Part shown: positions 1-64,000 of the stretch, piece by piece
Layout: each line of letters opens with the position of its first letter
How positions within the stretch are numbered: position 1 is the first letter of the stretch
Source: Pedosphaera sp.
Lineage (GTDB): Bacteria > Verrucomicrobiota > Verrucomicrobiia > Limisphaerales > UBA9464
Assembly: GCA_009695205.1 (NCBI GenBank)
Contig: SIBK01000002.1
Coordinates: forward strand, 6,153-70,152
Direction of reading: 5' to 3'
DNA: 64,000 bases
The notes under the pieces: model-generated
What the model was told of the DNA's origin: nothing
What the model saw: only the letters and a program-made list of their open reading frames with translations
The model's database searches: none
Program-made: the position numbers and the translations under genes

Positions 1-845
1 TCGGTGTTGAACGATTGGATGACGTAGTCGCGAAAGCGCCATGCATGAGCGAAAAACAAATCGGTTTCGAATCCTCCTGAATCCGCGTAGCGAGCGATGT
101 CGAGCCAATGACGACCCCACCGTTCTCCGTAGCGCGGCGACGCCAGCAATCGGTCGACAAGTCGTTCGTAGGCGCCGGGAACTCGGTCTTTCACAAACGC
201 GGCGACCTCTTCGGGTGTCGGTGGCAAGCCCAACAGATCGAGTGTTATACGTCGAATAAGCGTTTCCGGCGCCGCCAGAGGCGCCGGCCGGATTCGAGCG
301 TTTTCGAGTTGATGCAAAATAAAGGCATCAACCGGTGACTTAACCCATGCCCGTCTTGCTGTGTCGGGCAACGGTGGGCGCCGAACGGGGACGAATGCCC
401 AGTGTTCTGAGTACTCGGCTCCCTGGTGAATCCACCCCTGGATCAACCGAATCTCATCCGTACTCAAACGAGGACCTTTTTCGGAAGGCGGCATCCGGTC
501 GTCCGGATTGCTTGTAGTAATCCGACGGAAGAGTTCACTTTGGTCAGGCCTTCCGGGGACCACTGCGGCGCGTCCCTCCCGAACGGTGGTCGCGCCTTCG
601 CGTTGATCCAGCCGAAGATGAGCTTTCCTGACGCTGGAATCCGGGCCATGGCACCCAAAACACCGGGATGTCAAGATGGGAAGAATCTGGCGGCCGAAAT
701 CGACCGTTTCGGATCGGGCAGATTGGACAGAAGCAGCGCCGAGCAGGTGTGCGAACACGAGCACACAACCCCATTGGATTCGGGATGGAAGTTCCGTGAA
801 TCCAGGAATCGCAACCCTATGAAGGAGGCAGGCGCTCGATGTCAC
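1..845 (-). CDS. Planctomycete-type cytochrome c domain protein (PSCyt1 + PSCyt2/DUF1549), N-terminal part; continues past the left edge
   Basis: Absent from the ORF track because it has no stop inside the window. My minus-strand translation reads ...[37 protein letters not shown]...[42 protein letters not shown]...[15 protein letters not shown]...[25 protein letters not shown]...[30 protein letters not shown]. It carries a CxxCH haem motif and the DUF1549 hallmark strings. The start is uncertain: GTG at 845-843 is the first candidate after the in-frame TGA at 938-936, and there is no in-frame ATG. Confidence 0.8.
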
Positions 846-976
846 TCGTGAATTTGGCAGGGCCAGCCGAGCCGGCCAACGACCCGGCCCAATATAACCA
901 CTGCCAAACTCGTTCTGACAATCCGCAAATCGAGATCAGGGAATTTCAGCACTGCACCCAGACTCACTGTCATCCT

Positions 977-1000
977 ATGGGAATCTCCAATGGGAATCTC
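977..1000. repeat. Tandem direct repeat ATGGGAATCTC x2 (977-987 and 990-1000)
   Basis: Read directly from the sequence. It lies in the intergenic region upstream of the PSCyt gene start and downstream of the GYD gene. Confidence 0.6.
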
Positions 1001-1050
1001 TGTGAAGTCTGCAGAAACCGATGGCCGCGCAACCGTTTCACTGCGGGTAG

Positions 1051-1341
1051 CTAGATCCTTCCGATAATCGCGTCGAATTCCTTATCGATGAACGCCTGCA
1101 TAGTCTCGGTGCGAACGTTGCCGGCGGCGCCCAGTTCCGTCAGCATGTGCAACGCCTGTTGTTCTGTCTCGGCATCAACGATCAATACACCGTCGTATTG
1201 GCCCATCGTCCAGTACTGGGCGACAATTCGGACGCCTGTCTTTTCGGCGAGGCGATCGAAGCTGTGAGCGCGCTTGGTGGATTTCTGAATGTTCGTGGCT
1301 CCCTGTTCCGTGAACGTGAGCAGTGTAATGTATCTGGCCAT
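1051..1341 (-). CDS. GYD domain protein
   Basis: MARYITLLTFTEQGATNIQKSTKRAHSFDRLAEKTGVRIVAQYWTMGQYDGVLIVDAETEQQAL... matches the GYD-family pattern (about 95 aa, GxYD core). I chose the internal ATG at 1341-1339; the upstream part of the 152-aa ORF looks non-coding. Confidence 0.75.
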   Translation of the reverse strand: MARYITLLTFTEQGATNIQKSTKRAHSFDRLAEKTGVRIVAQYWTMGQYDGVLIVDAETEQQALHMLTELGAAGNVRTETMQAFIDKEFDAIIGRI

Positions 1342-1577
1342 AATGAACCCTTTTGTTGAGTAACTCTGATGTGTTAACGTTGTAAGCAGGGCCAACTGTT
1401 CGCGGAAATCCGGCCGGTAAGAGAACCACTCAATCCTGACAGAGGCCTTCCGTACTTCGTTTAAAGCGACCACAATTCGACCGCTCAAAACCCTCCGTGA
1501 ATTGCTCAAGCCTTTGCAATTCTTGCATCTTCACCCCAGGCAGGCAAAGCAGAGGTGGGAGATCGCGGCTCGTATTC

Positions 1578-2093
1578 CTATGGAGCCAGTGGAATGTACT
1601 TTTCGATCGCCAGCAACTGTCGCTTCCTGTCGAGGCCGCCCGCGTAGCCGGTGAGACGACCGTCACTGCCCACGACACGATGGCACGGGATGAGAATTGA
1701 GATTGGATTGCGGCTGGTGGCGGTTCCTGCCGCTCGAACGGCCGAGGCGCTTCCGATTTGATCCGCTAGTTGGGAGTAGGTGATGACTTCGCCGTAGGGA
1801 ATATCCTTCAAAGCCTTCCAGACCCGCTCCTGGAATGAAGTGCCGTCGGTGTGAATCGGGATATCGAAGGATTTTCTTTTTCCGCGAAAGTATTCGTCCA
1901 ACTGACGGTCCAGAGCGTGAAGCAAGGGTGGTATTGCGGATCGGATGAGGCCGTTCATTGGGGGCGCCTGCGCAACGACTGCGGGGGGCGGGCCGCCCGG
2001 GTGATTCTCAAAGTAGAGGCCGGTGAGATTTGAGCCGTCCCACGCGACGAGGAGCCGGCCGATTTGAGTTTCGAGATGGGTATCGTGGGTCAC
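1578..2093 (-). CDS. ogt: Methylated-DNA--protein-cysteine methyltransferase
   Basis: Active-site motif IPCHRVVGSDGRLTGYAGGL and the typical YGEVITYSQLA region. GTG start. Confidence 0.85.
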   Translation of the reverse strand: MTHDTHLETQIGRLLVAWDGSNLTGLYFENHPGGPPPAVVAQAPPMNGLIRSAIPPLLHALDRQLDEYFRGKRKSFDIPIHTDGTSFQERVWKALKDIPYGEVITYSQLADQIGSASAVRAAGTATSRNPISILIPCHRVVGSDGRLTGYAGGLDRKRQLLAIEKYIPLAP

Positions 2094-2107
2094 GTGAATT
2101 TCTGCCC

Positions 2108-3199
2108 TCAGCCACCGATACAGCTCATGGTGCGAGCAGGTTGAACGAAATCGGGTTGCCCAATGCGGTGTCCGGCCTCCTTATGGACGACGATTCTCAG
2201 CAGTTCGTCGCGCAGATCGTCGTCGGTGGCGCCCCCGCGCAAGAGAGGGCGGAGGTCGTGCTCGTGGATGCTGAAGAGGCACGTGCGGATCTTGCCGTCG
2301 GCTGTGAGTCGAAGCCGATTGCAGTGGCCGCAAAAGGGTTCGGTTACGGGTGCGATGATTCCAATTTCGCCTCGGCCATCGGTGAACCGCCAGCGTTTGG
2401 CAGTTTCCGAAGGGTTCGCGGACGAATCGATGGGCGTTAGATCGAATCGATTTTTCAGGCGTGCGAGAATCTCCCTGCCAGGCACCACCAAATCCCGCTG
2501 CCACGCCCGGCTGGAATCCAGAGGCATGAATTCGATGAATCGAAAGATAAGGTTGCGTTCGCGTGCGAAACCTCCGAGATCCTCGATTTCGTGATCGTTC
2601 AACCCCCGAATCATCACTGCGTTCACTTTGATAGGATCGAATCCAGTTCGACGCGCAAGATTGATTCCGTCCAGTACGCCCGCCAGTCCGTCGCGGCCGG
2701 TCATCTTCTGAAAATTCACTGGATTGAGGGAATCCAGACTGAAACTGATTCGATGCAATCCGGCGGCTCGAAGTGAATCCGCTTTATTGGCGAAAAAGAA
2801 CCCATTGGTGGTCATGGCGAGGTCGCGAACCCCGGGGATTCGGGCAAGTCTCGCGACCAAGTTCTCCACACCGTTGCGCAACAGCGGTTCCCCGCCAGTG
2901 ACTCGCAATTTTTCGATGCCGAGACTCACGGCGACCCGAGCGACCTTTTCAATTTCCTCGAAGGTGAGCAGCTCCGCTTTGGGTTTCCACTGACGATGAA
3001 TCGGTATTGTGGGCAACCCGACGGCGGCAACGGCTGGATTCCTAAAGCGGGATTGGTAGAAATTGGCAGCCTCCTCCGTCTCGGGAAGGCAATACACACA
3101 GCGAAAGTTGCACCGGTCAGTGATGCTGATGCGCAGGTCGCGTAGGACACGACCGTGCGAGTCTACCAGGAGAGCAGAGCTGGGCGGAGATTGGCTCAT
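2108..3199 (-). CDS. moaA: GTP 3',8-cyclase MoaA (radical SAM, molybdenum cofactor biosynthesis)
   Basis: CNFRCVYCLPE radical-SAM cluster motif, a C-terminal CGHCNRLRLTADGKIRTCLF second cluster, and a C-terminal GG. The gene terminates at TGA. Confidence 0.9.
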   Translation of the reverse strand: MSQSPPSSALLVDSHGRVLRDLRISITDRCNFRCVYCLPETEEAANFYQSRFRNPAVAAVGLPTIPIHRQWKPKAELLTFEEIEKVARVAVSLGIEKLRVTGGEPLLRNGVENLVARLARIPGVRDLAMTTNGFFFANKADSLRAAGLHRISFSLDSLNPVNFQKMTGRDGLAGVLDGINLARRTGFDPIKVNAVMIRGLNDHEIEDLGGFARERNLIFRFIEFMPLDSSRAWQRDLVVPGREILARLKNRFDLTPIDSSANPSETAKRWRFTDGRGEIGIIAPVTEPFCGHCNRLRLTADGKIRTCLFSIHEHDLRPLLRGGATDDDLRDELLRIVVHKEAGHRIGQPDFVQPARTMSCIGG

Positions 3200-3954
3200 T
3201 TCGAGGGCGGAGCGGGTTCGATGACCCGTGCGCGCCCTTGTGTGTCGAGTTCTACCTTGAGGGGCGCTGCGCCGCTCGCGGCGTTGGTTGAACCAGGCCG
3301 TCGGATACCTTGCTGGAGCAATGCGCCACCCTTGAGGTCCGTGCCGGTGATGCCGCGGCGGATGAAATCCAGGCGGCGCGCGATGCTGAGTTCCTCCCGC
3401 AGTTTCTTCACCTGATCGCGAAGGACGACGAGATCCTTGAATTTCTTTTCCAAGTCGGCCTTCTCCGTCTGGAGCCTCCTCAGTTCCTTGAGCAATGTGG
3501 CCCGATCGCCTTCGCTTGCGGTCAGCTTGCGTTGGGTCTCACCAATTCGCGTCTCGAGGTTTGTGATGGAAGTGTTTAAGTCTCCCATTTTCTTGGTCAA
3601 ATCCTCACGCTGACCTTCGAGACCGGCGATATGATGATCCCGTTTTTGGATCTCGGCGGCTGCGGTCACCGCTTCGGCTTCTTTTTGTACAAGCCGTGTT
3701 TCCGTCATGGAAAGTTTGTTTGAGTACAGTTCCACCTCGGCCCCTCGCTGGGTGAGGTTCCCCTCCAAAACTAGGTTCACCTTCCGGAGTTCGCTCAATC
3801 GTTCGGTTAATTCCAGGACCTGATTCGAATAAGTATTGATCGTGGCGGCTGACTGCCGGTGGTCTGCGGTTGCCGATCGGCTAGAAACGATCAGAGCAAC
3901 CGCCAGCCCCACGGCTGTCAGGATTGCCACGACGGAGAGGATACGAGCATTCAT
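3196..3954 (-). CDS. Membrane-anchored coiled-coil protein, function unknown
   Basis: N-terminal TM segment (ILSVVAILTAVGLAVALIV) followed by about 200 aa of heptad-like E/K/L/R-rich sequence. Its TGA overlaps the moaA ATG (ATGA at 3196-3199). Confidence 0.6.
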   Translation of the reverse strand: MNARILSVVAILTAVGLAVALIVSSRSATADHRQSAATINTYSNQVLELTERLSELRKVNLVLEGNLTQRGAEVELYSNKLSMTETRLVQKEAEAVTAAAEIQKRDHHIAGLEGQREDLTKKMGDLNTSITNLETRIGETQRKLTASEGDRATLLKELRRLQTEKADLEKKFKDLVVLRDQVKKLREELSIARRLDFIRRGITGTDLKGGALLQQGIRRPGSTNAASGAAPLKVELDTQGRARVIEPAPPSK

Positions 3955-4073
3955 TTGAGTGGGAAGCTACGTCAGAATGGGGAGGAGACAAGTATTGGGC
4001 GAGAAAATGGAGAAGAATTTTCACCCGTCAATTTCCGCTCGCGATGAATGGCATCTAGCCCGAAGCTTTGCCG

Positions 4074-6170
4074 ATGTTTTCGCGGTCCACCGTTTTCTGG
4101 GTCGTGGCGCTAGGATTGACGCTTGGAGAGTTTGCCATCGGTCGGGCGCTTTCGCCACCGATGATTGATGAGTTTGCCGATGTGCGTCTGCCGGGGCAGG
4201 TGGCCGGGAGTACCGCCAATTCCGGGGGGGGCCGCCTCGTTCTGGACCAAGCGGGCACACTCGCGATCGAAGGAGGCTCCTTGCGGTTGCCGCCTCCATC
4301 CACCAACGCTTGGGGGTTTCAGGGAATCAGCTATGGGCCTTTTTCGGTTGTGCCCGGACTCTCTATGGCCGCCCGTATCCGTTTAGGGGACGTGCTGATC
4401 TGGGATGAGCGGGATTCCGCGCGGCTGGCTGTCGGGTGGTTCAGTGACGTCGCCCCTGTAAATCCGAGAGTGGATTCGCTCGCGCTAATCCTGGGTCAGA
4501 GTTTGGGAGGCAGGCGGGGGGCTCTCTACGCTTCGGGACTGGATCTGCACGTCCCTGTGGTCGACCCGGTCATGCAGTTGGACATGCAGATTGTGGCTGT
4601 CTGTCGCAATGAAAGTGTCATGTTGTATGCGGCGTCCGTGTGGGGTGCGCGCGGGCTGAGCCCTTATCCTGCAATGCGACCGGTGGCGATTTTGCCGCTG
4701 GATCCGGCGCGGTTATTCGCCGGCATACACCAGCGCTCTCAACGAGACACCAACCACGCAACGCTCGTCGATGGGATTCGCGTCGCGATTGTGCCCGAGT
4801 GGGCCGACTGGAGTGGCACGGCTGCGTGGTCCGATATCCGCGGAGCCGGAGCTGCTAAACTCTCGTTCCGCCCCACCAACACGCCTCCCGCGATGGGTGC
4901 CCCCGAATTGATTGGAACATGGACGCGGGTCACCAGCCAGCTCTACTCGCCGGCCGGCTTGATAACAGCGCGGGTGGAAAGCGAAGGCAACCCTGGCCGT
5001 ATCGCATTCATTTTTCGGGCGATAGACGGATTCAATCATTGGCGTCTGGAACTGGACGGTGCGGCGGCCCGGCTGATTCGGGTGGTACGGTCACACGAAT
5101 CCGTTGTCGCGGAAAATAGGAATGCGGCGTTGACGTCAGGCGTTTCCCATCGGATTTGGGTGACGGACGACGGAACGTTCATACGGGTCTGGCGTGACAA
5201 AGAGATATTGCTCGGAATTACGGATACAACGTGGGCGGATGGAGTTGAGGTGGGATTTGCGGCGGCTGCGGGCGGGGGGCTCCGGTTGCATCACTTCGAG
5301 GCCCACCTGAGAGAAATCCTAATCGCGTCGGGTCTGCGCCTGGGCGAGCCGTATCAGCGCAGGGGGGTGCAGGTGGTCCTTAAAGATAACTTTGCCGGCG
5401 CGGCGAATTCTTTGATCGGAAGGAAAGTCTCGACGGCGGCGGTCTGGGAACGGCATGGAGGCCCCGAACCGGATGAAATCGAGCTCACTGGCGCCGGCGC
5501 CGGGCGTTGCAATCACGAAAACTCAGCGGTTTTGACCTTCCTGCTGCCCTGGTCTCATCCCGAGTTTGCGGATGTTTCTGTTGAGGTGATTCCTCCGGCG
5601 CCTCCGGCAGAAGGGCACGCAGGAGTTGCTCTCTGGCAGAATGATCAGAATTTCCTCCTCGGCGGTTTCGACACTCCATCAAATCGCTACGGGGTTTGGT
5701 GTGTGCGCGACGGCCGTTGGACGCCGGTCGATCTCGGCGTGCCGACCATCCCGCTCGGAATGCCCCATCGGATCCGTCTTTCGTGTAACGGCGACGATTT
5801 CGCGGTTTGGCAGGACACTACGGCGCTCGTGGTGGGACGAATTCGGGACTACTTTCCGGGGGGGCCAGCCCTGCGCATTCGTAGGGTGGGAATTGGGCTG
5901 ACTCGTTTTGAAAGAAAGGGGGACCAGGGAACCTTGTTTCGAAATTTCGAGGCCCGTTGGTCAGCGGAGAATGCGCCGGTGGGTCCACCGTTATCGGATT
6001 GGAAGCGTCCCGGAAACGGGCGGCGCGGCGCGCTGGCAGTGCCCATCCATCTGCAGGAGCCTGAGGGCGGAGTGGGTGAATTCGGAGGTCCGCCTCCCGG
6101 GCAGCATCCAACGCCTGGCATCCCGGAGAAACGCCCGGAGCCCCGATCCTTCCATCCGAAGAAATTCTGA
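4074..6170 (+). CDS. Large membrane-anchored or exported hypothetical protein with repeated lectin/LamG-like beta-sandwich segments (tentative)
   Basis: 698-codon intact ORF with an N-terminal hydrophobic segment (FWVVALGLTLGEFAIG). Strings typical of concanavalin-like folds recur (NHWRLELDGAAARLIRV, HRIWVTDDGTFIRVWRDKEILL, HRIRLSCNGDDFAVWQD). No catalytic motif recognised. Confidence 0.5.
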   Translation: MFSRSTVFWVVALGLTLGEFAIGRALSPPMIDEFADVRLPGQVAGSTANSGGGRLVLDQAGTLAIEGGSLRLPPPSTNAWGFQGISYGPFSVVPGLSMAARIRLGDVLIWDERDSARLAVGWFSDVAPVNPRVDSLALILGQSLGGRRGALYASGLDLHVPVVDPVMQLDMQIVAVCRNESVMLYAASVWGARGLSPYPAMRPVAILPLDPARLFAGIHQRSQRDTNHATLVDGIRVAIVPEWADWSGTAAWSDIRGAGAAKLSFRPTNTPPAMGAPELIGTWTRVTSQLYSPAGLITARVESEGNPGRIAFIFRAIDGFNHWRLELDGAAARLIRVVRSHESVVAENRNAALTSGVSHRIWVTDDGTFIRVWRDKEILLGITDTTWADGVEVGFAAAAGGGLRLHHFEAHLREILIASGLRLGEPYQRRGVQVVLKDNFAGAANSLIGRKVSTAAVWERHGGPEPDEIELTGAGAGRCNHENSAVLTFLLPWSHPEFADVSVEVIPPAPPAEGHAGVALWQNDQNFLLGGFDTPSNRYGVWCVRDGRWTPVDLGVPTIPLGMPHRIRLSCNGDDFAVWQDTTALVVGRIRDYFPGGPALRIRRVGIGLTRFERKGDQGTLFRNFEARWSAENAPVGPPLSDWKRPGNGRRGALAVPIHLQEPEGGVGEFGGPPPGQHPTPGIPEKRPEPRSFHPKKF

Positions 6171-6183
6171 AAGCAGGAAATCC

Positions 6184-7503
6184 TCATCGCATCCAGATCA
6201 ACGCCTTTAGAATTCCACCGAATATTCGAGGCAATCGAAGGATGCGCGAAGGTTGTGCGAGCATTCGGACAAGCCATTCCACTCCGAGCGCGTGCACCCA
6301 GATCGGTACATAGGGTGCAAACCCAAAAATCGCGTCAATGCTGCCCCCTGCCGGCAAAATAAGGGTATGTGGAAGCCGGCGAGCGAGCCCTTCCGCAAGC
6401 TGGTCTTGCCGTGGGCTGTTTTGGCAAAGGATGACGAACTTCGGGTTGTGTCTCACCACTCGATCTTCGATTTCTGCCTGAGGCATTTCGTTTTCGAAAC
6501 CAGAGTACCGTTTGATACCGGAAGGGAGATGATCGAGGACCTTCGTTTTCGTGCCCCAAACGACAATTGCTTCTGGGTTTCCGTTTTTTAGAATCCGATT
6601 TACCAGATCGACTCCACGCACGCCTGTCGCTCCCCAGAATCGTGGAATCATCTTCAGTCCGATTCCATCCACAATTCCCTGGCGTAGGCGCATTCCAATC
6701 GGAGATAGATGCCAGACGGCCAGGGGGTTGAAGGAGTAAAGAATTCCCTCGTGTGGCAGATCGACGACGGGCTGCCAACGCAGAAGCCAGCGGAGGAGTT
6801 TGATGTTTCTGTTAGCGAGTCGAACGAGCTCAGAATTTGAGCGATTCCTATGAAAGCGTAAGTAAGATTCAAGCTTTTCAACTTTTTGAGTGGCTTCAAC
6901 CGGAATGCCTCGGCGCGTAGCCATCAAGTAGATGTGAAATCGATCGGTTCCAATCCGGCTCGCTGTTACTGGAACTCTCAAAATATCGGCGTGACCGATG
7001 CCTTCAAAGTGACGCGAATTTCCCTGAGCATCAAAAGACAAACCGCAATGAGGAGTGAGGAGCTCAGTCCAATCCGCCCCGTTTATCACCCGTGCGAAGC
7101 GAGGCGCGGTGCCATCTCTGGAAACCCAAGGCATGCGCCAGGCGACAAGATCCAAGAGGAGGCCTTCAACGCGAGAGAGCGGTCCCACCCCTTGAGAGAG
7201 AGCAATCGTCGGTTTTAAGAGGAGGCGACTGAAGATCAGAAGGGATAAGTAAAAGTAGAAGCTTCTTCGCGAAGACTGAGATTGAAAAAGATTTCCCCCG
7301 CCAAAGACGATCGCGACAGATCGAGTGGCTTCTAAGAAATCTTTGAAAGCCCGGTGGCCCAGTCGCTTCCCAGAATGTTGAGTCACGATCCGACCGGCTG
7401 GATAAATGCGACGGAAAGCGTCCTGAATCGCCCGGAGTGTAAGTTCGTCTCCGTAGTTATTGTGTCCGAAGTAGCCAACCACAAGGACACGAGGATGCCT
7501 CAT
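6184..7503 (-). CDS. Fusion protein: polysaccharide pyruvyl transferase (CsaB-like, N-terminal) + WecG/TagA/CpsF-family glycosyltransferase (C-terminal)
   Basis: The N-terminus VLVVGYFGHNNYGDELTLRAIQ...VFGGGNLFQSQSSRRSFYFYLSL...ALSQGVGPL fits the PS_pyruv_trans pattern. The C-terminus DGIGLKMI...FVILCQNSPRQDQLAEGL...LPAGGSIDAIFGFAPYVPIWVHALGVEWLVRMLAQPSRILR fits the WecG/TagA pattern (GVGGSFDV..G...RAP.W....GLEWLYRL..EP.R). ATGA overlap with the wecB stop at 7500-7503. Confidence 0.75.
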   Translation of the reverse strand: MRHPRVLVVGYFGHNNYGDELTLRAIQDAFRRIYPAGRIVTQHSGKRLGHRAFKDFLEATRSVAIVFGGGNLFQSQSSRRSFYFYLSLLIFSRLLLKPTIALSQGVGPLSRVEGLLLDLVAWRMPWVSRDGTAPRFARVINGADWTELLTPHCGLSFDAQGNSRHFEGIGHADILRVPVTASRIGTDRFHIYLMATRRGIPVEATQKVEKLESYLRFHRNRSNSELVRLANRNIKLLRWLLRWQPVVDLPHEGILYSFNPLAVWHLSPIGMRLRQGIVDGIGLKMIPRFWGATGVRGVDLVNRILKNGNPEAIVVWGTKTKVLDHLPSGIKRYSGFENEMPQAEIEDRVVRHNPKFVILCQNSPRQDQLAEGLARRLPHTLILPAGGSIDAIFGFAPYVPIWVHALGVEWLVRMLAQPSRILRLPRIFGGILKALIWMR

Positions 7504-8615
7504 TGCTTCTCCGCTCCCTTTAACAGAATTTGGATGATTTTTTCGGCCGCATAGCCATCCCCGTACGGATTGACGGCTCGAGCCATTTCCGCGTAGGCGG
7601 CTTTATCATCCAAGAGCTGGCTCGCCTCACGGACGATACGGCTCGCATTTGTTCCAACAAGTCTAAGTGTCCCCGCTTTCACCCCCTCCGGGCGCTCGGT
7701 CACTTGGCGCAGAACGAGGGTTGGTATCCCAAAAAAGGGCCCTTCCTCCTGAATACCTCCCGAGTCGGTGAGAATCAGCGCGGCGTGTTTCATCAAATGG
7801 ACAAGCGGCAGGTAGTCCAATGGCGGGAGCAGTGTGATATGTTCCACACGGTTGAGCAATCGGTTGGCAGGTTCCTGTACATTGGGATTCAAATGAACCG
7901 GGTAAACGATTTCTACATCCCCTCGCTTTGCAAGTCTGATGAGTGCATTGCAAATCGCTTCCATCGGTTTTCCAAAATGTTCACGGCGATGAGCCGTGAC
8001 GAGAATGAGTCTTTTCTTCCTTAGCTTGAGTTGTGTGAGGAGATGGACTGTTTGCCTGGGCGCTCTTTGTTTTGATGCGAATTTCAAAGCGTCAATGACG
8101 GTGTTGCCTGTAACCATAATACTGCGTTCATCAATTCCTTCACGCAGCATGTTTTGCTTCGCCCATTGGGTTGGCGCAAAATGAAAATCGGCTGTTACCC
8201 CGGCAACGCGGCGGTTGATCTCTTCAGGGAACGGTTGCCATTTGTCGTACGTGCGGAGTCCTGCTTCCACATGACCGAATTTGATTCGGTGATAATACGC
8301 AAGCAACGATGTAATCGCAACGGTGGTGGTATCGCCTTGCGCCAACACCCAGTCCGGTTTGAAATCCGCGAAGACCGGTTCGAGGCGTGTGAAAATCGAT
8401 GCGCTGAGTTGCGCGAGAGATTGATTCTCGCGCATCAGGTCCAGATCATAGTCCGGCTCGATGTCAAATAAGCTCAAGACTTGATCGAGCATTTGACGAT
8501 GTTGTGCGGTGACACAGACGCGCGACTCGACGCCTGCTGTTCGCGCGAGCAGGCGGGCAATAGGCGCCATTTTCACAGCTTCAGGCCTCGTACCAATGAC
8601 GGAGAGAATTTTCAA
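7500..8615 (-). CDS. wecB: UDP-N-acetylglucosamine 2-epimerase (non-hydrolysing)
   Basis: (M)KILSVIGTRPEAVKMAPI..., ...LAQGDTTT..., HVEAGLRT and ...DSGGIQEE are classic WecB/MnaA motifs. TTG start aligned to the canonical N-terminus. Confidence 0.9.
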   Translation of the reverse strand: MKILSVIGTRPEAVKMAPIARLLARTAGVESRVCVTAQHRQMLDQVLSLFDIEPDYDLDLMRENQSLAQLSASIFTRLEPVFADFKPDWVLAQGDTTTVAITSLLAYYHRIKFGHVEAGLRTYDKWQPFPEEINRRVAGVTADFHFAPTQWAKQNMLREGIDERSIMVTGNTVIDALKFASKQRAPRQTVHLLTQLKLRKKRLILVTAHRREHFGKPMEAICNALIRLAKRGDVEIVYPVHLNPNVQEPANRLLNRVEHITLLPPLDYLPLVHLMKHAALILTDSGGIQEEGPFFGIPTLVLRQVTERPEGVKAGTLRLVGTNASRIVREASQLLDDKAAYAEMARAVNPYGDGYAAEKIIQILLKGAEKQ

Positions 8616-8920
8616 TTTGTATGTTGCGATTTGTTATCGCCGAGACTGGATCGTTGAAAGCGCGGATTCTTGCGCGCTTCAGGGATCCATTCAATTGTAG
8701 AGCCGAGAACGATACGCGCCTTCGCTGTCTTCGCAATTTCTTCTGGAATGAATTGATTCTCAACCCATTTTATCCCCCCGCACTCACGGAGAGAAGGGCG
8801 GGAAAAGTGCCCGGACGGCTCCGGAACGTTGTCCGAGGCGAATTGCCGCCCCGGACGCTCGCTCTCCGGAGCGGGGTTGTGAGGGGGCTTGAGGGGAGTG
8901 GAATTCGGTTTGACAAAATC

Positions 8921-8937
8921 ACTTTGTATTGCAAAGT
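8921..8937. promoter_or_regulatory. Palindromic candidate operator ACTTTGtATTgCAAAGT, copy 1
   Basis: Perfect 6-bp inverted half-sites with a 5-nt spacer, 7 nt upstream of the ATG at 8944 and 5 nt downstream of a perfect TTGACA hexamer (8910-8915). A near-identical copy lies at 9965-9981. Confidence 0.55.
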
Positions 8938-8943
8938 CGGCGC

Positions 8944-9570
8944 ATGGAAGCACTCGAAGCTCAGGGGCACTTGCAGGTGATCCGTACGCTGATGGAGCGT
9001 GCCGTGTTATATCGGCGAGCCCTTGCCCCCACCGCTCTGGCCGCTGGGATTATCGGGACATTGGCGGCGCTGATCGGCGTCGGCTGCATTCAGGGATCAC
9101 CCGGTCAATTCATCGTTTTCTGGCTGGGAGCCGCGGGGGTCGCTCTTGCTTTGGCTGCAGTGATCATCCGACGTCAGGCCTTGCGAGAGGCGGAGTCCTT
9201 TTGGTCCCTTCCAACCCGGCGGGTGGTATCCGCGTTGTGGCCACCCCTGGCTGGCGGGGTTTTGAGCGCCGGCGCGCTCTACGCACTTCCGACGGCGGGG
9301 GCGATGCTTCCGCTAATCCTTCCTCCGGTCTGGATGGTGTTCTATGGCTGCGCGATGCAGGCCGCGGGGTTCTTCATGCAGCGGGGAATCCGCCTGCTCG
9401 GGTTGGCCTTCATTCTGATCGGCGCGGTCTGGCCGTTCGTGGAATCAGCAATGCAGGAGTGGATGCCGCCGTACACGATTGGCCATTCATCGATGGGATT
9501 GATGTTCGGTGTGGGCCATCTTGCCTACGGTGCCTACTTGCGGCTGACTGAACCGAAGGCGGACGCGTGA
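8944..9570 (+). CDS. Integral membrane protein (about 4-5 TM), unknown function; first gene of a pair with a wHTH regulator
   Basis: Hydrophobic segments LAPTALAAGIIGTLAALIGV, FIVFWLGAAGVALALAAVII, VVSALWPPLAGGVLSAGALYAL, LPLILPPVWMVFYGCAM, LLGLAFILIGAVW. I chose the ATG at 8944 rather than the TTG at 8929. Confidence 0.6.
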   Translation: MEALEAQGHLQVIRTLMERAVLYRRALAPTALAAGIIGTLAALIGVGCIQGSPGQFIVFWLGAAGVALALAAVIIRRQALREAESFWSLPTRRVVSALWPPLAGGVLSAGALYALPTAGAMLPLILPPVWMVFYGCAMQAAGFFMQRGIRLLGLAFILIGAVWPFVESAMQEWMPPYTIGHSSMGLMFGVGHLAYGAYLRLTEPKADA

Positions 9571-9926
9571 ATGCCGCCTCATTCCTCCAACTGGACCGGG
9601 TGATCCATGAACGGGGCCGTCTGGCTATCATGTCCCTGCTGGCGGCGACGGAGGAATTGCCATTTATCGAGATCCGCGATGCGTTGGAAATGACGGACGG
9701 GAATGTGACCACGCATCTCCGCACCTTGCAGGAGGCGGGGTACATCGCGGTGACGAAATCGTTCCAAAAGGGACGTCCACACACAACGGCCGCCCTGACC
9801 GGACCGGGACGAAGGGCATTTCGGCAACACGTGGATTTGCTGGCGCGAATTGTGGAACAGGCGCGGAGCAGGCCCGCCAAAAGGCAGAATGCCGCTTCCG
9901 GCGGCCGTCTGCACCCGCAGTCCTAA
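9567..9926 (+). CDS. Winged-helix (ArsR/MarR-like) transcriptional regulator
   Basis: LDRVIHERGRLAIMSLLAATEELPFIEIRDALEMTDGNVTTHLRTLQEAGYIAVTKSF.KGRPHT...LTGPGRRAF is a typical wHTH layout. The GTG start overlaps the upstream stop (GTGA). Confidence 0.75.
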   Translation: MNAASFLQLDRVIHERGRLAIMSLLAATEELPFIEIRDALEMTDGNVTTHLRTLQEAGYIAVTKSFQKGRPHTTAALTGPGRRAFRQHVDLLARIVEQARSRPAKRQNAASGGRLHPQS

Positions 9927-9964
9927 CGGCAGTTTGAACATTTTGAAATACTCACTGCTCTGAC

Positions 9965-9981
9965 ACTTTGCATTACAAAGT
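9965..9981. promoter_or_regulatory. Palindromic candidate operator ACTTTGcATTaCAAAGT, copy 2
   Basis: Same half-sites and the same central ATT as copy 1 (15 of 17 nt identical). It is preceded by cTGACA (9960-9965) and lies 21 nt upstream of the ispH ATG. Confidence 0.55.
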
Positions 9982-10002
9982 AGATCTATCAAAAAAACTC
10001 CC

Positions 10003-10905
10003 ATGACGATTCATAGAGCTCAACATTGGGGGATGTGTTTTGGAGTACGCGATGCCGTCGCGCTTGCGCGCGCCGAGGCCGGTCGAGGGCCCCTCACGGT
10101 CCTCGGGGACCTGGTGCATAACCCGGCGGTGATCGAGGATCTGCAGCGCCGCGGAGTGATCACGGAACGTCGACTCGATGCGGTTGCCACCGAGCGGGTG
10201 ATGGTCACGGCTCACGGGACATCCGACCGTACCCTCGGAGCGTTACGGGCGCGGGGGCATCAGGTCCTCGAAGCCACCTGTCCTCTCGTTCACCATGCCC
10301 ATAAAGCCCTGGCGGATTTGGTGCACGATGGATGTCATCCGGTGGTAATCGGGCAACGGAATCACGTCGAAGTGCTCGGTATGACAGGGGACTACGACAC
10401 GTTCGACGTGGTGTTGACCGGAGAGGATGTGGAGCAGTTGATGGCGCGGCCGCGATTCGGAGTCGTGTCCCAGACCACGCAACCACTGGACCGGGTGCGA
10501 TACCTGGTGGCGCTAATCAAGAAGCGGTTTCCGGAATCGGAGGTGATCACTCGTGACACGGTGTGCCGTCCGACGCGCGAGCGCCAGTCGGCTGCGGGAG
10601 AATTGGCTCGAAATTCCGACGTGGTTGTGGTTGTGGGTGGGACGCACAGCAACAACACTCGCGAATTGGCGGCGACCTGTTCACGGTGGTGCGCGCGGGT
10701 TCATTGTGTGCAAAATGCTGATGGCATTGAGCCGGGGTGGTTTCGCGAGGAGGATCGGGTTGGGTTGACTGCGGGAACGTCGACTCCGGATGAAGTTTTT
10801 CAGGCGGTCGATGCTCGATTGGAAGGCATTGCGTCAACGTTGCGGACTGAAAATTTAAAGGAATACGGCACTCCTACGGAGTTCCTCGGTGTCCTCACAC
10901 GATGA
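10003..10905 (+). CDS. ispH: 4-hydroxy-3-methylbut-2-enyl diphosphate reductase
   Basis: WGMCFGVRDAV, TCPLVHHAH, DTVCRPTRERQ and VVVGGTHSNNTREL show the three conserved Cys regions of IspH/LytB. Confidence 0.9.
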   Translation: MTIHRAQHWGMCFGVRDAVALARAEAGRGPLTVLGDLVHNPAVIEDLQRRGVITERRLDAVATERVMVTAHGTSDRTLGALRARGHQVLEATCPLVHHAHKALADLVHDGCHPVVIGQRNHVEVLGMTGDYDTFDVVLTGEDVEQLMARPRFGVVSQTTQPLDRVRYLVALIKKRFPESEVITRDTVCRPTRERQSAAGELARNSDVVVVVGGTHSNNTRELAATCSRWCARVHCVQNADGIEPGWFREEDRVGLTAGTSTPDEVFQAVDARLEGIASTLRTENLKEYGTPTEFLGVLTR

Positions 10906-10965
10906 TCGCGGAGCAAGACCGGGAAAGCATTGAGGGGCGGTGGTCCGCACGGTACGCTCGACGTC

Positions 10966-11700
10966 GTGTCCGATTCGTTAGTAGTCAATGAGATCTACCT
11001 GAGCCTGCAAGGCGAGAGTACGTTTGCGGGGCTTCCGTGCGTCTTTGTCCGACTCACGGGGTGCAATTTGCGCTGTTCCTACTGCGACACCGCCTATGCG
11101 TTCACCGAGGGCCGGCGGCGGCCGATCGATGAGATTGTTGCCGAGGTGAAGCGATTCGCTCAGCCGTATGATGGGCGCGAAAGCGCGGAGCGTCTTCCAG
11201 TGGTCGAACTAACGGGTGGGGAGCCGTTGCTGCAGCCGGCTGCCGCAGGGCTGATGCGCCGATTATGTGACGACGGCTTCACCGTGTTGGTCGAAACGAG
11301 TGGCGCCCATGATATTTCGAAACTCGATCCGCGCATTCGCCGGATCATGGATCTCAAGGCTCCCAGCAGTGGGGAGTCCGCCCGCAACCGGCTCGAAAAC
11401 ATTTCCGATCTGCGCCCGACTGATGAGGTTAAATTTGTGCTCGGCACCCGGGAGGATTACGCGTGGGCGAAAGAAATGATGGCGGACTACGGACTGGAGC
11501 GACGGTGCCCGTTGCTGTTTTCCTGGGTTTCGCCGCTCACGACTCATCAGCGCGACAATTCATTGAAAGCCGTACCGAATGGGCAGACGCCCATGAATCG
11601 CAAAGAACTGGTGGAGGCGGTCATCGCGGACCGATTGCCGGTACGGTTTCAGCTGCAGATGCACAAGTTCATCTGGCCGCCGGACGAGCGGGGTGTTTGA
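10966..11700 (+). CDS. queE: 7-carboxy-7-deazaguanine synthase (radical SAM)
   Basis: VNEIYLSLQGESTFAGLPCVFVRLTGCNLRCSYCDTAYAF. I placed the start at GTG 10966, which gives a canonical N-terminus; the track's TTG at 10930 is an alternative. Confidence 0.85.
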   Translation: MSDSLVVNEIYLSLQGESTFAGLPCVFVRLTGCNLRCSYCDTAYAFTEGRRRPIDEIVAEVKRFAQPYDGRESAERLPVVELTGGEPLLQPAAAGLMRRLCDDGFTVLVETSGAHDISKLDPRIRRIMDLKAPSSGESARNRLENISDLRPTDEVKFVLGTREDYAWAKEMMADYGLERRCPLLFSWVSPLTTHQRDNSLKAVPNGQTPMNRKELVEAVIADRLPVRFQLQMHKFIWPPDERGV

Positions 11701-11702
11701 CA

Positions 11703-13025
11703 ATGACTGGCCATTCGAAACGGACACTGGAGACATTGCGGAATTTTGAATCCCGCAACGTGACTTTCATAGATCCCGACGGCTCGTGGCCGATCGTCTG
11801 GGAGCGAGCTCAGGGAACATACGTATGGGACGCGGACGGCCGCCGGTATTTGGATCTCACGGCAGCCTTTGGTGTGGCGGCGGCCGGACACGCGAATCGG
11901 AGAGTGGTGCGCGCGGGGCAGCGGCAGATGCCGATCTTGTTGCATGCAATGGGGGATGTTCACCCGCACCCGTTGAAGGGGGAGTTGGCGAAGAGGCTTT
12001 CGGAGCTGACGTTTGGCCGTTGGACCGCCGGTTCGAGGCGGCCGACCCACGGAAAAGTCATCCTGGGCAATTCGGGATTTGAAGCGGTGGAAGCGGCTTT
12101 GAAGACCGCACGTCTCGCCACAGGCCGCCCGGGGGTGATTGCTTTCGAGGGTGGGTATCACGGGCTTGGCTATGGGGCGTTGAACACCACGCATCGGGGA
12201 CACTTTCGTGATCCGTTCCGTGATCAACTGCGCGAGTTTGGATTCTTCGTTCCTTTTCCGACAAACTCACCCCTACTCAAAGCCATGGACAAAAAGATCC
12301 GTCACTTGGCGATCAAGGGCCGGGTGGGGGCAATCCTGGTGGAACCAATCCAGGCGCGGGGTGGAATTCGGGTTCCCGTCCCGGGTTTCCTGAAACGTAT
12401 TCGGCAGCTGGCCGACGACCTCGGTTGTCTATTGATCCTCGACGAAATCTATACTGGGTTTGGACGAACGGGAAGCTGGTTCGCGACGGAGCATTCCGGG
12501 ATTGTTCCAGATCTCATCTGCCTGGGGAAGGGGTTAACCGGAGGATTCCCACTATCGGCGTGCGTTGGGCGTGCGGACCTCATGGATGAGGCCTGGCCGG
12601 AATCGACGGGTGAGGCCATCCATACGAGCACATTTCTTGGGCACCCCGTCGGCTGTGCGATGGCACTTGCTCAAATTGCGGAGATTCAGCGGAGAAATTT
12701 GGTCGGGCGCGCGCAGCATATCGGCGATTTTTTCCGGAGAGAACTTGTAGAAAAACTGGCCGGTGACTACGCGTGGGGCACTGCGCGAATCCCGGGGGTG
12801 GGACTTATGTTAGGTGTGGAACTGGTTGATCGACGAGACCGGCCCGCGACGGAGTTAGCCCTTCGATCGATGAAATCCATGTTGCAACGGGGATTCATAC
12901 TGCTGCCCGAAGGTGAACACGGGAACGTATTGGCATTGACCCCTCCGTTGACGATTTCACGGGTCGAGGTGAAATCCGCCATCAAGGCATTGTCCACGGT
13001 GCTGCGTGAATTGGAGGCGTCATGA
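11703..13025 (+). CDS. Class-III (PLP-dependent) aminotransferase, acetylornithine/GABA aminotransferase family
   Basis: WDADGRRYLDLTAAFGVAAAGH, LILDEIYTGFGRTGSWFA, and LGKGLTGGFP with the PLP lysine. The ATG at 11703 lies 2 nt after the queE stop; the longer 520-aa ORF start overlaps queE and is unlikely. Confidence 0.85.
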   Translation: MTGHSKRTLETLRNFESRNVTFIDPDGSWPIVWERAQGTYVWDADGRRYLDLTAAFGVAAAGHANRRVVRAGQRQMPILLHAMGDVHPHPLKGELAKRLSELTFGRWTAGSRRPTHGKVILGNSGFEAVEAALKTARLATGRPGVIAFEGGYHGLGYGALNTTHRGHFRDPFRDQLREFGFFVPFPTNSPLLKAMDKKIRHLAIKGRVGAILVEPIQARGGIRVPVPGFLKRIRQLADDLGCLLILDEIYTGFGRTGSWFATEHSGIVPDLICLGKGLTGGFPLSACVGRADLMDEAWPESTGEAIHTSTFLGHPVGCAMALAQIAEIQRRNLVGRAQHIGDFFRRELVEKLAGDYAWGTARIPGVGLMLGVELVDRRDRPATELALRSMKSMLQRGFILLPEGEHGNVLALTPPLTISRVEVKSAIKALSTVLRELEAS

Positions 13026-13846
13026 CCCTGACTGAAATGAAGCAGGTACTGCGGCAGCATGATCTCCGGCTAACGAAATCACTGGGTCAGAATTTTCTAC
13101 ATGATGGAAATCAGTTGCGGAAGATCGTGGCCGCAGCGGAGCTAAGGGCGGATGACACTGTGTTGGAGATCGGGCCTGGACTTGGGCCCTTGACGGAGTT
13201 GTTGTTGAAAGGTGCGGCGAAGGTGCTGGCAATCGAGAAGGATGCCCGGTTGGTTCCGCTCCTGCGCGAGCGCCTTTCGGCGGCGACTTCGCTGGAGTTG
13301 GTTGAGGCCGATGCTCTCGAGTGGCTGCGATCAGAACCTCGGAGTTGGGCCGGATGGAAGCTTGTGGCCAACCTCCCGTACTCTGTGGGATCCCCGATCC
13401 TAGTGGAACTTGCCCAGGCAAAGCAGCCACCGGACAGGCTTGTTGTGACCTTGCAATGGGAGGTGGTGCGTCGCATCAAGGCGGCTCCGGCAACCGATGA
13501 TTACGGACTCCTCACGCTGCTGCTCCAGCTTCGATACGAACCAACCGACTGGTTTCGGATCCCGGCCTCCTGCTTTTTTCCACCGCCCGACATCGATTCG
13601 GCCTGCGTGACGCTTGTACGACGGACTCGACCGTTCTTGGAGGCATCGCTGGAGAGCCGTTTTGAAAAGATAGTCCGAAGAGCCATCTCTCAGCGACGGA
13701 AGCAGATGTTCAAGCTCTTGCGAGAGGATTGGCCGGTTGAATTGCTCACGGACGGATTTCGGGCGGCGGCCATTCCACCGAACGTCCGTGCGGAATCGGT
13801 GTCGGTGGAGCAGTTCGCCCTTTTAACGAAATTCCTTGCGCGATGA
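13022..13846 (+). CDS. rsmA: 16S rRNA (adenine1518/1519-N6)-dimethyltransferase
   Basis: LTKSLGQNFLHD, VLEIGPGLGPLT, ANLPY. ATGA overlap with the upstream gene. Confidence 0.9.
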   Translation: MTLTEMKQVLRQHDLRLTKSLGQNFLHDGNQLRKIVAAAELRADDTVLEIGPGLGPLTELLLKGAAKVLAIEKDARLVPLLRERLSAATSLELVEADALEWLRSEPRSWAGWKLVANLPYSVGSPILVELAQAKQPPDRLVVTLQWEVVRRIKAAPATDDYGLLTLLLQLRYEPTDWFRIPASCFFPPPDIDSACVTLVRRTRPFLEASLESRFEKIVRRAISQRRKQMFKLLREDWPVELLTDGFRAAAIPPNVRAESVSVEQFALLTKFLAR

Positions 13847-13918
13847 TATTTCTCGACCCGCGGCTAGTGCAAAGATTGCTTTGACTGATTGCCGTCGGTG
13901 CGCTGGCATGTCCGCACC

Positions 13919-14797
13919 ATGAATTCTCATCTCCCCTTCGCGTTACTCTTGACCGCCGTCTTTGGGATCGGTGCGTCCGCGGCGCCAATTCCGGCTGACG
14001 CCCGTGTGGGTGGCTTTGCGATCGGCTGCCAGGCCTACAGTTTCAATCGATTTTCGGTGTTCGAAGCGATTGAGAAGACGGAATTGACGGGCTCCAAGGT
14101 CATTGAGTTTTACCCTGGGCAAAAGCTTTCACGGGAGGAACCTGGCGTAAAGTGGGACCACAACGCCAGCGATGAAGTGATCGCCCGGGTTAAAGAGAAG
14201 TTGGCGAAACATGGGGTTCGGGCCGTGAATTACGGAGTCGTCGAAATTCCCGCCGATGAGACGAAGGCGAGGGTGATCTTCGATTTTGCCCGGAAGATGG
14301 GGTTCTATGCCGTGACGACGGAGTCGACGGGTTCGCTCGATACGATTGAAAAAATGGTCCGAGAATTCGACATCCGCTGCGGATTTCATGAACACGCGCG
14401 TCAACCAAACAACCCTTCCTACCGTGTGTGGGACCCAAACTATGTGCGCGATCTTGTGAAGGATCGTGACGCAAGAATCGGAGCATGCGCCGATATAGGC
14501 CATTGGCAGACCTCGGGCATCAAGGCGATTGACGGATTGCGAATCTTGTCCGGACGTTTGATCAGTCTCCATGTAAAGGACCGGCTAGCCATCGGGCCCG
14601 GTCAGCACGATTGTATCTTTGGAACAGGCATCTCGGACATTGGTGGCGTTCTCTCGGAGCTCAAGCGCCAACGGTTCGAGGGAAACCTGTCAATCGAATA
14701 CGAATTCAACTGGGACAATTCAGTGGCGGACATAGCCCAGTGCGTGGGCTTCGTGCGTGGGTGGTCCGCCGGGCGTGAGTCGGGTGCACCGCAATGA
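13919..14797 (+). CDS. Sugar phosphate isomerase/epimerase (xylose isomerase-like TIM barrel) with signal peptide
   Basis: Signal-like N-terminus MNSHLPFALLLTAVFGIGASAAP; ...GFHEH..., ...DIGHW... and ...LHVKD... are metal-ligand strings typical of the family. Confidence 0.7.
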   Translation: MNSHLPFALLLTAVFGIGASAAPIPADARVGGFAIGCQAYSFNRFSVFEAIEKTELTGSKVIEFYPGQKLSREEPGVKWDHNASDEVIARVKEKLAKHGVRAVNYGVVEIPADETKARVIFDFARKMGFYAVTTESTGSLDTIEKMVREFDIRCGFHEHARQPNNPSYRVWDPNYVRDLVKDRDARIGACADIGHWQTSGIKAIDGLRILSGRLISLHVKDRLAIGPGQHDCIFGTGISDIGGVLSELKRQRFEGNLSIEYEFNWDNSVADIAQCVGFVRGWSAGRESGAPQ

Positions 14798-14931
14798 TTC
14801 GCAGAGCTTCGTAACCGGATTGGGACGATGAACTGCGAAGCGAGCGCCGAACGACGCCCGGCATTGACATCCGAATCCACATCCTGCCGGGCGCTTCCCA
14901 GTGTCCCGTTCGTGGACGATATTCACGCCGA

Positions 14932-15564
14932 ATGAACGCCAGGTTCGCGAGTGCGGCCGCGGTCTTCCTCGATCGCGATGGGACGCTCATTGTCGACAAG
15001 AGTTACCTCAGCAAACCTGAGGAAGTGGAGTTCATTCCAGGGACGATGGAAGGTCTCAAGAAACTCGTGTCGGCTGGATTTCGACTCGTGATGGTAACGA
15101 ATCAGTCCGGAGTTGGGCGCGGGTATTTTACCTTGGCGGATGTCGAGAAGGTGCATGCGCGCATGGCCGTGGAATTGAAGTCGATGGGTGTGCTGCTTGA
15201 GGCGGTATACGTGGCGCCGGAAGCCCCGGATCAGCCGAGCTGCGGGCGTAAACCATCGCCGCAGTTCTTGTTCGATGCCCGCGATGGGCTGGGACTCGAC
15301 CTCGATCGCTGTTACGTGGTGGGCGACAAGTGGCTGGATCTGGAGACGGGCTGGAATGCCGGCACTCGACGCAGTCTGCTGGTTAGGACGGGCCATGGGC
15401 GGCAGGTAGAGGCAGAAAATCGAGGCAATATGCGGGGTGCCGTGGTCGTGGACGATATGGGGGCGGCTGCGGAATGGATCCTTAGGGACGCCAAAAATGG
15501 GGTCAAAAATGAGGTTAAAACAGGGTCATCCGAAACAATTGGCAGTTGTGCTCCGAAAGCCTGA
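14932..15564 (+). CDS. gmhB: D-glycero-beta-D-manno-heptose-1,7-bisphosphate 7-phosphatase (HAD-IIIA)
   Basis: VFLDRDGTLIVD (DxDGT), VTNQSGVGRGYF, CGRKPSP, VVGDKWLDLETG. Confidence 0.8.
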   Translation: MNARFASAAAVFLDRDGTLIVDKSYLSKPEEVEFIPGTMEGLKKLVSAGFRLVMVTNQSGVGRGYFTLADVEKVHARMAVELKSMGVLLEAVYVAPEAPDQPSCGRKPSPQFLFDARDGLGLDLDRCYVVGDKWLDLETGWNAGTRRSLLVRTGHGRQVEAENRGNMRGAVVVDDMGAAAEWILRDAKNGVKNEVKTGSSETIGSCAPKA

Positions 15565-15839
15565 GCAGTAGAGATTACTCGTTCGTGTTTCGTTGGCAGG
15601 TGGACGTAGCAGCTGATCTGCGCATCCGCCCTGCCTTCGTGCCATCTTTCAATGTCAATCGAGAATCCGGAGAAATCCGATCTCCTCCGTGCCCGCATGG
15701 GTGGCTAGACGGAGTTCTTCGTCGCGCTGTTCTCCGCGCATCAGGCACACCATCAGCGCCGTCCCATCGACACTCCGGAACTCACTGCGGAAGCAGCCGC
15801 CCCAGCCGTTCCCGCAAAACCAAGGACAGAGAAATTATA

Positions 15840-17151
15840 AGCCAGCCGTCAGCCCTCGCTTACCTTGTAGAGTCGATTCCAAAGGGGCTCGAGGATCTTC
15901 GCGGTACGCCGAACGTTCAATATACTGAGAACGTTTTGGCACGCCTCACCCGCGCCGCCTGCCAAACCATCGACCTGACAGCGATGTACTGAAGTCTGCT
16001 GCCGGACTCGTCATCCCCGGATGAGAAGGGCTTCACCGCCGAACAATTCGCCGCCATGGGAGCGGGAACCGGAAGCGAACCTAATGGATGCGTTGCAGGA
16101 CGCGGCCAAGCGCGGCGTCCGGATTCGGATTCTTCAAAGTCCTGGATTCGGGGGCGCCAGGCAGGAGTCGGACGACCTTCATGCAAAGTTCCCGGAGACC
16201 GTATCTCTCCATCCCATTCAAATGGGGGACTGGTATGGCGGCAGCGGCATCATGCACCAGAAGATTTGGGTGTTCGATGGGCAGCACGTTTATCTCGGCT
16301 CCGCCAACATGGATTGGAAGTCCATCATGCAGGTCAAGGAGATGGGGGTTGCAGCGGAGAATTGCCCGGAGCTGGCCGCCGCCGTCACCCGCTACTTCAA
16401 AGGCTGGGTGGTCTTCAGATCACAAACGCCGGAAAGTGTTCCCGTCTTTGATGAAGAGGTGCGCATTTTCCGGGGGTCCCGCGTTGGTCGCCGTTGGTTC
16501 CTGCTGCCGCTCGGGCTCCATCGCCGCTAGCTGACAGCAGGTTTAGCACGCCATACAATCACGAGACCCCGTTGCAAACGGAGCTGAACGGAAAATCCGC
16601 CGGCATGTACCTTACCGGTTGTCCCATCGAAATTCTCGGAGGTGGACGTACCTACGACGGCGCCGGGCTCGTCGATACCCTCAATGATGCCCGGAAGTCG
16701 ATCTCCATTAGCGTCATGGACTTCGGCCCCATCAGCCTGTATTCCCGTTCCAACGTCGGAATTCCGGAACCGCTCACCGAGTTCTCCCCTGCAGATTCGC
16801 CCGTCTGGTGGCCTGCCATTTTCAGCGCGCTTGTCTCCGCGGCGCTTACCCGGCAAGTCTACGTGCGCTTGCTCGTAAGCAAGTGGGCCCACACCTCCGG
16901 CCTCATCGAGCCATTTCTTCGTGCTCTCCTAATGGCCGCGGATGCCGGCAGGGCGGGTCGGATTATGACCGCCGGCCAGCTCGAAATCAAAGAGTTCATT
17001 ATTCCCGGCTGGAACGATACAGCCGGTTCATTCCGTAAGTATCCCGGACACAGCCGTGTCAATCACACCAAGTATATCGTTACGGACCGGCGCATCAATA
17101 TCGGCACGTCCAACATGACTTGGGACTACTTCTCGTCCGCCGCGGCAGCAG
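15840..17151 (+). pseudogene. PLD3/PLD4/poxvirus-K4-type two-HKD phospholipase-D-superfamily gene, decayed
   Basis: Across three frames the pieces are collinear with the PLD3 layout: LVESIPKGL...IDLTAMY[TGA where W is expected, 15990-15992], DAAKRGVRIRILQS, HQKIWVFDGQHVYLGSANMDWKS (HKD1, from 16255), YNHETPLQTELNGKSAGMYLTGCP...GRTYD...ARKSISISVMDF, and RVNHTKYIVTDRRINIGTSNMTWDYF (HKD2, from 17064). At least two frameshifts (about 16000-16080 and about 16490-16530), and the 3' end is cut by the IS relic at 17152. The N-terminus is not resolvable. Confidence 0.8.
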
Positions 17152-17821
17152 TGCGGAGGCCGGGACCTAAACCGTGCAAAACGACCGGTCTGAAAACCGT
17201 ACAGTTTTCTTCATGGATTTTCTTCAAACACTTCAACAGATCTCTTCTTCCTTCTTCCTGGATCTTCTTTGCCTGACCCGGCGGCTTTGAGCGCTAACCC
17301 GCTCTGGGCCATGCCGCCGTGATGGCCGGACACACCGTACGATTTGCCGGTGCGGTCGATATTGTGAACACCCTCACCACGGCTCAACTGGAACATCAGC
17401 TCAAAGCCGAGATGAAGAAGTACTTACAGCCCTCAATATTGGTGGTCAATGAGCTGGGATATCTGCCGATCGACAAGAACGGCGCAGACCTTTTGTTCCA
17501 AGTGATTAGTCACCGTTACGAACAAGGTTCGCTGATCCTGACTACCAATCAGCCGTATAAATCTTGGGCTAAAGTGTTCAACAACGATGCCACGCTGGCA
17601 TCGGCGGTGCTCGATCGGCTATTGCATCACGCTGAGAACGTGATCATCGAAGGCAAGAGCTACCGGATGAAGGACCAGATCGAGAATCCCGAATAAAGAA
17701 GATCACACCTCGGCGGGGGCGGCGAACCTAGCGTCGCCCTCGCCCATCTCAGAAATACCCCTCAATCACTGTGCGGTTTTCAAATCGGCACTTTCACACG
17801 GTTTTCAGACCGTCCTCCGCA
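17152..17821 (+). mobile_element. Internally deleted IS21-family element (ends plus the 3' half of istB only)
   Basis: Termini are 5'-TGCGGAGG...CCTCCGCA-3'. About 53-nt imperfect inverted repeats (17152-17204 vs 17769-17821) match at 38 of the 54 positions I aligned by hand. GAAAACCG-type sub-repeats sit at both ends (17167-17174 degenerate, 17192-17199; reverse complement at 17774-17781 and 17799-17806). A perfect 15-mer, CGGTCTGAAAACCGT (17186-17200), recurs as its reverse complement at 17798-17812. No istA and no obvious target-site duplication. Confidence 0.75.
17319..17696 (+). pseudogene. istB: istB (IS21 helper ATPase) C-terminal fragment
   Basis: LVVNELGYLPIDKNGADLLFQVISHRYEQGSLILTTNQPYKSWAKVFNNDATLASAVLDRLLHHAENVIIEGKSYRMKD is the conserved IstB C-terminal half. 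The Walker A region is missing and stops lie immediately upstream. Confidence 0.85.
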
Positions 17822-17822
17822 T

Positions 17823-18194
17823 GTTTCCAAGGACGAAGACAAGAAGCACGAGACCGACTGGGTGATCGTCGCCGATATCAACCGGATTGATAGCTAGTTC
17901 AAGCGTGGCGGTGGCGGAATTGCGTTTCAGAACAAGGAGTTGGCACGGAGCCTGCACAGCATCATACAGATGATTCCACCGCCCGAGGATGAAGTTGTGA
18001 TTGAAGCGAACGCGAAGAAGGCGGAAGCGGCCCGTAAGGCGAAAGCGGACGCCAAGAAGTCTGGGACGGGGCCGGCTACGAAGGCGAAAAAATCTGCGCC
18101 TGGGCCTATGTCTGGCAGCAAAACCAGCGGAGTCAAGAAAACAGCCGTTGGAGCACGAACGGCTGTGGGTCAGCCAGGTAAGACAGCCCGATGA
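17823..18194 (+). pseudogene. Unidentified gene remnant ending in a Lys/Ala-rich tail (tentative)
   Basis: A single frame reads VSKDEDKKHETDWVIVADINRIDS[TAG 17895-17897]FKRGGGGIAFQNKELARSLHSIIQMIPPPEDEVVIEANAKKAEAARKAKADAKKSGTGPATKAKKSAPG... It has no credible start, begins at the IS boundary and carries an in-frame amber codon. Confidence 0.3.
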
Positions 18195-18288
18195 ACCTTC
18201 CGTTCTATCACATCAATAGCCTTTGAAGAAGATTCAGATTCCGGCTCGCCCTGAGGCCGGCTGAATCGAACATCGCTGGGGCCAACTC

Positions 18289-19136
18289 CTACCAAGTGAC
18301 CGTCAAGAATAGTGGCTGTGCGGGACTCGGCGGCGGCGGGGAATTCTTTACGTAAGTTGTCAATGTGTATTTGTTGCCTGCCGTGACCGGAAAGGTAGCG
18401 GTGAATGGCTGGCACGCCACCTGAGTTATACTTTTGACGGCGACCACTCGGCATTCGTAGGCGGCGATGTGAAACCGGACCCATCAGTGATCGTGCAACT
18501 CGTGGATCCCGCCGGAGCAGTCCAGGTCAAGAGGCCAGTGCTCGGGTCCCTGAAACTCGCATACGCCGTGTAAGGGCCGGGATATACCCCTGACGTCCCA
18601 TTCCCGAAGCGTGGAGGAGCGCTAACGGTCACGGATGAGACGACCCCGGCGGCGATCGATTTTTTATTCACCTGCACTTCCGCAAAACGCGAGCATACCT
18701 GGAGGTCGCCGCAGACCGCAATGCACTGGTAGAAACCAGTCGATGCAAAAGTGACATGGTCCACCTTTAGAGTAGTGCTGGTCTCGCCCGGCAAAAATGT
18801 AGACCCCTGAAACCATTGATATTGGATCGGATTACCGCAGTCGGGGAACTTCGCAACAGCTTTCAGTTCGAGTTTCTTAGTGAGCTCGATGGAGTAATCG
18901 ATTGGTGGCTCCGAAAAATAGGGTGTGCTGGGCGCCTCCGGCCCGGACGGACACAAAACGCTGATCACCGAATACGACATTGAGCTCTGAGTAGGCCCAC
19001 TTTGCCGATCTTATTCCATGGCTGAGTGATGTCGCGTTTGGTTTCGACCGAGACCGTCTGCCTACACCCGCCTCCCGCGATTGCAAGCAACACGAGGGCG
19101 ACGAATGAAAAGGCAGGGGAGGTGTTGAGTTTTCAT
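18289..19136 (-). pseudogene. Lipoprotein with Ig-like domains, frameshifted remnant
   Basis: The ATG at 19136 is followed, after a 1-nt shift at an A4 run (19130-19133), by a lipoprotein signal FSFVALVLLAIAGGGC. The 184-aa ORF (18980-18426) has an Ig-type motif (STGFYQCIAV). A third frame continues with RFHIAAYECRVVAVKSITQVACQPFTATFPVTAGNKYTLTTYVKN, up to the TAG at 18289-18291. Confidence 0.5.
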
Positions 19137-19373
19137 GTGAGTCTTTCTAGCGACTCCTACTACTAAGCTGGCTAACAGTTTCGACCGATTTATCCCGCAC
19201 GACTTGATGATGTAATGCGTAATCCCCATATTTCCGACTTCTTACCACGGCTAATTCATCTGGAATTAGGCAGGAGGCAATGCGACTGCGAGCGCTGACG
19301 GAATCTAAAGAAAGCAATGGGGTCAGATCTATCCATTGGACCTATTGGAAACGACACATGGAATTTGAGGAGG

Positions 19374-22300
19374 TCAGCTTTTCACGCGGCCTGCGTGGGA
19401 AGACAGGGTGAAGGAAACGCATCCGCGCTTACTGTTCCGCGCCCACCAGCGCAAATGGAGCCCAGTAGCGCGGGTGTGAATAGCGAGGGTTGGCGCGGAG
19501 TTCCCGCATCGCAGTCCGCAGGGCGTGGGCTTTGTCGACCCTTCCACCAGATAGAGGCGATAAAATGCCTGCATCACCGTGATGGTGGCATCGTCGTCGA
19601 TGCTCCATTGACTCACGAGAACCGACCGGGCTCCGGCAATTAAGAACGCCCGACTCAAGCCGATAAGCCCGTCGCCAACGATCTTGCCGAGTCCTGTCTG
19701 ACACGCACTCAACGTCACGAGATCCGCCCGGAGCGGCAGGGTGAGCACGCGTCGAGCGGATAGGCGATCACCACATGAGGACGGGGCCAACAAAACGAAT
19801 GATTCCAAAGGGTCGTCCGCACGTGTGATTCCGTGCGTGGCCAAGTGAAAAATGCTGTAATGCGGAGCGTTTGTAACCACGGTCGCCAGGTCGGCAGATT
19901 TTCCAAGGAGCAGGGTGTGGTTGCTGGGCGAGAAGAACCGGTACACGATTTCAGCCTCCTTCTCAGCCCCTGGGAGCGGGTCAAAGCCAAAGCGGAATCG
20001 ATCGTTGTCGTTTGGACGCACTGCCGCAGGGATCGGATTGGCGATGATGAGGGCATTCCGGACCTTCTTTCTTGATGGGACATCCTCCGAGCGGACTTTC
20101 TCGAGCAGCGCTGCCGACGGCGCGTACAGTAGAGCGGCGCGGTCCGCGAGGCATTGGCCATCCTCCGCGATCAGAGCTGCGAATGGGAGCAACCAGAGGG
20201 CGCCATGAGGTTCGAGAGCCAGCAATGCTCCATCGCGGGGCAGCGCGTGATCCAGCGGTGCGATCAATAGCCGGTGGAGTCTCCGAAGCAAATCCTCGGG
20301 TGATTTTGCGCCGTCGGGTCCTGGCGCCGTTGACGCAGAGGGCTCCCGGCGCACACCGCGTGCCGCCCGGTCGACGTCAAGCGCGGCGCGGAGTTCCGCG
20401 ACGTCGTGCTCAATCTGAGGGCGCGAAATTTGAGCTACATGGCCCGTCACGGAGCCATCCGTAGAGATCGCGAACACGGCGGTCCGATCGGGAAGCCCAT
20501 AAAACACCAGACGCGCCACCGGAGGTGGAATCGATCGCGATCGCGCCGCGCCATCCGCAACCGGAACGATTGTTCCCCGCGGAACGGCAGCCGCGTTGGG
20601 GAAAGCAGGAGCGTTGGGGGGCAGCAAGAGCAGAGGCCCTTGACCAACGGGGGTTCCCGGAGCGGTCTGGCTCGGATCGAGCGTTGCGGCGGTCCGCCCC
20701 TTTGGGAACGTTGCGCCCTCGAGGCCACGGGGTGGCCAGCAACTCACTAACCCGAGCGCTTCCTCGGATGGACGCGCGTTTCGTCCCCAGCCCTGCATGA
20801 TATCCTTCAACGCCCGCCCACGCGCGTCCTCCGCCACCCCGAGCGGCGTGATCGAGATGCACCTCGATCAGCTGATCCACCACGTCCTGAGTTGTCTGGA
20901 GAAATGCAACTTTTCCCTCATCGGTACGCAAGTCGCGCTGTCGTGAGCCGATATAAACCAGACTTTGTTCGAGCGCCTCCGCCGCTTGCGCAAGCTTCCC
21001 GACGCGCTTGTGACACTGCCCAAGGCCCCAATAAACCAACCAGAGCGCCTCATGATCGTTTGCCCTTTTGCACAGTTCCAGCGCGCGCTCAAAGGATCTC
21101 CTGGCGCTCGGCACATCCCCGAGTTCCAGATCCAGACGCCCGAGCCCTGCGTACGCGCGACCTTCACCGAGCGCATCGTCGGCGCGTGCGGAAAGCACAA
21201 GGGCTTCGACATACAGGCTTCGCGCCTCGGTGGTGTGACCCCGGTCGCGTCGGATTCCGGCAAGCAGGGTCAGAGCACGGCGCTTCTCGAGCGGGTCGGC
21301 GTGCTGCTCCAAAAGCACGATGGCCTGAGCGAGCACGGGCTCCGCCGCGGCCGCATTGCCGGTTCGCCTCAGGATTTCACCGCTGTTCGCGAGCGCGTAC
21401 GCCTTGAGTTTGGGAGCCCGCTCGATCTCGGGGCGCGCCAAGGCCTGTTGATAGGCGTTCAGCGCCGGTCCGTCCTGCGGCTGGCGTAGGTAGGCATTAC
21501 CGATTTGTATCAGGATTCTTACCGCGAGGGCGGCATCCGCCTCGGCGGCCGCGAGCTCGCGCTCGGTTGCAGCGTCATAAACATCGGCCGGGGCGGAGCG
21601 TTCGCTCGGGATGAAGTCCTTGCGCACCGCGGCCAATTGGTTGAGCACCTCGCTCAAATTAAGGCGAGAGTCGCGCGCCAGCGCCCGGAAGCCGGACTCA
21701 TACGCGAGAACCGCATCCTGCACCCGGTTGTCCGCCTGCAAGACCTGGCCGAGACCGCTGCACAATACGGCCGTCAGTCGCGGCCGGTTCAGAGATCGTG
21801 CCTTTTCGATCGCCTGCTGCCGCGCGATGATCGACTCCCGAACCCGCCTAGCCGCCTCAGCCGCGGACGCGGAATGTTCGAGGGCCACGAACAACTCGGC
21901 ATCCTTGCCCTCCAGCTCCAGTGGCGTCGCGGAGACTCGCGGCACCGTTCCATCCCCGTCGAACGTTTCGCCGGGAAAGGTGGTGGAGAGCTCCACTTTG
22001 CCGTTCACGAGCCGTGCGGCCTGGAGCGTTGGTTGGTAGGTTCCAACTACGGGATGGAGGGTGTACCGATTTCTGAGGTACGCGTCATCGCGCTGGTGCG
22101 TTTCCACTCCGGCGTCGATCTCATGATGAAACGCGAGCGCGTTCTTCGCTTTCTCCGGATCAACATGGGGAATGCCCCGGGTTTCACCCACGCGCAACAA
22201 CTTGCCGTCGCCGGCGTCGTAGCACGGGTAACGTGGCAGCAACTGATAGACGGAAGTGAACGAGCGCAGGAGCTGGGAGAGGTCGACCAAATCGAGCGAA

Positions 22301-22964
22301 CCGACGCCGGCTGGGCAGCCATTGCTGAGAAAATTGAGAGCGTTCGGCGCACTGCGATACGGCGTGCCGAAGGTGATCAGCCTGTGCGTATCGCGCCAGC
22401 CGTCGAGGCACTCGATGAAGTAGCGCGACAGCAGCCCACCCATCGAGTGCGCCAACAACACGAGTTTCGCATCTGGGTTGCCCGAGCGGGCACGCCAGAG
22501 CTTGAGCCAAACCCGGTTCAGACGCGCCAGGCGCCGGGCGGCGACGCGATTGTCTCGCCGCCAATCGTAGGGAAACTCGAAGAAGTTCACACCGGCCTCG
22601 ACCTCGAACTCGCGCACGATATGGTTTCGAATCTTGCTGTAACCGTCGATCTTCCACAACCCGGGGAGTAGATGAACATCGTCGAACAGGCGGTCCGCAG
22701 TGATGCCATCGCCCGGGTCATCGACGTCGAAAGGATCCCGCGTCAGCTTGAGCGCTTCAAGGCTATGTCCCAGGGTTCTGAGAGCGCCCACACATCCCGG
22801 TCAGCCTTGCGCAAAACACTGCCACCGATGCCGGGAAGCAGTACGATAACGTCCTTCATGGGCTTGCGCGCGTCCGCGCGCGATGCGAGCGGCGTGAGAG
22901 CCAGCCCCGCGGTGATGCCGCCTGCGGCTGCCAGAAAACACCTCCGGTTTAGACTTATCTTCAT
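19374..22964 (-). pseudogene. Tat-signal / LCAT-like alpha-beta-hydrolase lipase / TPR array / CHAT protease gene, interrupted by two frameshifts
   Basis: Frame 1 (22964-22743): MKISLNRRCFLAAAGGITAGLALTPLASRADA...VIVLLPGIGGSV. Frame 2 (22791-20410): LLAHSMGGL, FDGDGTVPRVSA, then TPR-like repeats. Frame 3 (20837-19374): FHLATHGI...LVTLSACQTGLG...SVLVSQWSIDD (CHAT). The joins fall at G runs near 22787-22790 and 20837-20840. Confidence 0.75.
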
Positions 22965-23162
22965 AGGGTTCGATGGGCTCGAGTTCGTAACGGCGGCGGA
23001 AGGACGAAGGAAGAGGAGGGGGGAGACTCACATTGGCTCGTGATGAATCTGCTGATGCGCTGCGGCGATGAAGCGTTTGAAGCGCGGTTTCTTCACAAAG
23101 CCTTTGTGGCCAATATGTCAGATGGATAGACCGGACCCCATTGCCTCCCGGGCTGCCGAATT

Positions 23163-24098
23163 CTATCGCCTGCCCATTTTTTCACGGGCTGCTTCGAGTA
23201 TTTTTCGCTCGCGGTCGGTGAGGCTTTGGAGGCCGTGAGCGGCGATCTTTTCGAGGATAGGATCAACCTCGCGGGCAATAAAATCAGCCTCCGAGTGTTC
23301 GATCTGAGTGGGTGCTGGGGAGGTGGTCCAGCGAACCCCGGCGAGTGTTACAGCGGGGACGGGAGGCGAAGGTTTCAACTGGCCGCGTGAGTTTTCACCC
23401 GGAAGTACCCGCAAGTCGGGTCTTCTAAATTTTTCGCGAAGCCAAGTCCAAGGAGTTGCGGCGAATTCGTGGTGCCAGCCGAACTTCACCCATGCAATTC
23501 CAGCGAGGAGCCCCCCGAGGTGGGCACCATCCGCGACACCCATGTTGCGAGGAGACGGAACCAATATAAAGAACAGCGAGATCCCCAGCAGGATCCACAG
23601 AAACGTGATCGCCCGCATGGGAAAGATAAAATTCAGCCGGATAACAGTGTCCCGCTCCAGGAGGGCGAAGATGGCAATCAAACCGGCGACCCCAGCGGAG
23701 GCGCCGACTACCGCTGAGCCGTAAACCGTCGGAAACGCCTGCATCAGGGCTCCTTGAAATAACCCGCCGACCAGTCCGCACCCAAAGAACGCCACGAGCA
23801 TGCGCGTGGCGCCCATCACATTTTCCGCGTAACGGCCTACCCACCAGAAGGTAAGGACATTGCACAGGATGTGGATGAGGTTGCCGTGGAGAACTTGGAA
23901 AGAAATCAGCTGCCAGTACCAGTGGCGACGCAATCCGTAGTCCGTGAGGGCGAAGAGCGATTGTGCATCGGAGTGCACGTAGGCGTCGTCAATGCACTGA
24001 AGGGCGAAAACGGCAGCGAGGCCAATCGTTAGAACGGCCGTTGCGGTGATCGGAGGGCGGTAACCCGGCTCCCTCATGTATGGGCGGTCTGCCAGCAT
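23163..24098 (-). CDS. Rhomboid-family intramembrane serine protease with cytoplasmic C-terminal extension
   Basis: HGNLIHILCNVLTFWWVG, GASAGVAGLI (catalytic Ser), GAHLGGLLAG (catalytic His). The C-terminal tail is ...FIAREVDPILEKIAAHGLQSLTDRERKILEAA. I chose the ATG at 24098 to avoid a 47-nt overlap with the upstream gene. Confidence 0.8.
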   Translation of the reverse strand: MLADRPYMREPGYRPPITATAVLTIGLAAVFALQCIDDAYVHSDAQSLFALTDYGLRRHWYWQLISFQVLHGNLIHILCNVLTFWWVGRYAENVMGATRMLVAFFGCGLVGGLFQGALMQAFPTVYGSAVVGASAGVAGLIAIFALLERDTVIRLNFIFPMRAITFLWILLGISLFFILVPSPRNMGVADGAHLGGLLAGIAWVKFGWHHEFAATPWTWLREKFRRPDLRVLPGENSRGQLKPSPPVPAVTLAGVRWTTSPAPTQIEHSEADFIAREVDPILEKIAAHGLQSLTDRERKILEAAREKMGRR

Positions 24099-24180
24099 CG
24101 GGGAGTAACCTATCAGGAATTCTCGGAATTCAAAACCATCCTCGTGTGAGCGGAGTAGAATTAATGAGTACGCATGAGTT

Positions 24181-24870
24181 TCAGGCTCGGTTGACGGGAT
24201 TGCTGGGAGGGACGCTCGGGTCGTCACCGATTTCGAGCAGTTGCTGGGGTTTCAGCCAGTTTACGCACCAGAGACCGCCAACCAACCCCCCTAGGTGGGC
24301 GAGATGTGCCACGTTTCCCAGCGGAAAAATCACGCCGCCAATGCTGATCAATCCCGCTGCCAGCAGGAGGTACTTTGCCTTCAGTGTCACCGGGATAACG
24401 AAAAGGATGCGCGCCTGGATCCGATCCTCGGCGTATATCGCACCGAGCGCAGCGAGCAAACCGCAGAGGCCTGCCGATGCTCCGACAACCGGGTGGCCAA
24501 AGTATTTCTGGGACAAGGCGCCACCCAGGAGTTGGACCAGTCCGCCGAGGGCTCCGCTGACAAGGTAAAGAACCAGAAAGCGCCACCGTCCGAGCGTCGT
24601 CTCGAGAACAGGGCCGATTGAATCAAGGAACAAGATGTTCAAAATCAGGTGCGCGAATCCACCGTGCAGAAACTGGTAGGTGAGAAACTGCCACCAAGCT
24701 CCCGCTCGAACTCCCGCCAAACTCAACGCGAATTGCCGGCCGAATTCGTACTCCGCGCCTGGCGCAAGCCGGGCTTCATGGATGTAGACCATGAGGTTGA
24801 GCGCCACGAGGGCAAACGTGGCACTCCGCTGGATTGTCACCATTTCAGGCAGTGGGGCGGCGTCCGCCAT
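24181..24870 (-). CDS. Rhomboid-family intramembrane serine protease (short form)
   Basis: WWQFLTYQFLHGGFAHLILNILFL, GASAGLCGLLAA, AHLAHLGGLVGG. Confidence 0.8.
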   Translation of the reverse strand: MADAAPLPEMVTIQRSATFALVALNLMVYIHEARLAPGAEYEFGRQFALSLAGVRAGAWWQFLTYQFLHGGFAHLILNILFLDSIGPVLETTLGRWRFLVLYLVSGALGGLVQLLGGALSQKYFGHPVVGASAGLCGLLAALGAIYAEDRIQARILFVIPVTLKAKYLLLAAGLISIGGVIFPLGNVAHLAHLGGLVGGLWCVNWLKPQQLLEIGDDPSVPPSNPVNRA

Positions 24871-24961
24871 GCGCCGAGATTACCCCCCCCGCCGCCGAGC
24901 GCCAGCGTATCCATCGAGTCGGTTCGGCCGGATGGGTCCGCTTTAACCACCGAGTTTGGAG

Positions 24962-26692
24962 TCAGCCGAGGTTACCGATCTCGCCACGGACGTGCTCTAC
25001 CAGGGGGCCGAGTGTCTCGCGTGAGAAATCAAAACGGCAGCCCGCCCGCAAGAACAACTCTGGAAGCGGCCGGGAACCCCCCAACGCGAGGCCCGCTTTG
25101 TAGTCGCTCAAAGCCTTGCTGGGATCCTTCCGGAAATTAGCCCAGACCTGCAGCGCTCCCATCTGGGCAATGCCATACTCCACATAATAAAACGGGTAGA
25201 GAAAGATGTGCAGCTGCTTATGCCAAAGGTGGGTTCGTGTCGATTCGCAGCCGGACCAGTCGGTGTTTCCCCCAAAACGGTCGAAAATTCGGTTCCATGC
25301 TCCCGCACGTTCGGAACGGCTGTGGCCCGGATGAGTATATACCCAATGCTGAAATGCATCGACAGTGGCAATCCAGGGAAACCCCTCGAGGATGCCTTCG
25401 AGATGACCCCGGCGGGCCCGTGCGCTATCGGTCGCCGAGTAAAAAACATCGAGGTGGTCGTCCGCCAGAAGTTCCATGGCCATGGAGGCGACTTCGCAGA
25501 ACTCAATGGGCGCACTGCGGTAGGCGAAAAGATCTTCATCCCGCGTGGCGAGCGCGTGGAACGCGTGACCCGCTTCGTGCAAAATAGTCTCAATGTCCCG
25601 TCGCACACCGACGGCATTCATGAAGATGAACGGCATGCGCGCTTCGGCGAGGGTGGTTTGGTATCCTCCCGGCGCCTTCCCCTTGCGGTTTGCGAGATCG
25701 AGGAGCCGCAGGTGACGCAGGATTCCGAACTGCCCCCCCAGGTCCGTATCGAGTCGATCGAACAGTGTCTGAGTCATCGTTTCCATTTGGGAAACATCGC
25801 TGAAGGGGCGAAGCGGCGGACGGTTCAGGGGATCCACAGCGAGATCCCACGGTCGGAGCCGTTCGATCTTCAACCGTCGCGCCCGTTCGGCCTGGAGATG
25901 ACGGACAACGGGCATCACTTCCGTCTCGATCGACTGGTGAAACTGTTCGCAATCCCCCGGCGTGTAGTCAAACCGCCCTTTCGAACGAAACGAATAGTCG
26001 CGGTAGTTAGTGAATCCAGCATTGAGAGCAATTTGATGACGCAGTTTCACGAGCTGATCGAACAAATCTTCGAAGCGATCCTGCTCTCGTAAGCGGCATT
26101 CCGCGACGAGGCGCCACGCTTCCTCCCGAATTGCACGGTCGGTTTCCTCCTGATATCGGCTCATCGCCACCAGCGTCTTTTCCTCGCCGCGATAAGAAAC
26201 GGTCAAAGATCCTGACAACTTGTTGTAGTCATTTCCGATCCGTGCGTCCTGGGTTTCGAGGGCGATGTTTTCCTCGCGGAACAGTTCCACTCGAAGGGCT
26301 GTTTCACGGTGGAAGACTTCATACCGGTGGCGCGGAAGCTGGTTGCAGAGCGGATGTTCAAGATACCGCCGGGCAAGTTCAAACTGTCTCGGTTTCAGGC
26401 GAGGTTCAATTTCCTCCACAAAGTGAAGATATGCCTTCTCGGCGTCCGGGTTGTCCGTGTGGCATGTCATTGCGATGTGACGTTTCGCCCCTTCTTCCTC
26501 CGCCGCAGCGGAGAGTTCCCCCCAATCGAGAATCCATTGTTCGAACTGCTGCACGGTGCGCGCCTCTCCGGCCCGCGCGTCCAGACAATCGAACAAAGGA
26601 GCCAGTTGCGACCACTCACCAAGATCGGTCTCTGCAGGGATTAGATTTCGGGCGCGGTATGGCGGTAGATTTTTAAATGGCAGCAGCGACAT
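24962..26692 (-). CDS. pepF: M3B oligoendopeptidase F family metallopeptidase
   Basis: Zinc motif TILHEAGHAFH; size and collinearity are typical of PepF. Confidence 0.85.
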   Translation of the reverse strand: MSLLPFKNLPPYRARNLIPAETDLGEWSQLAPLFDCLDARAGEARTVQQFEQWILDWGELSAAAEEEGAKRHIAMTCHTDNPDAEKAYLHFVEEIEPRLKPRQFELARRYLEHPLCNQLPRHRYEVFHRETALRVELFREENIALETQDARIGNDYNKLSGSLTVSYRGEEKTLVAMSRYQEETDRAIREEAWRLVAECRLREQDRFEDLFDQLVKLRHQIALNAGFTNYRDYSFRSKGRFDYTPGDCEQFHQSIETEVMPVVRHLQAERARRLKIERLRPWDLAVDPLNRPPLRPFSDVSQMETMTQTLFDRLDTDLGGQFGILRHLRLLDLANRKGKAPGGYQTTLAEARMPFIFMNAVGVRRDIETILHEAGHAFHALATRDEDLFAYRSAPIEFCEVASMAMELLADDHLDVFYSATDSARARRGHLEGILEGFPWIATVDAFQHWVYTHPGHSRSERAGAWNRIFDRFGGNTDWSGCESTRTHLWHKQLHIFLYPFYYVEYGIAQMGALQVWANFRKDPSKALSDYKAGLALGGSRPLPELFLRAGCRFDFSRETLGPLVEHVRGEIGNLG

Positions 26693-26897
26693 CCGGTGGA
26701 CGATGGCGGCGAGTCAGGCTGCATCCAAGCCACATTTTGCTCGTTCTCATTCCACCTCATTTGCGTAAACGTGAGTTCTGAAGAACATGAAATGCAAGGT
26801 GGCGGTGCGCGGGGGGTGACGCCCGGGGGCACGGCTCCGCGACGTCAATTGTCCGGGAATGCCTGACATCCGGCTCGGTTTATGCTACCACTTTCAG

Positions 26898-29855
26898 ATG
26901 AAAATACCCCTGGCACTGGGAATTCCCTGGCTGCGGCTGGCATTCTGCCTGATCGGCGCATCCGTTTGCCGTGGCGACGACGCATCCCTTATCCGGGTCA
27001 GTGATATGTGGCAGTACTTTTATGGTGTGACCGAACCGACGCCCTTACCCCGCGCCTGGGCTCAGCCCGGCTTTGTGCCGGGGTCCGAATGGCAGTCGGG
27101 TCCATCCGGATTCGGTGGACCCTACGGGTCCCGTTCGGGGGAGGCGACGCCGATCATTGATCGCGACTATAATTTCGTGTCTGTTTACTTTCGCCGGGAA
27201 TTTGTGGTGGACGATCCCGCTTCAATACAGTGGTTGATTCTGCGGTTACAGGTGCAGGAGGGCTTTGTCGCCTACCTGAATGGCCGGGAGATTTCCAGGA
27301 GTGGTTTCGCGTCCGGACCCGAAGACTTTGTTCCGTTTGATACGACAGCCAAGGTCAATAGTTTTCCTGCTCCATTGGATCGAGATATTTCCTTGCACCG
27401 TGGACTCCTGCACTCCGGCACCAATATTCTCGCGGTTCAGGTGCATTCCTCCGATATCGTGGCCGGGTTCCCTCTCTTGCGAAACGGGGGCAATTTGCTC
27501 TTTCTGGCCGAGTTGCTGGCGAATTTCAATCGAGGGCCCTTCGTGCAAAACATGGCCGCGCATCAGGTTCAGGTACTGTGGAAGACTCCGGTGCCGGCAT
27601 CCGGCGCAGTGGAATTTGGGACGACAACGAATCTCGGACAGCAGGTGGTCCTCACCAATAATGTGACCGATCAGAGGCCGCTGCTGGAGGGCCTGCTGCC
27701 CGCAACACGATACTACTACCGTGTGAGAAGCCGCGCCGGAACCAATGAAGCGGTTTCGGAGATGAGCAGCTTCCGCACGTTTGGAACACACGGCCCGCTC
27801 AGTTTCTCCGTCTTTGGGGATTCGGGCGGCGGTAATGTCAATCAGTTCGCCATTGCCAAACGAATTTTGGAAAGTGGTGCGGACTTCGTCCTGCACACCG
27901 GCGACATTGTTTATAACTCCTTCTCAACATGGTTTGAGGACACGCGGTGCCTCAGCGTCTACCGCCCGCACATGCGGACCATACCGTATTTCTTTTGTGC
28001 GGGGAATCATGACGTGGTAGCAGAGAATGGACTCGCGTTTGTGGAGACATTTGCCCAACCCACCAACGATGTGTCCCTCGCGGAGCATTTGTTGGACGGC
28101 ACCTCACCGCGACACTTCTATTCCTTCGACGCCGGGGATGTTCACTTTGTCGCGCTCTATAATCCGTGGTTTTACTATTATCAGTTTACCACTAACTCCT
28201 CGCAATACCGGTGGCTTGAACGCGATCTGGCGGCCACTCAAAAGCCCTGGAAGGTCGTCTTTCAACATATTCCATTCCAGACCTCCGGCCCTCATTATAC
28301 GGATCGTTCCGGAGGGCCGCCGGCTCTCTATGATTGGCAACGGCTTCAAGAGACGCTCGTTCCGCTCCTCGCTCGGCATGGCGTCCAGCTGTTTTTCAAT
28401 GGGCATGAGCATTTTTATGAGCGGTTTACCCCATTCGCGGGAATTCAGGGAATTACGACCGGTGCAGGAGGGGTTGATCTCTATAATGTTTATACGAGGT
28501 TCCCCAGCAGCTCACAGCTATTCCTCGACTATCACTATGTGAAGGTGGATATCGATGGACCGGAAGCTCGGATTCGCGCGGTGAATGCCGCGGGTGACCT
28601 GTTGGATGAATTCCAGGTCCGCCGCGAGCCGGCCTCTCGAAAGACCTATGCCGCTGCCTGGGAATCTCCAACCGTGGAAACAAGCGGACTTCAGAATCCC
28701 ACCGGCAACCTGGCGGGTCAGACCTTTGATTTTGCGGGAGAATCCGCGCCGGCGTTGGCGGGGAATTGGGCGAACCTTGGCCGACTGCGTGTGGCGGTTG
28801 ATGAGACCAATTTATACTTAGGACTTGAGCACTCGCTCGTGCCGGCCGGGGCAGACGTCATTATGTTTCTCGAAGTCCCAGGCCTGGCCGGAGTCCGCAC
28901 ACTCGCCGGTCTCGGCAATGGCAAAGTTGATCCGGCGGGGCAGGGAGTGGATGCCCTCGATGCTCTCGAGAATCTTTCGTTCGCCAACTTCCATCCCTCC
29001 GTGGCAGTGGTAGGAGGCGATGAGTTCGCTGATGAGAACCTTCGCGCATTTCAACGGCCGGCCGCGAGTTGGCCCATGGGCCAGGGCGTGTTCCGACTCG
29101 ATGCCGATTTGTCGTCGATCGCTCAGGCGCGAATTCAGCAATTTGACCGGTCACCTCAAACTGATCTTTCCCGAGGCGAACACAATGCCGATTTCATCGA
29201 GATCTCCATACCCCGAAGTCAGTTGGGCAATCTGCAGGTTGATGACGCAATTCAGGTTGCTGCGATTGCCGTATTTGGGCCCTCGGAATCAAACGTTCTC
29301 TCCCGTTGGATTGATCCCGGATTTATTGGTACGCAGATGAACGGATCCGGCAGAAATCCGGTGATGCTGAATGGACTCTTGTTCCAGCTGCCAGGGGATC
29401 CCGATCTCGACCACGATGGTGTGTCAAACAAGGACGAAATCGCACTGGAAACAAATCCAAACAACCCGGATACGGATGGCGACGGATTGGGGGAGAAGTG
29501 GGAGATTCTTCATGGGCTTGATCCGAAGTCTGGGGTTGGTCGGGACGGAGGGGATGGCGACTGGGACGGTGACAGGATGAATAATCGCAATGAATTTCTG
29601 TTTGGAACGGATCCACGGAGCGCGGCGTCGACCCTGCGAATAACGTCGATCCGCCGTGTCGGTGACACACTGCGGTTAAAATGGCCTGCGCCGCCGGGCG
29701 CACGCCTTATCCTCGAGTCTTCGGGGCAGATAGAAGGCGGTTATGCGCCGGACAAATCCGTTCTGTCGGTATTGCCTAACACAGGCAATGAACAAACCGT
29801 CGAGCTTGTACCCGATGGCGCCGCGCGATTTTTCCGTCTGCGATTGGAGCAATGA
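26898..29855 (+). CDS. Exported purple-acid-phosphatase-like metallophosphoesterase with thrombospondin-type-3-like Ca-binding repeats
   Basis: Signal peptide MKIPLALGIPWLRLAFCLIGASVC. An FN3-like PAP N-domain (VQVLWKTPVPASGAVEFGTT...RYYYRVRS). Metallophos motifs FGDSGGG, HTGDIVYN, GNHD, GHEHFYER. The C-terminal repeats are DPDLDHDGVSNKDE...NPDTDGDGLGEKWE...DWDGDRMNNRNE. An alternative ATG lies at 26859. Confidence 0.75.
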   Translation: MKIPLALGIPWLRLAFCLIGASVCRGDDASLIRVSDMWQYFYGVTEPTPLPRAWAQPGFVPGSEWQSGPSGFGGPYGSRSGEATPIIDRDYNFVSVYFRREFVVDDPASIQWLILRLQVQEGFVAYLNGREISRSGFASGPEDFVPFDTTAKVNSFPAPLDRDISLHRGLLHSGTNILAVQVHSSDIVAGFPLLRNGGNLLFLAELLANFNRGPFVQNMAAHQVQVLWKTPVPASGAVEFGTTTNLGQQVVLTNNVTDQRPLLEGLLPATRYYYRVRSRAGTNEAVSEMSSFRTFGTHGPLSFSVFGDSGGGNVNQFAIAKRILESGADFVLHTGDIVYNSFSTWFEDTRCLSVYRPHMRTIPYFFCAGNHDVVAENGLAFVETFAQPTNDVSLAEHLLDGTSPRHFYSFDAGDVHFVALYNPWFYYYQFTTNSSQYRWLERDLAATQKPWKVVFQHIPFQTSGPHYTDRSGGPPALYDWQRLQETLVPLLARHGVQLFFNGHEHFYERFTPFAGIQGITTGAGGVDLYNVYTRFPSSSQLFLDYHYVKVDIDGPEARIRAVNAAGDLLDEFQVRREPASRKTYAAAWESPTVETSGLQNPTGNLAGQTFDFAGESAPALAGNWANLGRLRVAVDETNLYLGLEHSLVPAGADVIMFLEVPGLAGVRTLAGLGNGKVDPAGQGVDALDALENLSFANFHPSVAVVGGDEFADENLRAFQRPAASWPMGQGVFRLDADLSSIAQARIQQFDRSPQTDLSRGEHNADFIEISIPRSQLGNLQVDDAIQVAAIAVFGPSESNVLSRWIDPGFIGTQMNGSGRNPVMLNGLLFQLPGDPDLDHDGVSNKDEIALETNPNNPDTDGDGLGEKWEILHGLDPKSGVGRDGGDGDWDGDRMNNRNEFLFGTDPRSAASTLRITSIRRVGDTLRLKWPAPPGARLILESSGQIEGGYAPDKSVLSVLPNTGNEQTVELVPDGAARFFRLRLEQ

Positions 29856-29898
29856 CGGCTCCGGTGTATAACCAACCCGGTTACCGCTCGCCCGTGCT

Positions 29899-30633
29899 TC
29901 AGGCGGTTAATTTCTCCCAGCGCTTTTGAATAAAGGACCAATTGAGACAATTATTGATCGCCTTGAGGTAATCGGCTCGACGGTTCTGGTACTTCAAATA
30001 GTAGGCATGCTCCCAGAGATCCACCGCGAGCAGCGGCGTGCGTCCGGCCAGGAGTGGGCTGTCCTGGTTGGGAGTCGTTTCTAATTTTAGGCTTTTGTCT
30101 TTGTCCACCGAGATCCAAACCCAGCCGCTGCCAAACTGGCCGGTAGCAGCCTTGATGAACTCCTCCTGCCCTTCCTCCTTGTTTTTAAAGAGTTGGCCGA
30201 AGGCTTCATCCAGGGCGCCTTCGGGACCCGCGCCGCCTTCGTTGCTCAGGCATTGCCAGAACAGCGTGTGATTATAGTGGCCGCCCCCGTTATTGCGAAC
30301 GGTTGTCCGGATTTTATCCGGCACTTTGTCGAGGTTTTTGAGCAGCTCTTCGACCGAAAGCTTCTGCAGATCCGGGTGGTCAACCAGCGCCCTATTCAGA
30401 TTGAATACGTACGTGGAGTGATGTTTGCTGTGATGGATCTCCATGGTCTTTGCGTCCACATGCGGCTCGAGCGCATCGTAGGCATATCCGAGGGGTGGCA
30501 GCTTGTGGGGGCCTGTTGGAGGGGGAGTCGGCGCTCCAATTTGGGCATGGGTCCGAATCAGAAGTGTGGGTGCGGCGGTGAGGGCGGCCCCGGCCATGAA
30601 TGCCTGGCGGCGCGAAAGCGTTGAGCGGTTCAT
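29899..30633 (-). CDS. sod: Fe/Mn superoxide dismutase with twin-arginine signal peptide
   Basis: MNRSTLSRRQAFMAGAALTAAP (Tat-like); HHSKHH and DLWEHAYYL signatures. Confidence 0.9.
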   Translation of the reverse strand: MNRSTLSRRQAFMAGAALTAAPTLLIRTHAQIGAPTPPPTGPHKLPPLGYAYDALEPHVDAKTMEIHHSKHHSTYVFNLNRALVDHPDLQKLSVEELLKNLDKVPDKIRTTVRNNGGGHYNHTLFWQCLSNEGGAGPEGALDEAFGQLFKNKEEGQEEFIKAATGQFGSGWVWISVDKDKSLKLETTPNQDSPLLAGRTPLLAVDLWEHAYYLKYQNRRADYLKAINNCLNWSFIQKRWEKLTA

Positions 30634-30787
30634 GAGAATAGTGCGATTGCGATCTTGCGGAAAATGGAGTGTTCCGCGTCTGTTGGCAAGAGGGCTTCAG
30701 CCGTTCCAGGAGATTTCAGGGGGAATCCCCGTTGCTCGCTGGAACGGTTCCGATACCTTCACCCAATTCGAACTTGCTGGACTTGTC

Positions 30788-31321
30788 ATGGGACACAAAG
30801 AAAATTCTTCCTCTCCGCCCTGGTGGCAGGTGGTCGCTGTAGGACGCAATCCGACCGTCACGTTTTTCCGCCTGTTGCTGCTCGTCGCGATTACTTTTGG
30901 CGTGTTTCAGTACGTTATCGTGCCGATACGCGTCACTGGGATCAGCATGGAGTCCACGTATCGGGATGGGCAGCGGCTCTATCTAAATCGACTGTCGCTT
31001 CGGATGCACCCACCGCAGCGCGGGGACATATTGGGGATTCAGATGAGCGGGAGCAGTGTCCTCTTGTTAAAGCGAGTGATCGGGCTGCCGGGGGAGAGGG
31101 TTGCTATCCGAAAAGGGCAGGTGTATATCAACGGAGACTCTTTGGACGAACCCTATTTGAATCAGCCGGTCACCCCCTGGAATTATCCGACCCATGGTGG
31201 CGAGCGGGTACTGGAGGCAAACAAGTATCTGATGATCGGAGACAATCGGACCATGCCCCAGGATTTGCACGAGTGGGGCTTGATTGATGGGGATCGTCTT
31301 GTTGGAAGGCTCCGGCGGTGA
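30788..31321 (+). CDS. lepB: Signal peptidase I
   Basis: GISMESTY (Ser), LKRVIGLPGE (Lys), GDNRTMPQD. The ATG at 30788 gives a normal N-terminal TM; the longer ORF overlaps sod. Confidence 0.85.
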   Translation: MGHKENSSSPPWWQVVAVGRNPTVTFFRLLLLVAITFGVFQYVIVPIRVTGISMESTYRDGQRLYLNRLSLRMHPPQRGDILGIQMSGSSVLLLKRVIGLPGERVAIRKGQVYINGDSLDEPYLNQPVTPWNYPTHGGERVLEANKYLMIGDNRTMPQDLHEWGLIDGDRLVGRLRR

Positions 31322-31815
31322 GGCGAATAGCGCAAATTGCGGGGCTAATGTTCTTGGCCGCAGGCCTGTTCTCCGGATTCTGGTGGCTTTTTCCCCCGGG
31401 ATCCGTGCGGGTGCGACAGACCTTGCAGGAAGCCGCTGCCGCCGCGTCCTTTGCGGGAAATGAAGGGGACTTAGGGCGACTCATCAAGGCTTCCACATTG
31501 GCCGCGTTGTGCACGGAGGGGTTCCACATCCGAATTGATTTATTGGGCGGCATCATGGGGCAGTTGGACGGTCGTGATCGCGTTCGTGGGGCGGCCTTGG
31601 AGGCGGCCGCAGTGTGTGGAAAGGTGAGTTTTCGAATATTGGACGCCAAGGTGAAATGGATTCGAGGAACGGAAAGCAGCGCCAACTTCACCCTCACCAT
31701 GGAAGGCTGCGGCAGTCGGGATTTCAATGCGCAGGAGTTTCAGGCGACCTTGAAAAAAATCGGCCGCCGTTGGCTCATCGACCGTATCGAGTCTGTCCAC
31801 GTATTTGAGAAGTGA
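31318..31815 (+). CDS. Membrane-anchored hypothetical protein (possibly NTF2-like fold)
   Basis: The GTG start overlaps the lepB stop (GTGA). It has an N-terminal TM (IAGLMFLAAGLFSGFWWLF). No motif recognised. Confidence 0.45.
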   Translation: MRRIAQIAGLMFLAAGLFSGFWWLFPPGSVRVRQTLQEAAAAASFAGNEGDLGRLIKASTLAALCTEGFHIRIDLLGGIMGQLDGRDRVRGAALEAAAVCGKVSFRILDAKVKWIRGTESSANFTLTMEGCGSRDFNAQEFQATLKKIGRRWLIDRIESVHVFEK

Positions 31816-31870
31816 GTCACCGCCGACGCCGACCTGTGCAAGCGCTCACAACGAGCTTCCAGACGTCTCT

Positions 31871-32653
31871 TTAATGGAGAAACGCCGTGAGCGGGCTCGT
31901 GGCGCTGGCCTCCGCAGACGCTTCCGCCAGGCCGATCTCATACGCCGCACGCCCTGCCTCCACCGCCTGGCGGAAAGCGATGGCCATGCGGCTGGGATCG
32001 GATGCCACCGCGATGGCTGTGTTCACGAGGACCGCGTCTGCCCCCAGTTCCATCGCTTCGGCCGCGTGACTCGGAGCTCCGATGCCGGCATCGATTACCA
32101 CTGGAACGGTCGCTTGTTCGATGATGATCCGAAGCTGATCCCGCGTCTGGAGTCCACGATGAGATCCAATCGGTGAACCTAGCGGCATCACGGTGGCCGT
32201 TCCGACTTCCTGCAGGCGTTTGGCTAGCACCGGATCCGCGTTGATGTACGGCAAGACGACAAATCCCTCGGCGACCAGTTGTTCCGCGGCTATGAGAGTT
32301 TCGATGGGGTCGGGTAGCAGAAAGCGTGGATCGGGATGGATCTCCAGCTTGACCCATTTCGGGAGGCCTGCCGCGACGGCCAGGCGGGCAAGGCGGACTG
32401 CTTCCGCCGCATTCATCGCCCCGCTGGTGTTCGGCAGAAGCAGATAACGGGTGGAGTCGATGAACTCGAGGATATTGGCGAAGGGATCTTTCCGACCGCT
32501 CAGATCCGCCCTCCGCAAGGCGACCGTAACCATCTCGCATTCGCTGGAATGAAGGGCATTCCGCATCATCTCCGGTGAGGAAAATTTTCCGGTTCCAAGG
32601 AAAAGGCGGGACTTGAATGAACGGCCGGCAATCACCAGCGGCTTTGACGACAT
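31871..32653 (-). CDS. thiG: Thiazole synthase
   Basis: [19 protein letters not shown]..., ...[10 protein letters not shown]..., ...[28 protein letters not shown]. Start taken at the ATG at 32653. Confidence 0.9.
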
Positions 32654-32939
32654 GACGACCGGAGCATGGCGGCAGGCGGGTGCGTTGTCGAGCGGGGGAG
32701 GGGGAGGCCCAATAGATCGATCGAACGCACGCTGTCCCATCTTGAGCCTCTTGCCCTCGGTTCACGGTCAACGTGTGAAAGCGCTGGCGAGACATGCATT
32801 CAAAATTTTCCGTTGCTCCGGAAGGAGTGCTCCGTACACTGGATCTAATTCCCGCAGGCAAATCGGTGAGTCAGATCCTGAACGGCGTGAGCTGCTGGGG
32901 ACGACTTCTGATTGTCGGCGGAGTAAACTGCCTCACGCC

Positions 32940-34310
32940 ATGAACGAAAAAGAGACACCTCGAATCGCGCCGGTTACACGGCGAAATTTCATCACCGCCA
33001 CCTCCGGAGCCGGAGGCATTGCCGCGATCCTCACCGGCTGTGCCACTCGCAAGGAAGCCACAAAGCCGGCTGTTGCGACGGCTGCGGTCCTGACCGCAGC
33101 CAATGCCGCCCATGCCGCCCACACGGACACCTTGAAGATCGCCCTGATTGGTTGCGGCGGCCGCGGGTCCGGCGCTGCCAACCAGGCGCTCACCACTCCA
33201 AACGTTAAATTGGTCGCCATGGCCGATGCTTTCCAAGACCGCCTGGACGGCGCGCTATCCGCCATCTCCAAGTTGCAGGCGGGGAAGGTCGATGTTCCGA
33301 AGGAACGGCAGTTCATCGGTTTTGATGGCTACAAGCAGGCGATCGCCCTCGCGGATGTGGTACTGCTAGCGACGCCGCCCGGATTCCGGCCGATTCATTT
33401 CGAGGAGGCGGTCCGCCAGGGCAAGCACGTCTTCATGGAAAAACCCGTGGCGACGGATGCGGGGGGTATTCGCAAGGTTCTCGCCGCGGCCGAAGAGGCA
33501 AAGCGAAAGAACTTGAAGGTTGGTGTGGGATTGCAGCGGCATCACCAGCCGGGCTATCTCGAAACCCTGCAACGACTTCATTCTGGCGCCATTGGCGACA
33601 TCCACACCGTGCGCGTCTACTGGAACGACGGAGGTGTATGGGTGAATCCCCGGAAAGAGAGCCAGACAGAAATGGAATTCCAACTCCGCAACTGGTATTA
33701 TTTCAACTGGCTGTGCGGGGATCACATCAACGAACAGCATATTCACAACCTCGATGTTGGTTGCTGGATCAAGAATGACTTTCCGATCCGTGTTCACGGG
33801 ATGGGAGGGCGCCAGGTCCGCACCGCAAAGGAGTACGGTGAGATCTACGACCACCATGCGTGTGAGTACGAATTCCGCGACGGCGCCCGGATGTTCAGTC
33901 AATGCCGCCATATTCGGGGTGCATGGAGCTCGGTGACGGAACACTGCGTGGGCAACAAGGGCAATGCAGATGTCAGCGCTCACAGCATCAAAACGGGGAC
34001 GGGTGATCCGTGGCGCTTCCGCAGCGACGCAAAGATTGATCCGTATCAGCAGGAGCACGACGACCTGTTCAAGGCCATTCGCAACGACCTCCCCTACAAC
34101 GAGGCCGCAAACGGGGCGCACAGCACCCTGACGGCAATCATGGGCCGAATGGCGACCTACTCCGGCAAGATCGTCGAACGGGAGGCCGCGCTGAATTCCA
34201 AGATCAACCTGATGCCCGACCGCTTTGCTTGGGATGCAATGCCCAAGTCTCTGCCCGATGCGCAGGGATTTTACGCCGTTGCTGTCCCGGGCACCACGAC
34301 GACTGTTTGA
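32940..34310 (+). CDS. Gfo/Idh/MocA-family oxidoreductase with twin-arginine signal
   Basis: MNEKETPRIAPVTRRNFITATSGAGG (Tat-like); Rossmann motif KIALIGCGGRGSGAA; typical C-terminal dimerisation region. Confidence 0.8.
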   Translation: MNEKETPRIAPVTRRNFITATSGAGGIAAILTGCATRKEATKPAVATAAVLTAANAAHAAHTDTLKIALIGCGGRGSGAANQALTTPNVKLVAMADAFQDRLDGALSAISKLQAGKVDVPKERQFIGFDGYKQAIALADVVLLATPPGFRPIHFEEAVRQGKHVFMEKPVATDAGGIRKVLAAAEEAKRKNLKVGVGLQRHHQPGYLETLQRLHSGAIGDIHTVRVYWNDGGVWVNPRKESQTEMEFQLRNWYYFNWLCGDHINEQHIHNLDVGCWIKNDFPIRVHGMGGRQVRTAKEYGEIYDHHACEYEFRDGARMFSQCRHIRGAWSSVTEHCVGNKGNADVSAHSIKTGTGDPWRFRSDAKIDPYQQEHDDLFKAIRNDLPYNEAANGAHSTLTAIMGRMATYSGKIVEREAALNSKINLMPDRFAWDAMPKSLPDAQGFYAVAVPGTTTTV

Positions 34311-34437
34311 GGTGGAGCTCTAGCGTTGCAGGGGCCCGCGTCCGAAATTGGGCGCGGGCCTCACTCATTATGGGAATTGGAGAAAATTGGATTCCGTGCG
34401 TTGTCCAGGAATCGAATGACGGCTACTGTCAGCAACC

Positions 34438-36522
<2,085 letters not shown>

Positions 36523-36620
36523 TGTTGGTTGGGATCCGACTCAAAGAATACGCTTGGAAACCGAGGTGACGGAAGGGTTACGGCGGCAATCGCATGGGTG
36601 GTGACACTTCTGGACACGGC

Positions 36621-39236
36621 CTAATTGTTCTGGCGGTTCACGCTGAGGGGTCTGCCATTCGACAAAGAAATCCAATCGAGCAAGATGCGCTCGGTTTCCT
36701 TCAGATTGATATCGGCAGCCACCCCCCTCGGATCGGGGGCACCTTCCAAATCGTCCTCCTCGTCCTCTCGCACCGGTTTTAAGGTGGAATTGGAATTGTC
36801 TGTGGCGGTCGCCTCCTTGGCGGAGCCGGACTGCGCTTTGTCGGTCTTTGGCTTTCCGGCGTCGAGGGCGGCCTTGTCGGCTTTGGTGACGGCCACGATA
36901 TTGCTGCGAATGACGGCGGGCGGCAGGCCGGGTTGATCGCACAGTTTCAGAGTGAGTTCGTAGGTGGTTGGCTGCACCTCGTGCCGCAACAATAATTCCT
37001 TCTTGCGTGTTTCCACCCGCAACTTGTTTTCCTCCTTCTCACGGAGTCTTCGTGCCTCATTGAATGAAATCGCCTTCTCGGCTTTCTGCTTCTGATACCG
37101 CTGAATATCCTCCTGGATGTATTTGAAGTCACGGTCGGCGGCGACGCGTTCTGCGGAGCGCCGGGCCAGTTCCGGAGTTACGGGCGCTGTCAGGTTAACT
37201 TTTTCAAAATCTGCGCTGGCGATGGTGTCCCAGGGCAGCGCATTGGTGAGGGATTTTTCACCAAAATCAGCGACGTTGTTCACGCTGGGCAGAATGATTT
37301 CCGGAGTGATGCCGCGCAATTGGGTCGAAGCCCCGCTAGCGCGGTAGAATTTTCGAATCGTGATTTTTGTGGCGCCCGGATTGTTGGTGCTTTTGATGCC
37401 AAGCGCCCGGGTAAACTGGGCCAGCTCTTGAAGGGTTTGGACTGTGCCCTTCCCATGTGTTGAAACGTCCCCCACAATGAGCGCCCGGCCGTAGTCCTGA
37501 AGCGCTCCGGCCACAATCTCGGACGCCGATGCGCTGAACCGGCTGGTCAAAACGATCAAGGGCCCGTCATAGAGCACCGAGGGATCCGTGTCGCGGTCCA
37601 TTCCCACCCGGTTGCCCGGATCGCGAACCTGGACGATCGGGCCCGACTTGATGAACAGACCTGCGAGACTGACCGATTCTTCGAGCGAACCGCCGCCGTT
37701 GCGCCGCAGATCCAGAATGATTCCTTCACATTTCTCCTCCTTCAGCTTCTTGAGGAGCCTGGCGACATCCCGGGTGGTGCTTTTGGGCTGCGAGGAACGA
37801 CGACCACCCGTCGGAAAGTCAGCGTAAAAACTAGGAAGATCGATCACACCCAGACGGATATTGTTTCCTTGCGCATCGGGCAGTTCAACCACCTTCGCTT
37901 TCGCTTCCTGATCTTCAAGTTTGATCTCGTCGCGTATGAGAGTGACCACTTTGCGAGCCGACGGATCCGGGGCATCTTCCGGTATGATGTTCAGGCGCAC
38001 CTTCGTGTTCTTCGGTCCCCGAATTTGCTGGACGACCTTGTCGAGTTTTTCGTCGACGACGTCCACGAAGTCGCCGTCCCCCTGAGCCACGGCAACAATT
38101 TTGTCGTTCACCTTGATCTGCTTCGACTTCTCGGCGGGACTGCCGGTTACAATGTTCCGGATTACGGTGAACCCATCCTCGCTTTGCAGGGTCGCACCGA
38201 TGCCGAAGAGGGAAAGGCTCATGCTGATCGAAAAATTCTCGGTCGCGGCCCGCCCGAAATAGTCGCTGTGGGGATCGTAGGCTTTTGCGAGTGAGTCGAG
38301 ATACAACTGGAGGACCTCATCGCTATCGTACTGCTTGAGCGTGCGCAGCGTACGATTGTAGCGGCGAGTGAGCATCTTGACGATCTCATCATAACGATCG
38401 TGGTCGAGACGGTTTTCGATTTGCTGGAGGATCGCGGGCTGGGAAATCCCTGCGCGCAATCGTTCCGCGGAGAACCGCGCGAGATCCCAGGCTTTATCGA
38501 CTCTCATTTTATTGGTGAGCGAGCTGACAAAATGGGGTGGGCGGTCTGACGTTCCAGCGGGCGGAAGCGTCAGGGAGTCCGGGCTGGCGCCCGACAGGTT
38601 GCTGCGCACGGTATTGAGGATTAAATCCAGCGGTGTGAGGTTCAGTTTTTCTGAGAGCACTTCGAATCGGAGCCTGTCCCTCCAGATCTTTTTCAAATCA
38701 TTCTCCGATTCCGCGCGGAGTTCCTCCCGTCGATTGACGGGATAGCGGTCCTCGGTATCGAACGTGAAACGTTCCGCCCGCAGCGTCCGCATCGCGTAGG
38801 CGTACTGTTGATCAAACCGTTCGAGGAACCGGTTGAACATTTCGTAGGCGGGCCGGATATCCGCCGGCGCACGCATGTTCGGGGGCCGAGTGAGGTCATC
38901 GAGCGTTGTCCGGTATTTCTCAAATCCGGCGGTATCCGCGGCGGTGAAGTAAATGCGTTGAGGATCGAGCGCATCCAGATAGCGCTCATAGAACTTCGCC
39001 GACATTTCGTCATTCAGGATTTGCTGTGAAAAATGCGAGCGATCGAGCAATTGGGAGACGATCCGGGCGATGAACCCACCCTCGGCGGAAGGGGCGAGAA
39101 CGAGTGAGTTGGTGTATTTCCCGGTAAGGGGAGCGATCTCGTTGGTGGCCAAATCCAGAGTGACACGCGGAGCAGGCTCATCAGCAAGGGCTGCCATCAA
39201 GCCGCACAGTGTCGCGAACAGGAGCGTGAATTTCAT
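36621..39236 (-). CDS. prc: Tail-specific (C-terminal processing, S41A) protease with charged C-terminal extension
   Basis: The Prc N-domain (YLDALDPQRIYF), a PDZ region, GIILDLRRNGGGSLEE, and VSTHGKGTVQT. Signal peptide from the ATG at 39236 (MKFTLLFATLCGLMAALA). Confidence 0.85.
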   Translation of the reverse strand: MKFTLLFATLCGLMAALADEPAPRVTLDLATNEIAPLTGKYTNSLVLAPSAEGGFIARIVSQLLDRSHFSQQILNDEMSAKFYERYLDALDPQRIYFTAADTAGFEKYRTTLDDLTRPPNMRAPADIRPAYEMFNRFLERFDQQYAYAMRTLRAERFTFDTEDRYPVNRREELRAESENDLKKIWRDRLRFEVLSEKLNLTPLDLILNTVRSNLSGASPDSLTLPPAGTSDRPPHFVSSLTNKMRVDKAWDLARFSAERLRAGISQPAILQQIENRLDHDRYDEIVKMLTRRYNRTLRTLKQYDSDEVLQLYLDSLAKAYDPHSDYFGRAATENFSISMSLSLFGIGATLQSEDGFTVIRNIVTGSPAEKSKQIKVNDKIVAVAQGDGDFVDVVDEKLDKVVQQIRGPKNTKVRLNIIPEDAPDPSARKVVTLIRDEIKLEDQEAKAKVVELPDAQGNNIRLGVIDLPSFYADFPTGGRRSSQPKSTTRDVARLLKKLKEEKCEGIILDLRRNGGGSLEESVSLAGLFIKSGPIVQVRDPGNRVGMDRDTDPSVLYDGPLIVLTSRFSASASEIVAGALQDYGRALIVGDVSTHGKGTVQTLQELAQFTRALGIKSTNNPGATKITIRKFYRASGASTQLRGITPEIILPSVNNVADFGEKSLTNALPWDTIASADFEKVNLTAPVTPELARRSAERVAADRDFKYIQEDIQRYQKQKAEKAISFNEARRLREKEENKLRVETRKKELLLRHEVQPTTYELTLKLCDQPGLPPAVIRSNIVAVTKADKAALDAGKPKTDKAQSGSAKEATATDNSNSTLKPVREDEEDDLEGAPDPRGVAADINLKETERILLDWISLSNGRPLSVNRQNN

Positions 39237-39354
39237 TTCACGGATAGTATGCACGAGCGATAAGACCCTGCCAGTAAGCTTTTTGTTCAGCAAGGCTCTC
39301 CGCCAAAGTTCAGCCAGAAGGGCGAACACGCTTTGAATTCACCATCCGGACGGA

Positions 39355-39430
39355 TGGTGGAGCCGACAGGATTCGAACCTGCGACATCCACAATGCCATT
39401 GTGGCGCTCTACCAACTGAGCTACGACCCC
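39355..39430 (-). tRNA. tRNA-Ala (anticodon GGC), CCA encoded
   Basis: The reverse complement is GGGGTCGTAGCTCAGTTGGTAGAGCGCCACAATGGCATTGTGGATGTCGCAGGTTCGAATCCTGTCGGCTCCACCA. It folds by hand into a cloverleaf with anticodon loop AUGGCAU and carries the G3:U70 Ala identity pair. Confidence 0.9.
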
Positions 39431-39530
39431 GTTACCCAAAGCCGGCGGGGACTTTAGAAACCCCTTCGGAGGTGTCAAAGGGATTCTTGTGTCGGCGCCT
39501 CGCACAGCCGAGATTCAGTGAATCGAAACG

Positions 39531-42236
39531 ATGTCTATCCCCGCGCAAACTCCCGCCCCCTCCCCCCCGGCAGGAGTGGCCGTCCGTCTTCCCGAGTTGT
39601 TGGCGCCTGCGGGGGATTGGGAATGCGCTCGCGCTGCCGTGGAAAATGGCGCGGATGCCATTTATTTCGGCTTGGATCGCTTCAATGCAAGAATGCGGGC
39701 CCACAATTTTTCCGGGGCGGATTTGCCTCGATTGATGCATTTTCTCCATCGGCGTGGCGTTCGAGGTTACGTCACTTTCAACACGCTCGTTTTTCCTGAC
39801 GAATTGTCCGCAGCCACCGATCTGCTTCGCACGATTATTGCCGCGGGCGTCGACGCGGCCATCGTCCAGGACGTGGGGATTTGCCGGTTGATCCGACGAC
39901 TTTCACCGGATTTTCCGATTCATGCCTCCACACAGATGACCGTCACGAGCGTGGCGGGCGTCGAGTTTGTTCGTGAGCTCGGGTGTGAATTGGTCGTCCT
40001 GGCTCGTGAGAATTCATTGAGGGAAATTCGGACGATTCGTGAGGCGATGGTCCAATCAGGGGTGGGCGCGCCGACGTTGCTTGAGGTTTTTGTGCATGGC
40101 GCTCTGTGCGTGGCGTATTCCGGGCAATGCCTGACCAGCGAAGCCCTCGGGGGTCGTAGCGCCAATCGTGGCGAATGCGCGCAGGCCTGCCGAATGCCCT
40201 ACGAACTCATCTCCGACGGACATCTCGTGCCGTTGGGGGATCGTCGATATCTTTTGTCGCCGCAGGATCTGGCGGGTCTCGGGGTCTTGCCCGATCTGGC
40301 GGCAGCGGGGGTTTCCTCACTTAAAATTGAGGGACGACTGAAGTCGGCCGAGTATGTGGCGAGCATCACGCGGGTTTACCGAAAAGCACTGGACGCCATG
40401 GGGTCGGCCGGTGGGGATTCCTCCCGGGCCGGAGTTTCGTCCGGGACACGGGTCAATGCGGGCGTAGACGAGGCAACACAGTACGAGATGGAGATGGCGT
40501 TCAGTCGCGGGCTTTATCCCGGATGGTTTCGAGGCATCAACAACCAGGAACTCGCGCATGCCCGGTTCGGAAAAAAACGCGGCGTCCGAGTTGGCGAAGT
40601 GGTTCGACTGGACCGGGACCGCGTCTCGGTACGGCTATCTGGACCCGTAAAGCCGGGAGACGGGCTAGTCTTTGACGCGGGCCGGCCTGACCAACCGGAG
40701 CAGGGGGGGCGGGTGTATGAAGTGTTCGGGTCCTCGGCAATAGCGACGGCAGCAGCCACCGCAGCTGCGTCGAAAAAAGGGGCAGGGGAGGTCGTGCTAA
40801 CGTTTGGTCACGACGCCATTGACTGGTCGCAGGTCAACGTTGGCGATCGGGTGTGGAAAACGAGTGATCCGCAGTTAACCCGTGAGGTGCAACAGACTTT
40901 TGCTGGTGAGGTGCCTCGGTTTCAACGGCCGGTGGATGTCGAGGTTCACGGGCGGGCGGGTGGTGCATTGACCACGATTTTTCAGGACCGGGAAGGTCGA
41001 ATGGTCCAGGTGAAATCCCACGTGCAATTGGAGAGTGCACGAAAATCGCCGCTCACCCTGGAGCGGCTTCGCGATCAACTCGGACGCCTCGGCGGAACTC
41101 CATTCCAATTGGGAATTCTCCACAATCATCTCGAAGGCGACGTCATCCTTCCAGTGAGCGAATTGAATCGAATCCGGCGGGAAGCGGTCGCCCAACTGGA
41201 AGCCTTACGGAGCCGTCCGTTGCGATGGACCCTTCGGGAACTCCCGGACGAAGTGCCCCTGTTTGATCCGCCGGCTCCCCCGGTTCGGATTTCGGGCGAT
41301 GGGGCGCAGTCGGCGCAGTTGACGGTACTGGTTCGCGATCTGGCGCAGATGGACGCTGCGGCAACGGCAGGCGTACAGACCGTCTATTGCGATTTCGAGG
41401 ATCCGAAAAAATACCGTGCGGCTGTGGTACGCTTCCACGAAATTCGAGGAGCCAGCGCCTGTTCGAATCCTGGATCTCCGGAGGCGGATGCGGAGGTGTT
41501 TGTCGCTCCGCCGCGAATCACCAAGCCCGGCGAAGAGTGGATCCTGCGAATCGTGCGATCGTCCGACGCGGATGGTTATCTCGTGAGAAACTATGATCAT
41601 TTGAAGTATTTTTCGGAGTGTCGCAAGATTGGCGACTACTCCTTTAACGTCGCGAACCAATTGACTGCGGAATACTTCAAGCAGCATTGCGGGTTGGAGC
41701 GCATTACGGCGAGTTATGACTTGAATTCTGAACAGTTGGAGTCGCTGTTCAAGGCAGCGCCCGCCGAATGGTTCGAGCTAACGATCCACCAGCACATGCC
41801 GATGTTCCATATGGAGCACTGCGTGTATTGTGCATTCCTGTCAACCGGCACGGACTATACCAATTGCGGACGCCCTTGCGATCGTCATGCGGTGTCACTG
41901 CGAGACCGTGTGGGTGTAGAGCATCCGTTGAAGGCGGATGCGGGATGTCGCAATACGGTGTTTAATGCGCGGGCGCAGACGGGCGCAGAGCATGTGGACC
42001 GTTTCCTAAATCTAGGAGTGCGGCGGTTCCGCTTGGAATTCGTCAATGAAACGCCGGCGGAGGTGAGGGCGACGATCGTACGGTACCGGGCCCTGTTGCG
42101 AGGCGAACTTTCCGGAACGCGATTATGGCAGGAATTGAAGCTAGTGAGCCAGCTTGGAGTGACGCGTGGGCAGATGGAGTTATCGGGAGAGCGCAAGGTT
42201 TTCCCCAAAGAAACGGCACGAAGTCGCGCAAACTGA
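39531..42236 (+). CDS. U32-family protein (peptidase U32 / RlhA-TrhP-UbiU-like), tandem two-module form
   Basis: The N-module has ELLAPAGDWECARAAVENGADAIYFG and the U32 signature LEVFVHGALCVAYSGQCLTS. A collinear C-terminal module has VLVRDLAQ...GVQTVYCDF, ...GYLVRNYDHL..., ...FELTIHQHMPMFHMEHCVYCAFLS. Confidence 0.8.
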   Translation: MSIPAQTPAPSPPAGVAVRLPELLAPAGDWECARAAVENGADAIYFGLDRFNARMRAHNFSGADLPRLMHFLHRRGVRGYVTFNTLVFPDELSAATDLLRTIIAAGVDAAIVQDVGICRLIRRLSPDFPIHASTQMTVTSVAGVEFVRELGCELVVLARENSLREIRTIREAMVQSGVGAPTLLEVFVHGALCVAYSGQCLTSEALGGRSANRGECAQACRMPYELISDGHLVPLGDRRYLLSPQDLAGLGVLPDLAAAGVSSLKIEGRLKSAEYVASITRVYRKALDAMGSAGGDSSRAGVSSGTRVNAGVDEATQYEMEMAFSRGLYPGWFRGINNQELAHARFGKKRGVRVGEVVRLDRDRVSVRLSGPVKPGDGLVFDAGRPDQPEQGGRVYEVFGSSAIATAAATAAASKKGAGEVVLTFGHDAIDWSQVNVGDRVWKTSDPQLTREVQQTFAGEVPRFQRPVDVEVHGRAGGALTTIFQDREGRMVQVKSHVQLESARKSPLTLERLRDQLGRLGGTPFQLGILHNHLEGDVILPVSELNRIRREAVAQLEALRSRPLRWTLRELPDEVPLFDPPAPPVRISGDGAQSAQLTVLVRDLAQMDAAATAGVQTVYCDFEDPKKYRAAVVRFHEIRGASACSNPGSPEADAEVFVAPPRITKPGEEWILRIVRSSDADGYLVRNYDHLKYFSECRKIGDYSFNVANQLTAEYFKQHCGLERITASYDLNSEQLESLFKAAPAEWFELTIHQHMPMFHMEHCVYCAFLSTGTDYTNCGRPCDRHAVSLRDRVGVEHPLKADAGCRNTVFNARAQTGAEHVDRFLNLGVRRFRLEFVNETPAEVRATIVRYRALLRGELSGTRLWQELKLVSQLGVTRGQMELSGERKVFPKETARSRAN

Positions 42237-42344
42237 CTTGAAACGACAACCACCCAGCACCGATTCAGCTTCCCAAGGGTCCCGGGTGACCATCGTCAGA
42301 AAAAGCTGCCAAATACTGCAGCGTGGACACGGTCTCTCGGCTCG

Positions 42345-42640
42345 TCACGTTGGCGTCCCGCGCCAGAGGTCGTCGTTGAGAATCGCGTCGGCTGCGCCGC
42401 CGGTGCAATGTACCGTCGCCGTGGAGGCTCCCAGGGCCAAGGCCACCCGGAACTCAACGGCGGTCAGCGCACCGCCTGCACTTGCTCCGACGTGTGCACG
42501 ATTCCCCGTGCGCCGCACAGGTCGGTGAACTGTTCCACCGGGTCCGGGTAGCTGCTCCATTTCCGCACGCACTTCTCCACGAAGCTGCGGCAGGAAACGT
42601 AAGCACAGGCGGCCGGAGGAGGACAAGAGCGGCGAAGCTT
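42345..42640 (-). pseudogene. Carboxymuconolactone-decarboxylase/AhpD-like gene remnant (tentative)
   Basis: Two minus-strand frames join, with a 1-nt shift near 42470-42476, to give ...DPVEQFTDLCGARGIVHTSEQVQAG ALTAVEFRVALALGAS... This resembles the CMD core (..C..C...HT.....GAT.EEI.EAL.VA...G) with the second Cys lost. No credible N-terminus. Confidence 0.3.
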
Positions 42641-42757
42641 TGGAGCGCGATGGCGAGCGAAGCACGATATCACCTTGGCGGGAACTCTGAAACCAGTCCT
42701 GCAATTGTAGACAAAACCTTGAAAGGGATTCGGGTACATTTGGCTTCGGTTGCCCTC

Positions 42758-44949
42758 ATGACACATCTCTGACTTCTCTTGCTGGTGCTGTGCCTGGCAA
42801 GGCCCTTGGAGGTGGAGGGCTTGGCAATTGAGCTGCGGGGAGGCGTTCCTTTCGTAGAATTCGCCGAAAGTCCTCGGCAAAGCCTCTTGTTGGAGCGCAG
42901 CACGGGGTTGGCAAGTTGGGAAGAAATCGCGCGCGTGCAAGAACGACTATGGGCTTATGGCGACTGGGCGGCAGTCGGCAAGCCGCAGGCCTTCTACCGC
43001 ATCTCGCAGAGGCCTTTGACCTCGATTGACGACTGGTCGAATCAACTCTCGCCTTCCAATGACGCTCTCTTCACACCCGGAACAGGAAGTGGTCTTGCGG
43101 CAACGCGTTTTGCGAAGTTTTCTATCCTGCTCGACGGCACGGACCGGGTGTATTTTCAGGATTCTGTGAAGTGGCCTTTTCACTACTCCTTTGCCAGGGC
43201 AAGGCTCCCGGGCTATGCGACGATGACCGTCCTCGAGTTCAATGCTCAGGGCTCTATGCGAATGAGGGTCAGCGAATGGCCCTCGGCTCCATCCTGAGGG
43301 CGCCCGATCCTCTGGTGCATGAAGTTAGCATTGACATCACCGGCTCTGAACCTTTCCCGGCCGCGCGGGTGGCCCAGTGGATTGAGACGGTGCAGAGCCA
43401 CCTCGTGCGCGATCCAGGCTGGCGCGTTTTCTACATGCCTTCCACAGAGCAGCAGCCTGCAGCTGAAGCAAACTTGGCGATCTTTCAAGCCCGCGGCATC
43501 GTCCTTGGTTCGCCGTCCCGGTGGGCCGCGGAAAATGCGTGTTACTCTTCAGGTTGGGCGTTGGGAAAGCTCGTCGCCGTGCCCGGCTCCCAGATCACTG
43601 CTGCGCTGGCCGATGGATGGCTCGGGCTCGGTGATATTCTTGTCACGGACCGTGTCCCCACCGAACTGCCGGTGCTGGCCAGTTACATCACGCGGGAGCC
43701 CGCTACGCCAAACTCTCACATCGCCCTTCTGGCCCAATCTTTTGCCCTCCCTTTCGCGTACGCCAGGCGCAGCGGGCTCCGAGCGGAGATCGATAGTCTG
43801 GTCGGTAAAGACGTGCTACTCCTGGCCGAAGAAGTGGATGGAGCATGCCAGATCACGCTGAAAGACACCACGGGCCTCCTCACTCCAGTGAGACGGCAAG
43901 AGATTCTCGACAGCAAGCGCGGCGGAGCCGTCCGCGTCACACCGATTACACCGGCGGGTGCTCTCAGCCTTGGAGTGGACACGCTGACTCCCGCGGATTT
44001 GAAATACGTCGGTGGTAAAGCATCTAACTTTGGTTTTCTCCGCCGCAGCCTGCCTCAGGAGACGCCTCATCCCGTTATCGCCTTCACTTTCGACCTTTGG
44101 ACTTCCTACCTCGACCAGGCGCTGCCGACGGGATTCACTCTCCGCGAGGAAATTAATTCCCATTTGTCCCGGCACACGTACCCGCCAAATGTCGCAGCCC
44201 TCCATGCCGATCTCGCCGCTGTGCGGGTCCTTGTGATGGAGGGGGCGGACTTCGGCTCCATCGAGCGAGCAGCCATCATCGCAAGGCTCCGGAAGAATGG
44301 ATTGAAGGGACGCAAGATTCGTTTCCGTAGCTCGACCAACGTGGAAGATGGCGAGAGCTTTAGTGGCGCCGGGTTGTACGACAGCTTCAGCGGCTGCTTG
44401 GAGGACGATCTGGATGGAGACATCACGGGCCCGAGTCTTTGCGATCCCGCCGAACTCAACGAGAGGGGTGTTTTTCAGGCGCTGAAGAAAGTTTACGGGA
44501 GCTTTTACAACGAGAACGCCTTCTTGGAGCGACTTCGCCATGGCGTGCGTGAGTCCGATGTCGGCATGGCGGTACTCGTCCATTTTTCGTCTCCAGATGA
44601 GGATGAAATGGCCAACGGCGTGGCTACGCTTGCCATCGACAAGAGTGGCCCGATTCGCAAGGCTAGCGTCCACCTCGTCAGTCAAATCGGCTCCGAATCT
44701 GTAACCAATCCCGACCCAGCCAAACGGCCCGAAGTCGTCGCCTCCACCTACACCGGACTCACCCCCGACGACGCAGTGCTGACGCGCATAGAAGCCTCGT
44801 CGCTCACAGAGAACGGAGCCTCTGTAATGCCCTGGGACGCTGCCTATCGAATACTCCTGGCCCAACTTAATACCGCCACCCTGGCCTGGGAACACTATTA
44901 CCCAGCCCTGGTGACGTTCGAACTCGACTTCGAGTTCAAGCGCACCTAA
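42758..44949 (+). pseudogene. Exported(?) protein with a PEP/pyruvate-binding (PPDK_N, ATP-grasp) domain, disrupted
   Basis: ATG 42758 reads MTHL[TGA 42770-42772]LLLLVLCLARP. The N-terminal region ends ...TVLEFNAQG and continues in another frame (shift at the GGG run 43249-43251) as LYANEGQRMALGSIL... PPDK_N motifs are KYVGGKASNFGFL, IRFRSSTNVEDGESFSGAGLYDS, and GMAVLVHFSSPDEDEMANGVAT. No swivel-His or PEP-utilising C-terminal domain. Confidence 0.65.
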
Positions 44950-45025
44950 CCCGGATCTCTCGGCCTAAAACAAATCCGCACCGTTCCGCATCCCGCGCCG
45001 GTGCCACCCCCATCCATCCCCTGAT

Positions 45026-46220
45026 ATGTTGCCTAGCTGCCAACGCGTCGTCATTCTCCTCACCGTTTTCGGCCTCGGAGTCCATCCCACCGCCACCGCC
45101 CAATCTCTCGAAATCACCGGATTCACCCGCCAGCCCACAACCGTTACGCTCGACTGGAAGGGTGGTCACGGGCCGTACCGGATCGAAACGTCGCGGGATT
45201 TACTGCGTTGGAGTGAACAGGGCGAGCCGGAGACTGCACGGAACCACTCCATTGCGAGCTTCGGCGACGCCGCTGCCTATCGTGTCATTGATCTCAATGC
45301 GGAGGATAAATCCGGACCGTTTTTTGGACTTATCCAAAGCGATCAGGGCGAATTCGGCGACCTAATGGCCCGTCATCGGTTGAAGTTCCGCTGGTGGCTT
45401 CATAAACCACTTGGGACACTCTCCACGGTGCCAGCCACGTTCTTTCGCCAGTTGTTTGTGCACACCCAGTTCCTCGAAGACGGCTTGGTGAAGACCCGGA
45501 CCGGAACGTTGGAATCGATCGCCACCCTTGCGACCCCGGGCAATGCCAAAAAGATGACCGCTACCTGGACCCGGGGGGAACGGGGCAACCCTACGGACTT
45601 TTGTGCTCACGTTGGATTTTCCGTACAACGTCAATACGTCTCGCGCCACACAACCCAAACCGAGTGATCCCTCTTACACCCTAAACTGCACCTACGCGAC
45701 GCCTCAGCCCAAGCTCGATACATTCGACATGACCTTCGGCAGCATCAGGGCCGAGAGCACCGACCTCGTCGAAGTGGCACCCCCCGAAGATCCCTTACAG
45801 ACCTGGCTCAATCGGAACTTCACCGTGACCGACCATGGTGCACAAATTCGGGTCAGTTTTCGCGAGGGGTTGCCTTTGTTTCAAGGCTTGCCGCCATTCA
45901 TTTTCAAGACCTATATCCTCGCGGAATGGAGCTCTCCCAGCACCGCAGGCGGCGGCACTCTGCCTACCTTTTCCACGGACAGTTTCTTCGCACGCACTGT
46001 CCTTCCAGGACACCACAATTTCTTCCACAACTTCCTCTTCGAACCCGCTGTCGATCCGGCCCTGAGCGAGTCGACACGCAGCGCACTGAAAGCCGCGAAT
46101 ATCCGCTACCTTTTCGCCTTCCATGCCTCCGCTTTCGGCGACGACGGCCCTCCCGACATCATCCGCACCATCGGCGCCGATAACTCGATTCGCACTACTC
46201 AGGCTCTATCCCCACAGTAG
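45026..46220 (+). pseudogene. Exported hypothetical protein, probably frameshifted (or two overlapping ORFs)
   Basis: Signal peptide MLPSCQRVVILLTVFGLGVHPTATAQS. The 213-aa and 205-aa ORFs overlap by 65 nt in different frames and read continuously (...ERGNPTDF / VLTLDFPYNV...) across a T4 run at 45599-45602. Confidence 0.5.
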
Positions 46221-46222
46221 CC

Positions 46223-48001
46223 TCATTGCTCCAAACTTACATCGATGGCGTCGTATGCCTTTCCGAGGAAAACGATGGCAATGCCGATTTCCGTATAGAG
46301 AACGGCGGCCCCTCCGGCACCCGCCAGCAGGAAGGCGATCCAGGGAGAGACAAACTGTCCCAGCCAAAACATGCTGGCAGCGACGAGTGCGACCGGGATC
46401 AGGCTGACCGAAAGCGTGATGAGTTGGCCAACAGCGAGAATCACGCGTTGGCCGGTCGCCTCCAGACCCGGTCCCGGCCCCTCCTTGGTGGAGTGCACCC
46501 AAGCTGGGAAGAGCAGGGCGGCCGCCACGGGGAGCATGGCGAGAAGCATGATCAGCCCTGGGCCGATCGTGAGGAGGGCGACAGAGACACCCAGCAAAAT
46601 TGGCCAGTGGACAGGCAGGGGTTGGCCGGCAATGGCGAAGAGAGCGACCCCGAGAAAGCACACGAGCTGTCGGCATAGGGTGCTACCTAATCCTCCAAGG
46701 AACTCTCCAGCGACAAACTGCCTACCGGTCAGCGGCAAAGTTTTATAGTGATCCACCATCCGGAGGTCCTGGCGGACCCGGGCGGTAATCTCCATCACTC
46801 CGAGGACGACAAGGATGGCCGCAATACCGAGGGGCAGAAGAGCGGCGGAACTCCGCAGGCTCTCGAGGATCTCAGCATTGGGACAGATCCGGATTCCGAT
46901 GGCTGCGAGGACGAGGACGCCAATCGCTATCGCGTAATTCCGTGGTCGGGACCGCAGTTCAATCAGGTGCTTCCAGGCGAGCGCGAGGGCCGGATTTCCC
47001 TCGGGCCGGAGCAAGAATGCTGCGGGACGCACGATGGGTTTTGGCATGCCGACGCGCTGGTGGCGAGTTCGGGCGTTGGCGATTCGGTCGGCCCATCGGC
47101 GGGCGCGTTCAAGGGATGCCTCCTCGAAGGAGACGTCGGAGCGATCCACCCAAACGAAGAGTATGGCAAGGACGAACAGGGCGGGGCCGATGGCAAGGGC
47201 AAATTCGGTTGGGGAGCCCGCGAGCCAAGGCCGTACGAGCAGGCGAAAAGGCCAGAGGAGCCACGGAGCAGGTCCTGAAGTAAAGATGTGTTGTGCGAAA
47301 TCACGCCAACCTTCGGGGGAACTGGGGATTCCCCCCTGTACGAGAAGGGCGACCCGTCCCCACCAGAGCACGGTGCCCACGACCGCGAAGCCGACGAGAC
47401 TTGTGAGCGTCCGGCGGAGCCAGGAGGACAGTCCGCGTTCCGTGATCCGCTGCACCACAAACGATGCGCCAAGGGAGTGCAGGCTGAGGGCAGCGAGGAC
47501 CACCCACCACCCGGCAATGCGCAGAACGGCGTGACCTCCGGCGAACGTGCGTCCGGTGAAAAACCAGAGTATCAGAGATGAAATCAGCAGGCCTGTCTGG
47601 CTGGATGCGAGTTTGTATCGGATCAGCGTCCTGCGGGAGATCGGTGCGGGCAGGAGATGTGCCAGCTCTGTTTCTGAAAATGCGAGGGATGAGCGGGGGC
47701 CGGAAAAAAACCAGGCACCAAGCACGAAAAAGAACACGCCGGTGGCGGCCATTCCCTCCATCAGATTACGGAGATCCAGGGTGAATCCCTGCGCGAATGG
47801 AAAACCGGCGGGCGCGGAGCGCGGAAAGAACACTCCCCCCAGTACGAATCGGCCGATGTAGACATATAAATAGGCTAATCCGACCACGGCGCCGATCAGG
47901 TACTTGGGCTGGCGCAAACGGTGAATCCGAGACCGGAGTCGATTCCAGAAGGACTGGGTCTGGAGGAAAAACAAGGCTTGGATGACAGACCAGGTATTCA
48001 A
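46223..48001 (-). CDS. Polytopic membrane protein, putative ABC exporter permease
   Basis: 592 aa with at least 10 hydrophobic segments, immediately downstream (43 nt) of the ABC ATPase. TTG start. Confidence 0.7.
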   Translation of the reverse strand: MNTWSVIQALFFLQTQSFWNRLRSRIHRLRQPKYLIGAVVGLAYLYVYIGRFVLGGVFFPRSAPAGFPFAQGFTLDLRNLMEGMAATGVFFFVLGAWFFSGPRSSLAFSETELAHLLPAPISRRTLIRYKLASSQTGLLISSLILWFFTGRTFAGGHAVLRIAGWWVVLAALSLHSLGASFVVQRITERGLSSWLRRTLTSLVGFAVVGTVLWWGRVALLVQGGIPSSPEGWRDFAQHIFTSGPAPWLLWPFRLLVRPWLAGSPTEFALAIGPALFVLAILFVWVDRSDVSFEEASLERARRWADRIANARTRHQRVGMPKPIVRPAAFLLRPEGNPALALAWKHLIELRSRPRNYAIAIGVLVLAAIGIRICPNAEILESLRSSAALLPLGIAAILVVLGVMEITARVRQDLRMVDHYKTLPLTGRQFVAGEFLGGLGSTLCRQLVCFLGVALFAIAGQPLPVHWPILLGVSVALLTIGPGLIMLLAMLPVAAALLFPAWVHSTKEGPGPGLEATGQRVILAVGQLITLSVSLIPVALVAASMFWLGQFVSPWIAFLLAGAGGAAVLYTEIGIAIVFLGKAYDAIDVSLEQ

Positions 48002-48044
48002 ATAACGGAGAGGGTCTCGCGGGATGGAAAGACGGCGCGCCTCC

Positions 48045-48821
48045 TTAGGTCAGTGGCGGTGGCGCGGCGGGATCAGACGACGGCGGCGGAGGGGTGTCCC
48101 CCTGTGTGGCAATTCGCATAAACACCTCCTCGAGATCGACACCGGAATCGCCGCGGGCAAATTGATCCCGCACATCTTGCAACGATCCGAAGGCGGCGAG
48201 GATACCGCGTTTGACGACTAGAATATGCGTACAGATCTCCTCAAGAAGGTGGAGGAGATGCGAACTGATGATCACGGAGGCGCCGTCCCGAGCAAGTTGG
48301 CGGATCGTCTCCTTGGTCCGGCGGATGGCGAGCGGGTCCAAGCCGGTGAGGGGTTCATCGAATAGGATCACTTTTGGCGAGTGGATCAGGCCGCAGGCGA
48401 GTGCGACCTTTTGCTTCATGCCGCGCGAGAGTTCGTTCGGGAGAGAGTCCTTCTTCTCGGAGAGTTCGAGTTCCTCCAGCAAGCGAGGCGCCCGTGCGTC
48501 GGCATCCTTAACCCCATAGATGCGGGCAACGAACGCGAGGTGTTGGGCGACGGTCAGGTACTCGAACAGCCGCGGTTCATCGGCAAAAAATGCGAGTTGC
48601 CGCTTTGCGGCGATGGAGTCGGTTGCGAGATCGCATCCGGCGAGCCGGATATTGCCCCGGGTGAGAGGAATAATTCCGGCGAGGCATCGAAGGCAGGTGG
48701 TTTTTCCGGCGCCATTTGGGCCGACCAGGCCCAGGAGCTGCCCGGGTTGCACGGTGAATGACAGATCCGAAACCGCGGCGAAGGAGCCGTAAAGTTTGGT
48801 GAGTTGCGAGACTTCGATCAT
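48045..48821 (-). CDS. ABC transporter ATP-binding protein
   Basis: Walker A GLVGPNGAGKTT, signature LSRGMKQKVAL, Walker B VILFDEPLTGLD. Confidence 0.9.
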   Translation of the reverse strand: MIEVSQLTKLYGSFAAVSDLSFTVQPGQLLGLVGPNGAGKTTCLRCLAGIIPLTRGNIRLAGCDLATDSIAAKRQLAFFADEPRLFEYLTVAQHLAFVARIYGVKDADARAPRLLEELELSEKKDSLPNELSRGMKQKVALACGLIHSPKVILFDEPLTGLDPLAIRRTKETIRQLARDGASVIISSHLLHLLEEICTHILVVKRGILAAFGSLQDVRDQFARGDSGVDLEEVFMRIATQGDTPPPPSSDPAAPPPLT

Positions 48822-48854
48822 CGCCGTGTGACGTGAACGGGTGGGTGTCGGGTC

Positions 48855-50252
48855 CTAATTCTTATATCCCAGCAAGTGGCGTTCCTTGATGAGTTTTGCC
48901 ACCTGAGGCGGGACATCCTCCTCCCAATAATTTTCTCCGCGCTGCATCCGGGCGAGGACATTGCGTGAAAAAATGTTTAGATGCGATTCATCAACGTCCC
49001 GCATGGCCTGGATGTGGTGATTTTCAATCAGATAAGCGTAAAGATGCCTCAGGTTGGGTGCCACCGTTAAGTTGCCGGCGGTGACGATTGCCCCGGTCTT
49101 GGAGTCTTTCAACGGGTAGACGTATAGCTTAAGATCGTTTTTGAACATGCGACCAAAGGATTCGAGAATTCCGCCTTCCAGTTCGGTATAATATTCTTCC
49201 TCGAACAGTTCTTTCAGGGTTGGAACGTCCATGACGATGCCGATGGGCATCTTTGTATAACGAAACATGTAGGCCGCAAGCCGATAGAATTCGCCGTAGT
49301 TCGAGATCAGCACCGGATGCCCAAGCGTTCCGAGCAGATCCACCCGATTGAGAAAATCCTGGTGGTTGATCGTTCCGGATTCGCTCGAGTTTTTCAGTGT
49401 CATTTCCATGAGAACCATGAGATCTTGACCGCTGACGTTGGGTTCCTGGATGAACTGGGCCTGGGCGTACCGCAGCATGTCGACGGTCACTTTCGTCACC
49501 GGGCGGAACGAGCCGCGTTCGACCAAAATGCATTTTTTATAAAGAGCATCGGCGGGTTGGACCAATTCCCCGTTGGGCAGAAACATCGCCGCATGGGTCA
49601 ACCCATGTTCGACCAGTTGGAGAGCGAGGAGTCGGTTGTCGACCTTTTGGAATTGCGGTCCGTTGAATTTGATGAGATCCACCTCCACTCGCTCCGGGCT
49701 CAGGTTGTCGCGCAACGCATTGACGATCGCTTGTGGATCTTTGAACAGATAGAGTGCGCTGTGGAGCAAGTTGACCCCGAGGATTCCCAGGGCTTCCTGC
49801 TGCTGGAGATTTTCCCGGTCCCACATGTGAACGTGAATGAGGATTTCACTGGGCTCCGATCCGGGAAAACTCTGGAATCGAATGCCCATCCAGCCGTGAG
49901 TTTCATCCCGTCGCGTGTAACTGCGGGCGGCGCAGGTGTCAGCGAAGACGAAAAAGTTAGTTGTATCACCGCGTGATTTATTCAGGCGTTCGATGAGCAA
50001 ATTGTACTCGTGATCTAGCATGGCGATCAGGCGCTGACGGCTCACATATCGATCACTGTGACCGTAGATCGCGTCACTGATCGTCATATCATACGCGGAC
50101 ATGGTTTTGGCAATCGTGCCGCTCGCCCCGCCGACGCGAAAGAACCAGCGTGCAACCTCCTGGCCGGCGCCAATTTCGGCGAACGTCCCGTATTTCGAAG
50201 AATCAAGGTTGATCTGGAGGGCTTTTTGGTGAGTGTCCAGGGGCTCGATCAT
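48855..50252 (-). CDS. Conserved-looking cytoplasmic protein of unknown function (465 aa)
   Basis: Intact ORF from the ATG at 50252 (MIEPLDTHQKALQINLDSSKYGTFAEIGAGQEVARWFFRVGGASGTIAKTMSAYDM...). No signal peptide, TM or motif I can assign. The upstream 64 codons of the track ORF look non-coding. Confidence 0.6.
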   Translation of the reverse strand: MIEPLDTHQKALQINLDSSKYGTFAEIGAGQEVARWFFRVGGASGTIAKTMSAYDMTISDAIYGHSDRYVSRQRLIAMLDHEYNLLIERLNKSRGDTTNFFVFADTCAARSYTRRDETHGWMGIRFQSFPGSEPSEILIHVHMWDRENLQQQEALGILGVNLLHSALYLFKDPQAIVNALRDNLSPERVEVDLIKFNGPQFQKVDNRLLALQLVEHGLTHAAMFLPNGELVQPADALYKKCILVERGSFRPVTKVTVDMLRYAQAQFIQEPNVSGQDLMVLMEMTLKNSSESGTINHQDFLNRVDLLGTLGHPVLISNYGEFYRLAAYMFRYTKMPIGIVMDVPTLKELFEEEYYTELEGGILESFGRMFKNDLKLYVYPLKDSKTGAIVTAGNLTVAPNLRHLYAYLIENHHIQAMRDVDESHLNIFSRNVLARMQRGENYWEEDVPPQVAKLIKERHLLGYKN

Positions 50253-50326
50253 TCCTGCCCAATGGAGCACAAGCCCCCGGCGACAGCGAGCTTTTCGCGT
50301 CGCACGTTTCTCGCCGGACGCATGGA

Positions 50327-51334
50327 TCAGAGGCCGTTTGTCGGGCTGAATCCTCCGGAATTGGTGCCGGCAACGTCGGTGTGTTCTCCCGGGTGAGGGG
50401 GCATTGGCGGCATTGGGGGAAGAGTATTCACGAGCTTCCGCCAAGCCTCGCGTTCATTGGGCGTGAGAGCTTCCCAACAGGCGGCGTTTTGCAGGAACAC
50501 GCCGCGCTGCGACGGAGTGAAGTCCGCAAACCGCTTGAATGAACGAAGGCAACGGTCTCGATGGACAGGCTCTAAGTCGGCGAAATCCCGCAAGGTGGCT
50601 TCCATTTGATGTCGCTCAGCGTCTGAGAGGGTTCGCAACGTCCGGGCCTGTTCGGTCGCATTTAATCTGAAAAAATTGTCAAAATCGGCGAAGGCACGGC
50701 GGCGCACCTCTGCCGGCAGCGTTTGCCAGCGAGCGAGCTGTGATTCGACCAGCGCCCGATCTTTTTCTGGAACCTGGCGCAGCACTCGTTGCTGATCCCC
50801 TGCGGGGAGCCGTTCAATTTGGGCGAACCATCCCAGGGATTTTTTGTTTTCCAGCAATGTCTGCTGGGCGGTGGCTGGCAACTGGTCCCAAGCCTTCAGT
50901 CGATCCTCCAAGAGAGAACGAACCTCCACAGGAACCCGGGCAAGGTCCTCAGTTCGTGTGGTGCCGGGCTGTCGCAGGAGAGGCAAGAGGTAGAATTGGA
51001 TTTGCGCGACGCGAAGTCGGAGTTCCCGGTAGTTCGGAGTCAGAGTGGCAAACTCCCGGAGTTTCGAGCGAATCAGCGCCTGAGCCTCAGGAGAGCGATT
51101 GGTCAGTAGCTGTTCTTGCTGTGCCGGGGATGCGGAGAGAAGCTCACGGAATTGTTCCACCGGCGGTTTGGGAATCGGTGGCATGGGCGGCGGAAAGGGT
51201 GGCAATCGACGCGGCGCATCGGCTCCGAACGAGTGCCCTAGGAGCATAACCCCAACGACCCAGAGCGCCAACGCCCGCCAGTTGCGAAGGACAACACTGG
51301 GAACCAGCCAGGCGGATGTGAGGGCAAAATCCAT
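50327..51334 (-). CDS. Exported repeat protein, DUF3106-like
   Basis: Signal/TM WRALALWVVGVMLLG, a proline-rich linker, then repeated W..L(P/T)...R helices (RLKAWDQLPATAQQ, QLARWQTLPAEVRRR, ACWEALTPNEREAWRKL), as in DUF3106 proteins that accompany ECF sigma factors. Confidence 0.6.
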   Translation of the reverse strand: MDFALTSAWLVPSVVLRNWRALALWVVGVMLLGHSFGADAPRRLPPFPPPMPPIPKPPVEQFRELLSASPAQQEQLLTNRSPEAQALIRSKLREFATLTPNYRELRLRVAQIQFYLLPLLRQPGTTRTEDLARVPVEVRSLLEDRLKAWDQLPATAQQTLLENKKSLGWFAQIERLPAGDQQRVLRQVPEKDRALVESQLARWQTLPAEVRRRAFADFDNFFRLNATEQARTLRTLSDAERHQMEATLRDFADLEPVHRDRCLRSFKRFADFTPSQRGVFLQNAACWEALTPNEREAWRKLVNTLPPMPPMPPHPGEHTDVAGTNSGGFSPTNGL

Positions 51335-51409
51335 GGTTAGCGCACTGAAAGACGAGGATATCGCAGTCGGAGTTGGCTTGGTGGAAGGTTGGTTCCTGAG
51401 CGGAAACCG

Positions 51410-52024
51410 CTATTGACTCAATGCGGTGAGCAGGGCGACATCATCCAGATGTGGCGCGGCGCCGACGACCTGGATCGCATCAAAGTCCCGGAGATAGGCT
51501 GGGAGTCGGGTCGATTCGGTCGCTTGCGTTGAGCGAGCCATGGCAGCGACGCTGTGGGCGAGGCGGGTCCGTTGTTGACCCTGCCATTGAAACCAAGCGA
51601 GAAGAGCCAGGAGCCCAACGCTGGCAGCCCCTACAGCACGGGTGGCCCGCAAAACTCGAAACAACGTTCGCAAACGCGCCTGAATCTCATCACCCAACCC
51701 GTCAAGCCAGCCAATCGGTCGATTCGATCTCCGATTTGCGGATTCCGCACGGGCTGCATCCATCACCCTCCGGGTGAAATTTGACGAGGCCGGCGGAGCG
51801 GAGGCCGCCCGAAGAGCTCGGTTCAATGCCAACTCATCCTCAAGCTGCAGCGGGTCAATGATTTCGCGATGCGGAGGGCTTTGAGACGGTTGATTGTTCT
51901 CTGGCAGCCGGTTACGAAGCGATGGGTTGGCAATCAACTCGCGTGCGGTGGGCGGTACGGCACCCGACCACACCCCTTCAAGCCAAGCCGGGATCTTCTG
52001 GGATGAGTCGCGGGACTTCTTCAT
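51410..52024 (-). CDS. Single-pass membrane protein, putative anti-sigma factor
   Basis: Position downstream of the ECF sigma gene; ...NFTRRVMDAA... string; one TM (AVGAASVGLLALLAWF). No zf-HC2 motif seen. Confidence 0.5.
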   Translation of the reverse strand: MKKSRDSSQKIPAWLEGVWSGAVPPTARELIANPSLRNRLPENNQPSQSPPHREIIDPLQLEDELALNRALRAASAPPASSNFTRRVMDAARAESANRRSNRPIGWLDGLGDEIQARLRTLFRVLRATRAVGAASVGLLALLAWFQWQGQQRTRLAHSVAAMARSTQATESTRLPAYLRDFDAIQVVGAAPHLDDVALLTALSQ

Positions 52025-52176
52025 GCGGAACGTTGGGTTGATAACCGGTTCGTGCGGAAAGTTTCGGTCCGCAATTTCTTCTTCCCATCCGCTCCATGCC
52101 GTGCCGTCGGAATGAATCGGCTGGACTGAGATTCGGTGTTAGGCCGGACCACAAAGGCAGGGTGGTGAGCGCTCAT
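52021..52176 (-). CDS. Possible small ORF (51 aa, basic) between the sigma and anti-sigma genes
   Basis: Below the ORF-track size cutoff. The ATG at 52176 lies 4 nt after the sigma stop and the ORF's TGA overlaps the anti-sigma ATG (ATGA at 52021-52024). Sequence MSAHHPAFVVRPNTESQSSRFIPTARHGADGKKKLRTETFRTNRLSTQRSA has no recognisable motif. Confidence 0.3.
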   Translation of the reverse strand: MSAHHPAFVVRPNTESQSSRFIPTARHGADGKKKLRTETFRTNRLSTQRSA

Positions 52177-52180
52177 TGGG

Positions 52181-52807
52181 TTATCGAGAAGTGGCGGTGT
52201 CGTGCTCCCATTCGCCGGAGTGAAGGTAGGGTTTCAGCCGGGATTTCAAGGTCTCTCGGCCGCGGTGAATCAGGGATTTTGTCGCTTGCACGGAGCAGCC
52301 CAGGATTGCCGCGATTTCCTCATAACTAACCTCCCCATCCTGGCAGAGCACCAGGGCAGTACGCTGCTTCTCAGGCAGATCCGCTACGGCTTCACTCACC
52401 ATGTTCATCAACTCCGCACGGGTCAGGGCCTGTTCGCCTGACAACGCAGTGGAATCCTTGATCTGCTGGGGTGAATGTAGATCTCCACCGTCGTCGGGTA
52501 AATCGAGGGACGAGGCAGGGTGACGGGCACGCCGGCGGATTTCGTTCAGGGTCAAGTTTCGCGCAATCGTAAATAGAAATGTGCTGAACTTGGCGGTGGC
52601 CTGGTAGCGGGCGGCCGTTTTCCAGATTTGCAAGAAAACGGACTGTGCCAGGTCTTCCGCCTCGGTGGCATCGGGGAGCGATCGGTAAATAAAGCTAATG
52701 ACCGGCTGCTGCCATCGTTCAACTAATTCGCCGAATGCGGTTGCATCACCCTGGCGAGCTCGCTCCATCAGGGTGGCATCCGTCGTCGGGATCGCGGTCT
52801 CGGCCAT
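52181..52807 (-). CDS. ECF-type RNA polymerase sigma-70 family factor
   Basis: Region 2 is FGELVERWQQPVISFIYRSLPDATEAEDLAQSVFLQIW and region 4 is LPEKQRTALVLCQDGEVSYEEIAAILGCSVQATKSLIHRGRETLK. The ATG at 52807 is preferred over the GTG at 52831. Confidence 0.85.
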   Translation of the reverse strand: MAETAIPTTDATLMERARQGDATAFGELVERWQQPVISFIYRSLPDATEAEDLAQSVFLQIWKTAARYQATAKFSTFLFTIARNLTLNEIRRRARHPASSLDLPDDGGDLHSPQQIKDSTALSGEQALTRAELMNMVSEAVADLPEKQRTALVLCQDGEVSYEEIAAILGCSVQATKSLIHRGRETLKSRLKPYLHSGEWEHDTATSR

Positions 52808-52884
52808 CGGCACGTGCAGATTATCGAACACCGACGAGGGTACAAGGTTGCACCGACCCGAGAACCGCTTATCGTCGAGACCGA

Positions 52885-55647
52885 ATGGACGGTTTGATTT
52901 GCACGATGATCGCGGAAGGACGCGAACAGCTTGGCGGCCCGCCGGGACGTTCGCCCGAGGAGTTGCGCCCGGTTTTCAAGAAATTCGTGGGAAACCATAC
53001 GCGCCAGATCCGCCGTGAGCACGAAGAGGGTGCGGGTGGACTGGCGGTGTGCCGAGCGCGGGCGGCGATGCTGGATGTGGTGGTGGTGCAACTCTTGGGC
53101 GCCCTGTGGCCGGCCAGCGTGAAACGATTGTCGGAGACGCCATTTGCCCTGGTGGCGACCGGTGGGTACGGCCGGGCGGAGTTGAATCCCTGCAGCGATA
53201 TCGATCTGCTGTTTCTGGAGGGAGGAGGCGTCATTAAGGAAGATGGTTCGACACCGTTGTCGGGGCTCCCACCGGCGTTTATACAGATGCTATATGACAT
53301 TGGATTGGAGCCGGGGGATCGCGCCGTGCGCACGATTGACGAATCCGTTAGACTTGCGACGAAGGATATGGAGACAAAGACGTCGCTGCTGGAGGCGCGG
53401 CTGTTGGCGGGCGACGAAAAGCTGTTTCGGTCCCTGCAGGCGGCGGTGCGCGAAAAATGCATCAAAGGGCGGGAATCAGCTTACATTCAGGCGCGACTGC
53501 AAGACCAGGAGGCGCGGCGGCTGAAACACGGTAGTTCACCGTGCATGCAGGAGCCGAACGTGAAAAACGGGGTTGGCGGTCTGAGGGACTATCAGAATTT
53601 GCTGTGGATGGCGCAGGTGAAGTATGGGATCCACAATCTCTCCGAGCTGGAAGAGCGCGAGATGCTCGATACGGGAGAGAGGGTACAGCTCGAACAGGCT
53701 TATGATTTTCTGCTCCGCGTTCGGACCGAGCTTCACCATGTGGCGGGGCGCGGTTCGGATACCTTGACGCCCAACCATCAGCCGGCGGTGGCGGCTGGGT
53801 TGGGTTTTTCGGGGGATCCGCGACGGCGTACCGAGAAATTCATGCACGAGTACTACAACTCGACGCGGAACATTCATCTCATAACGCGTACGTTGGAACA
53901 GCGCCTGGCGTTGACGGACATGGGTGAGAAAAAGCGTTGGCGGGATTTGCTTCGATTGCGCCAGCCGGCCGCTCGGACGGAGGAGTTTGACGGCTTCACT
54001 CTCAGTCACGGGCAGTTGCATTTTGTCGACAAACGGCTATTGCGTGACCATCCGGCCCGTCTGATGCGCGCCTTCCTGCACGCCCAGACCCGAGGGGTGG
54101 CGCTTCATCCCGACCTCTCGCAGTTTATTCGCCAGCAGGTTCAGCGGTTGGACGACGATTTTCGGACGAATGAACATGTTCGGGCTACCTTTTTCCAGAT
54201 CCTTTCCGCGCGCGGAAATGTCACGCCCGCTTTGCGAGAGATGCACGAAACAGGCCTCCTGGGATTTTATCTGCCCGAATTCGGCCGCCTGACAAATCTT
54301 GTCCAGCACGAGTACTATCATCGATATGCCGTGGACGAGCACACCTTGAAGTGTATCGAGAAACTGGACCGCGTCCTGTCCGCTGAGGACGAACAGAGCC
54401 GGCGGTACGCGGAGTTGTTTCGCCGGATCGAGCAGCCTGAAATTCTTAACCTTGCCCTCCTGCTGCATGATTCCGGAAAGGCGAGCGAGGCAGGGCCTCA
54501 CGAAAAAATGGGCGGCCAACTAGCCCTCCGCGTCGCACGACGCCTGCAACTGAACGAGGTAACTGCGGAGACCTTGAAACGCGTCATCGAGCTGCATCTG
54601 GTGATGGTGCAGACGGCACAGAAGCGCGACTTGGAGGATCCGTCCGTGATCCGGGCATTTTCCGACCAAGTCGAGTCTCTCGGAAATCTCGACATGCTCA
54701 CCCTGCACACGTTTGCCGATTCGAACGGCACCAGCGAATCCTTGTGGAACGGATTCAAGGATCGCTTGCACTGGGAGTTATATCACCGGACCCGTGAATT
54801 GCTCACCGGCGACACCGGCCTGCGGTTGGCGGAGGCGGAGCAGCTCATGGCGTTGCAGAAAGAGGTGATGGAGCGGTTGCCTCCAACCTTCGCGGCTGAC
54901 GAGCTGGCGGCCCACTTCTCGGGGATGCCAGCGCGCTATTTCCAACTGCACTCGGCACTGGAAATTGTCCGGGATCTGACGCTCGCCCATCAGTTTATGC
55001 ATCTTCAGATGACGGTAGAGGAACGGGCGCTCGAACCCGTGATCCACTGGCAGGATCAACGGGATCGTGGCTGCGTCGTGCTCCACGTTTGCACCTGGGA
55101 TCGTGCTTGGCTGTTCAGCAAGATTGCAGGCGCCCTCGCCGCTGCCGGGTTGAACATTTTCGGCGCTCAGATTGTGACGCGAGACGACGGGGTAATTTTT
55201 GACGAATTCACAGTGGCAGACGCCCGCTCCGGCGAGCTGCCTTCAAAGGATTCGAAGCAAAAATTTGAACGCCTCCTGCTGCAAGTGTTGACGGGCGAGC
55301 TGGCCCTTGCTCCGGCGATCGCAAAGACCAAGCTTCTAAGGCCGCTATGGGTCGGGGTTGCGGGAGACTGCATCGCAACCCACATACGCCTGGACAATGA
55401 GGCGTCGGCAGACCGGACCTTGATCGAAGTAGAGGCGGAGGATCGCGTGGGTCTATTGTTTGCCATTTCTCAGGCGCTGGTCATGCTCCGGTTGGACCTC
55501 ATTCTGGCTAAAATCGTGACGGAAAAAGGGGCCGCCATTGACAGCTTCTATGTCACGGAGATCGGCGGTGGCAAGGTAATCGATCGGGACCGCCAGGACG
55601 TTATCGTGAAGTCGCTGGAGAAAGCAGTTTCTTCGTTTGAGGCATAG
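52885..55647 (+). CDS. glnD: [Protein-PII] uridylyltransferase / uridylyl-removing enzyme
   Basis: Nucleotidyltransferase motif [19 protein letters not shown], an HD domain (LLLHDSGK), and two C-terminal ACT-like repeats. Start placed at the ATG at 52885; the longer ORF would overlap the sigma gene. Confidence 0.85.
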
Positions 55648-55681
55648 CTGGCCGCACCGCCTGAAGGAATCGAAAAATGCC

Positions 55682-56692
55682 ATGTCGCCCCCCCCCGCAG
55701 AAACGATCCCTCTTCCTGTAATTCTACTTACCGGTTTCCTGGGGGCTGGAAAGACGACCCTGTTGCTGCGCTGGCTCCGGGAATCGCCCGCGACTGGGTT
55801 GCGGCCGGGAGTTGTCATGAACGAATTCGGTGCGGAAAGTGTGGACAGCCAGCTCATTCGGAGGCCAGGCCTTCTGGTGGAGCAGGTGTCGGGTGGGTGC
55901 CTCTGTTGTGCGGATGACAACGAGATCGGGAATGCGGTGGGTCGGCTTGTGCGCGCCGGTGTCGCGGATTTTCTGGTGGTGGAAACCTCGGGGCTGGCCG
56001 ATCCGGACAACGTGATCGATCTGCTGACCGATCACGACCTACTGCCGCAAATCCGGCTGCAGGCCGTTGTCACGGTGGTCGATGCTGCCTGGTATGCATA
56101 CCCGGGGGAAGATTTCGGTGAACGCATTCTCGCCCGGCGACAGATCGAGTTTGCGGATTATCTATGCCTGTCGAAATGCGACCTACTCGAGGCGATCGCT
56201 CTGGAAGGAGTGGTAGAGGAGGTGCGCCGAATCAATCCACTCGCCGAATGGTTCCGCCTGCCGTTTGGGCTTCCAGATCTAGGCACAATTCTCAAAAGGC
56301 CGCCTGCAGCCGTTGAACTTCGGGCGACGACCGAAGTCATCCCGGGTGGGGCGGGCAGGGCGGAGGGAAGCCATTTGCATGGTCGTTATCGAAGCCTTAG
56401 TTGGCGATTTCCTGTGCCGGTTGATCGCAGCCGGTTTGAGAACTTCCTGACAACGCTACCGCCACGAGAAGTGGTGCGCTCCAAGGGCTTTGTTCGGTTC
56501 CTCCAGACGCCTGACAAACTCCATGTATTTCAGTCAGTCTGGGGCCGGGCGATGATTGAGGAATTTCCCGCCCGGCCGTGGCCGGATCCGGTGATGGTTC
56601 TCATCGGACCGAGCCTGCCGGCAAGCGTTCTTGAGCAACGGCTCCGGGATCTCACTTTTGGCGAAAACCGGACAATCCGACGAATCGCTTAA
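55682..56692 (+). CDS. COG0523-family (CobW/ZigA/YeiR-like) GTPase metallochaperone
   Basis: P-loop [14 protein letters not shown], metal-binding [13 protein letters not shown], and a CobW C-terminal domain. Confidence 0.85.
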
Positions 56693-56727
56693 GTCGGCAT
56701 AACGAATTGTGGCCGGCCCCGATCGTC

Positions 56728-57012
56728 TTACTTACTGACGCTATTCTTCGCGGTAGCTGCGTTGAGTCGCAACTGGAGCCGTGAACGCTTGCGGCTGGCG
56801 GCCTCTTTCTTCACCACGCCGGACTTGGCTGCCTTATCGTAGGTGGAAGCCGTATCGCTAAAGAGGCGGCGGGCTTCCTCGAGCTTACCCCCCTCCAGCG
56901 CGGTCAGAAACCTCTTCTCGACGGTCTTGAGCCTGGATTTGACAGAGACGTTTTGGGCAGCTTTACGGGCACTGCCTCGAACCCGTTTTCCGGCGGACTT
57001 GGTGTTCGGCAT
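56728..57012 (-). CDS. rpsT: 30S ribosomal protein S20
   Basis: MPNTKSAGKRVRGSARKAAQNVSVKSRLKT...; size and basic composition fit S20. Confidence 0.9.
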   Translation of the reverse strand: MPNTKSAGKRVRGSARKAAQNVSVKSRLKTVEKRFLTALEGGKLEEARRLFSDTASTYDKAAKSGVVKKEAASRKRSRLQLRLNAATAKNSVSK

Positions 57013-57158
57013 ATCGATTCAGTTCAAAAACAAGAACAACAACGGTATCGACCCACCGGCCGATGTCAACGGCTCAAATTGAGGTCTTGAAGTTGCTGCG
57101 CCCCACGGTTATTTGCGCGTGACACCCCTTCCCGGGATTGGTCCAACGGCCACCCGCT

Positions 57159-58616
57159 ATGAAAGAGCTTCTCATGTCGCCTTCGCCGATGATTGGCAAC
57201 ACCTCTTCCAGCCTGTACACTTGGGGCATGTCAGAGAAAACGGTGAACCAGATTTCGATGGCGCTGCGGGACATGTATGACAAGGGGATCGCGGCGATTC
57301 AAAAGAACAACTTGGATTACGCTGTCACCTTGCTCTCGACAGTGCTCCGGCAGGAGCCCTCCTTTTTTGAGGGCCGTCAGGCGTTGCGTGCAGCCCAGTT
57401 CAAGAGGTCGGGGGGTAAGACGAGTTTCTTCCGCAAGTTTGTTGGCGCCGCCAGTGCGCTGACCAAAGGACAACTCGCCCTGAGGAACAATCCTCAAGAG
57501 GCGCTCATCGTTGCAGAAGATGTTCTCAATGATGATCCGGGTAACAAGGATGCGCACGAACTGCTAGCGGACGCAGCGTTGGTGATGCAGATGCCGAAAA
57601 CAGCGGTTCTCTCTCTCGAGGTCGCTTTTCGTGCCAATCAGTCGGACCGGAAGCTGGCGGAAAAGCTTGGAGACACCCTGTACGCACTGAAGCAAAATGA
57701 CCGGGCGGAGAAGATTTTCCGGGATCTGGTTTCGTTGCACCCACGGGATCCGGGGTTGAACGAGAAGCTTAAAAACGTACTCGCAGCGCGGACCCTATCC
57801 GAAGGGGGATACGAGAATCTGGCAGATGGAGCGGGGTCGTATCGGGACATATTACGGAACAAGGGTGAGGCCATTTTATTGGAGCAAGAGCGACGAACGG
57901 TAAAGGACCCGGAGGTCGCTGGCCGGCTGATTGGGGAGTACCAGACGCGTTTGGAGGCGGAACCGGAAAACCTGAGGCTGATGAGCCAAATCGCCGGGTT
58001 ATACGCCGAACGGAAGGAGTACGAACGGGCGATTGAGCAACTGGAGCGAATGCAGACGATCGGTGGCGTCGCCGATCCTGAAATCGCGCGAAAGATCCAC
58101 GAATACAAATTGAAAAAGTTTGATCAAAAGATTGGACAGATAGACCCCACCGGAGCGGATGCGCCGGAGCAGCGCATGGAGCTCGACGCGAAGCGAGGGG
58201 TTCTCGTCTTGGAGGAGGCCCGGAAGCGGGCGGGATTGTACCCGACGGATCTGATGATTCGGTATGAGTTGGGTTTGCTATCTTTCCAGGCAGGGCGACT
58301 CGGTGAGGCGATCGCCGAGCTGCAAAAGGCCCAAAACCTTCCCATTAGACGCATCGCCGCGATGAGTCTCCTTGCGCAAGCGTTTTCGAAACGGGGCATG
58401 AATGATCTCGCAGCTCGGAAACTTCAGGAAGCACTCAAGGAGAAGCAGCTATTTGACGACGAGAAGAAGGACTTGCACTACCAGTTGGGGACGGTACTGG
58501 ACGCGATGGGGCGCCGCGACGAGGCGATGGAGCAGTACAAGGTGATCTACGAACAGGACATCGGGTATCGGGATGTCATGAGCAAAGTGGATGCATTTTA
58601 CACGGCCTCGAATTGA
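57159..58616 (+). CDS. TPR-repeat protein
   Basis: Multiple 34-aa TPR-like units (e.g. GRLGEAIAELQKAQNL, GRRDEAMEQYKVIYEQD). The start is ambiguous (ATG at 57159 or 57228). Confidence 0.7.
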   Translation: MKELLMSPSPMIGNTSSSLYTWGMSEKTVNQISMALRDMYDKGIAAIQKNNLDYAVTLLSTVLRQEPSFFEGRQALRAAQFKRSGGKTSFFRKFVGAASALTKGQLALRNNPQEALIVAEDVLNDDPGNKDAHELLADAALVMQMPKTAVLSLEVAFRANQSDRKLAEKLGDTLYALKQNDRAEKIFRDLVSLHPRDPGLNEKLKNVLAARTLSEGGYENLADGAGSYRDILRNKGEAILLEQERRTVKDPEVAGRLIGEYQTRLEAEPENLRLMSQIAGLYAERKEYERAIEQLERMQTIGGVADPEIARKIHEYKLKKFDQKIGQIDPTGADAPEQRMELDAKRGVLVLEEARKRAGLYPTDLMIRYELGLLSFQAGRLGEAIAELQKAQNLPIRRIAAMSLLAQAFSKRGMNDLAARKLQEALKEKQLFDDEKKDLHYQLGTVLDAMGRRDEAMEQYKVIYEQDIGYRDVMSKVDAFYTASN

Positions 58617-58630
58617 GGTCGCGCATGCCG

Positions 58631-60376
58631 TTACATCCGTGCTTTCGTCTTGCCTTCTTCCAGCAGCTTTTGTTCCTCCGGCAAGAGTCTTCCAGCCTGG
58701 GCTTTGGCCAGGTATTCACGGGCACGATTTCGGTCACCCGCTTCGGCCAAGAGGTAGCCAAACGTCAAATTAATGCCGGGCTTGTCCAACTCCACGAGGG
58801 GAAGTTGTTCCATTTTGGTCAGGGCTTCGGTAAGCCGGTTCTGCCGGGCGAGCGCAAAGGCGTAAGTCGCCACGTAAGCCGGTTCGTTAGGGGCTGCCTG
58901 ATACAATTCATCCGCGAGTTGGACCAAGTCTGGAGCATCCAGTTTGAGTAATAGGCCGAAATATACCGTATTATTCTTGGCAGCCAGATTTCGATTGTTC
59001 ACCTGCAATAGCTTTCTGGCCACTCGGTACTGTCCGAATGTGTTGTCGGTCAGGAGGTATTCCCGGAACAGCGTCATCAGCGCGGTCTCCTGACTCGACG
59101 AACCGTTCGCGATTTCCCACCACGTTTCCTCGCTTTGGTTGAGCATTCCCCAAGCTTTGGCTGAGTTTGCGAGGGTTTCCAGCAGGCTTGGGATCTTTCT
59201 ACTTGCCTGGATGGCCTTGGCCCATAGTCCGGCAATGACGCCGGGTGTCTGTTCATCGTGAGGCAAGTTCTGGACCGCTCTAGCCTCGTAGGCGAATCGG
59301 AGGCATTGCCAAACTCCCCAATCCGCACCTCCCAGCCAGTTTCGCAGCCCCAACCAATCGTTTACCACCACGTAAAGCTCCGCAACCGCCATCCCGGGGC
59401 CGGCGGTCTTAAGCAGCTCCGGCGGCAGCGTACGGACCCATGCCATCGCCGGGGCGCCGAGGCCGCTGGAGTTCTGCCAAGTGATGAATTCGGTGAGGGA
59501 ACCAGCCTGCTGCACCGCTTCTGGCTTCAATTCTTCGAGAGCATTGGTAAACGCAGGCCGATCGGTGACTCCGAGAACGGAAAGTCGAATGAGTTTATCG
59601 GAAAATGTCGCATTCGACTGTTTGGAAAGCTTGGTACTGAAGTCGATGGCTTGCGCAAAATTCTGACGCTGCATCGCATCCACAGTGAGAAGGTTCAGAG
59701 CGACGTTATAGTTGGCGGAGGAGGGCCCGATTTTTCGCAACAATTCGAGTGCTGTCTGCCGGCTGGTTTCCTCCGGAAGGCTCAATTGAGCTCGGGCAAG
59801 ATTGATCTGTTTGAGTTCGTTCGTTGGAGCAAACTGAAGTGCCTTTGCGAAGTGGAACTCCGACCGCAGGTAGTCAGCGAGCCCAAAATAGATCGTTCCA
59901 GCAGTTTCATGGTAGAATATGGACTCACGCTCCTTCGGCGGAAATCGGTCCAGGGCCGCCCGGGCGGTTATCAAATCACCAAATGAAAGAGCCGTATGCG
60001 CAAGCTCAATTTGGCTCTCGATGCGCTCCGGCTCTCGATCCGCTATCCTGGATCGCCAGAGTATCGCGTCCCGAAGCCCCAGTCTCGCCGCAATTTGCGC
60101 CATCAGGCGCATGGCTCGCACATTGTTTATATCCTGCTGAAACAGCCGCCGGGCAGCAAACGAGGCGTCTTTGAGCTTTCCTGCCTGCAAAAGCTCCTCG
60201 GCTCTCGTGAGCAGACGATCATCGCGCCAGCGGCCATACATCACCGAACCCTTCGTCCGCCACCCGACAACGCCGACGATGGCTAGCAGCAGCAGGACGG
60301 AAAGCCAGACGACTAAACGGCGATTTGAGTCGTTCGAATTGGCGGATTTTGACCCGCGGCGACGGTTACCTTCCAT
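58631..60376 (-). CDS. Membrane-anchored TPR-repeat protein
   Basis: N-terminal basic stretch plus a TM (LVVWLSVLLLLAIVGVVGW), followed by TPR-like helical repeats. Confidence 0.7.
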   Translation of the reverse strand: MEGNRRRGSKSANSNDSNRRLVVWLSVLLLLAIVGVVGWRTKGSVMYGRWRDDRLLTRAEELLQAGKLKDASFAARRLFQQDINNVRAMRLMAQIAARLGLRDAILWRSRIADREPERIESQIELAHTALSFGDLITARAALDRFPPKERESIFYHETAGTIYFGLADYLRSEFHFAKALQFAPTNELKQINLARAQLSLPEETSRQTALELLRKIGPSSANYNVALNLLTVDAMQRQNFAQAIDFSTKLSKQSNATFSDKLIRLSVLGVTDRPAFTNALEELKPEAVQQAGSLTEFITWQNSSGLGAPAMAWVRTLPPELLKTAGPGMAVAELYVVVNDWLGLRNWLGGADWGVWQCLRFAYEARAVQNLPHDEQTPGVIAGLWAKAIQASRKIPSLLETLANSAKAWGMLNQSEETWWEIANGSSSQETALMTLFREYLLTDNTFGQYRVARKLLQVNNRNLAAKNNTVYFGLLLKLDAPDLVQLADELYQAAPNEPAYVATYAFALARQNRLTEALTKMEQLPLVELDKPGINLTFGYLLAEAGDRNRAREYLAKAQAGRLLPEEQKLLEEGKTKARM

Positions 60377-60607
60377 GGGGATCAGTCAGTTAGCCTGTGA
60401 CGCTCACTCTACGAGCAGTGTTCAAACTTGCGCCAGTCAAAAGGTTTCCAATTCAATTCACCGAGTATTGGGCAGATCTCCTCCTTCAATCGCCACTCCG
60501 GGCCATCGCGAAGACTCGAACTGTGCCGGCCCGGAAGATTCCAGGTTCCCTCCAATCGAGTCGCCGCTTGGTTCCGTACCGCACTTCCCAGTACCCTTCG
60601 CTTTCGA

Positions 60608-61573
60608 ATGCCGTCTTATCCACTTCGAAGAACTGCCGGACAGGTCCTGATGTTTTGCTGCATTTTTTGGGCGTTCAGTTTTCCGTTTACCAAAACCTTG
60701 CACTCTCTAGGAAATCAGACAGTTCCCGGCGTCAGCTCGCTGTTCCTGTCCGCCTGGGCTGTGGTTATTCGATTCGGATTCAGTGCGCTGGTGCTATTCA
60801 TCATGACGGCCCGCCGACTTCCCGGAATCTCCCGCCTTGAGGTGCAACAAGGCCTTGGGTTGGGTTTTTTTGGAGGGCTTGGCATGTTTTTCCAATTGGA
60901 TGGACTGGCGTACACTCAAGCCTCCACCTCCGCGTTTTTCACCCAGGCCTATTGCGTCATCATCCCTCTCTGGGTGGCTGTGAGCCGAAGAAAATGGCCA
61001 CCCGTCCCGGTGTGGATTGCCTGTGGGCTCGCGGTGGCCGGAGCAGCCATTCTCGCCGACCTGAGCTCTCAAAACCTGCGTCTCGGACGCGGCGAATGGG
61101 AAACTCTTGCGGGCTCTGTGTTTTTCACAGGGCAGATTTTGTGGCTCGATCACCCCCGATATGCCGCCAACGACGTCGGCCGTTTCACTCTGGTAATGTT
61201 TCTTTCGATGGTCGGCGTGTGCCTGCCCGTGGCCTGGTTCTTCGCCGGGCAGCCATCGGACTTCCTTCGCGTCTATTCCGCCCCAGCCTCCCTCGTTCTT
61301 CTCCTGCTCCTGTCCACTGGCTGCACGCTGCTGACCTACCTCTTGATGAATCGTTGGCAGCGGGAGCTTCCCGCCACCGAGGCCGGGCTTCTCTATTGTA
61401 GCGAGCCTGTCTTCACGAGCGCTATTTGCCTGTTCCTACCCGGCTGGCTCTCGTCACTGTCCGGAATCGGATACCCGGACGAATCGCTGACGGGGCACCT
61501 GCTTCTGGGTGGACTCCTCATCCTCCTGGCGAATGTCTTGATTCAACTCCGGGGCACCGGATTCGGAAATTAG
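60608..61573 (+). CDS. DMT-superfamily (EamA-like) transporter
   Basis: About 10 TM segments in two halves, typical EamA layout. ATG at 60608 or 60650. Confidence 0.7.
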   Translation: MPSYPLRRTAGQVLMFCCIFWAFSFPFTKTLHSLGNQTVPGVSSLFLSAWAVVIRFGFSALVLFIMTARRLPGISRLEVQQGLGLGFFGGLGMFFQLDGLAYTQASTSAFFTQAYCVIIPLWVAVSRRKWPPVPVWIACGLAVAGAAILADLSSQNLRLGRGEWETLAGSVFFTGQILWLDHPRYAANDVGRFTLVMFLSMVGVCLPVAWFFAGQPSDFLRVYSAPASLVLLLLLSTGCTLLTYLLMNRWQRELPATEAGLLYCSEPVFTSAICLFLPGWLSSLSGIGYPDESLTGHLLLGGLLILLANVLIQLRGTGFGN

Positions 61574-61659
61574 TCCGCTCGCTCTGTATTCGGAATCTCT
61601 GATCTTTGGGTCGCTTCCTTGCCTCTTCCATCTGTGCTCCCTAGCCTCTCAGTCTCTTT

Positions 61660-62586
61660 ATGGAACAAGTCGTCATCATGGGCACCGGCTGCGCCGGCCT
61701 CACCGCGGCCGTTTACACCGCCCGGGCGAGTCTCAACCCGCTGGTCTTTACCGGCACGCTTCCGGGCGGATTGCTCACAACGACCAGCATTGTTGAAAAT
61801 TTTCCCGGGTTTCCCGAAGGAGTGGATGGGTACGAACTCATGACCCGGATGCAGAAGCAGGCGGAGAAATTCGGAGCGCGAGTTCAGTTCGCCACCGTCG
61901 AAAAGGTGGGTCTCTCGGGAACTCCACTGCGGTTGATTGTGGACGGCGAACCCATCGAGACGCGCACTCTTATCATCGCTAGCGGCGCCGGACATCGACA
62001 TCTGGACGTTCCGGGAGAACACGAACTCGAGAAAAAAGGCGTCACCTACTGTGCGACCTGTGACGGTGCGCTGCCTCCCTTCCGCAACCAACCCCTAGTG
62101 GTCGTCGGGGGAGGGGACTCCGCATGCGAAGAGGCTCTTTACCTCACGCGGTTTGCTTCGAAGGTCTTCCTGGTTCACCGCCGGGATTCCCTCCGCGCAT
62201 CCCGAATCATGGCGGAACGGACCCTTGCCCACCCAAAAATCCAGCCTATCTGGGATTCCATCGTCACCGAAGTACAGGACGTCAGCGCGGACAAGGTTAC
62301 CGGCGTTTCTTTGAAGAATTTGAAGACTGAAGCGTCATCACACCTGCCCTGTGCCGGACTTTTTGTGGCAGTCGGCCATATCCCCAATACCCAACTGTTC
62401 AGCGGAATTCTTCCGCTGGACGACGGTGGCTACATCAAGCCTGTGACGGGTGCAGCCACTGGTTTGCCGGGGGTTTTTGTCGCCGGTGATTGTGCAGACC
62501 GGGTGTATCGGCAGGCAATCACTGCAGCCGGAATGGGTTGCATGGCCGCCATTGAAGCCGAGCGATATCTTGCAGGTCTCTCCTGA
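61660..62586 (+). CDS. trxB: Thioredoxin-disulfide reductase
   Basis: VVIMGTGCAGLTAA (FAD), redox-active CATCDG, VVGGGDSACEEA (NADPH), GVFVAGD. Confidence 0.9.
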   Translation: MEQVVIMGTGCAGLTAAVYTARASLNPLVFTGTLPGGLLTTTSIVENFPGFPEGVDGYELMTRMQKQAEKFGARVQFATVEKVGLSGTPLRLIVDGEPIETRTLIIASGAGHRHLDVPGEHELEKKGVTYCATCDGALPPFRNQPLVVVGGGDSACEEALYLTRFASKVFLVHRRDSLRASRIMAERTLAHPKIQPIWDSIVTEVQDVSADKVTGVSLKNLKTEASSHLPCAGLFVAVGHIPNTQLFSGILPLDDGGYIKPVTGAATGLPGVFVAGDCADRVYRQAITAAGMGCMAAIEAERYLAGLS

Positions 62587-62593
62587 TGACGGA

Positions 62594-63016
62594 TCACCAC
62601 CGTTGACCTAGCCGAGAATCGGGTGGTATCAGGCCGAGTTTCCAGGGTGTATCCGCGTCGTACGCCCAATAGTTGCAGGTGAGTTCTTCACCCACCTCAA
62701 TGTCACGCAAGGCCACGGTCGCAACCGGACCGGTCGCGCCGGGGTAGGTCCCGGTGTTGGGATTGTACGAGTGGTTTAGGAAACACGCATGATCACCGCT
62801 CAGGATGACATCGCCGGTTTCGCCGCTGACAAAACAGTACCAGCGCGTATGATCGCGCGCCGAAGTCGGTAGTGACGCGAACTCATACGGTCGGAACGTT
62901 TGGTCAAAGCCGGCCTGGAATCGCCAGATCGGCGCACCTCGAAGGATAGGGTCCACCGCGAACAGGCCCGAGCCGTGAATCTGGCTCGGGCCCACCTTCG
63001 TGTGAATGAGCAGCAT
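62594..63016 (-). CDS. SET-domain protein (putative protein-lysine methyltransferase)
   Basis: GSGLFAVDPILRGAPIW, FLNHSYNPNT and EELTCNYW are the SET core motifs (NHS, ELxxxY). 140 aa. Confidence 0.75.
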   Translation of the reverse strand: MLLIHTKVGPSQIHGSGLFAVDPILRGAPIWRFQAGFDQTFRPYEFASLPTSARDHTRWYCFVSGETGDVILSGDHACFLNHSYNPNTGTYPGATGPVATVALRDIEVGEELTCNYWAYDADTPWKLGLIPPDSRLGQRW

Positions 63017-63057
63017 GGTGACTTGCCTTGACCCTCAGCACGCGTGCAATGCTCGGG

Positions 63058-63864
63058 TCACTTGGTTGGCGAATAATCGGTCGGAGCCAGAAAGACCGAT
63101 TTCACGCCCCCGGGTGCCGTTAGGGATCCGCCGGCATTTTTCTCGCTCGCCTCGCGGGCCTCCTTCCAGGCGGGGTCGGCGCCAAACGACTTGAACGATG
63201 CGGCCGCCGCTTCCTTGGAGGCATAGCTCAACATGTACTGGAGAGTGATATCCGCCGCGGGTTGGTCGCTCATTCGGTGCCAGTAGCCGTAGTTTACCAT
63301 TCCATGCTTTGCGAAAAGGGCGACGGTATGATCCCGGAAACGGGCGTCCAGATTCGCCAGCCGACCCGGGGGCGTGGTGTAGGTCCGCAACTCGAAGATG
63401 CGTCCGCCGGGAGCCGAAACCTTCAACGGAGACGAATAATCCGTCAGTTGAACGAAGTAATTCTCCGGGGTCTTCGCGAGAATCGGCCCGGCCGCCTCGG
63501 AAGATTTGTACGCAGCCTGCCATTCCGGATCCGCCATGAACGCCTTCCACGATGCTTCACGCGCCGCGCGACTCGGATAACTCAATAGAAAATGAAGACG
63601 CTGATCGGCTGGATCCAACGGCATCCAGTAACCAATGCTCTCGATGCCATGTTTTTTGAACAATGGCAGGGTGGCTGTCCGGAAGCGATTGTGCAGCGCG
63701 TCGGCCTTGCCCGGATTGATGGTGTAAACTCGTAATTCGTAAACTCGGATGTCTGGGCCAGCCTGACACTGCATGGAGCCTGTGCAGGCTGCAACGATGC
63801 CGGCGGTAACGGCCGTGAAGGCCGGCCATCCACGAAAATTCAACAAACGAGGGAATGTGATCAT
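63058..63864 (-). CDS. Exported tandem NIPSNAP-domain protein
   Basis: Signal-like N-terminus from the ATG at 63864, and two repeats of the form VYELRVYT...PGK...F......LPLFKKHGI..IGYW / IFELRTYTTPPGR...RF....ALFAKHGMVNYGYW. Confidence 0.75.
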   Translation of the reverse strand: MITFPRLLNFRGWPAFTAVTAGIVAACTGSMQCQAGPDIRVYELRVYTINPGKADALHNRFRTATLPLFKKHGIESIGYWMPLDPADQRLHFLLSYPSRAAREASWKAFMADPEWQAAYKSSEAAGPILAKTPENYFVQLTDYSSPLKVSAPGGRIFELRTYTTPPGRLANLDARFRDHTVALFAKHGMVNYGYWHRMSDQPAADITLQYMLSYASKEAAAASFKSFGADPAWKEAREASEKNAGGSLTAPGGVKSVFLAPTDYSPTK

Positions 63865-64000
63865 AGGCCTGCATTTCCGCCCAGAAGTCACCCTCACGTC
63901 AATAGAAACTCTCTTGCGACATCCCCTCCTCCCTCTAGCTTTAGTATCCGTTTGGAGTGGGAAAAATTGCCGCCAGTCGAACATTCCCTTCTGAGGAACT

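Follow-up and report, generated by a model that had tools for sequence, protein, structure and literature searches.

What is the origin of the tract without a single intact gene that separates a gmhB-like gene from a rhomboid gene in a Verrucomicrobiota MAG (Pedosphaera/Limisphaerales), and what has become of the loci that it contains? The window analysed here, i.e., the whole stretch of DNA taken from this genome, is 64 kb long, and the original prediction, made from its sequence, was that the tract consists of five decayed loci and represents foreign DNA eroding between housekeeping genes. All five loci were recovered at their predicted places, each of them disrupted, and the foreign origin is supported by an empty site in two relatives and by the C-terminal tail of the gmhB-like gene. 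We consider it likely (a probability of about 0.85) that the tract is an acquired block of 7.67 kb that has been decaying in place after its insertion in this lineage. The block and its left junction are delimited as follows.

15489..23157, no strand: lineage-specific inserted block of 7669 bp, from blastn breakpoints against the relatives L002 and L003
15489..15564, plus strand: C-terminal tail of the gmhB-like open reading frame at the left block junction, from comparison with six relatives

The left neighbour of the block is the gmhB-like gene and its right neighbour is the first of the rhomboid genes; the two are convergent and the block occupies their 3'-to-3' spacer. In L002 and L003, the two nearest species-level relatives, the rhomboid gene comes straight after gmhB, with spacers of 40 and 154 bp, and blastn homology to the window ends at position 15488/15490 and restarts at 23157/23158. 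The alignment of related genomes that had been proposed as a check thus found an empty site in both of them, and absence from the same site in close relatives is one of the criteria by which genomic islands are recognized. The two relatives are 88% identical to each other and each is ~81% identical to the window, i.e., they form a sister clade; the gmhB-rhomboid synteny is not common to more distant relatives. The second line of evidence comes from gmhB itself. In six of six relatives, outgroups at 60-65% identity included, the gene stops 4-6 codons past EWIL, whereas the window copy runs 26 codons past it, being ~21 codons longer, and the NCBIfam GmhB profile match ends at residue 186 of the 210 residues of the window protein. 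The coding sequence of the tail is inserted DNA, and since the short C-terminus is common to all six relatives, the long tail is the derived state. The longer tail appears to be the sole lasting effect of the block on its host.

Because the site is empty in L002 and L003 and the gmhB ends are short in the six relatives, the block is best regarded as a lineage-specific insertion, a polarity that rests on comparison with one sister clade plus the gmhB tail. The alternative that survives best, which we nevertheless consider quite unlikely, is that L002 and L003 inherited from their common ancestor a clean deletion of a block that is itself ancestral. As these genomes are sisters, a single deletion would formally cost no more steps than a single insertion, and the synteny is missing from more distant genomes; yet an ancestral block does not agree with the derived state of the long gmhB tail, nor with the presence in the block of an IS, of a compositional outlier gene and of genes whose best homologues are found in other phyla. 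A Pfam search revealed no integrase domain in the block, no direct repeats flanking it were found, and no tRNA adjoins it, the only tRNA of the 64-kb window being located at 39355; a search of the block boundaries for RNA families or tRNA returned nothing relevant. In a scan, promoter and terminator sites were no commoner than in shuffled sequence.

The contents of the block, listed from left to right together with the evidence that defines them, are the following.

15837..17150, plus strand: PLD3/4-like pseudogene (Pfam PLDc_2, PLDc and PLDc_3 matches over two open reading frames; tblastn)
17152..17821, plus strand: IS21-family element, internally deleted, 670 bp (terminal inverted repeats and IstB profiles)
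17822..18194, plus strand: DNase II-family gene reduced to its 3' part, tail rich in Lys and Ala (PF03265 and P0241 matches)
18289..19136, minus strand: Ig-like secreted protein or lipoprotein remnant (six-frame translation; weak Pfam Ig_3 and Ig_2 matches; codon-score frame plot)
19314..19348, no strand: left arm of a 35-nt inverted repeat (30/35 complementary to the right arm)
19429..22964, minus strand: Tat-signal lipase (LCAT-like)-TPR-CHAT pseudogene (split Pfam LCAT, TPR and CHAT matches; three-frame translation; tblastn)
23110..23144, no strand: right arm of this 35-nt repeat (ends 13 nt before the right block boundary)

The first of these genes is like bacterial PLD3/4-like proteins (PF13918, PF13091, PF00614) in that it is up to 69% identical over the whole length to intact homologues of 465-470 aa and has both HKD motifs (HxK), which are still readable but not in one uninterrupted polypeptide. 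It is unlike them in having two frameshifts, one nonsense codon, an apparently lost start codon and a missing 3' end. In tblastn the homologues align in frames 3, 1 and 3, with switches near 16075 and 16455-16473; a TGA at 15990-15992 replaces a Trp conserved in the homologues; the homologues begin at ATA 15837, where a canonical start codon is absent; and the homology ends at 17150 with the last ~30 codons gone. The missing C-terminal part was not found elsewhere in the window.

The PLD gene is followed by a mobile element remnant. In elements of the IS21 family the terminal inverted repeats are long and imperfect, and sub-terminal motifs recur in them. The two 54-nt arms of the relic (17152-17205 and 17768-17821) are 74% complementary; CTGAAAACCGT-like motifs recur in them, and they include an internal perfect repeat of 15 nt. 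Its only coding remnant is the 3' half of istB at 17319-17696, which matches the Pfam IstB_IS21 profile with 135 bits at positions 119-236 of 238 and the NCBIfam IS21 helper ATPase profile with 139 bits at positions 116-231 of 232, the latter score being under the full-length cutoff because istB is truncated. The relic shares IstB homology, TG...CA termini and long imperfect terminal inverted repeats with the IS21 family, whose members encode the IstA transposase and the IstB helper ATPase, but it lacks istA (no ORF or domain is found in the ~110 nt that separate the istB fragment from the left inverted repeat), the N-terminal half of istB, Walker A region included, and a target-site duplication: the flanks, GGCAGCAG and TGTTTCCA, differ and belong to different genes. 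No further IS21 copies were found in the window or in the corresponding loci of relatives.

The gene on the right side of the relic begins precisely at the right end of IS21 and retains the last ~50 residues of a DNase II domain (PF03265, 27.2 bits, positions 283-322 of 326), the full domain being absent. P0241 matches this remnant with 53% identity over 84% of the query and has Gln at the position of the TAG at 17895-17897 (CAG to TAG). The in-frame TAG that had been predicted in a remnant of unassigned identity is therefore real, and the remnant belongs to the DNase II family. PLD and DNase II as a conserved pair were considered and rejected, as DNase II was not seen beside intact PLD homologues.

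The Ig-like gene is spread over three or four frames, its ATG, signal peptide, Ig domain and tail being in different ones, and the codon-score plot switches frames. The ATG (19136-19134) is one base off the frame of the signal peptide (...FVALVLLAIAGGGC), the ORF with the Ig domain spans 18426-18980, and the tail lies in a further frame and ends at 18289. A full-length homologue of the protein was not found, the matches being limited to Ig repeats of giant proteins. Because homologues match only the Ig repeat, we infer from internal evidence of the sequence that this gene has probably decayed.

The lipase-TPR-CHAT gene consists of four frame segments, to which P0002, P0003 and P0063 align in frames -1, -3, -1 and -3 (tblastn). 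The switches are located at ~22779-22800, at 20843-20845, where a 10-residue gap relative to P0002 coincides with the switch, and at 19536-19540, and the true stop is at 19431-19429. The CHAT domain scores 195.7 bits at positions 2-247 of 289 only, the remainder being in another frame, while the catalytic motifs are readable (GHSMGG of the lipase, His and Cys motifs of CHAT). The lipase domain is 55-58% identical to LCAT-like lipase-CHAT proteins (~975 aa), and its TPR-CHAT part shares 53% identity with the TPR-CHAT protein P0002 (884 aa); unlike either, the window gene combines lipase, TPR and CHAT, a combination absent among the 120 best matches, the window's own fragment aside, and on which a literature search yielded nothing useful. 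Intact versions of the genes in close relatives, which had been named in advance as evidence against decay, were not encountered: a close intact homologue of the CHAT gene was not found, no match exceeding 58% identity apart from the fragment of the window itself. That the block is a known anti-phage defence system was considered and rejected, since PADLOC gave only a generic TPR match and weak DrmC matches that reflect the generic PLD fold.

The 35-nt inverted repeat that brackets the CHAT gene is far beyond chance and does not extend further. Its arms carry the GTCAAATGGATAGATCTGACCCCATTGC motif and belong to a dispersed repeat that is also present in unrelated metagenome contigs, where the copies share a 28-nt core with the arms. 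In one such contig two copies of the core form an inverted pair 182 nt apart, i.e., a 238-bp unit, and the sequences of a further contig pair diverge right outside the repeat motif. The recurrence of the core is like that of MITE/REP-like dispersed repeats; unlike in these, the arms are 3.8 kb apart around a gene, with only two copies in 64 kb and neither a target-site duplication nor a transposase. It is conceivable, though rather doubtful, that the lipase-TPR-CHAT gene was the cargo of an undescribed non-autonomous element with 35-nt ends from a MITE/REP-like family dispersed in Pedosphaerales-type genomes; a second cargo-carrying copy was not found.

The original prediction also singled out an AT-rich core as a sign of foreign DNA. 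The dip at 17.3-19.4 kb is real (54.3% GC vs 58.0% outside) but mild: 2.5% of equal-size outside windows are as low in GC, 2.5-4% are equally extreme in composition, which makes the core marginal, and the mean G+C per 60-nt line is 32.4 in the core and 34.8 outside, not 25-29 and 33-43 as had been counted. As an argument for foreign origin AT-richness is weak, the whole block having 59.2% GC, slightly over the window mean; it is the GC-rich CHAT gene (63.0% GC) that is a clear outlier and the strongest anomaly, with a tetranucleotide distance that exceeds those of 197 of the 197 outside windows. The PLD part is compositionally typical, and a codon usage profile, proposed as a further check for foreignness, did not flag the block, codon usage being host-like across it. 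The block is a compositional mosaic, which probably resulted from more than one acquisition.

In total, the 7.7 kb of the block contain at least eight frameshifts and two nonsense codons, and none were detected in the other 56 kb, where ORFs tile the window with unassigned gaps of <1 kb and sampled genes match full Pfam profiles. The lesions are of mixed types: TGG to TGA, CAG to TAG, a non-homopolymer indel at ~16075 and indels in G-runs. An alternative genetic code with TGA as Trp was rejected, since other genes of the window match profiles over the full length and are terminated by standard stop codons, and since a second gene is broken by TAG. The description of the island as old was not borne out, as the lesions per gene are few and catalytic motifs can still be read.

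We infer that the loci of the block are non-functional today and under relaxed selection. It is very improbable that some of them still function, whether through the 184-aa Ig ORF, through split PLD and CHAT polypeptides or through frames restored by slippage (phase variation or programmed frameshifting). The intact motifs of PLD (two HxK), lipase and CHAT, the position of some shifts in short G or A runs, and the 184-aa Ig ORF, which begins with ATG and is called as a gene by other pipelines, would fit such residual function, but each large gene has been hit independently at least three times, in different directions, and is truncated or carries a nonsense codon besides, the signal peptide of the Ig ORF is in another frame, the istB fragment has no N-terminal half, and the genetic code is standard elsewhere in the window.

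The lesions are also reproducible. Logan contigs L013 and L021 (SRR8561391) match the window without a single difference over 17709-20304 and 22510-23162, and in the ENA ERZ1305449 contigs, which jointly bridge the region from rsmA through the block to pepF, the genes are called as the same fragments, so that assembly artefacts, the other evidence that had been named in advance against decay, find no support in two further assemblies. These assemblies may come from the same or sibling read sets, and an error at the level of reads is thus formally possible. It is barely credible, however, that errors of sequencing or assembly in the MAG produced the frameshifts and stops and that the organism itself has intact genes. 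Several indels do lie in G-runs (G5 at ~16465; GGG/GGGG at ~22787, 20840 and 19538), and a poly-C/G tract elsewhere is 8 or 10 long depending on the assembly, but two lesions are base substitutions, one indel is outside a homopolymer, the 3' end of PLD and the greater part of the DNase II gene are no longer physically there, and no broken gene was found in the rest of the window.

Decay in place of an acquired block, the reading that we prefer, would imply the following course of events. Horizontally acquired DNA would have entered the gmhB-rhomboid spacer, possibly in several separate acquisitions, to form a mosaic of a PLD3/4-like gene, a DNase II-like gene, a gene of an Ig-like secreted protein and the GC-rich lipase-TPR-CHAT gene with its 35-nt repeat. 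An IS21-family element would then have inserted into the block, and an IS-associated rearrangement or deletion may have removed the 3' end of PLD and most of the DNase II gene, while from the element itself istA and half of istB would have disappeared. In every reading frame that was left, small indels and nonsense substitutions would have accumulated.

As a case of acquired DNA that rots where it landed, the block is ordinary, and it opens no long-standing question. It can serve as a small case study of the decay of acquired DNA in a permissive convergent spacer, to which point mutations, small indels, the insertion of an IS and a deletion associated with it contributed, and which gave a housekeeping gene a new C-terminal tail. 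It also matters for annotation hygiene: MSU33643.1, the NCBI entry for the 793-aa middle fragment of the CHAT gene, is recorded as a "tetratricopeptide repeat protein" although what it represents is a piece of a pseudogene whose tail is out of frame.

Degraded genomic islets have been widely described in bacteria. The block differs from them in having no integrase and no tRNA or direct-repeat boundaries, in its location in a convergent 3'-3' spacer, and in being small (7.7 kb), wholly non-functional and an apparent mosaic of more than one acquisition. Like them, it is absent from close relatives, contains a mobile-element remnant and is partly atypical in composition, and its genes are of the accessory type (secreted hydrolases and nucleases), inactivated by frameshifts, stops and an IS-associated deletion.

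The nearest genomes to the window, reached through its gmhB-like protein, belong to two species-level relatives (L002 and L003; 79-84% nucleotide identity to the window), and more distant matches of the same protein are found in Limisphaerales and Verrucomicrobiales MAGs. When window positions 13000-27000 were compared with L002 and L003 by blastn, colinear homology extended through rsmA, a xylose-isomerase-like gene and gmhB, stopped at 15488/15490 and restarted at 23157/23158, spanning from there the rhomboid pair and the M3 peptidase. Because the two homology blocks are separated by just 40 bp in L002 and 154 bp in L003, the 7669 bp at 15489-23157 are missing from both genomes. The original prediction had proposed an old genomic island eroding in place and an alignment with related genomes in search of an empty site; such a site is present in both relatives, and this comparative evidence supports the reading of an eroding island. 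The insertion site is a 3'-3' spacer between convergent genes. On its right, at 23163-24870, are two tandem rhomboid-family paralogues, whose ORFs overlap by 47 nt if each is taken to begin at its first start codon; the tandem arrangement is kept in L002 and L003.

L002 and L003 are 88% identical and closer to each other than to the window, and polarity therefore requires an outgroup. The gmhB gene stops 4-6 codons past the EWIL motif in 6/6 relatives, four of them at 60-65% protein identity, while the window gene runs 26 codons past it, to 15564, so that its C-terminal tail (15489-15564) is about 21 codons longer. This long tail is the derived state because all six relatives are short and the NCBIfam GmhB profile is already fully matched by residue 186, and this favours an insertion in the lineage of the window. 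The tail is read from inserted DNA, the native stop having been displaced.

The predicted absence of any intact gene across the block is confirmed; its content is five decayed loci.

Decayed loci of the block
15840-17150, PLD pseudogene; GC 58.9%, typical of equal-size windows outside the block
17152-17821, IS21 relic; GC 52.8%
17822-18194, DNase II-family remnant
19136-18289, minus strand, Ig-like locus
22964-19429, minus strand, lipase-TPR-CHAT locus with three frame disruptions by tblastn; GC 63.0%, against a maximum of 60.2% in equal-size outside windows

Intact "phospholipase D3/4" proteins of 460-480 aa match the repaired PLD translation by the hundreds, at 63-69% identity over its whole length, and Pfam matches PLDc_2 and PLDc in ORF 16021-16530 and PLDc_3, PLDc_2 and PLDc in ORF 16494-17276. 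By tblastn with three homologues, homology passes through frames 3 (15840-16076), 1 (16075-16473) and 3 (16455-17150), and a TGA at 15990-15992 lies opposite the Trp of ...TAMYW.... The homologues start 5-10 codons ahead of AYLVESIP; this region of the window reads ATT ATA at 15834-15839, with no canonical start codon. Homology terminates at 17150; the homologues continue for about 30 residues, which were found nowhere in the window.

The IS21 relic is bounded by 54-nt inverted repeats (17152-17205 and 17768-17821) with TG...CA ends and a perfect 15-nt repeat inside. The sole coding remnant between them is IstB (Pfam positions 119-236/238, NCBIfam 116-231/232), without a second IstB sequence in the window; istA has been lost from between the terminal repeats. 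There is no target duplication. Because the 8-nt flanks differ and belong to different genes (PLD at about codon 437 on the left, another gene on the right), we infer an IS-associated deletion or recombination rather than simple IS21 insertion.

The frame opening exactly at 17822 reads VSKDEDKKHETDWVIVADINRIDS, a stop and FKRGGGGIAFQNKELARSLHSII, followed by a Lys/Ala-rich tail to 18194. Originally noted as an unidentified remnant with an in-frame TAG, it can now be assigned to the DNase II family because it is 53% identical to the DNase II-family homologue P0241, which matches PF03265 at positions 232-320, and itself matches PF03265 positions 283-322/326 (27.2 bits, cutoff 23). It is the 3' end of such a gene, cut short where the IS ends and interrupted by a nonsense codon (TAG at 17895-17897, opposite a Gln of P0241).

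In the Ig-like locus, four consecutive A come after an ATG (19136-19134), and a signal-peptide-like sequence ending in ...LLAIAGGGC is one base out of frame with this ATG. The Ig-like domain lies within a 184-aa ORF (18980-18426, minus strand), and an additional beta-rich tail in another frame stops at 18289, a frame order weakly echoed by the codon-score frame plot. As an exhaustive HMMER search gave no full-length orthologue, only Ig repeats of giant proteins, it is internal evidence that makes decay of this locus likely.

The lipase-TPR-CHAT locus has a twin-arginine motif, NRRCFL, at its N-terminus. Lipase-CHAT proteins (P0003, P0063) align by tblastn in frame -1 (22862-22779) and then -3 (22800-21868); an 884-aa TPR-CHAT protein (P0002) aligns in frame -3 (21888-20845), then in -1 from 20843, skipping ten of its residues, and with its final 35 residues in -3 (19536-19432), hence the three disruptions. 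The switch between the two homologies, from lipase-CHAT to the mature N-terminus of P0002, occurs within about 20 nt at 21868-21888 and suggests a domain fusion that preceded the decay. The window's own fragment excepted, no match exceeds 58% identity, none of the 120 best matches combines lipase, TPR and CHAT, and PADLOC made no defence-system assignment. The 793-aa ORF at 20410-22791 is identical to MSU33643.1, publicly annotated as "tetratricopeptide repeat protein"; this protein is a pseudogene fragment whose last ~140 residues are out-of-frame translation.

Other assemblies speak against the lesions being assembly artefacts. A Logan contig of run SRR8561391 (L013) is 100% identical, gap-free, to 17709-20304, and three ENA ERZ1305449 contigs jointly bridge rsmA, the block and pepF with the same fragment calls (PLD 148 + 223 aa, IstB 124 aa, Ig 184 aa, the CHAT pieces with the same stops, and a 73-aa N-terminal piece). 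Another Logan contig (L021), spanning 22510-26261, differs only at a poly-C/G tract (~24883-24890) and a SNP (24149), both outside the block. The tract, which is C8 in the window and G8 when read on the coding strand, precedes the start codon of rhomboid 2 by 13-20 nt; it is G10 in the Logan assembly of SRR8561391, reflecting either population length variation or homopolymer noise. Among the lesions of the block are two base substitutions and an indel that falls in no homopolymer. Elsewhere the window is tiled by ORFs, and the profile matches of the sampled genes are complete (e.g., ThiG 2-247/247); uniformly distributed error cannot put at least 10 lesions into the 7.7 kb of the block and leave the other 56 kb clean.

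The AT-rich core noted at 17.3-19.4 kb is real but mild: GC is 54.3% against an outside mean of 58.0% (SD 1.7), and 2.5% of equal-size outside windows are as low. Its tetranucleotide distance is marginal (3.9% of outside windows equally extreme), and the core is not the strongest argument that the DNA is foreign. GC is about 58% for the window and 59.2% for the whole block; other dips, to 51.7-54%, at 6500-8500 and 48500-50000, are as deep as the core or deeper. The CHAT segment is a tetranucleotide outlier (0.0238; outside maximum 0.0158), the PLD part is typical, and per-codon coding scores of the block fragments are in or near the host range.

The CHAT gene is flanked on both sides by a 35-nt inverted repeat, 30/35 complementary, with a chance expectation in the region of ~2e-6 by our own estimate. 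Three unrelated metagenome contigs also contain the 28-nt core of this repeat.

Copies of the dispersed motif GTCAAATGGATAGATCTGACCCCATTGC
Window 19314-19348 and 23110-23144, inverted copies around the CHAT pseudogene
L014 2731-2758, 2941-2968 and 3017-3044
L015 151-178
L016 2484-2511

The right arm stops 13 nt short of the block boundary, and the window copies show no target-site duplication. The sequences of L014 and L015 agree fully as far as the motif and differ from just outside it onwards. L014 has an inverted pair, separated by 182 nt, that makes up a 238-bp MITE or REP-like unit; an RHS-like ORF lies upstream of this unit. The window arms may represent either the two ends of a non-autonomous element or a pair of REP-like repeat copies. 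What the analysis adds to the original prediction is the identity of the DNase II remnant, the precise limits of the block, the extended gmhB C-terminus and the bracketing of the CHAT gene by repeats. The block is a small, mosaic, lineage-specific insertion with every gene inactivated, and as such an ordinary case.

What the first reader, a model, noticed from the sequence alone, without database searches (positions are those of the whole stretch)
19374..22964. One roughly 1,200-codon gene combining a Tat signal, an LCAT-like lipase, a TPR array and a CHAT protease, broken at two G runs
Three overlapping minus-strand ORFs in different frames read as a single collinear protein. The N-terminus is a twin-arginine signal (MKISLNRRCFLAAAGG...ASRADA). 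An alpha/beta-hydrolase of the LCAT/PGAP1-like lipase type follows (VIVLLPGIGGSV, LLAHSMGGL nucleophile elbow, FDGDGTVP). Next come about 350 aa of TPR-like repeats, then a CHAT caspase-like core with the His/Cys dyad (FHLATHG, LSACQTG). TPR-CHAT proteins are an established family, including Csx29 of type III-E CRISPR systems. I do not recognise an architecture that adds a lipase head and a Tat export signal to the same chain. It suggests an exported, folded protease-lipase effector or a membrane-targeting suicide module. The reading frame needs +/-1 corrections near 22787-22790 and 20837-20840. The copy here is therefore dead, mis-assembled, or dependent on slippage.
Basis: partly seen in the sequence, partly recalled or inferred. 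Interest (0 to 1): 0.7.

Follow-up and report, generated by a model that had tools for sequence, protein, structure and literature searches.

The report
Decayed fusion of lipase and caspase-like protease genes
This stretch is a dead gene, made when a deletion welded together two neighbouring genes (an exported lipase and an exported caspase-like protease) and three more deletions broke the reading frame; the lasting point of interest is that such lipases sit next to caspase-like proteases in many bacteria.

Summary
The gene is broken at three places, not two. The third break is at 19539-19541, and the true stop is 19429-19431.

Two breaks coincide with 8 and 10 residues that every homologue has, so they are deletions, not slips in G runs. 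Independent Logan and ENA assemblies carry the same lesions, so they are real.

No protein among 1.84 billion representatives spans both the lipase and the TPR half. The closest relatives encode them as two adjacent genes. One is a Tat-signal LCAT-like lipase of about 495 aa. The other is a signal-peptide TPR-CHAT protease of about 900 aa, 16-20 nt downstream.

The window copy is therefore an operon fused by a deletion of about 0.5 kb. That deletion removed the lipase C-terminal domain, the spacer and the protease signal peptide. The fused gene was then frameshifted and is a pseudogene.

Lipase plus CHAT on one chain is not new: hundreds of cytoplasmic LCAT-CHAT proteins exist. In at least 43 of 80 species-representative loci, the LCAT-like gene is fused to or directly flanked by a caspase-fold protease gene. 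This pairing appears uncharacterised and resembles protease-gasdermin pairs.

The parts
22869..22964 (-). Tat-type signal peptide, residues 1-32 of the conceptual protein (MKISLNRRCFLAAAGGITAGLALTPLASRADA). The twin arginines are at 22941-22946.
   Evidence: Sequence. TIGR01409 gives 15.3 bits against a cut-off of 16.7, E=0.02. It is homologous to the Tat leaders of P0122, P0124 and P0128. P0122 scores 20.8 bits on Pfam TAT_signal against a cut-off of 22.7.
21883..22868 (-). LCAT-like alpha/beta-hydrolase (lipase/acyltransferase) domain, residues 33-361. It is interrupted by frame break 1. Ser174 is at 22444-22446 and Asp338 at 21952-21954. The lipase family's C-terminal domain of about 120 aa is missing.
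   Evidence: Pfam LCAT 6e-14 and PGAP1 4e-4. It is 58-74% identical to the lipases P0121-P0128. The invariant columns S184, D348 and H377 of P0122 are kept. The family profile matches Group XV phospholipase A2 (4x90) at 1e-6.
22780..22791 (-). Frame break 1. The string GGCGCTCTC (22788-22780) reads as W-A-L-S in the upstream frame and G-A-L-R in the downstream frame. Eight residues present in all homologues (WALSGEGMLGAIR in P0121) are absent. I infer a 25-nt deletion between short direct repeats.
   Evidence: The same break is present in the Logan contig L097 and in an ENA contig.
21874..21888 (-). Gene-fusion junction (..ELFVA|LEHSAS..). Lipase homology ends here and TPR-CHAT homology starts at the equivalent of P0123 residue 30, just after its signal peptide. 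His364 (21874-21876) falls on the column of the lipase catalytic histidine.
   Evidence: BLASTP of the junction against P0121 and P0123, alignment A1 and the DNA. ENA gene calls of 508 and 571 aa run through the junction.
20842..21882 (-). TPR-like helical repeat region, residues 362 to about 709. The Pfam TPR hits lie at about 21501-20944.
   Evidence: TPR_12 1.1e-17, TPR_2 2e-13, TPR_MalT 1.1e-10. It is 45-60% identical to the N-terminal halves of TPR-CHAT proteins of 830-885 aa.
20830..20845 (-). Frame break 2 (..LDHAAR|VAEDARGRA..). Ten residues present in all 12 aligned TPR-CHAT homologues are absent. I infer a deletion of 29 or 32 nt.
   Evidence: The Logan contig L098 is identical here.
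19432..20836 (-). Linker plus CHAT caspase-like protease domain, residues 710-1178. His1044 is at 19833-19835 and Cys1088 at 19701-19703. It is interrupted by frame break 3.
   Evidence: CHAT 1.5e-57 over profile positions 2-247, and profile positions 254-289 in the other frame. It is 46-55% identical to P0123 and to the L005 protease.
19536..19545 (-). After correction the C-terminus VDKAHALRTAMRELRANPRYSHPRYWAPFALVGAEQ aligns without gaps to all homologues.
   Evidence: The Logan contig L098 is identical here.
19429..19431 (-). True stop codon of the conceptual gene. The stop at 19374-19376 ends only the out-of-frame tail.

Best explanation
The locus is a pseudogene derived from a two-gene cassette. 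In intact relatives, the first gene encodes an LCAT-like lipase/acyltransferase of about 495 aa with a twin-arginine leader. A second gene 16-20 nt downstream encodes a TPR-CHAT caspase-like protease of about 900 aa with its own signal peptide.

In this Pedosphaera MAG, a deletion of about 0.5 kb joined the two genes in frame. It removed the lipase C-terminal beta-rich domain, the spacer and the protease signal peptide. Three further deletions, of about 25 nt, about 29 or 32 nt, and 1 nt, then broke the frame. No full-length product can be made, and nothing indicates programmed slippage. These points are shown by sequence comparison.

The following is inferred. In intact relatives the two proteins work together outside the cytoplasm. 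The TPR-CHAT protease acts as the sensing or processing enzyme and the lipase as the membrane-active effector, possibly released by cleavage of its C-terminal domain. This would parallel the way caspase-like proteases activate bacterial gasdermins.
For: No protein spans both halves. All top-150 hits match either query residues 1 to about 310 or residues about 300-648.

The lipase and the TPR-CHAT protease are adjacent genes in L005-L008 (20-nt gap) and in L012 (16-nt gap). CHAT or TPR partners also flank Tat-type lipases in L013, L094 and L095. Those partners carry signal peptides.

The homology switch at A361|L362 is sharp.

Segments are missing exactly at breaks 1 and 2. The CHAT profile is split between frames at break 3.

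The lesions are identical in independent assemblies. L097 is 99.92% identical to the window and L098 is 100% identical. ENA gene calls agree.

All other genes I scanned in the window outside 16-23 kb gave full or near-full Pfam profile coverage. The only other damaged genes lie next door: a split PLD gene and an IstB fragment.

For the inferred mechanism, at least 43 of 80 species-representative loci have the LCAT-like gene fused to, or directly flanked on the same strand by, a CHAT or Peptidase_C14 gene. One Tat-type lipase has a trypsin-like protease instead. The gasdermin precedent is preprint 10.1101/2021.06.07.447441.
Against: The window sequence is not an outlier at conserved columns (1 of about 60 changed in the lipase and 10 of 184 in TPR-CHAT). 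Decay must therefore be recent, and the order of the four deletions cannot be resolved.

The fusion is in frame, removes exactly one redundant signal peptide, and leaves a histidine on the catalytic column. These features hint that the fused gene may once have worked.

The independent assemblies probably draw on the same or sister read sets. I could not inspect reads.

The protease-activates-lipase mechanism rests only on gene neighbourhood and analogy. PADLOC has no model for either protein, and I found no paper on the pair.
Confidence: 0.8

Rival explanations
1. The fused single-chain protein (Tat signal, lipase, TPR, CHAT) was a working, selected gene in this lineage and was inactivated only recently by the three frameshifting deletions.
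For: The junction is in frame within one continuous 793-codon ORF. It keeps one export signal and drops the other. A histidine occupies the invariant catalytic column, although the surrounding VALE..SA motif derives from the protease gene, whose homologues have S, N, A or K there. Conserved columns are as well kept as in functional homologues.
Against: No second example of the fusion exists in any searched collection. An in-frame outcome has a one-in-three chance. The lipase loses a C-terminal domain that all 100+ standalone and fused relatives keep. The locus carries three other deletions and lies beside other decayed genes.
Confidence: 0.3
2. The breaks are sequencing or assembly errors and the organism carries an intact gene.
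For: The source is a MAG. Break 3 is a single base in a G run. A poly-G tract elsewhere in the window differs in length between assemblies.
Against: Three assemblies made separately (NCBI MAG, Logan contigs of two runs, ENA ERZ1305449) agree base for base across the breaks. Breaks 1 and 2 involve 8 and 10 missing codons, which homopolymer errors do not produce. The rest of the window outside 16-23 kb shows no broken genes among those scanned.
Confidence: 0.05
3. Expression depends on programmed ribosomal frameshifting or transcriptional slippage at the G runs.
For: Two breaks lie at or next to GGG or GGGG.
Against: The runs are only 3-4 bases long. Three shifts in different directions would be needed. 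Conserved protein segments are physically absent at two of the sites. No homologue is organised this way.
Confidence: 0.02
4. The three ORFs are separate functional genes, as annotated in GenBank: a 73-aa hypothetical protein, a 793-aa 'TPR protein' and a 474-aa 'CHAT domain-containing protein'.
For: GenBank records MSU33644.1, MSU33643.1 and MSU33642.1.
Against: The 73-aa ORF holds only the leader and first strand of the lipase. ORF2 lacks that strand, and its last 140 or so residues are out-of-frame translation of the protease linker with no homology. The CHAT profile is cut at position 247 of 289.
Confidence: 0.03

Closest known systems
Two-gene cassette of a Tat-signal LCAT-like lipase plus a signal-peptide TPR-CHAT protease (P0122 with the 909-aa protein in L005-L008; L012, Casimicrobiaceae MAG). 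It is present in databases but uncharacterised.
   Same: The parts and their order are the same. The lipase half is 66% identical and the TPR-CHAT half 46-51% identical. The leader is of the same Tat type.
   Different: There the parts are two genes 16-20 nt apart. The lipase keeps its C-terminal domain of about 120 aa, and the protease has its own signal peptide. Here the parts are fused and frameshifted.
Single-chain LCAT-CHAT proteins of about 970-1100 aa (e.g. P0003, P0014; myxobacterial 'lipase/acyltransferase domain-containing protein' P0086)
   Same: An LCAT-like domain at the N-terminus and a CHAT domain at the C-terminus of one chain. The lipase domain is 45-58% identical.
   Different: They have no signal peptide and no TPR array, and carry a beta-rich middle region instead. 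Their CHAT domain is only distantly related (28% identity over 129 aa). They represent an independent fusion.
Stand-alone secreted TPR-CHAT proteases (P0002/P0123, 883-884 aa)
   Same: 55% identical across the whole TPR-CHAT part, collinear to the last residue.
   Different: They carry their own Sec-type signal and have no lipase domain or lipase neighbour.
Bacterial gasdermin plus caspase-like protease operons (preprint 10.1101/2021.06.07.447441)
   Same: A CHAT or Peptidase_C14 protease, often with TPR, WD40 or NACHT modules, is encoded next to a membrane-damaging effector. The protease class varies between loci.
   Different: The effector here is an alpha/beta-hydrolase lipase, not a gasdermin. 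The subfamily in the window is exported. Cleavage-dependent activation is untested.
Csx29 (TPR-CHAT) of type III-E CRISPR-Cas
   Same: TPR plus CHAT domain order.
   Different: NF041237 scores 19.5 bits against a cut-off of 300. There is no CRISPR-like repeat array in the window, none of the neighbouring genes I scanned is a cas gene, and the relatives here are exported.
Tat-exported phospholipases such as Pseudomonas aeruginosa PlcH/PlcN (from my own knowledge, not checked here)
   Same: A folded lipolytic enzyme carried across the inner membrane by a twin-arginine leader.
   Different: They belong to an unrelated enzyme family (phospholipase C) and have no protease partner.

Membership tests
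LCAT-like alpha/beta-hydrolases (Pfam PF02450) | Profile match above the curated cut-off | tested here: met
   52.5 bits against a cut-off of 21, E=6e-14.
LCAT-like alpha/beta-hydrolases (Pfam PF02450) | Ser-Asp-His catalytic triad at the family's conserved positions | tested here: met
   S174 (AHSMGG), D338 (GDGTVP) and H364 fall on invariant columns S184, D348 and H377 of alignment A1. The histidine lies within the fusion junction, so whether its structural position is correct is untested.
LCAT-like alpha/beta-hydrolases (Pfam PF02450) | Lipase or acyltransferase activity | not testable with these tools
   Needs biochemistry. The single-sequence AlphaFold model was unusable (pLDDT 34.6).
CHAT caspase-like proteases (Pfam PF12770) | Profile match and His/Cys dyad | tested here: met
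   195.7 bits, E=1.5e-57. H1044 in ATHG and C1088 in SACQTG are conserved in all aligned homologues.
CHAT caspase-like proteases (Pfam PF12770) | Complete domain in one reading frame | tested here: not met
   Profile positions 2-247 lie in ORF3 and positions 254-289 in another frame.
Tat (twin-arginine) substrates | S/T-R-R-x-F-L-K-type motif, hydrophobic region and AxA cleavage site, recognised by the curated models | tested here: inconclusive
   NRRCFLA, a hydrophobic stretch and ADA are present. TIGR01409 gives 15.3 bits, below the 16.7 cut-off. The homologous leader of P0122 gives 20.8 bits against 22.7 on PF10518. Export itself is not testable here.
Csx29 / type III-E Craspase | Match to NF041237 above its cut-off, and a gRAMP/Cas7-11 and CRISPR neighbourhood | tested here: not met
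   19.5 bits against 300. No repeat arrays. The neighbours I scanned are rhomboids, an M3 peptidase, a PLD fragment and an IstB fragment.
Single-chain LCAT-CHAT family (about 970 aa) | LCAT domain, beta-rich middle region and the family's own CHAT domain, with no signal peptide | tested here: not met
   Only the lipase part aligns well (28% query coverage). The middle region is absent. The CHAT domains are 28% identical over 129 aa.
Lipase/TPR-CHAT two-gene cassette | Separate lipase and protease genes, each with its own export signal | tested here: not met
   The window has one continuous frame across the junction and lacks the lipase C-terminal domain and the protease signal peptide. It is a derivative of the cassette, not an intact member.
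Pseudogene | Frame-breaking lesions relative to intact homologues, reproducible in the DNA | tested here: met
   Three breaks, identical in independent assemblies.
Protease-activated membrane effector systems (gasdermin-like logic) | Effector gene adjacent to a caspase-like protease gene across many taxa | tested here: met
   At least 43 of 80 loci.
Protease-activated membrane effector systems (gasdermin-like logic) | Effector is activated by proteolytic removal of an inhibitory segment | not testable with these tools
   Inference only.

The most novel reading that the evidence does not exclude
LCAT-like lipases may be a widespread, so far undescribed class of effectors partnered with caspase-fold proteases (CHAT, Peptidase_C14, occasionally trypsin-like). 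They would be analogous to gasdermins and exist in both cytoplasmic and envelope-exported (Tat/Sec) versions. On this reading, the Pedosphaera copy records a short-lived single-chain exported version in which a catalytic histidine was re-created at the fusion junction before the gene decayed.
Probability: 0.3. Interest if true: 0.65.

Novelty: new variant of a known kind. Interest (0 to 1): 0.38.

Why it matters
The window copy is a dead gene, so by itself it matters little. It mainly warns that an unusual multidomain architecture in a MAG can be a by-product of deletional decay of an operon.

The survey around it has wider value. LCAT-like lipase genes are fused to, or directly flanked by, caspase-fold protease genes in more than half of 80 species-representative loci across many phyla. 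I found no publication on this pairing. If the protease controls the lipase, this would add a lipid-hydrolysing effector to the caspase-gasdermin type of bacterial cell-death or conflict modules. It would also include a version that acts in the cell envelope.

Tried and rejected
- **Structure prediction.** A single-sequence AlphaFold2 model of the lipase-TPR junction was unusable (pLDDT 34.6). The position of His364 in the triad could not be examined, and the tool returns no coordinates in any case.
- **Locating the source contig.** The look-up of encoding contigs with the annotated ORF2 protein found nothing. The independent contigs were reached through the 73-aa ORF and a 358-aa form of ORF3 instead.
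- **Defence-system models.** PADLOC gave only generic TPR hits.
- **Solved structures.** phmmer of the CHAT part against PDB sequences gave nothing at E<=0.01.
- **Literature.** Five searches for LCAT together with CHAT, or for protease-lipase pairs, found no paper on the pairing.
- **Gene finding.** A simple codon-usage log-odds scan could not separate genes from antisense shadows well enough to find frameshifts. I used Pfam coverage of suspect ORF pairs instead.
- **Plus-strand ORFs.** The ORFs overlapping the gene on the plus strand (21505-22671, 20965-21489, 20892-21407) have no Pfam match and are treated as shadows.
- **Relaxed selection.** A test at conserved columns showed no excess of changes. 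Long-standing decay is rejected.
- **CRISPR association.** No repeat arrays were found.
Full report
**What is in the sequence**

- Pfam finds LCAT (6e-14) and several TPR families (TPR_12 at 1.1e-17) in the middle ORF, and CHAT (1.5e-57) in the last.
- NCBIfam gives only a far sub-threshold Csx29 match, 19.5 bits against a cut-off of 300.
- The first ORF starts MKISLNRRCFLAAAGG...ASRADA. It scores 15.3 bits on the Tat-signal model TIGR01409, whose cut-off is 16.7.
- Plus-strand ORFs over the same DNA have no family match.

**A third break**

The C-terminus of ORF3 looks like out-of-frame sequence. A fourth frame (ORF 19704..19429) encodes ...VDKAHALRTAMRELRANPRYSHPRYWAPFALVGAEQ, the canonical end of CHAT proteins.

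Pfam places CHAT profile positions 2-247 in ORF3 and positions 254-289 in this other frame. With one base added at 22787, one removed in 20837-20840 and one added at 19539, a 1178-aa protein results with its stop at 19429-19431.

**Source and annotation**

ORF2 is identical to GenBank MSU33643.1, 'MAG: tetratricopeptide repeat protein [Pedosphaera sp.]', on a 127.8-kb contig. The 73-aa ORF is MSU33644.1. A 474-aa form of ORF3 is MSU33642.1, 'CHAT domain-containing protein'.

**Are the breaks real?**

Independent assemblies carry them.
- Logan contig L097 (run SRR8561391) matches window 22510-26261 at 99.92% and contains break 1. Its only differences are a poly-G length and one SNP elsewhere.
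- Logan contig L098 (run SRR8561390) is 100% identical to 19048-21767 and contains breaks 2 and 3.
- Two contigs of ENA assembly ERZ1305449 have gene calls of 508 and 571 aa in the ORF2 frame that run through the fusion junction.

Two breaks are not single-base events.
- **Break 1.** All lipase homologues read VWALSGxxxLxxxRTLG, but the window reads VWAL / (G)ALRTLG and lacks 8 residues. The string GGCGCTCTC serves both frames. This fits a 25-nt deletion between short direct repeats (the repeat mechanism is my inference).
- **Break 2.** All 12 aligned TPR-CHAT homologues have 10-12 residues between ..LDRA.. and ..VAE.ARG.. that the window lacks.
- **Break 3.** This is a one-base loss. The corrected C-terminus aligns without gaps.

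All other genes I scanned outside 16-23 kb (MoaA-like, IspH, KsgA, SOD, signal peptidase, an ECF sigma factor, an M3 peptidase, two rhomboids and others) gave full or near-full profile coverage. The only other damaged genes are next door: a PLD-family gene split at 16021-16530 / 16494-17276, and an IstB fragment covering profile positions 111-236 of 238. Lesions are therefore clustered in an accessory patch, not spread as sequencing noise would be.

**The architecture is a fusion of two genes**

I ran an exhaustive phmmer search of the clean lipase+TPR part (649 aa) against 1.84 billion representatives. It returned 16,006 hits, but none of the best 150 covers both halves. They match either residues 1 to about 310 or residues about 300-648.
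- The lipase hits are proteins of about 450-500 aa. Where the N-terminus is complete, the closest ones carry Tat leaders: P0122 (MRTTRRSFLKTAG..), P0124 and P0128. They also have a C-terminal beta-rich domain of about 120 aa that the window lacks.
- The TPR hits are TPR-CHAT proteins of 830-885 aa, many with Sec-type signals.

The homology switch is sharp. Lipase similarity ends at ..ELFVA. TPR-CHAT similarity begins at VALEHSAS.., equivalent to residue 30 of P0123 and just past its signal peptide.

The gene for P0122 (66% identical) lies 20 nt upstream of a separate gene in four metagenome contigs (L005-L008). That gene encodes a 909-aa TPR-CHAT protein with a signal peptide, 46-51% identical to the window. 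The same pair occurs in a Casimicrobiaceae MAG, L012, with a 16-nt gap. Other Tat-type lipases have CHAT partners upstream (L013, L095) or Sel1/TPR plus CHAT genes downstream (L094). Those partners also carry signal peptides.

No fused relative appeared in the 5.8-billion-cluster search or in JGI metagenome contigs queried with a junction-spanning peptide.

The simplest history is a deletion of about 0.5 kb. It ran from just after the lipase catalytic histidine region to just after the protease signal peptide, at a shared Val-Ala.

**Was the fusion ever functional?**

This cannot be decided. Four points favour it:
- The junction is in frame.
- Exactly one export signal is kept.
- A histidine sits on the invariant catalytic column, although the flanking VALE..SA motif comes from the protease gene.
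- The window sequence is no more deviant at conserved columns than functional homologues are: 1 of about 60 and 10 of 184.

Four points count against it:
- The fusion is unique.
- An in-frame outcome has a one-in-three chance.
- The lipase loses a domain that all relatives keep.
- The locus has three more deletions.

I put about 0.3 on a once-functional fusion.

**How common is lipase plus caspase-like protease?**

LCAT and CHAT on one chain is frequent. More than 100 clusters of about 970-1100 aa lack a signal peptide and a TPR array, and some are named by NCBI or JGI.

A scan of 185,579 species-representative genomes found 270 loci with relatives of the lipase. I analysed the best 80.
- Six are fused to CHAT.
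- Of 43 tightly coupled downstream neighbours, 13 carry CHAT and 10 carry Peptidase_C14.
- Of 38 upstream neighbours, 9 carry CHAT and 15 carry Peptidase_C14. A few carry NACHT or STAND NTPase domains.
- By clustering, at least 43 of 80 loci have a caspase-fold protease fused to or adjacent to the lipase gene.
- One Tat-type lipase (P0124) has a trypsin-like protease (..GMSGGP..) instead.

This pattern, a membrane-active effector beside a caspase-like protease of varying class that is often joined to repeat or NTPase sensors, is what was reported for bacterial gasdermins. There, 43 of 50 genes lie next to proteases, mostly C14 or CHAT, and the protease removes a C-terminal inhibitory segment (preprint 10.1101/2021.06.07.447441).

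PADLOC has no model for these proteins, and I found no paper on the pairing.

**Mechanism**

Shown by sequence comparison:
- The window gene cannot yield a full-length protein.
- It derives from a lipase/TPR-CHAT gene pair.

Inferred:
- In intact cassettes both proteins are exported, the lipase by Tat and the protease by Sec, and act together.
- The protease most likely processes or gates the lipase, whose C-terminal domain is a candidate inhibitory segment.

I give the pseudogene-of-an-operon reading 0.8 and the protease-activates-lipase model about 0.3.

**Verdict**

The 'novel architecture' is a decay product, and the lipase-CHAT combination as such is common. The copy is a pseudogene. The wider lipase/caspase-fold-protease association is the part worth following up.

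Noticed in passing
window 16021-17276 (+): A PLD-family gene with two HKD-type domains is split into two overlapping ORFs (169 and 260 aa), with the frame change near a T4/G5 run at about 16465-16476. Its C-terminal tail has no PLD similarity. Both fragments are also present in an independent ENA/Logan contig, so this is probably a second pseudogene.
   Followed up: partly
window 17298-17696 (+): A fragment of an IS21-family IstB helper protein (Pfam profile positions 111-236 of 238) directly abuts the end of the PLD gene. It is a remnant of an insertion sequence beside the decayed genes.
   Followed up: partly
window 24882-24889 (minus strand), about 12 nt upstream of the ATG of the rhomboid gene 24181-24870: A poly-G tract is 8 bases long in the window and 10 bases long in the otherwise near-identical Logan contig L097. 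The length variation sits at the ribosome-binding position. It may be phase variation or homopolymer miscalling.
   Followed up: no
window 23163-24227 and 24181-24870 (-): Two tandem rhomboid-family genes lie immediately upstream of the broken gene. The second carries a DUF6576 C-terminal domain.
   Followed up: no
window 18426-18980 (-): A 184-aa ORF just downstream of the CHAT end has no Pfam match. It is called as a gene in the ENA contig too. Its function is unknown.
   Followed up: no
window 17940-18194 (+): An 84-aa Lys/Ala-rich ORF (..AKKAEAARKAKADAKKSGTGPATKAKK..), histone-H1-like in composition, has no Pfam match.
   Followed up: no
L020, L022, L029, L043, L045, L061, L071 (genome loci): A recurrent cassette in Actinomycetota and Gaiellaceae MAGs: an LCAT-like lipase followed by a conserved protein of about 810 aa whose start overlaps or abuts the lipase stop. 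A small protein of about 280-300 aa, probably Peptidase_C14, lies upstream in six of the seven loci (none was found for L061). The 810-aa family probably accounts for the downstream C14 hits.
   Followed up: partly
L092 3-1001: The gene upstream of the Tat-type lipase P0124, overlapping its start by 4 nt, encodes a trypsin-like serine protease motif (SGMSGGPV) plus a helical C-terminal region instead of a CHAT protease.
   Followed up: partly
L005, L007, L008 (flanks): IS110-family transposase genes (DEDD_Tnp_IS110 / Transposase_20) flank the intact lipase/TPR-CHAT cassette on these three contigs, which suggests the cassette is mobile.
   Followed up: no
L094 7604-9798: In a 4x-coverage long-read contig, the TPR and CHAT parts downstream of the lipase are called as two overlapping genes (252 and 489 aa). 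This may be another frameshift or a read-error artefact.
   Followed up: no
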